Positions 1 to 32,000 of a stretch of DNA of 32,000 nt are shown piece after piece. Where the stretch lies: positions 488,843-520,842 of the forward strand of contig NZ_NISU01000002.1 of the NCBI RefSeq assembly GCF_002335805.1, in the 5' to 3' direction. The notes below the pieces were generated by a model. That model was not told the DNA's origin, did not search any database, and saw only the letters and a program-made list of their open reading frames with translations. The position numbers and the translations under genes are program-made. The DNA comes from Bacillus sp. FJAT-45350. Lineage in GTDB: Bacteria > Bacillota > Bacilli > Bacillales > NISU01. Numbering within the stretch: the first letter of the stretch is position 1; the number at the start of each line of letters is the position of its first letter.

Positions 1-1103
1 TTCATGGACTTGTACGTGACTCAGAAGGTAGAAAAATGAGTAAATCATTAGGAAACGGTGTCGATCCGATGGATGTTATCGACAAGTACGGTGCTGATGC
101 CCTTCGTTTCTTCCTAGCAACAGGAAGTTCCCCAGGAAATGACTTACGATTCTATTGGGAAAAGGTCGAATCTACTTGGAATTTTGCCAATAAAATTTGG
201 AACGCGTCACGGTTTGCACTAATGAATATGGACGGATTAAAATATGAGGAAATCGACTTCAGTGGCGAAAAATCTATTGCTGACAAATGGATTTTAACTC
301 GTTTACAAGAAACGATTAAAGATGTTACTCGCTTGACTGATGCCTATGAGTTCGGTGAGGTAGGACGTATTCTTTACAACTTCATTTGGGATGATTTCTG
401 TGACTGGTACATTGAGATGGCGAAGCTTCCGTTAAACGGAGAGGATGAGCAAGCGAAGAAAACTACTCGCTCAATTCTTGCTTACGTGCTTGATCAAACA
501 ATGCGCTTATTACATCCAATTATGCCGTTTATTACCGAGGAAATATGGCAGCATTTGCCGCACGATGGCGAATCAATTACAGTTGCTGCTTGGCCGCAGT
601 ACACTGAAAGTCTTGTGGACGAAGAAACAGTAAAGGATATGGCGTTGTTAAAAGAAATTATTCGCTCTGTTCGTAACACACGTGCTGAATTAAATGTTCC
701 AATGAGTAAAAAAATCGAGCTACATGTAAAAGCGAAGGATAAACAAGTGTTAGCTCAGCTTGAAAAAGGAAAAGGGTACATTGAGAAGTTCTGTAATCCA
801 GAACAATTAAAGCTAGGAGTAGATATACCAACTCCAGAAAAATCAATGTCACAAGTATTAACAGGAATTGAACTATTCCTACCACTAGCTGGTCTACTAG
901 ATTTAGACGCAGAAATTGCTCGACTTCAAAAGGAAGTAGACAAGCTAGACAAAGAAGTAGAACGAGTTCAAAAGAAACTAAGCAATCAAGGCTTTATTGC
1001 AAAAGCACCTGAGAATGTTATTGCAGAAGAAAAAGCAAAAGAGAAAGACTACGTAGAAAAACGTGCTGCAGTACAAGCGCGTATTGAAGAATTGAAAAAC
1101 TAA
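1..1103 (+). CDS. valS: valyl-tRNA synthetase, C-terminal part (5' end outside window)
   Basis: The frame is open from the window edge. [22 protein letters not shown] contains the class-I aaRS KMSKS loop. It has an anticodon-binding region and the C-terminal coiled coil ([19 protein letters not shown]) typical of ValRS. A hairpin with T-run follows. Confidence 0.95.
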
Positions 1104-1107
1104 GTAG

Positions 1108-1146
1108 GAAGGGGTGGCTCATTATTATGGGCACCTCTTTTTTTGC
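1108..1146 (+). terminator. intrinsic terminator after valS
   Basis: Imperfect GC-containing hairpin (gaaggggtggctc...gggcacctc) running into tttttttt immediately after the valS stop. Confidence 0.6.
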
Positions 1147-1212
1147 TGAGATATATTGGTATATAATAAAGGGGGATATAGTTGATTTAAAATGAAGGAG
1201 GGTTATATAGTA

Positions 1213-1761
1213 ATGAACTTACCTATAAAAAATCACATTACTCTTAAAGAATTCTACAAACTAAGAGAAGGTTCAGAAAGTAGGTTAGAATTCGTGGATG
1301 GTGTCGTTTATATGACTCCTTCACCTTCAACAATGCATCAACGAGTTTCTGGTAGATTGCATGCACAATTATTTACTTTACTAGACGGGAAGAATTGTGA
1401 GTTTTTCATGCCCCTTTCGATATAGAATTAAATAATAAAGGTATGGATGGAACAAAGATTGTCATTCCTGATCTATCCGGTATTTGCGATAAAAGTGGTT
1501 TAAATGAAAATAGATATGTTGGAGTCCCAACTGTCATTTTTGAAATTATTAGCCCTTCAAATCAATCGCATGACCTTGTTTTCAAGCTAAACCTTTATAT
1601 GGAGTACGGAGTAAAAGAATACTGGATAGTTAATCCATTACGTATATGTACTAGAAGAAAATAAGCAATATCGACAAATGGACATAGCAAAAGATAAAGG
1701 AACGATACAGTCGGCAGTTTTAGAAGGGTTTGCGGTGGATATAGAAAAGCTGTTTAGTTAA
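1213..1761 (+). pseudogene. Uma2-family (DUF820) restriction-endonuclease-like gene, disrupted by two frameshifts
   Basis: ORFs 1192-1425 and 1443-1664 are consecutive parts of one Uma2-like protein (LEFVDGVVYMTPSPSTMHQRVSGRL... / ...VPTVIFEIISPSNQSHDLVFKLNLYMEYGVKEYWIVNP). The frame of the second ORF reads through upstream as PFDIELNNKG, so there is a shift near 1405-1415. A third frame continues after about 1640 as VYVLEENKQYRQMDIAKDKGTIQSAVLEGFAVDIEKLFS* ending at 1761. The likely start is ATG 1213, downstream of AAGGAGG. Confidence 0.75.
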
Positions 1762-1774
1762 ACAAAAAGGGGAA

Positions 1775-1803
1775 CAAGGCCACTGAACACTTCAGTGACC
1801 TTG
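1775..1803 (-). terminator. hairpin between convergent genes; terminator of the minus-strand ATP-grasp cassette (possibly bidirectional)
   Basis: aaggccactgaa-cac-ttcagtgacctt forms a 12-bp stem with one mismatch. On the minus strand it is followed by ttcccctttttgttt. Confidence 0.6.
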
Positions 1804-1814
1804 GAAAAATAATT

Positions 1815-2678
1815 TTACCCGATCTCATTCAATCTTCTCATAATAAATTTCAAATATAGCTCAACAATATTAATCGAAGAAGTCGCACTAAGTGTTCTAC
1901 TTCCTACTACATCTTCAATTTCATTAAATAATAAATCCCCATGTTCATCTAGTAAAAAATCAATTCCTACTAGTCCAAAATCAAACATATTGATAATCCT
2001 ATCAATTAGCGATTTTTCTTTATCCGAAAGTTCATATAAAGTTGCCTCTCCTCCAAGAGTGAAATTTGCTTTAAAATCAGAATTAGAACTTCGTAATACA
2101 GCAGCAATGATTTCTTTTCCGATAACAAATACTCTGATATCTTTCCCAATAGTTCCTGCGAGTTTTTGAACAATGACCTCTTGATTTTCAAGCTTCTGCA
2201 CACAGTTTTCAAATTCATGTTCTGAGGTAACGAGATATACTTCCTTCCCACCTCTTCCTTTTGCTCCTTTAACGATAAACGGATAATCAAAGGTGATGGA
2301 GTGTGGTTCTGGAATTTCTAAAGGGAAGAAAAGTGTATCAACCATTGGGATGTTCGCTTGTGCCAAATATTGATGTGTTCTTCCTTTGTCATTACAAATT
2401 TCTGAAACAAAAGAAGAATTAAAAATAGGAATCCCAAGAAACTCGAGCTGTTTACTGAAGAAAGGGTCGAGTGTACGTACGATTGCAAAATCCGGTAAAG
2501 AAACAGTTTGTCCTTCATAAGAAACTGATAGACGATGAGTTTCTATCTTTAACAAAAATTGTTCTCTATATCGGAGGTGAATAGTGAGATTTAGCTTTTT
2601 CCCTTCCGCTATTACCCAATCAATATAGTGTTTGTTTCGGATAGCATCTTCCTTAGCGTAAATTAACCAACCGTTCAT
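1815..2678 (-). CDS. RimK-family ATP-grasp ligase, paralog 2 (287 aa)
   Basis: Collinear with E. coli RimK: PFIVKGAKGRGGKEVYLV, DIRVFVIGKEIIAAVLRSSNSDFKANFTLGGEA, LVGIDFL. The usual Mg-ligand triplet E-x-N reads NEIED (E-I-E) here. The start overlaps the upstream gene stop by 4 bp. Confidence 0.85.
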   Translation of the reverse strand: MNGWLIYAKEDAIRNKHYIDWVIAEGKKLNLTIHLRYREQFLLKIETHRLSVSYEGQTVSLPDFAIVRTLDPFFSKQLEFLGIPIFNSSFVSEICNDKGRTHQYLAQANIPMVDTLFFPLEIPEPHSITFDYPFIVKGAKGRGGKEVYLVTSEHEFENCVQKLENQEVIVQKLAGTIGKDIRVFVIGKEIIAAVLRSSNSDFKANFTLGGEATLYELSDKEKSLIDRIINMFDFGLVGIDFLLDEHGDLLFNEIEDVVGSRTLSATSSINIVELYLKFIMRRLNEIG

Positions 2679-3580
2679 TTTGACTCCTTTAACTTCTCAA
2701 TAATAAAATCAATCATTGTATCAGCCACGTTAATCCCTGTACAGTCAAAAATGCTTCGAATATGAGCATTGGAATTAACTTCACAAATGTAACGCTTGTC
2801 ATTTTCCCCAAACAATAAATCTACACCGGCAAAATTAGTTCCTAATGTACGAGAACAAGCAATGGCTAACTCTTTTTCTTCTTCAGAAGGAAAATAAGTC
2901 TCCATTTTTCCACCAGCACTAACATTTGCTCGAAAATCACTAGAAGATTTACGTATCATTGAAGCGACTATTTTCTCACCAACTACGTTTAGACGAATAT
3001 CCTTCCCGTGACTCGTTTGAATATATTCTTGCAATACATAGGGAGTTCCACCGAGTTGTTTGATCTTTACAAGTAGCGCTTCTGCATCCTCAATAAGATA
3101 GACTTGTTGCCCGAATGACCCATATGCCTCTTTGATAACAAGCGGATAACCTAGTTCTTCTCCTATTTGTCTATAAGGGGTGTCATCAATCACATCCATA
3201 CCTGAGAATATCATCGGCGCAATAATAGTTTTCGGGACAGGTAATTGGTGGTCAGCCAATACTTGATACATTCTTCCTTTATGGTCACATTTTTCAATTG
3301 AATCAGCTGAATTGAACACGGGTACTCCTAGGGCTTCTAACTGCCTAGCAAGGAGGATATCTTTGTCACCAAAAATAACAAAGTCTGGTTTTTTATGTTC
3401 AAATGGGCCTTTTATTGTTGATTTACCATTTTCCACTGTAACAAGGAGCTCATTATTTTTGATGATAATAGCTTCTATTCCTTTCCTACTAGCTGCCTCT
3501 TTAACCCAATTGGCAAAGTCCAAAAACTTTCCTTCTCTCAGGTTGCCATTATAGACAATCCAACCTTTTAATTTAGTCAT
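2675..3580 (-). CDS. RimK-family ATP-grasp ligase, paralog 1 (301 aa)
   Basis: Strong RimK-like motifs: YPLVIKEAYGSFGQQVYLI, QEYI, GKDIRLNVVGEKIVASMIRKSSSDFRANVSAGGK, FAGVDLLF, ICEVNSN. GAAAGGA RBS 7 nt before the ATG. 8-bp overlap (ATGACTAA) with the upstream gene. Confidence 0.9.
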   Translation of the reverse strand: MTKLKGWIVYNGNLREGKFLDFANWVKEAASRKGIEAIIIKNNELLVTVENGKSTIKGPFEHKKPDFVIFGDKDILLARQLEALGVPVFNSADSIEKCDHKGRMYQVLADHQLPVPKTIIAPMIFSGMDVIDDTPYRQIGEELGYPLVIKEAYGSFGQQVYLIEDAEALLVKIKQLGGTPYVLQEYIQTSHGKDIRLNVVGEKIVASMIRKSSSDFRANVSAGGKMETYFPSEEEKELAIACSRTLGTNFAGVDLLFGENDKRYICEVNSNAHIRSIFDCTGINVADTMIDFIIEKLKESK

Positions 3581-4244
3581 TTGTTAGTCCTTTCTTGTGT
3601 AACATCAAAATGATTTCTAGTAAGCAGTTATAGATGTTTGTAAATTGTGCTAGTCCATTTTCAATAGTCAGTAGACGCCAATTTATTTCAAGTTGTATTG
3701 TAGTAATTCCGCATTCCCGAGCAATTGTTGATGAAACAGTATTTGGATTTCCTGCAGTAAATATTTTATCCACTTCTACGTTTGAAATAGAAAATGTTGT
3801 GAAAACCTCAATGATATCATCAATTAAAGAAAAATTTCCAAATATATTTTTTCCACGAGCGGTTCCTATGTCAATATTGTAGTCTCGTTTACTGGACATG
3901 ATATGAAGATCTAATAGGAACTCGATATTGCTTTCTTTTACAATCGTGATGAGCATGTCTTTATAGGCGTTTTTCTCATCAAAGTTCGGATCATCATTGT
4001 TCATTTTTGTTTTATATAAACTAAAGCAGTTAGTTTCTTCATGAAGCAATTGAGCCAATACTCCTGTTGTATATTCCCCTTGTTTGACTTTTCCTTGACG
4101 TAGTTGAGGTACGCTATGAGGAGCGGAAACTAGAACAGGAATTGTACCTGGATGAAATAGAAAGTCAGTAGTTTCAGTCAAGTTCTCTTGAATAAAGCTT
4201 TCAATCATTAATTCAATTTGTTCTCTTTGTAATACCTTTTTCAT
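3573..4244 (-). CDS. N-formylglutamate amidohydrolase (FGase, PF05013-like) family zinc amidohydrolase/peptidase (223 aa)
   Basis: PVLVSAPHSVPQ...GEYTTG and IEFLLDLHIMSS resemble the FGase-family N-terminal His/Glu and central D-L-H metal-ligand motifs. The size fits the family. GAAAGGAAAAG RBS. Assigned by motif memory only. Confidence 0.6.
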   Translation of the reverse strand: MKKVLQREQIELMIESFIQENLTETTDFLFHPGTIPVLVSAPHSVPQLRQGKVKQGEYTTGVLAQLLHEETNCFSLYKTKMNNDDPNFDEKNAYKDMLITIVKESNIEFLLDLHIMSSKRDYNIDIGTARGKNIFGNFSLIDDIIEVFTTFSISNVEVDKIFTAGNPNTVSSTIARECGITTIQLEINWRLLTIENGLAQFTNIYNCLLEIILMLHKKGLTND

Positions 4245-4262
4245 ATCTTTTCCTTTCGTCCT

Positions 4263-6113
4263 TTAATCATTTGATATGCTTTCTCTAAGCTTTGAAAACG
4301 AGATATAAATTGACAAAGGGAGTAGGACACATATTAGCATAATCTTATATGAAAATGGAATGGGAATTGTAAAAGTAGTAAGGATGGCTGCCATCATTGA
4401 AAAAAATTGCATATTTAAGTTTTTTCTGAACAGATACCCAAGATCCCTTTCAATTTCTATTACTTTTCCTATATGTTTTAATCCAAGATCGGATCTGATA
4501 TGTGCTGGAATCCCTATTGAAACGTTCAAATTACTTTCTGAAGGAACAATATTGGTTTCTCGAGCTAAATCTAATGAGTTCATTACTAATACTCTAGCAG
4601 TAACTTTGTTTGAACGGTTACTAATTGTAATATTGTCCGTTTCTTCTAGCCCAAGTAATTTTAGAGAGTTTTCGGAAACACGAACAATATTACTTGGCTC
4701 ATCTGTAGAATATGGACGTATGACTTTTAGCTGTATCCGTTCCTGTCTAATGATAAATTCACTAATTTTTCTTGTCACAAATTTTTTTAAAGGCTCACGC
4801 TTTGACACTTTGTATTCACGTAAGGGAATTAAATGGGCATTTATATAGCCTGTTTTTTTCAAAATCTTCTTTATCTTCTCTCGTTCTAAATAATCTATTT
4901 TAGGTAATGCTTTTTCATTTGCATAGTAACCTTCAATAATTTTTGCATCATCTTTTGCATTTGAACAAAATCGTTGAAAATAAAAAGAACTAAGTGTATC
5001 TGGAGGTAATTCATAGTCTAGAAATTGTCGTTGTATGAAGCTAAGCTTAATTTCATTATCTTTTAATGTAGAGTCCCAATCTATTTTCGACTTATGAATA
5101 TCGAATGAAGCACCTGTACTACCATTCATTACCTCAAAAAACTCACAACCTTGTTCTTGGTCAAGAGAATCATAGATTGATTTTGAGACCATTACTTTCC
5201 CATCTTTAATAGATGTTACATTCATAGCCTTTACTTCTAAAAAAGAATACTTTTGATACTTCTGTATAAGAAGGAAAGAGGGGTGAGTATCTTGTAGTAA
5301 AAGCTTTTTCTTTGTTGACAGTGTCAGTCGAATTTCTTCCTCAGATAATGTATTATTGAGCTGAACTAAGCATCTTCTTGATAGACCATTTACTGGATTT
5401 ATCACTGTTACATAATCATTTTCTAGTAAGTCTAATGCTTCTAGCATTTCTTGTGATAGGTCTACACGGTGGTGTGGGAAGATAGATCCTCTTTTTGTTG
5501 ATAGTAAAAAGGGGTGAATTTGATTATTATTTTTCGTATCTATATTCTCAAGAAAGATGGCGATGGCTGATAGACATGGTAGTAGAGCGTGTACCTTGTG
5601 CTCAGTCTCTTCAGTAATAAATTTTTCAGGGATTTTTACTTGAATTGTATTTGTTTTGTCAAAGTTAGTTAAGGAGTTATTCTCAACAACGTCTGTAGAC
5701 AATCCATGGTCTCTCATAATCAAGCTTAGCCCTTGTGTAAGTGGGGAATTTTGGTTACTTTCAATAGTAACTGTATTATTTAAATTTTTCACCAGATCTA
5801 CTAAAATAACTGTTTCTATTTTCTCCTTTTTTATCAAATTTACTAACTTTTTATGAGCCTTGTCTGAAAAGAGACCTTCACTATGTTTACAATGATAAAC
5901 GGCATGACAGGAAGTGATGCGGTTGAGTGTTGTGGCCAAAAAGTAATCGATTGTATTTGCATAGGGAAAAGCGATAAGAACAGAGCTTGTACCTTTTATT
6001 GTTTTAAAAGGAGATAGCTGAAGTACTGGAGGTTTTACCTGGTGGAAATTAACTGCTGATTGTAATGTTTGATTATCAATATGAACATTCTTTTTTTCTA
6101 TCATAATAGACAC
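4263..6113 (-). CDS. membrane-anchored multidomain protein of unknown function (616 aa; probable true start ATG at 6104)
   Basis: Long uninterrupted ORF, first gene of the cassette. The track start is GTG with an RBS too close. ATG at codon 4 has AAAGGGTG 6 nt upstream. Residues about 40-125 align with the adjacent FGase protein but lack its His residues. Three repeats look like CDC48-N/VAT-N double-psi barrels (about 215-287, 305-382, 462-556). Two C-terminal TM helices lie at about 568-606. Confidence 0.8.
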   Translation of the reverse strand: MSIMIEKKNVHIDNQTLQSAVNFHQVKPPVLQLSPFKTIKGTSSVLIAFPYANTIDYFLATTLNRITSCHAVYHCKHSEGLFSDKAHKKLVNLIKKEKIETVILVDLVKNLNNTVTIESNQNSPLTQGLSLIMRDHGLSTDVVENNSLTNFDKTNTIQVKIPEKFITEETEHKVHALLPCLSAIAIFLENIDTKNNNQIHPFLLSTKRGSIFPHHRVDLSQEMLEALDLLENDYVTVINPVNGLSRRCLVQLNNTLSEEEIRLTLSTKKKLLLQDTHPSFLLIQKYQKYSFLEVKAMNVTSIKDGKVMVSKSIYDSLDQEQGCEFFEVMNGSTGASFDIHKSKIDWDSTLKDNEIKLSFIQRQFLDYELPPDTLSSFYFQRFCSNAKDDAKIIEGYYANEKALPKIDYLEREKIKKILKKTGYINAHLIPLREYKVSKREPLKKFVTRKISEFIIRQERIQLKVIRPYSTDEPSNIVRVSENSLKLLGLEETDNITISNRSNKVTARVLVMNSLDLARETNIVPSESNLNVSIGIPAHIRSDLGLKHIGKVIEIERDLGYLFRKNLNMQFFSMMAAILTTFTIPIPFSYKIMLICVLLPLSIYISFSKLRESISND

Positions 6114-6270
6114 CCTTTAACTATCTAATTGATTATTTAATGGAATATTTTAGAACTTTATTGAAGCCTTATAATCTATAGGATAAACTAACTATATCTT
6201 ATCAAGAGCTAGTCATTTCAAGCAATATGTAAATAATTAGTTTGTCACCAAGACAATGAGGAGGAAACAG

Positions 6271-7578
6271 ATGTTTCAGGATATAAACGAAGTACATTCA
6301 TATATTGAAAAAAGAAAGGAGGCTGGGATTCAGTTAGGGTTAGATAGAATGAAGAATTTACTTGAGTTTCTTGGCCATCCGCAAAAAGAAGTAAGGGCTA
6401 TTCACCTAGCAGGTACGAATGGAAAAGGCTCAACAATAAATTTTCTTAGAGAAATATTATTGAAATGTGATGTATCTGTCGGAGCTTTCACATCACCACC
6501 GATTCTAGGGATAACTGACCAAATATGGGTTAATGATGAGGCAATTAGTGATGATGGATTTGTTGAAGCAATGAATCAGTTCGCACCTAAGGTAGAAGAG
6601 TTTGAGGAAAAAGGAAATGAGCTCGTTACGGAGTTTGAATTTATGACTGCCTTTGCTTTTTATTATTTTGCTGAGGTTAACCCTGTTGACTTTCTTCTAT
6701 TAGAAACAGGACTTGGAGGAAGGGAGGATGCAACTAATCTTTGTACACCAATTCTTTCCTTGATTACAAATGTTTCTTTCGACCACATGCAAATACTTGG
6801 TAGGACGATTGAAGAGATTGCTATTGCTAAAGCGGGGATTATTAAACAAGGAATTCCTATTATCACAACGGAAGAAACAAAGGAAGCCTTAGCTATTTTT
6901 GAAAATGAAGCAAATGAAAAAGGTAGCGGATTTTATTCACTAGGAGAAAATTTTCAAATTAAAAATGTGCTAGTAGCAAATGATGTCCAAACGTTTTCTT
7001 TTCTCGGTCCATATTTTGAGACGAAGGAAATTGAGCTAACGATGAAAGGTGTACATCAAATAAAGAATGCGTCCCTTGCGATTATGGCGGTTTCCTATCT
7101 AAAAGAAAAACAACTAATCAATGTTGATGAAGCTAAATTAAAAGAAGGTCTAAAGAAAGCACAATGGCGAGGTAGAATGGAAACGGTTAATACTGAGCCA
7201 CTCGTAATTCTAGATGGTGCACATAATGAGGGCGGGACTCATGCACTTGCACAAGCATTAGAAAAGCATTACCCCGATAAAAAAATTCATGTTATTTTTG
7301 CAGCGACAAAGGAAAAAGATGTTGAGAGTCTCCTTAAGCCGATTTACCCACTTGTAGAGCAAGTTTGTTTTACCTCGTTTCAGTTTCCACGAGCAGCTAA
7401 ATCAAGTGAAATGTTTAATCAGTCTAGCTTCGAAAATAAAATAGATGAAGATAACTGGAAAGCGGCGGTGAAATGGAAATTAGCGACAATGCAAGATAGT
7501 GAAATGCTTGTCATTACAGGGTCACTATACTTTATATCAGAAGTAAGAAGATTCTTTAGTGAAAAAATTGTAAATTAG
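6271..7578 (+). CDS. folC: bifunctional folylpolyglutamate synthase / dihydrofolate synthase
   Basis: Mur-ligase P-loop HLAGTNGKGST, the DHMQILG motif, and ILDGAHNEGG. The track ORF starts at 6256, but ATG 6271 lies 5 nt after AGGAGGA and gives an MF... N-terminus like B. subtilis FolC. Confidence 0.9.
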   Translation: MFQDINEVHSYIEKRKEAGIQLGLDRMKNLLEFLGHPQKEVRAIHLAGTNGKGSTINFLREILLKCDVSVGAFTSPPILGITDQIWVNDEAISDDGFVEAMNQFAPKVEEFEEKGNELVTEFEFMTAFAFYYFAEVNPVDFLLLETGLGGREDATNLCTPILSLITNVSFDHMQILGRTIEEIAIAKAGIIKQGIPIITTEETKEALAIFENEANEKGSGFYSLGENFQIKNVLVANDVQTFSFLGPYFETKEIELTMKGVHQIKNASLAIMAVSYLKEKQLINVDEAKLKEGLKKAQWRGRMETVNTEPLVILDGAHNEGGTHALAQALEKHYPDKKIHVIFAATKEKDVESLLKPIYPLVEQVCFTSFQFPRAAKSSEMFNQSSFENKIDEDNWKAAVKWKLATMQDSEMLVITGSLYFISEVRRFFSEKIVN

Positions 7579-7656
7579 CACTATAAAAATAGTGTAAATA
7601 AAATCCTCTTTATAGTAAAATAGTATAACAAGCTATTAACTATTATTGGAAAGAGG

Positions 7657-9333
7657 ATGGTGAGAGAGATGAAGGGTTCAATTCAAGCTGTCATGTGGAT
7701 TATGTGGACAGCTGCATTAGCAGCGTATGTGTACTTATTCGTCTCTTTTCCGTTCTCACACGCCGACCCTTACGGCCTTTTTGACTATATAATATTTGGA
7801 TTATTAGCAATATTAGTTTCCTTTTTTCCTATTTTTTACCGGGAGTATTCTATTGTCATATTTCAATGGGTATCATTAGCAAGCTTTTTGCTATTTGGTA
7901 TATTCGTAGAGATTATTATTACCCAAATTGCTGTATTAACAACAGTTATCATTACAGGGATTAATCGCCATAGCTTATATCGGATACCAATGAATTCTAT
8001 TATGTTTCTCTTATCTTCTATTGCATCAGCAGCGGTCTATTATAGCATCCTTACTCTTTTCTCAGTGTTACCTGAAACGATGTTGACGATAATTGGGGCT
8101 TTTGCATACGGTATTACATTTATTATCGTAAATCATCTTGGGATTTTCTTTATAAGGAACGTACTTAGAAAAATTCCTTCAAAGTTCTTTACGAAAGGGT
8201 TTAATACAGAGCTTACTCTCGGATCGCTAGTGTTGCCGATTGGGGTAATAGTCGTGATGCTATATAGTGAAATTGGAAGGATAGCTGCTGTCTACATGGG
8301 GTTTTCTTTTATCGGTATGTCGTTAATCTTTAAGTTATATCATGAGAGCCGACGCTTAAACAAAAAATTAAAAGAAGTTAGTTTATTCGGTTATGAGTTA
8401 GGGGCTTGCTTAAATCGAAAAGAACTAGTGGGACTTTTTCTACAAAAACTAAAACAAATATTTACTCTTGACGCAATCCATATATATCGTATTACTAACG
8501 GAGAAATGAAGCTAGTTGAAGTATATAACCAAGAAGGAACAACTCTAAATGAAGAACTTATTAAGCAAGTTAGTCTTGCTACTTTTGAAGAGAAAAAAGC
8601 GCAAATTCGAAAGAATAAAAAATCAATTCTTTCAGTACCGGTGTATCAGAAAAATGATTTTACAGCGATTGTTACAATCGCGTTAAATGAAGAACGAGCT
8701 TTTCAAAAATGGCATCAGATGATCTTAGAAATAATGACAAACTATTTAGCTGTTGCAATGGATAACGCTACTTATTATGAAAAGAAAAAAGATGAGAGTG
8801 AGCGCTGTCATTTAACAGGACTGTACAACATTCGTTATTTCGAAAGAGCACTTGAGAAGGAAGTTGTGGCTAGTATTAGCAAGAACGAGAAATCGTCTGT
8901 CATTTTACTAGACCTCGACCATTTTAAAAAAGTAAATGACACATATGGCCATCAAGCAGGAAACGATGTTCTATGTAATCTAGCAAACATCTTAATTCAA
9001 GCCACAGATGACAAGGGTATTGTAGCTAGGTACGGTGGGGAAGAATTTGTAGTACTTCTTCCTAATACAGCAGAAATTGAAGCAAACCTAAAGGCTGAAT
9101 CGATAAGACAGACAATAGAAGAACATCCTTTTGTAGTGAAAAATGACTTAGAAAACGGGGAGTCAGTAACGATTCAAATCACTGCCAGTATCGGTGTAGC
9201 GACAAGTATTGCAGATGAATCAAGTCCAATGGCCCTATTGCGGAATGCTGATAGAGCGATGTATACAGGGGCGAAGCAGAAGGGACGGAATAAGGTGGCT
9301 GCTTATGCACCAGTTAGGGCAGAGATAACCTAA
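7657..9333 (+). CDS. multi-pass membrane GAF-GGDEF diguanylate cyclase
   Basis: About 6-7 N-terminal TM helices and a central GAF-like segment (...ILEIMTNYLAVAMDNATYYEK). The C-terminal GGDEF domain has LTGLYNIRYF, DLDHFKKVNDTYGHQAGN, an intact GGEEF and RNADRAMYTGAKQKGRN. There is no RxxD I-site five residues before GGEEF (KGIVARYGGEEF). An alternative start is at 7669. Confidence 0.9.
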   Translation: MVREMKGSIQAVMWIMWTAALAAYVYLFVSFPFSHADPYGLFDYIIFGLLAILVSFFPIFYREYSIVIFQWVSLASFLLFGIFVEIIITQIAVLTTVIITGINRHSLYRIPMNSIMFLLSSIASAAVYYSILTLFSVLPETMLTIIGAFAYGITFIIVNHLGIFFIRNVLRKIPSKFFTKGFNTELTLGSLVLPIGVIVVMLYSEIGRIAAVYMGFSFIGMSLIFKLYHESRRLNKKLKEVSLFGYELGACLNRKELVGLFLQKLKQIFTLDAIHIYRITNGEMKLVEVYNQEGTTLNEELIKQVSLATFEEKKAQIRKNKKSILSVPVYQKNDFTAIVTIALNEERAFQKWHQMILEIMTNYLAVAMDNATYYEKKKDESERCHLTGLYNIRYFERALEKEVVASISKNEKSSVILLDLDHFKKVNDTYGHQAGNDVLCNLANILIQATDDKGIVARYGGEEFVVLLPNTAEIEANLKAESIRQTIEEHPFVVKNDLENGESVTIQITASIGVATSIADESSPMALLRNADRAMYTGAKQKGRNKVAAYAPVRAEIT

Positions 9334-9341
9334 TTTGTTAA

Positions 9342-9386
9342 GGCTGACTTTAAGGTTGACAATTCACCTTTTGGTCAGTCTTTTTT
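9342..9386 (+). terminator. intrinsic terminator after the GGDEF gene
   Basis: Two-part stem (ggctgac/gtcagtc and aaggt/acctt) followed by tttttt. Confidence 0.6.
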
Positions 9387-9505
9387 CATTTTATATCTTT
9401 CTAGTGGAAAAAAGTAAACTAGGTCATATTAAAAAAAGTCAGCATTTATAAAGGTTATAATTAATAATCTAATAGTATGATTACATCGATAAGAGGACAG
9501 TCGAC

Positions 9506-10570
9506 ATGAAAAAACTTTTATTCTATCAAAGTATTACATTCGCTTTTATTTTTTCTGTTTTGTTTATTGTGTTCGTATTTGGTTCAATGGAACAAACGAT
9601 GTTCTCTAAAGAAAAGGGTCAACGTGTATCTACAAATCACACATTTAAGCACATAGCGGATAATGTTCAAACGGAAGATGTAGGTGAACAAAGGAGAGCT
9701 GCTATTATTCGGGAACCAATTCGTATTGTTTTTGCTGGTGATTTGATGATGAGTGGCTCGATTGTACATACCGTTGAAACACATGGAGTTGATTATCCTT
9801 TTCACTATGTACGAGATGAGATTAAAGAGGCGGATTATGCAGTCGTTAACCTTGAGACAGCAGTTACGACAAGAGGGGAGTCATTTGCATATGACAAACA
9901 GTTTACCTTCAAAATGCCTCCACATTACCTAGAAGGAATAAAAAATGCTGGCTTTGATATGGTTTCGTTAGCTAACAATCATACAATGGATTACCGAGAA
10001 GAGGGACTTATAGATACGATAAATTATTTGAAGGAATACGAGATTGATTACATTGGAGCAGGCGAAAATAAAACGGAAGCTTATAAAGCTCACTTTGTTG
10101 ACATTAAAGGCAAAAAGGTTGCGTTCTTAGGATTTTCACGAGTACTCCCTACTGGTACATGGTATGCGCAAGAGAATAAGCCAGGAATAGCAAGTGGCTA
10201 TCAGCTTGATAGAATGGAACGTATAATTAAGAAGACAAAGAAAAAAGCAGACTACGTACTCGTCTATATCCACTGGGGAATTGAACGACAGCAAACTCCT
10301 GAACAATACCAAGTGAATAAAGGAAAAGCAATGATAGACGCTGGTGCTGATGCTATTATTGGAGCTCACCCACATGTACTACAACCAATTGAAGAGTATA
10401 AAGGCAAGCCAATTGCATATTCATTAGGAAATTTTTTATTTCCTGACTATGTTAGTGGACCAACAGCGGAGACGGGACTGTTGACGCTTGTGTTGGATGG
10501 GGATGAGGTTGGTTATGAGTGGAGGGAGTATGTGATTACTAATGATCAAATACACCCCGTCGGTGAGTAA
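9506..10570 (+). CDS. CapA/PgsA-family (metallophosphatase-fold) membrane-anchored protein
   Basis: N-terminal TM helix. Family motifs FAGDLM, VVNLETAVT, LANNHTMDYREEGL, IHWGIE, GAHPHVLQP and SLGNFLF. Confidence 0.85.
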   Translation: MKKLLFYQSITFAFIFSVLFIVFVFGSMEQTMFSKEKGQRVSTNHTFKHIADNVQTEDVGEQRRAAIIREPIRIVFAGDLMMSGSIVHTVETHGVDYPFHYVRDEIKEADYAVVNLETAVTTRGESFAYDKQFTFKMPPHYLEGIKNAGFDMVSLANNHTMDYREEGLIDTINYLKEYEIDYIGAGENKTEAYKAHFVDIKGKKVAFLGFSRVLPTGTWYAQENKPGIASGYQLDRMERIIKKTKKKADYVLVYIHWGIERQQTPEQYQVNKGKAMIDAGADAIIGAHPHVLQPIEEYKGKPIAYSLGNFLFPDYVSGPTAETGLLTLVLDGDEVGYEWREYVITNDQIHPVGE

Positions 10571-10760
10571 GGCTGCTGAAAAAAAGTGTAATTTTCACTT
10601 TTTTTGTGGCCTTGAAGTAATGCGCGAAGCCGTTGCTCCATTCAAAAGCTTACTATGAGTGGTTTTCTCATATCAAGCGCGCAACGTGCGGAGTCATTAC
10701 CGCTTCTCGAATCGTCTAGTTTGGACTTTTTCAGCGCTCTCTCGGTGAGTGACGGGGTGT
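10551..10760. repeat. GC-richer structured intergenic element bounded by inverted repeats
   Basis: acaccccgtc (10551-10560) is the exact reverse complement of gacggggtgt (10751-10760). Just inside, gctgaaaaa (about 10574-10582) pairs with tttttcagc (10727-10735). cggtgagt occurs as a direct repeat at both ends. The interior has an internal hairpin (aaaaaagtg/cacttttttt, 10578-10606) and a gcgc-rich core unlike the flanking AT-rich DNA. Confidence 0.35.
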
Positions 10761-10764
10761 TCTA

Positions 10765-11751
10765 TTAATATATTACGTTAATCGATCCATCTAGTATGCC
10801 CCACTCATTTATATCGTAGTGGTATTCATATTGAAGTGCAGGAGGACAAAGCAGGTTGTTGTTTTCAATAAGATAGGAATATGGTTTCCAGGAGCCGTTT
10901 ACATTGAGATAAGGAGTTCCTCTGACACAAACATTTGTCCCACTACCGTTAAAGTTAATTGGTGATTTAAAGTATGCATCACCAGATACGGTAAGAAGTC
11001 CATTACTCCCATTAAAGGTTAGGTCACTTTCAAAAAATGCATTACCACCAATCATGAGTACTCCATTACCTCCAATAACAACAGGTCTAGTGAAATGAAC
11101 GGAAGAAAATAACTGTGACCGACTATTACCGGATAAGCTCACGTTAGTTGTATATTTTTGTAAAGGTAAATCATTTGGATCGACAGGTATGCCGCCATTT
11201 TCTACAGGTTCATTACCTGTTTGGTAGGACCCTTTATTTTCAATGTTAAAAGTGACCACAACATCTTTTACAGACTTTGAAATATTTTCAGTAATTCCTG
11301 TACTTCTAATTTCAATCAACATATTTTTAAAATCAGTACAATTATTAGTATTAGTTGTAGTTTTAGAATTGATGATAATAGGTGCATTGTAATCAATGTC
11401 ATAGGTATAGCTTGAATTTGATTCAAATGAGAATTGTTTAGGTAAAGAAGTTGACTGTAACCTGTTTCTAATTTTTTCACAAAAGATCCGATCGTTGTTA
11501 ACGGTCTTAATATTTGGGTCTGCTTTTGCCTCTTTTATGGCCATTGCAATTTCGCTTTCTATTAAGGCAACCGAATATTGAATTCCCATCTCTGCTATGT
11601 CTTTTGCTTGAGTCATGGATTCTGTTTTTCCTATTTGTAAAGCAGTATTTAACGTTTTTGAAAAGAGAAGAGGTGCAAAGATCATAATTAAGACGATTGT
11701 TAATAGAACGAGGAGTAACGTATAACCACGTTCATTCATGATAGATTTCAT
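10765..11751 (-). CDS. PilX/GspK-like minor pilin-like protein (328 aa, no Glu5)
   Basis: The N-terminus MKSIMNERG/YTLLLVLLTIVLIMIF resembles a class III signal peptide but lacks Glu at +5. Last gene of the minor-pilin sub-operon. GGAGG RBS. Confidence 0.6.
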   Translation of the reverse strand: MKSIMNERGYTLLLVLLTIVLIMIFAPLLFSKTLNTALQIGKTESMTQAKDIAEMGIQYSVALIESEIAMAIKEAKADPNIKTVNNDRIFCEKIRNRLQSTSLPKQFSFESNSSYTYDIDYNAPIIINSKTTTNTNNCTDFKNMLIEIRSTGITENISKSVKDVVVTFNIENKGSYQTGNEPVENGGIPVDPNDLPLQKYTTNVSLSGNSRSQLFSSVHFTRPVVIGGNGVLMIGGNAFFESDLTFNGSNGLLTVSGDAYFKSPINFNGSGTNVCVRGTPYLNVNGSWKPYSYLIENNNLLCPPALQYEYHYDINEWGILDGSINVIY

Positions 11752-11765
11752 TAGTTACACGCCTC

Positions 11766-12236
11766 CTACAACCGCATTCTACTAATAATTGTACTTATTT
11801 CAAAAGTGTTATTTGGATTTGATTTATCCGTTAATACAAGTTGTTTAATGTGAAGGGCAGTTCTAGGGTTTATTGAATATGAGTTATTTTCTAGACTGTT
11901 GGTGTCTATTGTTGAAGATACATCATTCTCAGGCTGAAACTCTAAAAAAATATCATAGTATTGACTTGTAATTACCTGTGTATCCAAAACAATTTTCCAT
12001 ACACCATCAACAATTGTATATTCAATTTTGTAGTCACTATACGAATTCACATGAACTTCTCTTATAGTTGAAATAATTAAATTAGCTTCTTGTCGTAAAT
12101 TACTATGCTTTTCACTTATCGATTTCTGGTTATAACTTTGTATTAAAACACTTGATACTAGTCCCATCACAATAAATGTAAGAGTGAGCGTAGCCAATAA
12201 TTCTATTAACGTAATACCTCTTTTATTAAACATCAC
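11766..12236 (-). CDS. prepilin-type N-terminal cleavage/methylation domain protein (minor pilin, 156 aa)
   Basis: MMFNKRG/ITLIELLATLTL has Gly-1, Glu+5 and a hydrophobic helix. 4-bp overlap with the upstream gene. Confidence 0.8.
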   Translation of the reverse strand: MMFNKRGITLIELLATLTLTFIVMGLVSSVLIQSYNQKSISEKHSNLRQEANLIISTIREVHVNSYSDYKIEYTIVDGVWKIVLDTQVITSQYYDIFLEFQPENDVSSTIDTNSLENNSYSINPRTALHIKQLVLTDKSNPNNTFEISTIISRMRL

Positions 12237-12736
12237 TCTTTCCCCCTAATATATCCAAATGTTTCAGCGAGCTTAATGTTGGTAGAGGTACTATCTGAAT
12301 CGAAAATTTTGATGTGAACGAGGTACATGACTGGAAACTCAGGTTTAGTAAAATCAATTGATGTTTGTTTGGTTATGGTAACTTCCGGGTAGTAATACTT
12401 ATCGTTTTCTTCATAAAAACAAGATAGACCCTCAAGTTCATTTATTAACAAATTGGGATATACTGTGGGGTAGTCCGAACAGGTAATAACATGGTCATTT
12501 ACTATATTTCTATTATATTCCATCTCGACAATTCGAAGTGTTTTTTGTGCTAGGTTATATGCAACAATTCTATCACCATTTTTATTAGAGAAAACTAACG
12601 ACTGACTAAAAAAACTAAAAAACGTTGTTAAAACAATGGTTAAAATGACAACAGATGCCAAAACTTCAAGTAATGTGAAGCCTTTTTGTGTGAATAGCTT
12701 TCGCAAATACACGTTGATATCCCCTTTGACTATCAC
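12233..12736 (-). CDS. prepilin-type N-terminal cleavage/methylation domain protein (minor pilin, 167 aa in track)
   Basis: ...FTQKG/FTLLEVLASVVIL is a canonical class III signal. The track start is GTG 12736. An internal GTG at 12712 sits 7 nt after AAAGGGGA and would give a more typical 11-aa leader. Confidence 0.8.
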   Translation of the reverse strand: MIVKGDINVYLRKLFTQKGFTLLEVLASVVILTIVLTTFFSFFSQSLVFSNKNGDRIVAYNLAQKTLRIVEMEYNRNIVNDHVITCSDYPTVYPNLLINELEGLSCFYEENDKYYYPEVTITKQTSIDFTKPEFPVMYLVHIKIFDSDSTSTNIKLAETFGYIRGKE

Positions 12737-12771
12737 TATGAAAGAATAGTATTTTAGTTAAATTAATCACC

Positions 12772-12800
12772 ATGTTAATGTGTTTTATATGAAAAGTCAA
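12772..12800 (-). promoter_or_regulatory. candidate sigmaA-type promoter for the 12736-10765 minor-pilin sub-operon
   Basis: The minus strand reads TTGACT (12800-12795), a 17-nt spacer, then TAACAT (12777-12772), placed 35-65 nt upstream of the first gene. Confidence 0.3.
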
Positions 12801-12911
12801 AGGGATTTTTAATGTATATTTAGGGGGACCTTAATAATATTTAAACAGTTTGGTAGTTTGTTGAGGAGTAATTTATTTTATGTGATTTTAATGAGTAGAC
12901 CATATGTATAA

Positions 12912-12948
12912 TTTAACCAACCCCATCCAAAGGAAGGGGTTGGTTAAA
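12912..12948 (-). terminator. strong hairpin after the 594-aa pilin gene
   Basis: A 13-bp perfect stem tttaaccaacccc / ggggttggttaaa with an 11-nt loop. The trailing U-tract is weak, so terminator function is uncertain. Confidence 0.45.
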
Positions 12949-13010
12949 GAGTTACGTTTCATTGTAGTTATACTGGTATGTTTGTTGAATGATATGGAAC
13001 CTATTTCCTT

Positions 13011-14795
13011 TTAAGGACATTGGTTAAACGATTTATAAATAGTAGTATTAATTTTTAACCCGAAGTCATTTTGTTTTAGGTTACCACAAATTCTCTGGTT
13101 ATTTTCATTATTTTCAATAGTGGATGAACCGTCTTTTGTTAGTACACCTCCTTCTCCTAAAAACTCCATATCTTGGACATATAACTTATCTGAAGAGTTG
13201 GAGCTAGTCATTCTAAAGTCAACACTTTCTGCGTTTCCTGAATTTCCAGACCCAGTAGAATTTAATACTGCTCTATTCGCTTTTATATAGCCTCTACTGA
13301 ATATATCAATTCTTTTTACTGCCGTTAACTTGGAACCTTCCATTTCTATATTATTGCCATTTAGAGATATATAACTGTGTTGACTATTACCATCACTAGT
13401 AAAGTCAGCTCCATTAATTATTATGTCACCATTAGTGGATGTAAGTGTAATTGATTGGTTTCCATTGACGGTCCCAGTGATTTGAACTCCTTCTTCGACG
13501 ACTACACCTAAGGGAGCTGAATATTCTATTACACTTTCTTCAAATTTAACTGTCCCAACGCTACTTGTTATAATCAACTTCTGATTAGTATTTTCTGCAG
13601 TTAATATAATTTTAGGTTGTAAAGGTACAATAGTCTGATTTCCTTCAGAATCTTCTTCAATTACATAGCCTGGTTTAAAATTAGAGTTTGCATCTGTTAC
13701 ATTAAATCTTCTTTGTTTACTAGTTATTTTACACTCAACTTTTGCCGTAATTAAAATTTCGTCCCCGCTAGCAATTGAATGTGTAAGCTGGATTTGATGC
13801 TCTCCAGGGGAAATAAAATTGGTTTCAATTGTAAATGTGTTATTGTTCACTCTCTCAATGGTGATTTTTGCAGGAGCAGAATCATGATTGATAATGGTTA
13901 CACTATTGTCTCCTGCCTTTGGAATATTTTTTAACCCAGGTGGTTTTGTAATTTCAGTTATAGAACCACAGGAGTTACTAATAATAAAAGTTACTGGAAT
14001 ACTTAGTCGCTTATTATCAGCTTTAGCCCATATAACGATTTCATCATTATCTTTTAACAAAGGTACAGGAATATTGTGGCTACCACTACTATAATAATTT
14101 TCTTGGGTATCAACATTTATTCCATTTATAGTAATTATAAACTGCACATCATGGCTATCATTATTATGAATGGTAAGAGTAGCATCACCAATAGAAGGTT
14201 CATGTTCCAATGTAGGTGTTTTAGTCTGATCTAATAAAGCATCTTCTTTTTGAAGTAAAGAAAAGGATATAATTTCTTTAATATTATTTTGGAAAGTTAA
14301 TTCAAGACTAACCTGATGAAATGTTGACAAATTTCCACTATGACAAAGTTGTTCATTGTTGATAAGGGAAGGCGAACTCCAAGAAAAAATTCTAATGTCT
14401 TCTGCTACAACATAAGGGCTTAATATTTGCTCTTGACCTTCTCGTTCTATTTCTTTGACTAAAATTCCATCAGTTCCAGCTTCAGGTAAATAATATTCTC
14501 CTTGGTTTGTAGAAAGAACAAAACCACAATTCCCATTGATGTTTTCTGTTTCTATTAGCTTGTTACTTTTATAAAATAAGTTATCTACTAGTTGATTTTT
14601 CAATATCCTTGTATCTAATCGTTCCTGTGAATTTGTAGAAAGGATGTTATTAAAGGTAAAACTTTGAACTATTAAAGCATAGCTTCCTGCAATAACAAAA
14701 CCAATGATAGTAAGAGCGGCAAGGAGTTCTATGATGGTTATCCCTTTCGAGTTAAAATAAGGAAAGAATGTACCTTTACGTTTCATGATACTCAT
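13011..14795 (-). CDS. large modular type IV pilin (594 aa) with grafted repeat and beta-helix-like modules
   Basis: Class III signal ...FNSKG/ITIIELLAALTIIGF. The likely start is ATG 14786 (MKRKG...), 10 nt after GAAAGG. Two tandem repeats of about 80 aa lie at residues about 192-272 and 283-365. The C-terminus is G/N/S-rich and repeat-like. The terminal Cys570...Cys593 pair resembles a pilin D-region. Confidence 0.8.
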   Translation of the reverse strand: MSIMKRKGTFFPYFNSKGITIIELLAALTIIGFVIAGSYALIVQSFTFNNILSTNSQERLDTRILKNQLVDNLFYKSNKLIETENINGNCGFVLSTNQGEYYLPEAGTDGILVKEIEREGQEQILSPYVVAEDIRIFSWSSPSLINNEQLCHSGNLSTFHQVSLELTFQNNIKEIISFSLLQKEDALLDQTKTPTLEHEPSIGDATLTIHNNDSHDVQFIITINGINVDTQENYYSSGSHNIPVPLLKDNDEIVIWAKADNKRLSIPVTFIISNSCGSITEITKPPGLKNIPKAGDNSVTIINHDSAPAKITIERVNNNTFTIETNFISPGEHQIQLTHSIASGDEILITAKVECKITSKQRRFNVTDANSNFKPGYVIEEDSEGNQTIVPLQPKIILTAENTNQKLIITSSVGTVKFEESVIEYSAPLGVVVEEGVQITGTVNGNQSITLTSTNGDIIINGADFTSDGNSQHSYISLNGNNIEMEGSKLTAVKRIDIFSRGYIKANRAVLNSTGSGNSGNAESVDFRMTSSNSSDKLYVQDMEFLGEGGVLTKDGSSTIENNENNQRICGNLKQNDFGLKINTTIYKSFNQCP

Positions 14796-14853
14796 ACCTT
14801 TCTAAGTCAACTAGAATGCTTGAACACTACAATATCTAGCTTTGCCTGTTATT

Positions 14854-15354
14854 TTATTCTCGACTTATCTCTATATAATTTAATGAAGGATTTTCGTTTT
14901 CGACACCAGCTACTAGCTGGAGAGTTGCTTTCATTTTGAAAGGAACAGGAGTGGGTGTTTGACAGGTAACCTCTAACTGGTACTGGCTAGGGTCTCTAAA
15001 AAAGATGTCTTTAAGATCACCGCTTTCTCCGTCGTAATGGAGTGTATAATGACTTTGATTTACATATGTACAACTTTCCATAGGATTGGGAAGCTGCCTT
15101 CCATCATAATATGTTGTTGTAGGTTCATGCTCTTCTTTTATAATTGATAAAACGTCTTCATAAATCCTTGCTCTTTCAACCTCAATCATTCCTTCAACCG
15201 TATATCTCGCTACTGCTAGTTTTTCAATTTTGTTATTTCCTTTTAACTCATTAACTAACATAGACATTATCATGGCTGCAAGCATTGAAATGATAACAAT
15301 GGCAATCATTACAGTTAAAAGTGCTATCCCTTTTTGGTTGAACAACTTTTTCAT
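14854..15354 (-). CDS. pilin-like protein lacking Glu5 (PilX/GspK-like, 166 aa)
   Basis: MKKLFNQKG/IALLTVMIAIVII has Gly-1 and a hydrophobic helix but Thr at +5. Confidence 0.65.
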   Translation of the reverse strand: MKKLFNQKGIALLTVMIAIVIISMLAAMIMSMLVNELKGNNKIEKLAVARYTVEGMIEVERARIYEDVLSIIKEEHEPTTTYYDGRQLPNPMESCTYVNQSHYTLHYDGESGDLKDIFFRDPSQYQLEVTCQTPTPVPFKMKATLQLVAGVENENPSLNYIEISRE

Positions 15355-15381
15355 ACTGAGAACCTCTCAATTTCTTTATTA

Positions 15382-15771
15382 TCAGGGTCTAAAGAGTTGT
15401 GTTGTAATTTCAATTGGAGAGCCTGTGTCCATATCAACAGTTATGGTAACTTCGTACAACTTATTTAGACTATTAGGGTCAATTAGATTTGAAGAACTTG
15501 ATACATCTATAGATAGATTGAAAAGTTTATTATTCATTGTATTACTACAATTAGTAACAGTAAAACCTTCAATGTCAGTTTCACTTTTTACAAGCTCCAT
15601 ACAATTTTGAGCAACCAATAATCCATCTAACCTTTCCTGGTTAATCTGATTTGCAGTTAAACCGTTTCCGAGCATTGTACTAAAAGAAATGGCGAATATT
15701 CCAAGTATAGACATTGCCAAAATGACTTCAAGCAATGTTAGGCCATCTTGTTTTTCTTGTATAATTTTCAT
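15382..15771 (-). CDS. prepilin-type N-terminal cleavage/methylation domain protein (minor pilin, 129 aa)
   Basis: MKIIQEKQDG/LTLLEVILAMSILGI is a canonical class III signal. First gene of the minus-strand pilin block. Confidence 0.8.
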   Translation of the reverse strand: MKIIQEKQDGLTLLEVILAMSILGIFAISFSTMLGNGLTANQINQERLDGLLVAQNCMELVKSETDIEGFTVTNCSNTMNNKLFNLSIDVSSSSNLIDPNSLNKLYEVTITVDMDTGSPIEITTQLFRP

Positions 15772-15945
15772 AGTTTCACCTTAAGTGTAAGTTTTTTATT
15801 TTAATAATTTATTATGTAGGTGTAATTGTGGTTTCTCAGCTTTTAATATATCTTACTTTATTATACAATGACTATATTGTATGTTACTAATTTCATATAA
15901 ATGTATTTATATAAATATGACTTTAGTTAGAGAAGAGGTGCGTCT

Positions 15946-17130
15946 TTGTTTGAATTTATCATACCAGTAATTTCCGCACTACTTGTTTTCTTACTACTTG
16001 TTTTCATACCTTTAAAAATTAGTACAAAAATGTTAGTACAGATCGTCTTTATTTCGTTTTTAATGATCGTGCTTTCCTATCTATTATATGTGCTATATTC
16101 TTTTGCGTTTGCTTTTGGAGGATTCCTTATCCTATTACTCTTGTTTTCTTATATCATAGGCAAGCAGTTAGATTATGCGAAGAATTTTATTGAAGCAGAT
16201 GAGTCTGAGTTTTTTCAGAAAACAGAAAAATTAACAATACAGACTTCTGAATCGAAAGAAGAAAACGTATCAAGTGGAAAATTGGATCAAAAGAAGATTG
16301 ATTTGATGTTTAGTGAGGCTCCAGGTGAGGATAAAGTCACTACTGATAAAACAGAACATGATGAAGAGCATAATACTCATGAAGATAGTTCTGATGTGGA
16401 TTCGTTAGCAGAAGAAGATATCCATAAAGAACCAGTAGAATTGGGTAGCCTAGGTTATGATAAAATTGATAGTGATACAGACGATAAATTAGATGAGTAT
16501 AAATTAGACATTGATGATCAACAGGGAATGGATTCTATACAAGAAGAGCCATCAGGGGACCTTAACGAAAATCAATTCAACAAGATAGAGCAGGACGATA
16601 ATGACTATAACGTTAGCGAAAAAGATTTGAATGAACATGATAGCGTAGAAGAAGAGAAGCTTAATGACGGGTTCCTTCGAGTTCCTTCAGAAGAGTTCCT
16701 AGAGGAAAGTGGAGAGTTTGATAGTGGTGAACAGGAAATTGAAGATATTTATCATTCACGTTCTAGAGAAATGTTTATTAGTGATGAAAATGATGAAGGT
16801 GATGAGGATTCACTCATGCCTCGTTCATTAGAAGAAGAGGACGATGATGAAACTACTTTATTAGGAAGGCAGTTTGCTGATGAAGGCGAATCACTTCCGC
16901 CAAGAATAAGCTCTGAATTAGATGAACTTGATGAAATACCTGCAAGTGAGCGGAATATAGAAAAAATGTTAGAAGATCTTGAATCGGGTGAAAAAGAGGT
17001 AGAGCCTGAAAAGAATAATACTCATCCAAAAAAAGAGGAAATAGATGATTTAGGGAACAGTATTATGTTGAAACGTAGTGAGTTATTTGCACAATTAGAA
17101 GAAGATGAAGATGAGAAAAAACGTAGGTAA
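15946..17130 (+). CDS. membrane-anchored, extremely acidic (D/E-rich) low-complexity protein (394 aa)
   Basis: TTG start 5 nt after GAAGAGGTG. Two to three N-terminal TM helices are followed by about 300 aa dominated by D/E/S/K with no recognisable fold. First gene of the plus-strand pilus operon. Confidence 0.7.
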   Translation: MFEFIIPVISALLVFLLLVFIPLKISTKMLVQIVFISFLMIVLSYLLYVLYSFAFAFGGFLILLLLFSYIIGKQLDYAKNFIEADESEFFQKTEKLTIQTSESKEENVSSGKLDQKKIDLMFSEAPGEDKVTTDKTEHDEEHNTHEDSSDVDSLAEEDIHKEPVELGSLGYDKIDSDTDDKLDEYKLDIDDQQGMDSIQEEPSGDLNENQFNKIEQDDNDYNVSEKDLNEHDSVEEEKLNDGFLRVPSEEFLEESGEFDSGEQEIEDIYHSRSREMFISDENDEGDEDSLMPRSLEEEDDDETTLLGRQFADEGESLPPRISSELDELDEIPASERNIEKMLEDLESGEKEVEPEKNNTHPKKEEIDDLGNSIMLKRSELFAQLEEDEDEKKRR

Positions 17131-17142
17131 GGGTGTGAAGCT

Positions 17143-18663
17143 GTGGGGCAGTCAAGCTCATTTGTTAAAGTGTTTCTGCTATTATTTATAAGCAGTTTTG
17201 CTATTTTCTCCTTCTCATTAGGCGGTACGTGGGCTTATGAGAGGTTTTTTAAGCCTGAAGAATTTCTGCCTAGAAGTGCGATGGTTGGAGGGATACAAGT
17301 AGGGGATATACGAATCTCAGAAGCAGAAGCAATAGTAACAGAAGCCATTATAGAATGGGAAAGAGAAGCTGATATTCGATTTTATTTCTTAGATGAGCAA
17401 GTATCACTATCACCGAGCTTAATCGAATTCCTAACGTCTGAAAGTGTACAAATAGCCAAAAACACTGGAAAAGCAGAAATAATCCCTATAATAAACAGAG
17501 CAACCTTAGAACAGGTTATTGAAGAAATCAAATATGATGAAATTAAAAACGCAGTTAATTATGACAACTTAAGAGAAGAGTTAGAAAATCAATTACAATC
17601 TTTAGCTAATAGCGAAGTTTATATTAACCTAAATGACTTCTTAAAAGATGGGTATCAATTAAAAGAAGAAGTAGTTGCCGAAACTACTATTTCAACTGAA
17701 GCTCCTCTATTTCTATTAAATTGGATAAATGCACTTGATGGAGCAATTATTGAACCGAGAGAACAGTTTTCATTATTAAAAACTCTAGAGGAAAAAGGAC
17801 AAGGTCCTATGAAAAGTGAAGCGTTAAATGTCCTTGCGGCTGGAGTTTATCAAACCTTAATGCAAACGAACTTCACATTGCTTGAACGTCATATTGGAAG
17901 AACTCTACCGAGCTATGTAGAGGTAGGCTTTGATGCAATTGCCGTACCAGGTTCAATGGATTTAAAGTTTTTTAACTCGAATTACTATCCTTATGAATTA
18001 AATCTATCGTATGAAAATGGTCAGGTTGCTATAAGTGTTGTCGGTTTTTCATTTTTATATGAATATGAAATAATAACTGAGGATCGACGAACAATTGAGC
18101 CAAGAACTATTGTTCAGTTTTCAAAGGATAGAAGGATTGGAGACCGTCAGAAAATACGTAATGGTCAAGAGGGTCATTTTGTAGAAGTGTATAGAGTTAG
18201 TAAAAGAAATGACAATATTGTTTCTGAAACTAGGGTAGCTGAAGATTATTATCCCCCAGTACACCACGTTGAGGAATGGAGTTTATACGAAAGACCTGAA
18301 GAATTTGATGATGAAGAACTCGAAGAACTAGATGAGTTTGAAGAATACGATGAATACAATGATTTTGATGAGCGTGAGGATGGTAATGGTCAAAATCAAC
18401 AAAACAATGAGAACTCACAGAGTAATGAAGGTTCACAGAGTAATGGTAGTTCACAGAATAATAGTGGCTCCTTTTGGGGTAATGAAGGAAATAACGGAAA
18501 TAACGCAACTAATGAAAATAACGGTCAACCGTCAGTAGAAGATAATGAAAACCAAGAAAGAAATGTTAAGTGGTGGGAGCTTGATGAGAAAGATAAAATT
18601 CAAGGAATACCAACACCATATAACGATATCTATGAATACATTAGAAAGTATTACTCCAATTAG
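17143..18663 (+). CDS. VanW-like domain protein with N-terminal TM helix and acidic/N-Q-S-rich tail (506 aa)
   Basis: LLERHIGRTLPSYVEVGFDAIAVPGSMDLKFFNSNYYPYEL...GQVAISVVG matches the VanW core (ERH..LP.YV..G.DA.V...DLKF.N). GTG start. The tail has EEFDDEELEELDEFEEYDEYNDFDE and NSQSNEGSQSNGSSQNNSG. Confidence 0.7.
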   Translation: MGQSSSFVKVFLLLFISSFAIFSFSLGGTWAYERFFKPEEFLPRSAMVGGIQVGDIRISEAEAIVTEAIIEWEREADIRFYFLDEQVSLSPSLIEFLTSESVQIAKNTGKAEIIPIINRATLEQVIEEIKYDEIKNAVNYDNLREELENQLQSLANSEVYINLNDFLKDGYQLKEEVVAETTISTEAPLFLLNWINALDGAIIEPREQFSLLKTLEEKGQGPMKSEALNVLAAGVYQTLMQTNFTLLERHIGRTLPSYVEVGFDAIAVPGSMDLKFFNSNYYPYELNLSYENGQVAISVVGFSFLYEYEIITEDRRTIEPRTIVQFSKDRRIGDRQKIRNGQEGHFVEVYRVSKRNDNIVSETRVAEDYYPPVHHVEEWSLYERPEEFDDEELEELDEFEEYDEYNDFDEREDGNGQNQQNNENSQSNEGSQSNGSSQNNSGSFWGNEGNNGNNATNENNGQPSVEDNENQERNVKWWELDEKDKIQGIPTPYNDIYEYIRKYYSN

Positions 18664-18674
18664 GAGGGGTTACG

Positions 18675-20330
18675 ATGGCGCAAAAAAGGAAGCGTTTAGG
18701 TGACTTATTAGTTGATGCAGGGCTTATTACTGATAAACAATTACAAGAAGCACTTAGTACGAAAAAAGATGGTCAAAAGCTAGGGGATGCCCTATTAGAA
18801 CGTGACTATATCACGGAGCAGCAGTTAATTGAAGTATTAGAATTTCAATTGGGTATTCCTCACATTAGCTTACATCGATACCCTATTGATTCAGATGTCT
18901 TAAAAATCGTCTCAAAAGACTTTGCCCGTCGTAATTTATTGATGCCTCTAAAGAAAGAGGGGAATCAATTATTTGTTGCGATGGCTGATCCGATGGATTA
19001 TTTTTCAATTGATGATTTGCGAATGGCTACTGGGTTTCATGTGGAAACTGCGATTGCAGCAAAGGAAGAAATCATAACGGCTATAGAAAAACATTATAAT
19101 TTGGATGAGTCATTAAGTGAATTTGAGATGGATGAGCAAGAGGTAACGGCTGTTGCTGAAGGGGATATGGACGACGCCCCAGTGATCAAGCTTGTGAATC
19201 AAGTGTTAAAAGTAGGCTTAATAAACAAATCCAGTGATATTCACATTGATCCGCAGGAAAAGAAAGTATTAATTCGCTATCGTGTAGATGGTGTGTTAAA
19301 AACAGAACGTGCTCTTCCAAAGAGTGTTCAAAATTCACTTATTGCTCGTGTGAAAATCATGGCAAACCTAAATATTACTGAAAACCGCCTCCCCCAGGAT
19401 GGACGTATTAAAGTAAATATTGACCTACGACCAGTTGATTTACGTATATCCACTTTGCCAACAGTTTATGGTGAAAAGATTGTTATTCGTATTCTGGACT
19501 TAGGTGGGGCATTAAATAGAATCTCACAGCTAGGCTTTAATAAATTAAATCTTGAAAAATTTATGAAAATGATTGAACAGCCATCAGGGTTAATTTTAAT
19601 TACAGGTCCAACAGGTTCCGGTAAATCATCTACCTTGTATGCTGCCCTTAATCATTTAAATACAGAAAGCGTTAATATTATTACAGTTGAAGACCCGGTT
19701 GAATATCAAGTGGAAGGTATTAATCAAGTTCAAGTAAATTCAAGTATTGGGTTAACATTTGCTGCAGGACTTCGATCTATCTTGCGACAAGATCCGAATA
19801 TCGTCATGGTCGGGGAGATTCGTGACTCAGAAACAGCAGAAATCGCTATTCGTGCATCATTAACTGGACATGTTGTTTTAAGTACACTTCATACAAATAG
19901 TGCGATAGCAACGATTCCACGTCTGATTGACATGGATATTGAGCCATATCTTGTTGTGTCTTCATTATCTGGAGTTGTAGCACAACGACTTGTAAGGAGA
20001 ATTTGTACAAGTTGTAAAGAAGAGAATGAACCGACTGAAATGGAAGTCAATTTGTTTAAAAAGCGTGGTATGAAACCTGGTAAAGTATATAAAGGGAAAG
20101 GTTGCCCTTTATGTAATGATACTGGATATAAAGGACGATTAGCGATTCAAGAAATATTAGTCGTTGATGATGAAATTCGTCAAATGATGATGAATAACAA
20201 ATCAATCACTTCAATTAGAGATTACGCACTTAGGAGCGGAATGATATTCTTAGTCGATGACGGCTTATTAAAGGCGAAACAAGGGTTTACGACTATTGAA
20301 GAGGTATTGCGTGTTGCTTTAGATGAGTAA
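18675..20330 (+). CDS. pilB: type IV pilus assembly ATPase PilB (GspE family) with N-terminal MshEN-type domain
   Basis: AGGAGGGG RBS. Walker A GPTGSGKSS, the Asp box, His box and Walker B (VMVGEIRD). Tetracysteine CTSC...CPLC. The N-terminus is RLGDLLVDAGLITDKQLQEALSTK + KLGDALLERDYITEQQLIEVLEFQ. Confidence 0.95.
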   Translation: MAQKRKRLGDLLVDAGLITDKQLQEALSTKKDGQKLGDALLERDYITEQQLIEVLEFQLGIPHISLHRYPIDSDVLKIVSKDFARRNLLMPLKKEGNQLFVAMADPMDYFSIDDLRMATGFHVETAIAAKEEIITAIEKHYNLDESLSEFEMDEQEVTAVAEGDMDDAPVIKLVNQVLKVGLINKSSDIHIDPQEKKVLIRYRVDGVLKTERALPKSVQNSLIARVKIMANLNITENRLPQDGRIKVNIDLRPVDLRISTLPTVYGEKIVIRILDLGGALNRISQLGFNKLNLEKFMKMIEQPSGLILITGPTGSGKSSTLYAALNHLNTESVNIITVEDPVEYQVEGINQVQVNSSIGLTFAAGLRSILRQDPNIVMVGEIRDSETAEIAIRASLTGHVVLSTLHTNSAIATIPRLIDMDIEPYLVVSSLSGVVAQRLVRRICTSCKEENEPTEMEVNLFKKRGMKPGKVYKGKGCPLCNDTGYKGRLAIQEILVVDDEIRQMMMNNKSITSIRDYALRSGMIFLVDDGLLKAKQGFTTIEEVLRVALDE

Positions 20331-20345
20331 GAGGGGGAAATGTTG

Positions 20346-21386
20346 ATGAAAGAGCGTCTAGACAAACTATTAACAGATGCTTTTAAGTTAGGGGCATCAG
20401 ATATTCACTTAACAGTCGGTGTACCTCCAGTTCTTCGGATAAATGGAGAGTTAAAGCAATATGGAAAAGAGATTTTAAAACCTAAAGACACAGAAGCAAT
20501 GGCAAAAGCAATTATCTCAGATGTTCTTTGGAAAGCCTTTCAAAAAAAGGGCGAGCTAGACTTCTCACATGGAATCCCAGGCATATCTCGTTTCCGTGTA
20601 AACTCTTATTTTCAACGTTCATGTGTAAGTTTGGCTATAAGGGTCGTACCAACGACAATCCCGACATTAGAAGATTTAAAGATGCCATCTGTCCTGCAAA
20701 ATATCGCTAAAAAACCACAAGGGCTAGTTTTAGTAACAGGACCAACGGGTAGTGGTAAATCAACGACTCTTGCAGCTATGATTGCCTATATTAACGAGAC
20801 AATGAAGAAGCATATTATTACATTAGAAGATCCAATTGAGTATTTACACAAACACAAAAACTCAATTATTGACCAGCGTGAAATCGGATTTGATACACAA
20901 AACTTTGCAAATGGTCTTCGTGGATGTTTACGTCAGGACCCTGATATTATTCTAGTTGGTGAGATGAGAGACTTAGAAACAATCTCTATCGCGATAACTG
21001 CAGCTGAAACTGGTCATCTAGTATTCGGTACACTTCATACGACAGACGCACCAGCAACAATTGATCGTATTATCGATGTCTTCCCACCAGAACAACAGCC
21101 ACAAGTAAGAATACAACTTGCGAGTGTTTTAGGAGCTGTGATTTCTCAGCGCCTATTTAAAACAGCAGACGGAAAAGGTCGCAGAGCAGCAACCGAAATC
21201 TTAGTAAATAATTCAGCTGTAAAAAATCTAATTAGAAATGAAAAGATTCACCAGATTCATAGTGTCTTACAAACAAGTAAAGCAGCAGGAATGCACACCC
21301 TTGAAATGTCGATAAAAGAGTTATTAGAACAAAATGTAATTACTGATGAAGTTGCTGCACCATTTTTAAGTGAGAAGGGAAGCTAA
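20346..21386 (+). CDS. pilT: type IV pilus retraction (twitching) ATPase PilT
   Basis: Walker A GPTGSGKST, ILVGEMRD, and the PilT signature AVKNLIRNEKIHQI. The track start is 20340, but ATG 20346 is 8 nt after GAGGGGG. Confidence 0.95.
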   Translation: MKERLDKLLTDAFKLGASDIHLTVGVPPVLRINGELKQYGKEILKPKDTEAMAKAIISDVLWKAFQKKGELDFSHGIPGISRFRVNSYFQRSCVSLAIRVVPTTIPTLEDLKMPSVLQNIAKKPQGLVLVTGPTGSGKSTTLAAMIAYINETMKKHIITLEDPIEYLHKHKNSIIDQREIGFDTQNFANGLRGCLRQDPDIILVGEMRDLETISIAITAAETGHLVFGTLHTTDAPATIDRIIDVFPPEQQPQVRIQLASVLGAVISQRLFKTADGKGRRAATEILVNNSAVKNLIRNEKIHQIHSVLQTSKAAGMHTLEMSIKELLEQNVITDEVAAPFLSEKGS

Positions 21387-22591
21387 TGGCACTTTATCAA
21401 TATACAGGAAAACATTTTCAAGGGCGAACAGTCAAAGGTAAGATGAAAGCTGATTCGGAAAAAGATGTCCAAACAACATTGGCTAGCAAAGGGATTAAAA
21501 TCACTGAAGTTGAGGAAGTAAAAAGCCTTCTTCATAAAGAAATTACAATTGGTGAACGAGTAAAATCTCAAGATTTTGTAATTTATTTGAGGCAATTTGC
21601 CACATTGCTACAAGCAGGTATATCTGTTGTCGATACAACGAATATACTAGCAGACCAAACAAATAGTAAGTTGTTAAAAAAGATTTTAAAAGAAATCGAA
21701 GGAGAGCTACAAGCAGGCCGACCATTTTCAGAAGCAGCAGAAAAACACCGTAAAGTGTTTCCATCATTATTTATCAATATGGTAAAGGCAGGGGAAGCAG
21801 GTGGTAATCTAGATGAAATTCTAGACCGAATGGCTATTTACTTTGAAAAGCAACATAAAACAAAGCAAAAGGTCATGTCAGCTATGTCTTATCCACTTGT
21901 CGTAGGTGGGATTGCTGCGGTGATTGTTTTCTTCTTACTTACATTTGTTGTTCCGACGTTTGCTGATATGTTTGCTTCCTTTGGTTCTGAGTTACCGATG
22001 ATTACTCAAATTGTCATGAATGCCGGAGAAATATTTAAATCATTTTGGTGGCTCATTATATTAGCTGTAATCGGTTCGATCTTATTGCTTAAGTTTATTC
22101 GAGATAACAAAGCTACTAAATATTATTTTGATTATGCATTATTACGCATACCTATATTTGGGAAGCTATTGCAAAAGGCAGCACTTGCACGTATGACTAG
22201 AACATTAAGTTCACTCTTTTCTAGTTCTGTACCAATCTTGCAAGCTGTATCAATTGTGGAAAAAATTGTTGGGAACGAAGTACTAGCTAAGGTTATCCGT
22301 CAATCACGCGTCTCATTAGAAAAAGGGGAATCGATTGCAGGACCAATGCAAAAACATTGGGCGTTTCCACCACTAGTCACTCAGATGATATCAGTCGGAG
22401 AAAAAACGGGGGCACTTGATACGATGCTTGAGAAAGTAGCTGATTTCTATGAAGACGAGGTTGACGCAGCAACAGACCAAGTCAAATCGTTAATTGAGCC
22501 ATTAATGATTGTCGTTCTGGCTGGAGTTGTTGGAACGATCGTTGCTTCCATTGCCATTCCGATGTTCCAAATTTTTGATAGTGTTGGGTAA
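21386..22591 (+). CDS. pilC: type IV pilus platform protein PilC (GspF family, two T2SSF repeats)
   Basis: Duplicated T2SSF-type segments (FIRQFATLLQAGISV... / MTRTLSSLFSSSVPIL...) and 3 TM regions. TAATG overlap with pilT. Confidence 0.9.
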   Translation: MALYQYTGKHFQGRTVKGKMKADSEKDVQTTLASKGIKITEVEEVKSLLHKEITIGERVKSQDFVIYLRQFATLLQAGISVVDTTNILADQTNSKLLKKILKEIEGELQAGRPFSEAAEKHRKVFPSLFINMVKAGEAGGNLDEILDRMAIYFEKQHKTKQKVMSAMSYPLVVGGIAAVIVFFLLTFVVPTFADMFASFGSELPMITQIVMNAGEIFKSFWWLIILAVIGSILLLKFIRDNKATKYYFDYALLRIPIFGKLLQKAALARMTRTLSSLFSSSVPILQAVSIVEKIVGNEVLAKVIRQSRVSLEKGESIAGPMQKHWAFPPLVTQMISVGEKTGALDTMLEKVADFYEDEVDAATDQVKSLIEPLMIVVLAGVVGTIVASIAIPMFQIFDSVG

Positions 22592-22727
22592 GGAAATGAA
22601 ATAGGTAAATTGATTCAAGGATAGTTGATTATTTGTTGATTAATTACAATTAATTGCGATAATCAGTTAAAATTGTGACTAATTTCCCATGCTTGAGTAA
22701 TGTAGGTATGGTACTATTAGGTTGTAA

Positions 22728-22800
22728 ATAAATAGGATGCGATGAAGGGGAATCTGTATGTGGGCACTTGGATTACCTAGAGCAAGTAGTGCAACCGGCC
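22728..22800 (+). promoter_or_regulatory. c-di-GMP-II-type riboswitch aptamer, copy 1 (upstream of pilA)
   Basis: ...gatgaagggg...tgtGGGCACTTGGattacctagagCAAGTAGTGCAACCGGCC carries the blocks I recall as the c-di-GMP-II core (UGGGCACUUG-hairpin-AGUAGUGCAACCGACC). It is about 70 percent identical to a second copy at 24568-24640, and the internal hairpin is preserved (cttg/caag versus cttg/cgag). Confidence 0.7.
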
Positions 22801-22836
22801 AATTTTGTATACTGATACGAAGTTGGTTATTTTTTG
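22799..22836 (+). terminator. expression-platform terminator of riboswitch copy 1
   Basis: ccaattttgtat / atacgaagttgg forms a 12-bp stem (2 G-U pairs) with a 4-nt loop, then ttatttttt. The 5' arm starts inside the last aptamer nucleotides. Confidence 0.7.
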
Positions 22837-22914
22837 TTATTGCTTGTCCTATTCAAGCATACTATTATAAAAATATAGAAATAAAAAATGAATGAATTAT
22901 GAGGAGGAAGGGTT

Positions 22915-23454
22915 TTGTTAAAGAAAATGAAAGTTTTAAAGAATGAGAGAGGTTTGACACTTGTTGAGCTTTTGGCAGTAGTTGTTATTTTGGGGATTAT
23001 TGCCGCGATAGCGGTGCCGGCAGTAGGAAGTATTATTGATAATAGTAAGAAGGATGCACATGTGGCTAATGGTTTGCAGGCTATTAATTCTGCGAGGTTA
23101 GCAATTGCTACGGAGTCTACATTACAACCTACAGGAACGAATGTTACTATTATTCCATTAGGTTATTTATTAAAAGAGGGCTTGATTGAATCTATCACTA
23201 GTCCTGATAACAGTAAACAGTACGCTACAACAGAAACTGATGTTACAGCTAAAAATGTTGCTACTGCTACACTACCTGCTGAATCGTATGTACGTATAAC
23301 TAGTACTTCTGGTGGTTTTAATTATGAAGTATATTTACTTGGAGATAATAGTGGCACTGCTAAGTCAAGACATCTGGGTGAACAAAATACTCCAGCCACT
23401 GAAACTACTTTAAAAGGAGATAATTCAACAAAAAGAGCCACAGTAAAAAATTAA
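22915..23454 (+). CDS. pilA: major type IV pilin (179 aa precursor)
   Basis: TTG start about 8 nt after GAGGAGGAAGGG. Class III signal MLKKMKVLKNERG/LTLVELLAVVVILGIIAAIAVP. It is the only pilin gene on the plus strand and follows pilBTC and a riboswitch. Confidence 0.85.
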   Translation: MLKKMKVLKNERGLTLVELLAVVVILGIIAAIAVPAVGSIIDNSKKDAHVANGLQAINSARLAIATESTLQPTGTNVTIIPLGYLLKEGLIESITSPDNSKQYATTETDVTAKNVATATLPAESYVRITSTSGGFNYEVYLLGDNSGTAKSRHLGEQNTPATETTLKGDNSTKRATVKN

Positions 23455-23598
23455 AGAATAAAAGAATAGGTCCATAAAACAAAGGTACCAGTTACCTCAA
23501 AAAGACAAAAGTCATGGTTATTCCACATGAGGTGGACATAGCAAAGTACTAAAAATTATAGATTGAGATAAAGACTTAGTAGTAAGTAGGTCTTTATC

Positions 23599-23770
23599 TG
23601 GTGTCAGACACTAAATATAGACAAAACGGCTGATTTTTTCCATGTAGTATGGACAGTTATATAAATAGAGTGAACGAAATAGATATATGGTGTCAGACAC
23701 CAGATATAGACAAAATAGCTGATTTTTCCATGTAGTAGGGACAGTTATAAATAGAGTGAACGAAAGACCA
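23599..23770 (+). repeat. 89-bp tandem direct duplication (2 copies)
   Basis: Copy 1 starts at 23599 and copy 2 at 23688 (tggtgtcagacac[t/c]a[a/g]atatagacaaaa[cg/ta]gctgattttt(t)ccatgtagta[t/g]ggacagtta(ta)taaatagagtgaacgaaa). Each begins with the palindrome GGTGTCAGACAC(C). Confidence 0.85.
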
Positions 23771-23796
23771 ACTAGAATTCTAGTTGGTCTTTCGTT
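23759..23796. terminator. perfect 34-38-nt palindrome, probable terminator of the pilA transcript
   Basis: aacgaaagaccaactagaattctagttggtctttcgtt forms a stem of about 17 bp, followed by tag. It is symmetric, so it could act on either strand. Confidence 0.6.
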
Positions 23797-24000
23797 TAGA
23801 AGTAAAATAGGTACTAGGTACCAAGATAAGAAAAAAACTTGAGATTTTCCACATGAGTTGGACAGATTTGAATCTACTAGTTCTTTGTCTATTTTATATT
23901 TTAATTATTTGTCTACGAACTATAGATTGTACAATAAAATTGGCAACTCCATATTAATAAATGTATATTAAGATTTTGATATATCATTCATAAGCCCCCA

Positions 24001-24029
24001 TCGACAACTTACATATCCTGTAATATAAT
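24001..24029 (+). promoter_or_regulatory. candidate sigmaA promoter upstream of the 24045 ORF
   Basis: TCGACA (24001-24006), a 17-nt spacer, then TATAAT (24024-24029). Confidence 0.4.
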
Positions 24030-24044
24030 CAAGTTATCGAGCAC

Positions 24045-24500
24045 ATGAGAGAAGTGAGTAGGATGCCTTTTATAAGCAAAGATTCGAAATTTTATTCTTT
24101 TGTTGAGCCGTTGGTGTATTTCTTCCTGTTACTTTTCTTTTATATTGGTGGTTATTTTTTAGTGACTCATGCGACTTCTTCTATACAGGAGAGGGTTCAT
24201 GAGTACAATGCTTCTCAATTTAGTAAAATAGTGAAGTTACATTTAGCAACTGGTGAATTGGAGCCAGTGGATGGGACTATTTATTTCTCTGAGTTGATTG
24301 AGTTAGGATTATTAGGGGATGATGAGGCCTTTGTATCAGATATTCCTATGCTTTCTACTATCAAATCATCTTACTCTCCTGCGTCCTTTGTCCGAGTAGT
24401 GAGAGCTGATAATCAACCGGAGCTGCAAGTTCGGTTATGTATGTCATCCATCGAGGATTGTGTACCAGAAAAGGCAGTGTACGACACGATAGAAGAATAA
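24045..24500 (+). CDS. small membrane-anchored hypothetical protein, possibly a degenerate pilin-like protein (151 aa; alternative start 24063)
   Basis: N-terminus ...KFYSFVEPLVYFFLLLFFYIGGYFLV has a hydrophobic helix with an early Glu but no Gly-1. The later segment GTIYFSELIELGLLGDD resembles pilA VTIIPLGYLLKEGLIES. If the 24001-24029 promoter is real, ATG 24063 is the more plausible start. Confidence 0.5.
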   Translation: MREVSRMPFISKDSKFYSFVEPLVYFFLLLFFYIGGYFLVTHATSSIQERVHEYNASQFSKIVKLHLATGELEPVDGTIYFSELIELGLLGDDEAFVSDIPMLSTIKSSYSPASFVRVVRADNQPELQVRLCMSSIEDCVPEKAVYDTIEE

Positions 24501-24567
24501 AACTTTAATTTACTATATGTAAATAACTGTTTCATAAATTATGCACGTCATGTACAATAATAGTTAA

Positions 24568-24640
24568 TATAATAGGATGCTATGAACGGCTATCTCTAAT
24601 TGGGCACTTGGATAGCTTGGAGCGAGTAGTGCAACCGACC
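24568..24640 (+). promoter_or_regulatory. c-di-GMP-II-type riboswitch aptamer, copy 2 (upstream of pilD-pilMNO)
   Basis: aataggatgctatgaacggctatctctaatTGGGCACTTGGatagcttggagCGAGTAGTGCAACCGACC matches the remembered c-di-GMP-II core exactly over GGGCACUUG and AGUAGUGCAACCGACC. Confidence 0.75.
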
Positions 24641-24676
24641 AATTTTGCTTGAGGATAGCAAAGTTGGTTTTTTTTT
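24639..24676 (+). terminator. expression-platform terminator of riboswitch copy 2
   Basis: ccaattttgct / agcaaagttgg forms an 11-bp stem with a 7-nt loop, followed by nine T residues. Confidence 0.8.
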
Positions 24677-24783
24677 ACTATAAAGGTAGTCAATTTATAG
24701 CTTTTTTTCTAATTTAGGTAAAGATTTTTGTAAGTACATAGTATAATGGTCTTATAAGTTAATGGTAAAGGACGATAATTTGA

Positions 24784-25542
24784 ATGGATGTATTTATCTA
24801 TATTTATCTGTTTATATTTGGTTTGGTTTTAGGCTCATTTTATAATGTTGTTGGTTTGCGAGTACCGGTGGAAGAATCTATTGTAAAGCCACGGTCTCAT
24901 TGTCCGAATTGCAAACGTACATTAACAGCTTTGGATTTAGTACCTGTTTTTTCTTATTTATTAATTAGAGGGAAATGTCGTGGTTGTGGGTTAAAAATAT
25001 CTCCGTTGTATCCGTTAATGGAGTTATCGACAGGTCTTTTATTTGTCCTAGCTTATTATTTTATTGGATTGCAGTGGGAGCTTCTTGTTGCTTTATTGTT
25101 TATTTCTATGCTTGTGATTATTTTCGTTAGTGATGTTCGATATATGTTAATTCCAGATAAAATATTACTAGTATTTGCACCTATGTTTCTAGTTTTACGG
25201 GTATTCGTAGCCCCTTTATCTCCTTGGTGGGATATGTTATTGGGTGCTGTTGTCGGTTTTACACTTTTGTTTATAATTGCTGTTGTTAGCCGTGGTGGTA
25301 TGGGCGGTGGCGACATTAAATTGTTTGCAGTGCTTGGACTTGTGTTAGGGCTACAAGATGTCCTTTTAGCTTTCTTCTTATCAACATTGTTTGGTACCAT
25401 ATTTGGAATCGCTGGGTTACTGACTGGGAAAGTCAAACGAGGAAAACCAATGCCTTTTGGACCATATATCGTTCTTGGGACGATTCTAACTTACTTCTTT
25501 GGTCAAGACATTATACAATGGTATTTTGATTTGTTATGGTAG
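24784..25542 (+). CDS. pilD: prepilin peptidase / N-methyltransferase (A24 family; positional equivalent of B. subtilis comC)
   Basis: N-terminal CPNC...CRGC zinc-ribbon segment, 6-8 TM helices, and the catalytic-Asp contexts VSDVRYMLIPD and GGMGGGDIKLF. Confidence 0.95.
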   Translation: MDVFIYIYLFIFGLVLGSFYNVVGLRVPVEESIVKPRSHCPNCKRTLTALDLVPVFSYLLIRGKCRGCGLKISPLYPLMELSTGLLFVLAYYFIGLQWELLVALLFISMLVIIFVSDVRYMLIPDKILLVFAPMFLVLRVFVAPLSPWWDMLLGAVVGFTLLFIIAVVSRGGMGGGDIKLFAVLGLVLGLQDVLLAFFLSTLFGTIFGIAGLLTGKVKRGKPMPFGPYIVLGTILTYFFGQDIIQWYFDLLW

Positions 25543-25564
25543 ACAATCGATCGGTGGTGTTTAG

Positions 25565-26554
25565 ATGAATCTTTTTCAGTCAAAAAAAGACATGCGTACA
25601 AGTATCATTATTAAAGACCATGTTATTCGCTATGTTCATGCAAAGAAACCGAGCCTTGATTCGATTCGTTCATTTGGGGAGCGTTTCTTACCTGAAGGGG
25701 TCATTAGAGAGGGTCAAATTATTGACCGAGAAACGTTAGAGATTATTTTCGAGGAATGTATTGAGCATTGGAAGATTAAACGACATGCCATTCAATTCTG
25801 TGTACCAGATTCTTTTGTAGTCGTAAGGAATATATTGATACCAAAAGAAGTGGCAGAAGATGATATTCGAATGCATCTTCATATGGAAATGGGAGAGTCG
25901 ATTCACCTCCCTTTTGAAAACCCATCTTTTGATTTTAAGCTGTTAGGTGAAAAAGATGGACAGAAAGAGATATTATTAATTGCTTCTCCAGAAAAAGTCG
26001 TTATGGAGTTGTATGAATTTTTATCTGAATTAAAGCTTCAACCGAATGTAGCAGATGTTTCGTCACTTTCGTTGTATCGTTTATTTACGAAAGTCGATAA
26101 GGCACTTTCGGACGAGCATTTACTTCTTGTGCAGCTTGACCGTTCATCTATTAATCTAACAGTTTTCTATTCACATAAGCCAATGTTTACACGTCATTTT
26201 CGTTTAAATAGTGATGATGAGAAATGGGCAATTAAAGGTGATGTGGAGATGGAAAGCTTAGTTTGGGAAGGTGAAATTGAGGAGATTGATGGACAAGCAG
26301 AGGAGTTAATTACTGAGGTGGAACGAGTGATGAATTTTTATCGTTTCTCTGTTCATAAAGGAAAAGAAGGAGTCAACCGGATTGCGATTACAGGTGACCA
26401 TCCTTACTTAGAGCGAATGATAGACATTTGCAAAGAAAGCTTTGATTTGCCAGTAGAAACATTATTAGATGTAGAGATTATTTCAGCTACAGGAGCTATC
26501 CCTTATCAATTTCATGATACTGTCGGACTGATGCTGAAAAAAGAGGTGCGCTAA
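25565..26554 (+). CDS. pilM: PilM-like (actin/FtsA-fold) pilus assembly protein
   Basis: Size and position immediately before pilN with a TAATG overlap. Contains LLLVQLDRSSINLTVF-type phosphate-loop-like strands. The sequence evidence is weaker than the synteny evidence. Confidence 0.7.
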   Translation: MNLFQSKKDMRTSIIIKDHVIRYVHAKKPSLDSIRSFGERFLPEGVIREGQIIDRETLEIIFEECIEHWKIKRHAIQFCVPDSFVVVRNILIPKEVAEDDIRMHLHMEMGESIHLPFENPSFDFKLLGEKDGQKEILLIASPEKVVMELYEFLSELKLQPNVADVSSLSLYRLFTKVDKALSDEHLLLVQLDRSSINLTVFYSHKPMFTRHFRLNSDDEKWAIKGDVEMESLVWEGEIEEIDGQAEELITEVERVMNFYRFSVHKGKEGVNRIAITGDHPYLERMIDICKESFDLPVETLLDVEIISATGAIPYQFHDTVGLMLKKEVR

Positions 26555-27138
26555 TGTTAGTAGAAGTGAACCTGTTACCAGAAAAAGAGAAACGTGATTT
26601 AACACCAGTTATTATAATCCTTATTATTGGAATTTTATTGGTAACTGCTACTATTGTCCTATCCTCCCTACATAGCTCAGTATCTACAGAGGTTACTGAG
26701 CTAGAAAATGAGGTGCAAGAGTTGATGATATTATCAGAGACGACTAGACAAGAACTAACAGAGCAACAGACAAATAACATTGGACAGTTAGAAGAGGTTA
26801 TCTCTGCGTTAGATAAGCAGTTGTTTCCAGCTTCTTTGTTACTTGACCATATAGTTAGTCTTTTACCAGAAAGAGGATTTTTCCTTAATTTTAATTATTC
26901 TCTACCAAATGAAGTATATTTTGATGCTAGTTTTGATAGGATAGAGGAAATTGCTCAATTTAGTAATGCTCTCTACTCGTCTGATGCAATAGGAGAAGTG
27001 CTTCTGTCCGATATTAGCACGAACCAGATACTTGATGATGAAGACTTAAACCGTGATGAATATTTACCACGCTATGTGGCTAGCTATTCTATTAAAATAG
27101 TTCCAGTTAGCCTACGAGAAATGAGGGATGAAAATTGA
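26554..27138 (+). CDS. pilN: PilN-family pilus assembly protein
   Basis: N-terminal VNLLPEKEKR (the INLLP motif), then a single TM helix and a coiled coil. Confidence 0.8.
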   Translation: MLVEVNLLPEKEKRDLTPVIIILIIGILLVTATIVLSSLHSSVSTEVTELENEVQELMILSETTRQELTEQQTNNIGQLEEVISALDKQLFPASLLLDHIVSLLPERGFFLNFNYSLPNEVYFDASFDRIEEIAQFSNALYSSDAIGEVLLSDISTNQILDDEDLNRDEYLPRYVASYSIKIVPVSLREMRDEN

Positions 27139-27878
27139 ACCTATCATTTTCAAAAAAACATATCATTATTCTCGGAGTAGCGATATTCCTTCTGATTGCT
27201 AGTGCATTTTTCTTTTTTTCTCAATATATATCGCCAGCGATGAAAGAGAAAGAAGTTTTGGCAGCAGAAGTAGAATTTGAGAAAAGCCAGCTTGCTATAT
27301 TACGGGACCAACAGAGAGACACGACTACAGAAGCCATTGAGACTAGTATTGAATTACAACGTAAATTACCTGTAAAGCCATTAGTCGATCAATTTTTATT
27401 AGATATTTCTCGAGCAGAAGGACTGTCAAACAGTTATATTCTTTATATAGATATAAGTGAGGGCGGAGAGTTATCTTTACGTGCTACTGAGGATGGTGTT
27501 GAAGGTGAAACTTCAACTCCTGTAGAACAGAGCGAGGGTGAAGGAGGTCAAGAAACGACTCAAGAACAACAGGTAAATGTAGATATAGAGGGCCTAAAAC
27601 AAATTACCCTCAATCTATCTGTACGGGCAAATCGTTATCAAGATTTAGCTCAGTTTCTTCGAGAGCTTGATAGATTGCCGAGGATTTCTAGTATTGATTC
27701 AGTCTCTTTTATAGGTCATGATGAACAGATAATGGTAGATGATGTCCATGATAGCTTAGAGTTTAATGTGACAGTCTCTACTTATTTTTATCCAGAATTA
27801 CTAGAACTAGGGGAAGAAGGACCGAAAGTCGATTACCCTCGACCAAGTAATAAAGATAACCCGCTATATTCTAATTAA
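27135..27878 (+). CDS. pilO: PilO-like pilus assembly protein
   Basis: TTG start overlapping the pilN stop (TTGA), 6 nt after GAGGGA. It has a TM helix, a coiled coil and a C-terminal alpha/beta segment, with an acidic insert. Assigned mainly by position. Confidence 0.6.
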   Translation: MNLSFSKKHIIILGVAIFLLIASAFFFFSQYISPAMKEKEVLAAEVEFEKSQLAILRDQQRDTTTEAIETSIELQRKLPVKPLVDQFLLDISRAEGLSNSYILYIDISEGGELSLRATEDGVEGETSTPVEQSEGEGGQETTQEQQVNVDIEGLKQITLNLSVRANRYQDLAQFLRELDRLPRISSIDSVSFIGHDEQIMVDDVHDSLEFNVTVSTYFYPELLELGEEGPKVDYPRPSNKDNPLYSN

Positions 27879-27926
27879 TCGTTTGTCTTGTTTTTAAAAA
27901 CTCTTATAAGGGAGGGAGTAGATTTA

Positions 27927-28808
27927 ATGAAAAAGCTCATTATCGGGTTACTCGTAGTACTTATGATGTTCCCTATGTCTTATTCTGTTGGAGCTTATAT
28001 GCCGATAACAGTGTATGTAGGTGATAAGAAGCTTAATTTCAATAACGACCCTATCGTTAGAAATGGTGTAACATTAGTTGAGTTTCGAACGATATTTGAA
28101 AGTCTTGGAATGTCAGTCAATTGGGACAAAAAAAGTTCAACTGTTACTGGAAAAAGTGGGAACACGACAATAAGGTTTACAGTTGGTAGTCAATATGCAT
28201 TTGTCAATTCTAACCCAGTGAGGTTAGACGTACCCTCAAGAATAATGAATGGAAGAACGCTTGTACCTCTACGATTTGTTGGAGAAACGGTAGGTAAGCA
28301 AGTAACATGGGATGGAACAACAAGAACGATCTTTATTTTAGACCGTGGTTATGAATATCATAATAATGTAAATAATGATTTACTTACGATCGAGCAATTG
28401 AGAGGAAGTACATTTGAATTAAGAAACAAAGAGTTGGAAAGAGTCGGAAATGCTGTATGGAGACAGCTTGTACTAGAAAGAGGAAAAGTAGACGGATTGG
28501 CGATTAGGAACTTTGAACAGTATTTTAACACGTTCTTTATAAACGACCAAGAAAAAAAGGTAGAGTTAAGAAATAGCGATGAGAATGGTGTTTTTAGAAA
28601 TTTACAAGTGAAAGTAAATCCAAATCCAAATGCAAGAAACTACATTCATGTTGTTGACGAAAACACGTTTGAATATCACTTACTTTGGACGTACGAAGGT
28701 AATTTAGTTAGTAATGATAGGCTTCTAAAAGGACAGCATTCATTTAAAGTCACCTTCCAAAGAGATGATGGTAGATATAAAGTTCAATCTTATACTCCGT
28801 TAGGATAA
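27927..28808 (+). CDS. secreted protein with copper amine oxidase N-terminal (stalk-type) domain
   Basis: ATG 27927 follows AGGGAGGG (the track ORF begins at 27888). Signal peptide MKKLIIGLLVVLMMFPMSYSVGA. NGVTLVEFRTIFESLGMSVNWD...GRTLVPLRFVGETVGKQVTWDGTTRTIFI is the classic Cu_amine_oxidN1 repeat. The C-terminal half is unassigned. Confidence 0.8.
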   Translation: MKKLIIGLLVVLMMFPMSYSVGAYMPITVYVGDKKLNFNNDPIVRNGVTLVEFRTIFESLGMSVNWDKKSSTVTGKSGNTTIRFTVGSQYAFVNSNPVRLDVPSRIMNGRTLVPLRFVGETVGKQVTWDGTTRTIFILDRGYEYHNNVNNDLLTIEQLRGSTFELRNKELERVGNAVWRQLVLERGKVDGLAIRNFEQYFNTFFINDQEKKVELRNSDENGVFRNLQVKVNPNPNARNYIHVVDENTFEYHLLWTYEGNLVSNDRLLKGQHSFKVTFQRDDGRYKVQSYTPLG

Positions 28809-28824
28809 TTGGGACTAGAAGTAA

Positions 28825-28868
28825 AAGGATACCTCATATGTAATCACATATTGAGGTATCCTTTTTTG
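28825..28868. terminator. bidirectional intrinsic terminator
   Basis: ggatacctcatatg / catattgaggtatcc forms a stem with one bulge, followed by tttttt on the plus strand and tttt on the minus strand. It lies between convergent genes. Confidence 0.75.
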
Positions 28869-28895
28869 CATTCCATTAAGTAATATTAACTATCA

Positions 28896-29060
28896 TTAAG
28901 ATCCTCTAAACAGTCCAAATAGTAATGAAATCACAAAAAGTACAAGGAATATATAAAAGATGATTTTCGCAATTTCAATAGCTGCTCCTGCAATACCAAT
29001 AAAGCCAAAGAATGCAGCAATAACCGCAATAATAAAGAAGGCGAGTGCCCAGCCTAACAT
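28896..29060 (-). CDS. UPF0391/DUF1328-family small membrane protein (54 aa, below ORF-track cutoff)
   Basis: The minus strand encodes [65 protein letters not shown] 5 nt upstream. The GF.GIAGAA..IAKI.F.IFLVLF signature is characteristic of the family. Confidence 0.8.
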
Positions 29061-29246
29061 AATAATCCTCTCCTTTCATTGATATATTTATTGAATACCC
29101 TTCAACATGGCATATAAACGTTAGGGTTACTGGGGTAAAAACTTTGATTAGGTATTCTTATATTGATTAAGACTGAAAATGTTTGCTATGTTATAATATT
29201 GGAAATAATTATGTAGGAAAAGTCTATTGAAGTTAGTGGTGATAAA

Positions 29247-29990
29247 GTGAGTAAAGTTGAAAAATATGGATTAAGCAAAGAAGTTTTTTACGTTCTTATT
29301 AATATTTTTAAAGACTATTCAGATATAATCGAGAAAGTTATATTGTTTGGTTCAAGGGCAAGAGGAGATTATAAAGAAACGTCTGACATTGATTTAGCAA
29401 TAAAGTTTAGAGAGAAAAATGACCAGATAACTAAAATAATAGATACTCTTTCCAATGAAAAAATTATCTATACGATTGATTTAATAGATGTCGATACAAT
29501 AAGTAATGAAAAGTTAAAGAATTATATAAATACTGAGGGAAAAGTGATATTTTTAACCAATTCTAAAGGTGAGGTTATCGACAATATGAATAAAATAATG
29601 GACAAGTTAACTGATTTAGAAAAAGCAACAAGAAAACTACATGAAAGTTTAAGTAGAGATCCTAGTCAAGATGATATTGTCATTGATGCAACAATACAAC
29701 GGTTTGAGTTTACATATGAATTATCATGGAAGTTAATGAAAGCCTTTTTAGAATATAATGGACATTTGGAAGTAACTAGTCCAAGAAGGACAATTCGGGT
29801 AGCTTTTAAAGAAGGTCTTATAACAAAAGGGGATGCATGGTTAGCAATGCTTGAAGACCGGAATAAGACTTCGCATACTTATGATGAAGAGACTGCAAAT
29901 AAAATATATAACAGTATTAAATTACATTTTATTCAGCTTTTTGATGAACTACTAATTGAGATGAAAAAGAGAATAAATCTTGAGTTATAA
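29247..29990 (+). CDS. single-chain fusion of a minimal nucleotidyltransferase (MNT, HI0073-like) and an HI0074-type HEPN/NTase-substrate-binding domain
   Basis: GTG start. N-terminal LFGSRARGDYKETSDIDLAI is the G-S-x(n)-D-x-D pol-beta NTase motif. C-terminal QRFEFTYELSWKLMKAFLEYNG ... LEDRNKTSHTYDE is the HI0074-family signature with an R-x4-H HEPN motif. Confidence 0.85.
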   Translation: MSKVEKYGLSKEVFYVLINIFKDYSDIIEKVILFGSRARGDYKETSDIDLAIKFREKNDQITKIIDTLSNEKIIYTIDLIDVDTISNEKLKNYINTEGKVIFLTNSKGEVIDNMNKIMDKLTDLEKATRKLHESLSRDPSQDDIVIDATIQRFEFTYELSWKLMKAFLEYNGHLEVTSPRRTIRVAFKEGLITKGDAWLAMLEDRNKTSHTYDEETANKIYNSIKLHFIQLFDELLIEMKKRINLEL

Positions 29991-29992
29991 AA

Positions 29993-30031
29993 TAGGTGCT
30001 GGCTAATTAGTCCAGCACCTACGATTATTTT
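29993..30031 (+). terminator. intrinsic terminator after the MNT-HEPN gene
   Basis: taggtgctgg / ccagcaccta forms a 10-bp stem with a 9-nt loop, then cgattatttt. Confidence 0.65.
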
Positions 30032-30167
30032 AGAGCTTATCAAACTACTAGATTCCATAAAAGTGCCTACATAAAAAATCTCTAATCTTCTCCAAAATCT
30101 AGTTCTATCATTCGAACCGATATAATAGAATATAGTATAGAGTGAGTGAACGAGGGGAGATGGTAGA

Positions 30168-31247
30168 GTGGACCAGGAGAAGCATCGCATATCAGTTCGA
30201 TTAAATGGGAAGGAACGTCCATATGAAGAAATGGAAGAGACTAGAGAACCCCATTTGGATACAGAGGCTTTTGAGGATGTGTTTGAACCAGTTGAGAGGA
30301 TAAAGCCGTTTGAACCAGAAGAGAAAAAGTCAAACAAGATTGTTGATTTTGGACGTAAATTAACAGAGCGAAATAAAGCTAAGGTTCCTTTTTGGGACGA
30401 TGGCAATCGCGAGAAAAGTCCAAAACTCCCATATAAAAGGAAAAAGAAAAAATCAAAGAGTATCAAGTTCTCATTAAAGTCATTACCTGTTGGGTTGCTC
30501 GTAGCTGCTGTATCCGCGATTATCGTTGGAGTAAGCTTTGGCTTTATGGTGTTGACCGTATTCACAGGTGATTCTACTGCAACTAGCGGATCAGTTGTAG
30601 CAAATGGAACGATTGAGCTATTAAGTGGACAAGATTCTAGTACCATGCCTGATTTAACCTTTGAAGTCGTCCAAGGTGGAGCGTTTTCTACAATAGATAA
30701 GGGAACCGAAACTGTAAATGGGATTCAACAAGCTGGATTTGCAGCGACGTTACTTGAGAACAATGAGCCGTATTTATTGTTCATTGGAATTGGACAAGAC
30801 CGCGAGCATGCGAATCGGTTGAGCCAATTTTATAGTCAACAAGGACAAGAAACATATATAAAGCCATACGCGATTTTAGGTTCAAAGGTTAATGTAGAAA
30901 ATCAACAAACAATTGCTTACTTCCATGAAGGCGCTCGTCTTTATCAAGAATTAATGGCGCTATCAGTTGTTGAACTTGCAAATGGTAATTCAACAGTAAC
31001 ACTAGAAACTGTACAGTCTTATACTGCAAGCCTATTGGGAATGGAAGAAATCCAAGGTGAAAGCTTTTCTGTTTTAGCTGAAGATGAAAAGCAACTAGCA
31101 ACTAAATTTTTTCAATCATTACAACAATCTGTAAACCATGTCTCAGCCTACCAACAAGCAAGCGATGAAATTGAGCTTTGGAAAATTCAACAATCATTAT
31201 TACAAGCAATGGTAGTATACGAACAGTTAATTGAGAAATTAAACTAA
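30168..31247 (+). CDS. spoIIB: SpoIIB-like sporulation/septal protein with TM helix and SPOR-type domain
   Basis: GTG start after GAGGGGAGA. The N-terminus ISVRLNGKERPYEE resembles B. subtilis SpoIIB (VTINGKEETVYEQ). It has a basic stretch, one TM helix, and a SPOR-like FEVVQGGAFSTIDKGTETVNGIQQAGFAATLLENNEPYLLFIGIGQDREHANRL. It occupies the position after comC/pilD, as in B. subtilis. Confidence 0.65.
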   Translation: MDQEKHRISVRLNGKERPYEEMEETREPHLDTEAFEDVFEPVERIKPFEPEEKKSNKIVDFGRKLTERNKAKVPFWDDGNREKSPKLPYKRKKKKSKSIKFSLKSLPVGLLVAAVSAIIVGVSFGFMVLTVFTGDSTATSGSVVANGTIELLSGQDSSTMPDLTFEVVQGGAFSTIDKGTETVNGIQQAGFAATLLENNEPYLLFIGIGQDREHANRLSQFYSQQGQETYIKPYAILGSKVNVENQQTIAYFHEGARLYQELMALSVVELANGNSTVTLETVQSYTASLLGMEEIQGESFSVLAEDEKQLATKFFQSLQQSVNHVSAYQQASDEIELWKIQQSLLQAMVVYEQLIEKLN

Positions 31248-31306
31248 AGAAATATTGCCATAAAACTGAAAAGAAATTTATGAAGCAGTAGTCGCTTCTT
31301 ACATTG

Positions 31307-31345
31307 AAAAGCCTGCTATGAGTAACTTCTAGCAGGCTTTTAATA
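31307..31345 (+). terminator. intrinsic terminator after spoIIB-like gene
   Basis: gcctgcta / tagcaggc stem flanked by aaaa and tttt. Confidence 0.7.
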
Positions 31346-31434
31346 ATTGGCAACATTTTAGTTTTATACTTTTTCCATAGTAAAAAACTAAAAAACTTTC
31401 AAAAATAGATTGAAAATTATAAGGATTTAGTTTA

Positions 31435-31452
31435 TTGTATATTGTATACCAA
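31435..31452 (+). promoter_or_regulatory. operator-like heptad repeat/palindrome (site 1)
   Basis: TTGTATA-TTGTATA-CCAA lies 24-41 nt upstream of the 31476 start. It is related, in inverted orientation, to 31815-31834. Confidence 0.3.
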
Positions 31453-31475
31453 GTAATGAGGAGTGAATAGATTAC

Positions 31476-31742
31476 ATGGCAAATAATGTTGTGTTATGGA
31501 GTTCGTATACTTGTAAACTATGTACAGATTTAAAAAACTACTTTGAAGAAAATAATATCCAGTATGAGAACAAAGATATGAAGAAAGATGACTCATTGCG
31601 AGACATTATCGAAGAAAAATACGGCGTGAGAAAAGCTCCAATAGTTGAAATTGGTGAAAAAGCTGTTGTTGGCGCTGGTCAGTGGTCAGAAGAAAACTGG
31701 AATGAGTTAAAATCATTACTAAACGAAGAAGCAGTAAAATAA
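31476..31742 (+). CDS. small glutaredoxin/NrdH-like thioredoxin-fold protein (CxxC)
   Basis: 88 aa. VVLWSSYTCKLCTDLKNYF has the beta1-CxxC-alpha1 arrangement, with a cis-Pro context (KAPIVEIG). GAGGAG RBS. Confidence 0.6.
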   Translation: MANNVVLWSSYTCKLCTDLKNYFEENNIQYENKDMKKDDSLRDIIEEKYGVRKAPIVEIGEKAVVGAGQWSEENWNELKSLLNEEAVK

Positions 31743-31814
31743 AAGATTTAATAGAAAAATCAAATTATTCATTGACAAGATGAAGTGAATTTGGTTAAAT
31801 AAAGATAACTTAAA

Positions 31815-31834
31815 TTGGTATACCAAATACCAAA
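31815..31834 (+). promoter_or_regulatory. operator-like palindrome plus heptad repeat (site 2)
   Basis: A perfect 12-bp palindrome TTGGTATACCAA is followed by a second TACCAAA heptad. It lies between a TTGACA-17-TTAAAT promoter-like pair (31781-31809) and the 31872 start. Confidence 0.3.
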
Positions 31835-31871
31835 TAACTAAAATGTTACTAATCTAAAGGGGGAAATACAA

Positions 31872-32000
31872 ATGACAGAATTATTATCTCGTGAAGAGTT
31901 CAGAAGACAGTTAGAGGAAGCAATTAAAGGAAATCACAGTGAGGCAGCACCTTTTACAGTAGCATGGGCGACTGGGAAATTAACAAGAGCGCATTTTGCA
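31872..32000 (+). CDS. N-terminal fragment of a PqqC/TenA-like (haem-oxygenase-fold) protein; continues beyond window
   Basis: AAAGGGGGAAA RBS. MTELLSREEFRRQLEEAIKGNHSEAAPFTVAWATGKLTRAHFA resembles PqqC-type N-termini (LS.EEF...L......H..HPF......G.LTR). Only 43 codons are visible. Confidence 0.4.
   Translation, partial: MTELLSREEFRRQLEEAIKGNHSEAAPFTVAWATGKLTRAHFA

Follow-up and report, generated by a model that had tools for sequence, protein, structure and literature searches.

A conserved Firmicute module built on an FGase/PghP-type amidohydrolase and a membrane-anchored partner, with RimK-type ligases as add-ons: a candidate glutamyl-tail editing system

Poly-alpha-glutamylation of ribosomal protein S6 by RimK, which works with RimA and RimB in Pseudomonas, pairs an ATP-grasp ligase (PF08443) with a tail-removing hydrolase. 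The LysX/ArgX-LysW-LysK system also combines a RimK-family ligase with a metallo-hydrolase, here one that releases the product. Glutamate tails of cofactors are built by a gamma-ligase and sequential RimK-type alpha-ligases, the enzymes concerned being FolC, CofE/CofF (F420), MptN (tetrahydrosarcinapterin) and MyfA/MyfB (methylofuran). MyfA and MyfB are ATP-grasp glutamate ligases that act sequentially on one cofactor tail (PMC8141765) and provide a precedent for a ligase pair. An analogous logic can be seen in tubulin polyglutamylation, where TTLL initiases and elongases would correspond to two ATP-grasp writers and CCP to an eraser of carboxypeptidase fold; that system is eukaryotic and its ATP-grasp and peptidase families differ from those described below.

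We analysed a stretch of 32,000 nucleotides (the window) from Bacillus sp. FJAT-45350. It carries a cassette of four minus-strand ORFs, M, A, L301 and L287 in transcription order, with the following features and context:

1..1103, plus strand: 3' part of valS, flanking the unit
1192-1761: frameshifted Uma2-endonuclease pseudogene between valS and the cassette
1775..1803, minus strand: operon-closing hairpin, 13-bp stem, -19.3 kcal/mol, z = -4.67 against shuffles
1815..2678, minus strand: L287, divergent RimK-family ATP-grasp ligase, WP_096202797.1, 287 aa
2675..3580, minus strand: L301, canonical RimK-family ATP-grasp ligase, WP_096202798.1, 301 aa
3573..4244, minus strand: A, FGase/PghP-superfamily metallo-amidohydrolase, WP_096202799.1, 223 aa
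4263..6104 (to 6113 with the GTG), minus strand: M, membrane-anchored partner protein, WP_096202800.1
6256..7578, plus strand: folC, housekeeping folylpolyglutamate synthase, divergent from M

The ORF list exactly matches the layout given by the first-pass annotation, with a gap of 18 nt between M and A and overlaps of 8 nt (A/L301) and 4 nt (L301/L287), valS and folC flanking the whole. The closing hairpin that it had noticed (1775-1803, minus strand) is also real and is probably the intrinsic terminator of the operon; directly downstream lies UUCCCCUUUUUGUUU. It escaped a consensus terminator scan, since the T-run begins 7 nt past the stem. The NCBI model of M (613 aa) begins at ATG 6104, with an AAAGGG ribosome-binding site 8 nt before it; read from GTG 6113, which falls within AAAGGG, the ORF has 616 aa. 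Residue numbers of M are given below in the 616-aa (GTG-start) numbering.

Both ligases belong to the RimK family, as had been proposed (Pfam RimK, 6.9e-39 for L301 and 4.1e-23 for L287). L301 passes the TIGR00768 cutoff of 143.4 bits with 196.5 bits and L287, at 137.2 bits, is slightly below it. The ATP-grasp catalytic motifs are kept in both clades and the closest solved structures are RimK and LysX/ArgX. Scores fall far under the NCBIfam equivalog cutoffs for RimK (98 against 331 bits), LysX (136 against 276, the second-best NCBIfam match), MptN (128 against 350) and CofF (76 against 300). The predicted Mg ligands of L301 are D254 and a canonical E-x-N, E267-V-N269 (nt 2774-2782). In L287, D240 is followed by E253-I-E255-D256 (nt 1914-1922), aligned to the RimK 'mEvNs'. 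This confirms the E-I-E seen by the first-pass annotation, and 14 orthologues carry the motif NE[IVLM]ED.VG.R without exception; judged from these alignments, E-x-E is the invariant signature of an ancient second clade and not a defect. Paralogue order is invariant across loci, the L301-type first and the L287-type second, and the two are usually translationally coupled. They are two ancient, non-redundant, distinct conserved ligase clades.

The 223-aa A of the window itself matched no Pfam model, neither that of PghP nor that of FGase, and 26 of the 39 members of its family match PF05013 (FGase). Its predicted model (pLDDT 96.7) has as top structural matches PghP 3a9l (E 1.7e-7) and the FGase-family structures 2odf and 2q7s, at 12-16% sequence identity. 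The fold also resembles, though less well, the MurNAc-L-Ala amidases CD27L and CwlD. Residues invariant in the family include H43, D85, N87, D112, H114 and E186. A is thus, as first suggested, of FGase type: a divergent FGase/PghP-superfamily metallo-amidohydrolase. This superfamily cleaves amides with glutamate on the amine side, formyl-Glu for FGase and gamma-Glu-Glu for PghP. Neither A nor the ligases carry a signal peptide or a transmembrane segment. Compared with PghP/YndL and the N-formylglutamate amidohydrolase HutG, A is cytoplasmic and chromosomal rather than a secreted or phage enzyme, and the cassette comes with neither a hut operon nor pgsBCA.

The family of M is uncharacterised; it falls into 274 clusters at 50% identity, and no Pfam or NCBIfam model covers it. 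The AF2 model of M, of moderate confidence (pLDDT 72), shows the following parts, all on the minus strand:

5514..6026, residues ~30-200: A-like alpha/beta domain, P-Y replacing P-H43 and D-L-V replacing D112-L-H114
5079..5477, residues ~213-345: first double-psi-type beta-barrel, motif RV(D/E)L...L.ENDYV.I.NP
4749..5039, residues ~359-455: helical linker, invariant Q361-R362-x-F364...E368-x-P-P
4446..4736, residues ~460-556: second double-psi beta-barrel, CDC48-N/VAT-N type
4287..4418, residues ~566-609: C-terminal transmembrane helical hairpin, basic residues on both sides

The N-terminal domain, found in the long form of M, matches the poly-gamma-glutamate hydrolase YndL (Foldseek, 5onj, TMt 0.51). 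At the sequence level the A and M families are weakly related (hhalign, E 1.8e-4, probability 48%). Since A's catalytic residues are missing, this A-like domain is a catalytically dead pseudo-enzyme domain, a feature that the first-pass annotation did not include. Within the family, conservation is highest in the second barrel (RPY..DE...VR.S...M.LLG.EE.D ... GIPA..R..LG). This barrel matches p97-N (Foldseek, E 1.7e-5) and the double-psi barrel 7dg9 (TMt 0.75), with sub-cutoff Pfam hits to CDC48_N (6.4e-4) and Molydop_binding (1.6e-4). The transmembrane hairpin is conserved across the family and, because basic residues flank it on both sides, the bulk of M lies in the cytoplasm; M is anchored C-terminally. 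These predictions agree with the membrane-anchored protein with peptide-binding-type barrels described initially. The -(S/T)ND ends also remarked upon are present, both proteins ending in -ND, but are not conserved in either family and therefore carry no signal.

A survey of co-occurrence found all four genes together in 13 other loci, in about a dozen other organisms. Four-gene loci are the window, L001-L006, L008, L013, L014, L056 and L057, with L059 probable; the L059 contig breaks off behind its first ligase gene. The genes are arranged in five ways: M-A-L-L, M-A with inverted L-L, A-L-L-M, L-L-M-A and A-M-L-L, the last of these in short-form loci. Co-occurrence despite this shuffling indicates a functional unit. 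In the short-form clade (38 metagenome loci), M is immediately preceded by A in every case where the contig covers the flank, apart from L050 and L052, whose matches to M are weak and partial; ~25 of the 38 have no ligase. In contigs of the L030 type, from gut metagenomes, a single 654-aa ORF joins M to an A whose motifs are intact. A locus may have no writer at all, the RimK pair with or without a FolC-like paralogue, or this paralogue alone. A and M are thus the invariant, near-always adjacent core and the two RimK-type ligases are add-ons. As A and M are adjacent or fused and often ligase-free, M is on current evidence the partner of the hydrolase, not a scaffold or substrate of the ligases. 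The cassette is a real, conserved, undescribed Firmicute module, an elaborated form of a two-gene core. The 'writer/writer/eraser' set first proposed remains the most economical reading of the four genes, but the unit is not at bottom a ligase cassette of four genes, and the initial interpretation is overall partly supported.

We found no published description of this gene combination or pathway, consistent with the initial statement that it was not a recognised one. The RimK system lacks both the second, non-redundant E-x-E-D ligase and the membrane partner, its eraser is a retropepsin whereas that of the cassette has the FGase/PghP fold, and the cassette has no link to rpsF. In comparison with LysX/ArgX-LysW-LysK, the hydrolase is FGase/PghP instead of M20; as the first-pass annotation had also noted, neither a LysW-like carrier gene, rpsF nor a small precursor ORF lies in or beside the cassette, and no lysine or arginine pathway genes were found there. 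The cofactor-tail systems have no dedicated hydrolase or membrane protein, whereas the cassette has both.

What the module shares with the cofactor-tail systems is a recurring FolC-family paralogue (FolC2), above the TIGR01499 cutoff and distinct from housekeeping FolC, together with folC or purU neighbours. FolC2 has joined the module in two independent architectures: as gene five of the operon in Sutcliffiella horikoshii and in one Bacillus genome, and directly 3' of A-M in the unrelated contig L058. The three paralogues share 45-59% identity with each other, ~27% with housekeeping FolC, and the signatures VTGSKGKGS and LDG(A/S)I(H/N). In Paenibacillus thermotolerans, distant from valS/folC, a purU gene (equivalog match to PurU at 412 bits) precedes A by 45 nt. 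A recurring FolC-like third ligase with folate genes points to a cofactor-tail acceptor, which the first-pass annotation had left out of account; the glutamate tail of folate coenzymes is our preferred candidate, with about one chance in three. Several observations count against it. The DGAHN motif of FolC2 has lost its His, so the enzyme may not use folate or glutamate; in Bacillaceae the nearness of folC may reflect inherited synteny and would then amount to a single event; a neighbouring folate gene, or any other visible cofactor link, is missing from most short-form loci; and a membrane tether for a folate-tail enzyme lacks rationale. In one lineage (L009, L010) a PlsC-type acyltransferase gene precedes A-M in tight coupling, a hint that the substrate may rather be a lipid.

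Other explanations were weighed. In protein polyglutamylation of the RimK or TTLL/CCP style, the ligases would start and extend a chain on a protein and A would be the deglutamylase, the CDC48-N-type barrels of M presenting the substrate at the membrane or M being itself the acceptor. The founding RimK member modifies S6, the nearest ligase structures act on protein C-termini, CDC48-N-type double-psi barrels are protein/peptide recognition modules, and RimK/RimB and TTLL/CCP share a writer/eraser logic. We nevertheless think it rather unlikely: the C-termini of M and A vary, a weak test (4 against 10 sequences) found no acidic or lysine position of M specific to ligase-containing loci, rpsF, a LysW-like gene and small ORFs are absent from the neighbourhood, the ligase-free loci retain A-M, and one recurrent member is a FolC-type ligase, a type not known to act on proteins. 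Still less probable is modification or recycling of an envelope precursor, with residues added to the lipid II stem peptide (at the D-iGlu alpha-carboxyl or the diaminopimelate carboxylate) or to a lipid head group, A as amidase and M tethering the enzymes. M is always anchored with its bulk where lipid-linked precursors arise, and the amidase-like fold of A, the gain of a Mur-ligase-superfamily gene and the acyltransferase fit this reading; gamma-D-Glu substrates are universal, which would account for ligase-free loci. The gained ligase, however, scores as FolC (239-261 bits) and not as MurC-F (30-64 bits), the conserved neighbours include no further cell-wall gene, the acyltransferase link is limited to one lineage, and the module's hosts differ in peptidoglycan chemotype.

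A slim chance is left to the synthesis and turnover of an oligo- or poly-amino acid that is free in the cytoplasm, for instance poly-alpha-glutamate or a branched product made as by a split cyanophycin synthetase; it would be used for storage, as an osmolyte or to buffer charge, and A would be its depolymerase. We know of no such polymer reported in these genera, A-M loci without ligases would be substrate-less, and the membrane anchor would have no obvious reason. Such a polymer would suit the several hosts that, judged from their names, are alkaliphilic or halotolerant, and the combination of an ATP-grasp with a Mur-type ligase recalls how the domains of cyanophycin synthetase are put together (HMM similarity is weak); RimK can polymerise free glutamate, and MyfB does so in vitro (PMC8141765). 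Anti-phage defence or other mobile cargo inserted between valS and folC is disfavoured and most improbable, even though this uncharacterised multi-gene unit adjoins a decayed Uma2 endonuclease gene and was at first called a 'foreign block'. That description does not hold: GC content (0.30-0.39) is like that of the flanks (0.32-0.41), many other Bacillaceae, across genera, carry the cassette at this valS/folC site, with folC and M head-to-head in most Bacillaceae loci, and searches of 72,556 plasmids and 50,697 phage records gave no homologue of M. Neither an integrase nor repeats nor a tRNA were seen, and PADLOC returned no defence-system match for the cassette.

The explanation that we prefer for the whole, with moderate confidence, is a system that edits glutamyl tails on the cytoplasmic side of the membrane: the cassette probably adds glutamate tails to an acceptor and removes them. 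M would hold A at the inner membrane face, its double-psi barrels binding substrate or regulating A, and in long-form M the dead A copy probably docks the active one. Both ligases would add amino acids, judged by family membership most likely L-glutamate, onto a free carboxylate of the acceptor. They may work sequentially, by initiation then elongation or by making two different linkages or adding two different residues, and A would strip what they add, the length or type of the acidic tail being set by ligases versus A. Should folate be the acceptor, housekeeping FolC would be the universal writer and A-M a deconjugase tethered to the membrane, with the RimK pair and FolC2 acting as tail diversifiers, analogous to CofE/CofF, MptN and MyfA/MyfB.

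The cassette lies between valS, which ends at 1103, and folC, which starts at 6256. It consists of four genes:

4263-6113, minus strand: M, ORF of 616 aa from a GTG, a membrane-anchored partner protein
3573-4244, minus strand: A, ORF of 223 aa, a hydrolase of the FGase/PghP superfamily
2675-3580, minus strand: L301, ORF of 301 aa, a RimK-type ATP-grasp ligase
1815-2678, minus strand: L287, ORF of 287 aa, the second RimK-type ligase

The tight spacing described in the first-pass annotation was reproduced (an 18-nt gap between M and A, overlaps of 8 nt between A and L301 and of 4 nt between L301 and L287), as was the closing hairpin at 1775-1803, which has a 13-bp stem (-19.3 kcal/mol, z = -4.67) followed by a U-rich stretch. 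For M, the ATG at 6104, 8 nt after AAAGGG, is a likelier start than the GTG and gives a protein of 613 aa; residue numbers used here are those of the 616-aa form. M, A, L301 and L287 are 100% identical to WP_096202800.1, WP_096202799.1, WP_096202798.1 and WP_096202797.1, respectively, named by NCBI as hypothetical (M and A), RimK family/ATP-grasp (L301) and ATP-grasp (L287). No small carrier or precursor ORF was found in the intergenic regions flanking the cassette. Upstream of it, Rfam scans (gathering thresholds on the window and seven loci; E <= 1 on window positions 1000-6400) detected no riboswitch or leader, the only matches being T-boxes of valS and c-di-GMP-II riboswitches that are unrelated. 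When the folC-M intergenic regions of six genomes were aligned, no common operator or promoter motif emerged. The interval between valS and the cassette carries a Uma2-family endonuclease pseudogene (1192-1761, plus strand), frameshifted into three ORFs (1192-1425, 1443-1664 and 1678-1761).

The neighbourhood survey showed that the four genes do occur together outside this genome. Long-form M (558-644 aa, carrying an N-terminal domain) is accompanied by A and both ligase types in Alkalihalobacillus sp. BA299, Ureibacillus xyleni, U. endophyticus, Pseudoneobacillus rhizosphaerae, Neobacillus niacini, Sutcliffiella horikoshii, Bacillus sp. Marseille-P3661, another Bacillus genome, Paenibacillus thermotolerans and several MAG contigs. 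The order is M-A-L-L in most of these loci; Ureibacillus has M-A with an inverted L-L pair, Paenibacillus A-L-L-M and one further locus (L057) L-L-M-A, and the L301-type gene precedes the L287-type gene in every case. That the four genes stay together despite this varied order argues strongly that they form a functional unit. All long-form loci except that of Paenibacillus occupy the valS/folC position, folC being usually head-to-head with M. The cassette had been seen as a foreign block between valS and folC; its GC content (0.30-0.39) is the same as that of its flanks and its position is shared, so it is rather an old resident of the locus than a recent insertion. The adjacency to folC in Bacillaceae may represent a single inherited event.

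Short-form M, which has no N-terminal domain, was surveyed in 38 metagenome loci belonging to one clade only (440-aa M). Wherever the flank is present, A lies directly upstream of M, except in two loci with a weak partial M (L050 and L052). The ligase pair follows in 8 of the 38 and is absent from about 25. In human-gut contigs, A and M are fused in one protein of 654 aa with the hydrolase motifs intact (L030, 5254-7218; also L032-L040, L045 and L046). No other neighbour recurs at short-form loci: NrdD, CTP synthase, ABC transporters, DAHP synthase and others show no common theme. Since A and M are constant and the ligases often absent, we consider A plus M as the invariant core and the ligases as a frequent add-on. 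A decayed module is also seen at L055 (5333-7690), where A and an L301-type gene precede an L287-type gene that is frameshifted, and M is missing.

M matches no Pfam or NCBIfam model, sub-threshold Pfam hits being confined to residues 462-513 (CDC48_N, 20.3 bits against a cutoff of 35.1; Molydop_binding, 22.1 against 26.8). In its model, which is of moderate confidence (pLDDT 72), Foldseek comparison suggests an N-terminal alpha/beta domain (about 30-200) resembling the PGA hydrolase YndL and two barrels (about 213-345 and 460-556), the second of the p97/CDC48-N double-psi type (p97-N, E 1.7e-5, probability 1.0; DPBB domains 7dg9 and 7di0, TMt 0.75-0.78). A helical linker and two C-terminal helices complete the model. 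These helices make up a hydrophobic hairpin flanked by basic residues, which bears out the proposed membrane anchoring and indicates that M is cytoplasmic and anchored by its C-terminus. The N-terminal domain is weakly linked to the A family by profile-profile comparison (E 1.8e-4, probability 48%), and the catalytic His positions of A are not kept (P-Y and D-L-V in M); we therefore read it as a dead copy of A. Exhaustive profile search gathered an M family of 274 clusters at 50% identity (120 below 1e-30), most members having 380-480 aa and lacking the N-terminal domain. The -(S/T)ND C-termini previously singled out in M and A are conserved in neither family and were rejected as a signal.

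A itself has no Pfam or NCBIfam match, and no match to PF05013 (FGase) at E <= 0.1. Of 39 A-family members, 26 match PF05013 (best 5.4e-10) and a single one matches PF05908 (PghP/YndL), at 0.006. The AF2 model of A is very confident (pLDDT 96.7) and best resembles the phage poly-gamma-glutamate hydrolase PghP (3a9l, E 1.7e-7, TM 0.58/0.62), followed by the FGase-family structures 2odf (E 8.3e-7) and 2q7s (2.3e-5), then by other enzymes of carboxypeptidase or amidase fold. Six residues are invariant in the family (H43, D85, N87, D112, H114 and E186). We conclude that A is a divergent branch of the FGase superfamily. The initial call of an FGase-type amidohydrolase is supported at the level of the superfamily. 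Characterised FGase/PghP members cleave amides to the amino group of glutamate, in formyl-Glu or in gamma-Glu-Glu. Neither the window nor any of the related loci contains hut genes, the context of HutG, and sequence searches of PDB chains with A, the A family profile and M returned nothing meaningful. A has no signal peptide. A is cytoplasmic. Its partner M is obligate and anchored in the membrane, is at times fused to A, and has barrels of a kind that binds proteins or ligands.

Both ligases pass the PF08443 cutoff of 21 bits, in agreement with their assignment to the RimK family: L301 with 133.9 bits (6.9e-39) and L287 with 82.4 bits (4.1e-23). With the RimK-family model TIGR00768 (cutoff 143.4), L301 scores 196.5 and L287 falls narrowly below, at 137.2. 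The nearest solved structures are RimK, LysX and ArgX for both. L301 has canonical Mg ligands (D254, E267-V-N269). In L287 the unusual E-I-E noticed earlier is indeed present, as D240 and E253-I-E255-D256, with Glu replacing Asn of the E-x-N triad. Among 14 L287-type orthologues NE[IVLM]ED.VG.R is invariant and the other ATP-grasp motifs are kept, so that E-x-E is a feature of the clade and not decay. The L301-type clade carries the signature CEVNSN, and the ligases fall into two ancient clades. Neither is RimK proper (S6--L-glutamate ligase, NF007764; 97.9 and 58.9 bits against a cutoff of 331) nor LysX/ArgX (135.7 and 92.2 against 275.6); the scores were likewise low for MptN (127.8 against 350) and CofF (76 against 300), whose cofactors are, to our knowledge, lacking in the Firmicutes hosts. 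Gene context agrees: there is no rpsF in the cassette neighbourhood, and neither a small carrier ORF nor lysine or arginine pathway genes nearby.

A further ligase was found at three loci. Sutcliffiella horikoshii and one Bacillus genome have an additional, fifth gene, which encodes a FolC-like paralogue (FolC2) and abuts or overlaps the end of the L287-type gene, the normal folC lying on the opposite side of the cassette. On an unrelated contig, L058, a divergent A-M pair is directly followed by FolC2, with no RimK genes and with argS upstream instead of valS. FolC2 thus occurs in two architectures:

L006, 10352-11767: FolC2 gene, normal folC also present
L013, 10425-11759: FolC2 gene, normal folC also present
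L058, 4386-5627: FolC2 gene

The three FolC2 score 260.8, 238.7 and 255.8 bits with TIGR01499 (cutoff 162.65) and share 45-59% identity, with only about 27% to housekeeping FolC. SPHL/NERI are kept, the P-loop reads GSKGKGS and LDGAHN is changed to LDG(A/S)I(H/N), a warning that the substrate of FolC2 may have changed. In Paenibacillus thermotolerans, the cassette lies away from valS/folC, 45 nt downstream of purU (412 bits), which encodes formyl-tetrahydrofolate deformylase. Around the constant A-M the writer set (tail-adding ligases) therefore varies: it is absent, consists of the RimK pair with or without FolC2, or is limited to FolC2.

The window contains other features:

7657-9333 (plus): membrane GGDEF (diguanylate cyclase) gene, after folC
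9506-10570 (plus): CapA/PGA_cap-family protein (PF09587, 272 bits)
10765-11751 (minus), 13011-14795 (minus) and 15946-17130 (plus): sizeable ORFs of 328, 594 and 394 aa, no Pfam match at 1e-5, placed after the CapA-like gene and before the pilus cluster
18675-22591: type IV pilus/T2SS ATPase and platform genes
22726-22809 (plus): c-di-GMP-II aptamer (RF01786, 75.4 bits), upstream of a pilin-like N_methyl protein (22915-23454)
24566-24649 (plus): c-di-GMP-II aptamer (RF01786, 71.5 bits), upstream of a prepilin peptidase (24784-25542)

The aptamers adjoin the pilus genes, and this hints at a Gram-positive type IV pilus or competence-like cluster under the control of c-di-GMP. A GGDEF gene is also beside folC in L001, L005, L006 and L013, and in Pseudoneobacillus (L004) it comes directly after the second ligase. 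Regulation by c-di-GMP is known for the RimK of Pseudomonas. The CapA-like gene lies 3.4 kb from a PghP-like hydrolase; it is not near the cassette at other loci, so this proximity is probably coincidental.

All functional readings of the module are drawn from family membership and gene context. On this basis it would work like the pairs that add and remove acidic tails, RimK/RimB, LysX/LysK, TTLL/CCP and FolC with gamma-glutamyl hydrolase. Yet it belongs to none of these systems in particular: all equivalog tests failed, and rpsF, lysW, hut and pgs, as defining context genes, are absent. The first-pass annotation had recognised no described pathway or defence system, and this stands. A defence or mobile-element role is essentially excluded and was dropped: none of the four proteins matched a PADLOC-DB family, M has no homologue in plasmid and phage collections (tblastn), and the composition is that of the flanks. 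A full-text literature search for RimK/ATP-grasp together with FGase/PghP found no paper, the amidoligase survey of Iyer et al. 2009 lying outside its scope. Apparently undescribed are the M family, its pairing and fusion with A, the dead-hydrolase domain of M, the ligase clade with E-x-E-D and the FolC2 subfamily.

Known relatives of RimK-type and FPGS-type ligases add glutamate to a carboxylate. On the inner side of the membrane, the ligases of the module would accordingly build a tail of the glutamate type, which A would trim. L301 and L287 may act in sequence or as a hetero-complex, and the dead A-like domain of M could serve to dock active A. The acceptor, the molecule carrying this tail, might be a protein, as in polyglutamylation. 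Against this stand the unconserved C-termini, the lack in M of any conserved residue specific to ligase-containing loci that could be a modification site, the missing carrier ORF and the existence of ligase-free A-M loci. A lipid-linked envelope precursor would fit the membrane anchoring of M. In one metagenome lineage, moreover, the gene of a 415-aa PlsC-type acyltransferase (PF01553, without a match in NCBIfam) lies upstream of A-M in tight coupling (L009, 6750-7997; L010, 5371-6618), a possible hint at a lipid substrate; it is absent from the sister contigs L011 and L012, and the extra ligase found elsewhere is FolC-like, not Mur-like. A free polymer is a further candidate.

We favour, tentatively and as a reading still some way short of probable, a Glu-terminated cofactor tail of the folate type, for which CofE/CofF, MptN and MyfA/MyfB are precedents. 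With housekeeping FolC as the universal writer, A-M loci devoid of ligases make sense, and the reading accounts also for FolC2 and for the proximity of folC and purU. It gives no reason why M is anchored in the membrane. A more specific and more doubtful version is that the module edits folate polyglutamate tails, A-M being a membrane-tethered deconjugase and the RimK-type pair with FolC2 writing non-standard tails, alpha-linked or otherwise modified. We know of no bacterial gene assigned to folylpolyglutamate deconjugase activity, and alpha-glutamyl folate extensions were reported biochemically decades ago.

The module links two well-known chemistries, the ligation of amino acids by ATP-grasp enzymes and the hydrolysis of glutamyl amides by enzymes of carboxypeptidase fold, to the M family, which ranges from spore-forming soil bacilli to human-gut and other metagenome contigs. 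E-x-E-D is an unusual conserved variant of the ATP-grasp active site. Whichever the acceptor, two to five genes make up a clean, testable system, whose architectures form a natural series: the core by itself, the fused core, the core with the RimK pair, and addition of FolC2. If a protein or an envelope precursor is the acceptor, the module would represent a novel kind of bacterial modification, post-translational or of the cell wall, whose eraser (tail-removing hydrolase) is built in. If it is a cofactor tail, regulated deconjugation and non-canonical glutamylation of bacterial folates would follow, with a bearing on folate retention, cross-feeding and antifolate action. Should folate-tail editing be true, it would provide a gene family for alpha-glutamyl folate extensions and a means of approaching how far gut Firmicutes retain or release folate.

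Follow-up and report, generated by a model that had tools for sequence, protein, structure and literature searches.

The type IV pilus locus of Bacillus sp. FJAT-45350 raises the question of how its major pilin gene is controlled and, in particular, whether c-di-GMP acts on that gene through a riboswitch in its leader, as an earlier note on this DNA had proposed. The window analyzed here is the whole 32,000-nucleotide stretch (32 kb), which contains the following genes and sites:

7657-9333: GGDEF diguanylate cyclase gene with a GGEEF site (Pfam)
18675-20330, plus strand: pilB, encoding MshEN and T2SSE domains (Pfam)
20340-21386, plus strand: pilT (Pfam)
21386-22591, plus strand: pilC (Pfam)
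22901-22907: pilin ribosome binding site (RBS), GAGGAGG
22915-23454, plus strand: major pilin gene, pilA-like, 179 aa, leader ...NERG/LTLVELL (Pfam)
24784-25542, plus strand: pilD (Pfam A24_N_bact and Peptidase_A24)
25565-26554, plus strand: pilM (Pfam PilM_2)
26554-27138, plus strand: pilN-like gene
27135-27878, plus strand: pilO (Pfam PilO)

The pilin product carries a class-III signal peptide/N_methyl motif (Pfam N_methyl, E=3.4e-07) and is 43-65% identical to the pilins encoded at the same position in relatives. Since the gene follows those for PilB, PilT, and PilC, the name "major pilin" that it had been given is a reasonable one. A cluster of pilin-like genes lies on the minus strand between the cyclase gene and pilB (10765-15771). 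The PilC of the window matches a Bacillus sp. FJAT-45350 protein at 100% identity.

The spacer between pilC and the pilin gene (22592-22914) contains GGGCACTTGG (22762-22771), followed by ATTACCTAGAG and then by CAAGTAGTGCAACCGGCC (22783-22800), which are the conserved blocks that the earlier note had quoted from it in support of a c-di-GMP-II riboswitch. The whole window was scanned on both strands against Rfam 15 at gathering thresholds, and only two matches were returned, both to RF01786 (c-di-GMP-II), both on the plus strand, and both covering model positions 1-84 of 84. The match in the pilC-pilin spacer, termed RS1, scored 75.4 bits (E=1.6e-15 for the 32-kb window, both strands), which is far beyond chance; the curated gathering score of the family is 53.5 bits. 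The other match, termed RS2, lies ahead of pilD and scored 71.5 bits (E=2.1e-14). A regex screen for the aptamer core gave many chance matches and was replaced by our own covariance model, built from 14 aptamers and calibrated, in which RS1 and RS2 scored 88.7 and 88.2 bits, respectively. The parts of RS1 are as follows:

22726-22809, plus strand: RS1 aptamer, c-di-GMP-II class (Rfam RF01786, own covariance model, covariation)
22726-22736 with 22799-22809: P1
22738-22740 with 22782-22784: P2
22747-22754 with 22771-22778: P3
22762-22767 (GGGCAC) with 22789-22792 (GUGC) and 22795-22796 (CC): pseudoknot
22797-22838, plus strand: expression platform, an intrinsic terminator (terminator scan, minimum free energy [MFE] folds)

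The span of 22728-22836 originally given thus covers the aptamer and its terminator correctly. In the model alignment, RS1 has every highly conserved consensus nucleotide (GA, UGA, UGGGCAC, GAG, AGU, and GUGCAACCG), and RS2 deviates from the conserved core only at model position 34, a loop position with A instead of U. One detail of the earlier description has to be changed: GGGCAC does not form a hairpin foot but lies in the P3 loop, where it is complementary to GUGC..CC. This is the class-II pseudoknot, the pairs of which we take to be those of the 3Q3Z structure. On every sequence and structure test of membership, RS1 belongs to RF01786.

Support for the aptamer fold comes from comparison across the 14 aptamers of the model. 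Both-sided changes occur at all eight pairs of P3, with 92.9% of its cells paired, and at all three pairs of P2. For the structure as a whole, 81.8% of cells are paired, versus 33-42% when the partners are slid, and the covariation score was reached by none of 500 shuffles. The pseudoknot segments are complementary in 14/14 aptamers and all six pairs are invariant, so covariation cannot support the pseudoknot; invariant columns number 24. P1 is the least regular helix, with only 62% of its cells paired, partly through register shifts, and in RS1 it is weak (~7 bp, with an A.A mismatch). Nearest-neighbor folding, applied to the leaders and to the aptamers in isolation, failed to recover the Rfam aptamer fold, and the folding z-scores of the leaders were unremarkable (-1.1 and -1.9). 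The fold is therefore supported by the covariance models and by covariation, and thermodynamic folding served only for the default terminator state and not for the aptamer.

A functional aptamer of this kind might recognize a ligand other than c-di-GMP, such as another cyclic dinucleotide. Other ligands are seen for variant GEMM-I RNAs and are suspected for c-di-GMP-II-GAG and c-di-GMP-II-GCG, which belong to the same Rfam clan, and RS1 and RS2 have lower-scoring, overlapping Rfam matches to other families of that clan (CL00127); sequence alone gives no certainty on ligand specificity. However, the top-scoring family at both sites is the canonical RF01786, the canonical GUGCAACCG core does not vary among RS1, RS2, and the orthologues, and the surroundings are themselves related to c-di-GMP, with a GGDEF gene and a MshEN-type PilB in the same window. 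A different ligand is accordingly very improbable, and c-di-GMP is the ligand assumed below.

The way in which ligand binding might be read out can be seen from the expression platform. The terminator scan gave a stem of 14 bp (22797-22810 with 22815-22828) closed by the loop ACUG, rather than the 12-bp hairpin described before. The hairpin (22797-22828) is followed by AUUUUUUGUU, in which the U-tract is ATTTTTTGTT. Its 5' arm had been thought to abut the aptamer, yet it overlaps it, consisting of G72, G73, and all of the P1 3' strand (22799-22809), with 22797-22809 as the shared stretch. In RS1 and RS2 alike, the arm corresponds to aptamer positions ~72-84. Because the terminator 5' arm is the P1 3' strand, closure of the aptamer and formation of the terminator exclude each other, and a P1 stabilized by ligand can only block the terminator, which makes this an ON design. 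By its layout, RS1 is a classic ligand-induced antitermination (ON) switch as read from the sequence. Among 18 leaders compared, the terminator begins 11-17 nt before the aptamer 3' end in 16, with stem sequences that differ, and the Clostridioides difficile-like ON logic that had been suggested for RS1 is upheld by this mutually exclusive and widely kept arrangement of P1 and terminator.

An OFF switch, or control of translation instead of antitermination, is a reading for which two metagenomic relatives provide some grounds. In loci L093 and L107, which have no terminator, a CCCC in the 3' part of the aptamer pairs with GGGG in the pilin Shine-Dalgarno sequence; these loci carry a translational version of the same logic, and translational platforms therefore exist in the family. 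In the window, by contrast, the overlap of P1 and terminator leaves a stabilized P1 able only to prevent termination, and the pilin RBS (22901-22907) lies ~65 nt past the RS1 terminator and was unpaired with the aptamer in all folds. We consider OFF or translational action at RS1 highly unlikely. The main reading, to which we assign a probability of roughly 85%, is that positions 22726-22838 are a genuine class-II c-di-GMP riboswitch that turns on transcription of the major type IV pilin gene, the start codon of which lies 105 nt from the aptamer 3' end on the same strand. That RS1 and RS2 bind c-di-GMP and that they act in the ON direction in vivo is what we infer from these sequences.

The MFE folds of the full leaders contained the terminator hairpin in every case, and the penalty for enforcing the nested aptamer helices, compared with the MFE, was 9-25 kcal/mol as the transcript lengthened, so the default without ligand is expected to be termination. 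With the terminator favored by ~20 kcal/mol over the nested aptamer helices, the choice between them has to be made kinetically. In the absence of ligand, the growing leader would form the very stable terminator at 22797-22828, and RNA polymerase would halt at the U-tract near 22838, ahead of pilA. With c-di-GMP bound, the pseudoknotted aptamer would shut P1 and retain 22797-22809, leaving the terminator unable to nucleate and allowing transcription into pilA. The aptamer state would require both the pseudoknot and the ligand, and the ligand would be captured cotranscriptionally, in a decision window of ~20-30 nt between the making of the P1 3' strand and that of the terminator 3' arm. Class-II aptamers have a Kd for c-di-GMP of 0.2-2 nM (cited in PMC7583470).

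The distribution of this arrangement was followed in 80 loci around PilC homologues, taken from one-genome-per-species contigs, and in 10 loci from the closest PilC relatives found by exact-protein look-up. All 12 of the examined genomes with a PilC at least ~63% identical have an aptamer in the spacer separating pilC from the pilin gene. Rfam and our own covariance model place it there in Anaerobacillus alkalilacustris, A. arseniciselenatis, and A. alkalidiazotrophicus; in Halalkalibacter nanhaiisediminis, H. okhensis, and Alkalihalophilus lindianensis; in Bacillus sp. Marseille-P3661, bacterium LRH843, Calidifontibacillus oryziterrae, and Alteribacter aurantiacus; and in one ENA metagenome contig. 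The same two models found no aptamer in ~46 other Bacillales pilus loci with PilC at most ~61% identical, which include Neobacillus, Metabacillus, Anoxybacteroides, Planococcus, and most Paenibacillus loci. Placement varies at the edges of the set: Paenibacillus thalictri has an aptamer ahead of pilB, an Anaerobacillus metagenome-assembled genome has one ahead of a pilin-pilD-minor-pilin cluster, and bacterium LRH843 has an extra copy ahead of a PAS-GGDEF gene, which has a PilZ gene after it. A scan of metagenomic PilD loci found aptamers in 3/80, each ~620-720 nt upstream of pilD; the order is pilC-aptamer-pilin-pilD in L093 and L107, and the third contig, which is truncated at its 5' end (L146; aptamer ~620 nt upstream), is consistent with the same layout. 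Of the 18 leaders in the comparison, 17 lie ahead of a pilin gene or, in one Paenibacillus, of pilB.

This conservation bears on whether one or both aptamers could be decayed, nonfunctional relics, with the pilin controlled elsewhere. A good motif match is no guarantee of function, as 5 of 16 predicted C. difficile c-di-GMP riboswitches did not regulate (PMC6366702); P1 contains several mismatches in both RS1 and RS2, and RS2 is known from one genome only and has the loop substitution noted above. For RS1, however, position, core nucleotides, and terminator overlap are kept in at least 12 species with compensatory changes, which argues for purifying selection. RS2 has diverged from RS1 by ~20%, yet all of its pseudoknot nucleotides are kept, its P3 is fully paired, and its 13-bp terminator is intact. 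Decay is thus an improbable account of these elements, and we continue to treat both as functional switches.

The transcripts on which RS1 would act were considered next to the promoter-like sites of the spacer, of which the best candidate is the following:

22636-22663, plus strand: sigma-A-like promoter candidate for the RS1-pilin leader, TTGATT-16-TGcGATAAT, with an upstream TG

Several weak promoter candidates precede RS1 in the window; TTGAGT-16-TATTAG, beside the aptamer, was set aside as the favored one, its -10 element being without the invariant final T. The relatives all have a promoter-like TAGAnn-17-TAnAAT between the pilC stop codon and the aptamer, with the 17-nt spacing fixed. 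RS1 could alternatively be mainly an intraoperon attenuator on a long pilB-pilT-pilC-pilA transcript, heading no unit of its own. The terminator scan found no terminator-like site between the pilC stop codon (22591) and RS1, so transcription could continue from pilBTC into RS1, and pilC and pilA are co-oriented with just 323 nt between them. Against this stand the promoter-like element of every relative and the candidate at 22636-22663 in the window, and we regard the attenuator as a possible but rather unlikely main role. Because that element is conserved in every relative, a dedicated RS1-pilin promoter seems at least as likely from the sequence as a purely intraoperonic switch. The single pilB-pilT-pilC-pilA transcript of the earlier note therefore holds in so far as pilC is followed by no terminator and is called into question by the promoter-like element. 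The attenuator and own-promoter models are compatible, and the gate is the same either way.

A further proposal had been that RS1 sets the ratio of pilin to machinery. The pilin is indeed the gated gene, but in the relatives the gated unit runs on: a modest hairpin with a short U-run follows the pilin gene, and pilD-pilMNO begins after 32-640 nt. Their single riboswitch therefore probably also influences pilD-pilMNO, and since the unit extends across short spacers and weak terminators, part of the machinery is probably gated too.

In FJAT-45350, the corresponding region is organized differently, and it is here that RS2, which is absent from the earlier note, is found. The features between the pilin gene and pilD are as follows:

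23759-23796: perfect 19+19-nt palindrome, 3' of the pilin gene
24001-24029, plus strand: strong promoter-like site, TCGACA-17-TATAAT (11/12 matches), ahead of ORF151
24045-24500, plus strand: ORF151, start codon probably ATG at 24063, small protein with a degenerate pilin-like N terminus
24531-24558, plus strand: RS2 promoter candidate, TTCATA-16-TACAAT, with the -10 element ending 7 nt before the aptamer
24566-24649, plus strand: RS2 aptamer, c-di-GMP-II class (Rfam RF01786, own covariance model)
24637-24679, plus strand: RS2 terminator, 13-bp stem (24637-24669) followed by T7, overlapping the P1 3' strand as in RS1

Aptamer and terminator together (24566-24679) head pilD-pilM-pilN-pilO. RS1 and RS2 are ~80% identical, and the identity is limited to the aptamer and terminator (~114 nt); the two terminators have a U.G wobble at the same position. 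The aptamers are 79% identical and are mutually closest in the set, versus at most 75% identity to others, which is a small margin. No counterpart of RS2 was found in the 12 related genomes, the ~46 more distant Bacillales loci, or the 80 metagenomic pilD loci. RS2 is most simply read as the product of a duplication of the whole module that is specific to this lineage.

The pilin gene and pilD are 1,329 nt apart in the window, and the spacer contains local repeats (23478-23864) and the palindrome at 23759-23796, which is probably a strong terminator ending the RS1-pilin transcript. ORF151 has no Pfam match and only matches of E ~0.03-0.9 to neighbors. It shows weak similarity to the small genes located between the pilin gene and pilD in loci L085 and L087, with the N-terminal pattern ...F/Y..E...YIGG in common, and it appears to be their positional counterpart. 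In H. okhensis and Bacillus sp. Marseille-P3661, only 15 nt separate the ORF151-like gene from pilD, and this gap contains no aptamer. Arrival of RS2 together with ORF151 was considered and rejected, as the ORF151-like genes of L085 and L087 abut pilD without an aptamer. The stretch that separates pilD from the RS2 terminator has a perfect TATAAT (24742-24747), which could allow riboswitch-independent expression of pilD that bypasses RS2.

In the proposed mechanism, RS2 would be a paralogous copy that applies the same gate to pilD-pilM-pilN-pilO, which the 1.3-kb repeat-rich spacer, with its strong putative terminator, promoter, and ORF151, would have parted from pilA. A broader scenario, which we hold tentatively and at a little under even odds, is that an insertion or expansion of ~1.3 kb cut off pilD-pilMNO, that a duplicated aptamer and terminator placed between ORF151 and pilD restored control by c-di-GMP, and that the pilus, with an MshEN-type PilB and a diguanylate cyclase encoded nearby, thereby came under three c-di-GMP checkpoints. 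These would be the synthesis of the pilin, the synthesis of the peptidase and the alignment complex, and the activity of the ATPase, and the thresholds of RS1 and RS2 might differ.

The third of these inputs is suggested by PilB. Neither Rfam nor our own covariance model, applied to the whole window, placed a riboswitch ahead of pilB-pilT-pilC. A match of our own model at 30025-30100 on the minus strand (19.6 bits, E=0.035), at a distance from these genes, was taken as noise, Rfam having no match there. The PilB N terminus matches Pfam MshEN (E=3.4e-22), a domain with the consensus of two tandem 24-residue motifs (R/K/L)LGxx[LVI][LVI]xxG[LVI][LVI]xxxxLxxxLxxQ (PMC11731258). Motif I is R7-LGDLLVDAGLITDKQLQEALST-K30, with K for the final Q, and motif II is K35-LGDALLERDYITEQQLIEVLEF-Q58, with D for G and Y for L; the two are 4 residues apart, versus 5 in the consensus. 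With tandem motifs close to (R/K)LGxx[LVI][LVI]...L...L..Q, an MshEN-type PilB may provide a second, posttranslational c-di-GMP input into the same pilus.

To our knowledge, hardly any work exists on the type IV pili of aerobic spore-forming Bacillaceae. In the literature searched, riboswitch-controlled pili are described only for C. difficile, and class-II riboswitch control of Bacillaceae pili is not described there, the primary papers of Lee (2010) and Bordeleau (2015) aside. The kind of regulation is already known from C. difficile, and the second copy ahead of the prepilin peptidase and pilMNO genes is previously unlisted. An RNA-based c-di-GMP gate on the major pilin would be conserved throughout a clade of alkaliphilic and halophilic bacilli that includes Halalkalibacter, Alkalihalophilus, Anaerobacillus, Alteribacter, and Calidifontibacillus. 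The wiring variants, with the switch ahead of pilA, ahead of pilB (Paenibacillus), duplicated ahead of pilD (FJAT-45350), or with a translational platform (two metagenome relatives), would offer a comparative system for the evolution of c-di-GMP wiring of pili. The riboswitch also accounts for several spurious small open reading frame calls in public records. RS1 and RS2 would be flagged by any Rfam-based annotation, and for the wider field their identification is confirmatory and not surprising; of more interest are the duplication of the module and a distribution that is restricted to one clade and varies in its wiring.

Several known systems can be set beside this locus. At the aptamer level, RS1 and RS2 do not differ from RF01786, both being full length with P1-P2-P3, the pseudoknot, and the core, and their expression platforms lie outside the Rfam model. 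Class-I (GEMM-I) riboswitches are known from the Bacillus cereus group, for example, Bc1 and Bc2 upstream of cap (PMC4933901, PMC11218506). Like RS1, these are c-di-GMP-sensing Bacillaceae leaders involved in surface and adhesion control, and Bc2 is also an antitermination ON switch; unlike RS1, they have the GEMM-I fold, which is unrelated to the class-II pseudoknot, and their targets are a collagen adhesin and chemotaxis. The ATPases MshE of Vibrio cholerae and PilF of Thermus thermophilus (PMC11731258) have tandem MshEN motifs that those of the PilB of the window resemble, with the G-to-D and L-to-Y changes in motif II, and they are protein receptors, unlike the RNA of RS1.

The closest comparison is with C. 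difficile. The c-di-GMP-II class was reportedly described by Lee et al. in 2010, its crystal structure (PDB 3Q3Z, from Clostridium acetobutylicum) by Smith et al. in 2011, and the C. difficile Cdi-2-4/pilA1 riboswitch by Bordeleau et al. in 2015. The precedent on which the earlier note relied stands: at Cdi-2-4, a class-II switch upstream of pilA1, high c-di-GMP leads to read-through, and each of the four class-II switches of C. difficile is an ON switch (review PMC6366702; McKee et al. 2018, PMC6200980). The hosts differ, being aerobic or alkaliphilic Bacillaceae here and, for Cdi-2-4, a Clostridium, and the second copy ahead of pilD-pilMNO, which is known here from sequence, distinguishes this locus from that of Cdi-2-4. 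Cdi-2-4 heads a whole cluster (pilA1, pilB1 onward), whereas RS1 lies in midcluster after pilB-pilT-pilC, so that the ATPases and the platform protein are outside its control; downstream are pilA for RS1 and, via RS2, pilD-pilMNO. Cdi-2-4 and RS1 are alike in their aptamer class, in having a major type IV pilin gene as the target, and in the predicted logic of terminator and read-through, and both systems are alike in some read-through from pilA into downstream pilus genes.

Control by c-di-GMP in the pilus locus may extend past the riboswitch in front of the major pilin gene. The features of the window that bear on this and on the neighboring genes are as follows.

7657-9333: GGDEF diguanylate cyclase (membrane/GAF-GGDEF) with a GGEEF site
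10765-15771, minus strand: divergent operon of six genes
23759-23796: perfect palindrome of 19+19 nt with no loop spacer (AACGAAAGACCAACTAGAA/TTCTAGTTGGTCTTTCGTT), downstream of the pilin gene
24045-24500: ORF151, a small gene between the pilin gene and pilD, with a probable start at 24063
24566-24679, plus strand: RS2, a second complete c-di-GMP-II riboswitch with its own terminator (71.5 bits)
29247-29990, plus strand: single fused open reading frame with Polbeta/NTP_transf_2 nucleotidyltransferase and NTase-substrate-binding/HepT-like domains

RS2 lies 105 nt upstream of pilD-pilMNO, and its terminator overlaps its aptamer. No counterpart of RS2 was found in any of the related genome or metagenome loci examined. 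A perfect TATAAT (24742-24747) is located past the RS2 terminator but ahead of the start of pilD. It is accompanied by no good -35 element, and this candidate could provide basal, riboswitch-independent expression of pilD.

The assembly ATPase gene pilB (18675-20330) encodes both putative MshEN-type c-di-GMP-binding motifs within residues 7 to 58 (RLGDLLVDAGLI...L...L..K and KLGDALLERDYI...L...L..Q), which suggests that PilB provides a protein-level c-di-GMP input on top of the riboswitches. The diguanylate cyclase, in which no RxxD I-site was seen, is flanked by folC and the pilus genes. Since this placement is kept in several relatives (L085 3268-4998, L089 2955-4676, and L092 3064-4743), the enzyme may serve the pilus specifically.

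Class II aptamers occupy other positions, or carry another expression platform, in some of the compared pilus loci.

L088 102-186: further c-di-GMP-II riboswitch and terminator next to the pilus locus of bacterium LRH843
L043 6898-6982: class II aptamer and terminator directly upstream of pilB-pilT-pilC in Paenibacillus thalictri
L093 2104-2275 and L107 1633-1800: pilin leaders of metagenomic relatives

The LRH843 riboswitch precedes a gene for a PAS-GGDEF protein, followed by a PilZ gene, and is an unusual case of putative riboswitch control of c-di-GMP metabolism or receptor genes. In P. thalictri, the predicted gated unit is the assembly machinery rather than the pilin. In the two metagenomic leaders, the 3' core of the aptamer deviates slightly (GUGCACCCCG) and a terminator is absent. 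Pairing is predicted there between the CCCC run and the Shine-Dalgarno GGGG of the pilin gene, an arrangement that would give this pilin switch an expression platform acting on translation. Public annotations of relatives call small hypothetical open reading frames (39 to 55 amino acids) over the riboswitch (L082 11238-11405, L083 11353-11478, and L090 11281-11400); these are probably annotation artifacts.

No riboswitch precedes the divergent operon. Four of its six genes encode N-methylation motifs, among them a giant pilin-like protein of 594 amino acids (13011-14795), and the products presumably serve as minor pilins or form a tip complex. ORF151 has no Pfam match, and its N terminus (MPFISKDSKFYSFVEPLVYFF...YIGG) looks like a pilin class III signal whose cleavage site at Gly-1 has been lost. 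Two relatives have comparable small genes in the interval from the pilin gene to pilD (L085 12032-12418 and L087 12025-12576).

The spacer between the pilin gene and ORF151 (23478-23864) is rich in repeats. It contains a tandem duplication of ~88 nt (23595-23680 and 23684-23765), with the palindrome GGTGTCAGACAC(C) in both copies, and two occurrences of a hairpin motif, TTCCACATGAG(G/T)TGGACA (23519-23538 and 23845-23864). These motifs do not recur elsewhere in the window; an insertion scar or a REP-like element could account for the repeats. The 19+19-nt palindrome is far stronger than the post-pilin hairpins of relatives (8 to 10 bp).

An AT-rich sequence at 30025-30100 (minus strand) weakly matched the covariance model that we built from 14 c-di-GMP-II aptamers (19.6 bits, E = 0.035); because Rfam does not report it, the match is probably due to chance, and it was rejected as a further aptamer. 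The fused nucleotidyltransferase open reading frame, which has the pilus locus on one side and a spoVID-like gene on the other, resembles a fused MNT-HEPN toxin-antitoxin pair.

Follow-up and report, generated by a model that had tools for sequence, protein, structure and literature searches.

Bacillus sp. FJAT-45350 has a second class II c-di-GMP (c-di-GMP-II) riboswitch in its type IV pilus locus, directly ahead of the gene for the prepilin peptidase. The window, by which we mean the whole 32,000-nt stretch of DNA analysed, contains one member of this class before the pilin gene (copy 1) and another before pilD (copy 2). We consider it likely that the segment 24566-24676 functions as a class II c-di-GMP riboswitch with a terminator platform; it lies in the leader of pilD-pilM-pilN-pilO and is predicted to be an ON switch. 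The pilus genes and the two riboswitches are arranged as follows.

18675-20330: pilB (T2SSE and MshEN; Pfam)
20340-21386: pilT (Pfam)
21386-22591: pilC (Pfam)
22726-22836, + strand: riboswitch copy 1 (aptamer 22726-22809, 75.4 bits to RF01786; hairpin 22797-22828, then a T-run)
22915-23454: pilin gene (Pfam N_methyl)
24063-24500, + strand: gene for a 145-aa membrane-anchored protein (ORF 24045-24500, annotated start 24063), upstream of copy 2
24566-24676, + strand: riboswitch copy 2
24784-25542, + strand: pilD, prepilin peptidase (Pfam A24_N_bact and Peptidase_A24; the product matches the FJAT-45350 prepilin peptidase at 100% identity), the first gene 3' of copy 2
25565-26554, + strand: pilM (Pfam PilM_2, E 2e-17)
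26554-27138, + strand: pilN-like gene, assigned by position only, its start overlapping the pilM stop
27135-27878, + strand: pilO-like gene, assigned by position only, overlapping the pilN-like stop

The first-pass annotation had placed copy 2 after the ORF 24045-24500 and 107 nt before pilD, and had named pilD-pilM-pilN-pilO as the downstream genes. The placement is correct, with the end of copy 2 at 24676 and the pilD ATG at 24784, and the gene names stand, pilD and pilM by Pfam and pilN and pilO by position. The pilN-like gene has no significant family match in Pfam or NCBIfam; a gene of the same size occupies the same position in the related loci L081, L082, L084, L085 and L087. For the pilO-like gene no match was obtained in NCBIfam, and its positional equivalents in L082, L084 and L087 have a faint match to PF04350 (PilO).

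An Rfam scan of the whole window returned only two matches above the gathering score, both to RF01786, both on the + strand and both full length. The copy 2 match scores 71.5 bits (E 2e-14), relative to a gathering score of 53.5, and spans positions 1-84 of the 84-position model. Within clan CL00127, RF01786 is the top scorer at copy 2, and the variant motifs of the clan score lower. This covariance-model match, whose absence had been named as a refutation, bears out the proposal of a second c-di-GMP-II riboswitch. The extent first given for it, 24568-24676, covers the aptamer plus the terminator, except that it begins 2 nt inside the aptamer, which starts at 24566. The parts of copy 2 are the following.

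24566-24649, + strand: aptamer, with helices (model numbering) P1 1-11/74-84, P2 13-15/57-59 and P3 22-29/46-53
Model positions 39-42 and 64-67: pseudoknot complement, GCAC with GUGC, present and intact
24637-24676, + strand: expression platform, consisting of a terminator hairpin (24637-24669) followed by T9 (24668-24676)

In the solved c-di-GMP-II structure the pseudoknot is formed by GCAC in the P3 loop and GUGC in the 3' joining region. Copy 2 keeps 33 of the 34 highly conserved positions (upper case in the Rfam consensus). The sole exception is a change of U34 to A, and an A at this position is also found in the pilA riboswitches of L003 and L008. The core stretches TGGGCACTTGGAT and AGTAGTGCAACCG are identical in copies 1 and 2, as had been noted. 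Measured against the consensus structure, P2 is fully paired in copy 2 (3/3), as are 7 of 8 pairs in P3; P1 has standard pairs at 8 of 11 positions, and its outer half is weak and A/U-rich. Across 12 pilus-locus aptamers P1, P2 and P3 all covary, with 82.5% of cells paired and two-sided changes in 17 of 22 pairs, a level reached by 0 of 500 shuffles; slid controls were 31-43% paired. By these measures copy 2 is a canonical member of the c-di-GMP-II class, and it is predicted to bind the ligand.

The expression platform overlaps the aptamer. A terminator scan identified a hairpin of 13 pairs with a 7-nt loop, and the 3' strand of P1 (24639-24649) lies wholly inside its 5' arm (24637-24649), so that P1 and the terminator are mutually exclusive. 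The terminator arms CCAATTTTG...AAGTTGG and the T-run are common to both copies, in agreement with the first reading, and the T9 of copy 2 ends at 24676. In both copies the terminator is compact, the 3' strand of P1 reads CCAAUUUUG, and a -10-like box lies a short way 5' of the aptamer. The minimum-free-energy fold of ligand-free copy 2 contains the terminator hairpin, for which the nearest-neighbour energy is -15.7 kcal/mol versus -0.8 kcal/mol for the aptamer helices alone. Termination is thus expected as the default, and readthrough would need a ligand-stabilised aptamer. Because the outer part of P1 is weak and A/U-rich, the nearest-neighbour energy strongly favours the terminator; switching would depend on tertiary and ligand energy, which fall outside that calculation.

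This anatomy suggests a simple mechanism. RNA polymerase would reach copy 2 from a promoter of its own (-10 at 24553-24558) or from a site at 24001-24029 after passing through the 145-aa ORF. Without ligand, the P1 3' strand (24639-24649) would pair with 24657-24669 to form the 13-bp hairpin followed by U9, and transcription would stop at ~24676. With c-di-GMP bound, the pseudoknotted aptamer would keep 24639-24649 in P1, the terminator could not form, and polymerase would read through into pilD and the alignment-complex genes. The earlier description of these genes as attenuated by c-di-GMP is sound as regards an intrinsic terminator that overlaps P1 ahead of pilD. Its direction does not fit, since the anatomy predicts that c-di-GMP relieves termination, and the phrase is better read as predicting termination unless c-di-GMP is present. 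The same logic is known from Cdi-2-4, the class II riboswitch before pilA1 (CD3513) of C. difficile, at which transcription stops in the absence of c-di-GMP and continues in its presence; each of the four class II switches of C. difficile is an ON switch (PMC6366702, PMC11477304). Copy 2 likewise has an intrinsic terminator that excludes a ligand-stabilised P1, as expected of an ON switch of the Cdi-2-4 type.

Three promoter-like sites bear on how transcripts would enter or bypass this platform.

24001-24029, + strand: strong promoter-like site before the 145-aa ORF (TCGACA, 17-nt spacer, TATAAT; 11/12 consensus matches)
24531-24558, + strand: promoter-like site before copy 2 (-35 TTCATA, 16-nt spacer, -10 TACAAT at 24553-24558; 9/12 consensus matches)
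24742-24747, + strand: perfect TATAAT 3' of the terminator and 5' of pilD; its -35 is poor, and it is a possible riboswitch-independent promoter

The TACAAT before copy 2 ends 7 nt ahead of the aptamer, which would put the transcript start at ~24565, at the 5' end of P1. A -10-like hexamer occurs 5-14 nt before the aptamer in 7 of the 12 pilus-locus aptamers, compared with 2.6 expected from shuffles (P about 0.007). Having such a box, as these do, copy 2 probably heads its own transcript, besides acting on polymerases that come from 24001-24029, whose transcripts would run into it.

Comparison of the two copies indicates that both have been under selection. Over the aptamer 66 of 84 positions are identical (79%), and of the 18 differences a single one affects the 34 conserved positions (hypergeometric P 3.7e-4). 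Differences therefore shun the conserved core, which argues that both copies have been under selection since they diverged. In P3 the copies differ by compensated, two-sided changes at pair 25/50 (G.A to C-G) and pair 26/49 (A-U to U-A), and the inner stem of the terminator is also compensated, TAT/ATA becoming CT/AG. The first-pass annotation had argued for selection on structure rather than recent duplication from a compensated hairpin, cttg/caag versus cttg/cgag. That hairpin corresponds to no helix of the family consensus, and the change in it is one-sided, an A to G opposite an unchanged T (U-A to U-G). The conclusion survives on other grounds, namely the avoidance of the core, the compensation in P3 and the terminator, and the 79% identity.

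The same comparison bears on the origin of copy 2. Copy 1 is 80% identical to its orthologue in L078, which comes from a different genus, and 79% identical to copy 2; being as close to the one as to the other, it implies that copy 2 is no recent duplicate. Copy 2 may stem from an old duplication whose product was lost elsewhere, from a duplicate that diverged fast, or from the copying of a different c-di-GMP-II riboswitch of the same genome; a tree of the 84-nt aptamer is too short to resolve the order of duplication events. In a local comparison of the two intergenic regions, similarity is confined to the aptamer and terminator (88/111 nt, E 3e-25), and no significant similarity was detected between the leaders outside this part. 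The common compact terminator and the extent of the similarity fit a duplication of an aptamer-terminator cassette, and on sequence grounds the copy 2 cassette is a diverged paralogue of the cassette before the pilin gene. The copies lie 1,840 nt apart, with the pilin gene, a 590-nt spacer and the 145-aa ORF between them, and each has its own terminator. We considered a tandem riboswitch arrangement and rejected it, as the two have separate terminators, are 1.8 kb apart and precede different gene sets.

To place this arrangement among relatives, 87 related PilD loci (80 from one-genome-per-species contigs and L081-L087 from exact-protein look-ups) were searched with a pair of covariance models, the first derived from the two copies in the window and the second from the 12 aptamers. 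A single c-di-GMP-II aptamer was found in 13 of the 87 loci, always between pilC and pilA. Two aptamers in one locus were found in 0/87, as was an aptamer directly before pilD (0/87), so that the arrangement, which had been called unusual, is indeed without parallel in this set. The pilD gene closely follows pilA in the aptamer-bearing relatives, with a homologue of the 145-aa ORF between them in L008. No aptamer was detected in L081 (PilD 72% identical). L082, the closest relative compared (PilD 74% identical), has none before pilD, and its pilA leader lies off the contig. A pattern for metagenomes, in which the aptamer core is followed after 141-201 or 81-141 nt by the PilD residues GSFYNVVG, gave 0 matches in two scans; as it demands the exact core and limited spacing, this is a weak negative. 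An Rfam scan (137 kb) of the pilus loci of seven riboswitch-less relatives found no other riboswitch class, such as c-di-GMP-I.

The pre-pilD position of copy 2 thus appears to be lineage-specific. Since it is found in one genome only, conservation across species, the usual argument for function, is missing. Most of the pilA riboswitch orthologues in relatives have a terminator that overlaps P1, and in every orthologue with a recognisable expression platform the layout predicts ON logic. Two of them (L060:9405-9530 and L040:9391-9525) are without a T-run terminator; there the P1 3' strand can pair with the Shine-Dalgarno region (AAAGGUGGG), which suggests a translational version of the ON switch. 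Two low-scoring candidates were set aside. The segment 30025-30100 (- strand) of the window scores 19.3 bits (E 0.034) to the 12-sequence aptamer model, has no Rfam match and is most likely a chance hit, and L084 5352-5435 (11.3 bits, below any Rfam threshold) was likewise taken as chance.

Three other accounts of copy 2 were weighed. A leaky or partial gate is possible, if somewhat doubtful: a promoter 3' of the terminator, at the TATAAT of 24742-24747, could bypass the gate and give basal, riboswitch-independent transcription of pilD-pilMNO, to which copy 2 would add a c-di-GMP-dependent part. This perfect -10 hexamer stands 37 nt before the pilD ATG, and the 9-mer TAGTATAAT recurs unchanged in L008, in the corresponding spacer between the 145-aa ORF homologue and pilD, which has no riboswitch. 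However, the -35 is poor (TAAAGA, 17-nt spacing), a TG extension is absent, and the promoter consensus scan did not report the site; chance occurrences of TATAAT are common where spacers are AT-rich, and the match to L008 (E 0.3) is alone not significant. Such a promoter is moreover compatible with the riboswitch mechanism, as it would alter the size of the effect and leave the mechanism unchanged. It is improbable, by contrast, that copy 2 is a relic, copied with its cassette and retained for a terminator that marks the 3' end of the 145-aa ORF transcript, with an aptamer that has lost either its ligand binding or its control of the hairpin. The arrangement is indeed found in one genome only, among the loci and metagenome patterns searched, one highly conserved position has changed (U34 to A) and the outer part of P1 is weak. 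Yet at 21% divergence from copy 1 the substitutions avoid the conserved core (P as above) and are compensated in P3 and the terminator, neither of which is expected of a decaying aptamer; the score is far above the gathering threshold, and L003 and L008 also have an A at position 34 in their orthologous pilA riboswitches.

We regard as least probable, and very much so, an OFF switch in which c-di-GMP would promote termination, so that high c-di-GMP would shut off pilD-pilMNO. One riboswitch class can act both ways: class I switches of C. difficile are OFF and Bc2 of B. thuringiensis is ON (PMC6366702). At copy 2, however, the P1 3' strand lies entirely in the terminator 5' arm, so that a ligand-stabilised P1 and the terminator exclude each other, and no separate anti-terminator for the aptamer to sequester was seen in folds of copy 2. 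The pilin copy and most orthologues share this layout, and the studied pilus example is ON.

Compared with Cdi-2-4, copy 2 shares membership of RF01786, the type IV pilus pathway and an intrinsic-terminator platform, with the ON logic here predicted from the overlap of P1 and terminator. The two differ in position, as Cdi-2-4 precedes the major pilin gene whereas copy 2 precedes the prepilin peptidase gene and pilMNO. They also differ in number, Cdi-2-4 being the sole riboswitch of its pilus cluster and copy 2 the second in its locus, and in host, which is Clostridioides difficile for the former and a Bacillaceae for the latter. Copy 2 also differs from copy 1 and its orthologues between pilC and pilA (13 Bacillaceae loci) in its downstream genes. 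A triple-tandem arrangement of class I c-di-GMP riboswitches has been reported from Bacillus thuringiensis, where, as here, several aptamers of one class serve one function. Unlike those, the two copies described here are 1.8 kb apart, have their own terminators and probably their own promoters, and precede different gene sets.

In the literature searched, we found no report of a c-di-GMP-II riboswitch directly before the prepilin peptidase and PilMNO genes, nor of two in one pilus locus. What is new is that copy 2 stands before pilD/pilMNO and that a single pilus locus holds two copies with separate terminators; the riboswitch class, the type of platform and c-di-GMP-II control of pilin genes and of the type IV pilus pathway were already known, and copy 2 leaves knowledge of the class itself unchanged. 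If functional, the two would be a naturally occurring pair of ON switches that belong to one class and one pathway, and their thresholds, once compared, could reveal how the assembly of a machine is staged by a second messenger. Copy 2 would then also clearly exemplify the copying of a riboswitch cassette to put a new gene set under an existing signal.

Other genes in the window have links to c-di-GMP. The product of the gene at 7657-9333 (+ strand) is a membrane protein with multiple passes and, at its C-terminus, a GGDEF domain whose GGEEF motif is intact; it is likely a diguanylate cyclase. The gene lies between a folC-like Mur ligase gene and a PGA_cap gene, and no gene occupies this place in the syntenic region of L081. 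The N-terminus of PilB (18675-18850, + strand) begins with RLGDLLVDAGLITDKQLQEALSTK and KLGDALLERDYITEQQLIEVLEFQ, a near-complete tandem of the MshEN motif, a 24-residue c-di-GMP-binding motif (PMC5013675). The PilB tandem deviates from it by a G to D change in the second repeat and by a spacer of 4 rather than 5 residues. On the strength of these motifs, c-di-GMP may also act on the PilB assembly ATPase. Together, the GGDEF protein with its intact GGEEF and the MshEN-type motifs of PilB indicate that FJAT-45350 probably makes and uses c-di-GMP.

Taken jointly, the comparisons permit a tentative reading, which we hold to be on the unlikely side, of the locus as the record of a rewiring event. 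The ancestral Bacillaceae layout would have been one promoter-riboswitch unit before a compact block of pilA, in some cases the 145-aa ORF, pilD and pilMNO. In the lineage of FJAT-45350 the 590-nt repeat-rich spacer and a new promoter would have split pilA from the rest, and an aptamer-terminator copy would then have been recruited before pilD, bringing the peptidase and assembly module back under c-di-GMP control. Counting the MshEN-type N-terminus of PilB, c-di-GMP would have its input at three separate nodes of the pilus machine: the supply of pilin, processing together with the alignment complex, and the motor ATPase. The thresholds of the two riboswitches may differ and so order the assembly.

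The spacer after the pilin gene (23454-24045, 590 nt) is non-coding and rich in repeats, and it occupies a place where relatives have a compact pilA-pilD junction. It contains two direct repeats, each some 85 nt long (23595-23679 and 23684-23765), a 61-nt repeat pair (23478-23538 and 23804-23864) that shares TTCCACATGAG-TGGACA, and a perfect 38-nt palindrome (23759-23796) that is not followed by a T-run. The spacer may represent a mobile repeat, a small RNA or a set of binding sites. Nothing in Rfam matches it; matches of miRNA models to the palindrome were far below threshold and were dismissed as meaningless.

The 145-aa protein encoded before copy 2 belongs to no Pfam or NCBIfam family, and a search of a large protein database with the 151-aa ORF (24045-24500) returned the self match only. 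Pairwise comparison showed its homology to two ORFs that both sit between pilA and pilD, one at L082:1709-2176 (32% identity, E 3e-27) and the other at L008:9457-9894 (26% identity, E 1e-12). Proteins of ~145-155 aa at this place in some Bacillaceae have one N-terminal hydrophobic segment and diverge fast (26-32% identity), and may represent an undescribed pilus accessory protein.

Just past the pilus cluster, a single ORF at 29247-29990 (+ strand) combines an MntA-like nucleotidyltransferase with an HI0074 family substrate-binding subunit (type VII toxin-antitoxin); L081 and L082 have no counterpart at that position. The window in turn has no equivalent of the Wzy_C (O-antigen ligase-like) gene that is found in L082 (406-1692) between the pilin gene and the homologue of the 145-aa ORF, and that may serve in pilin glycosylation.
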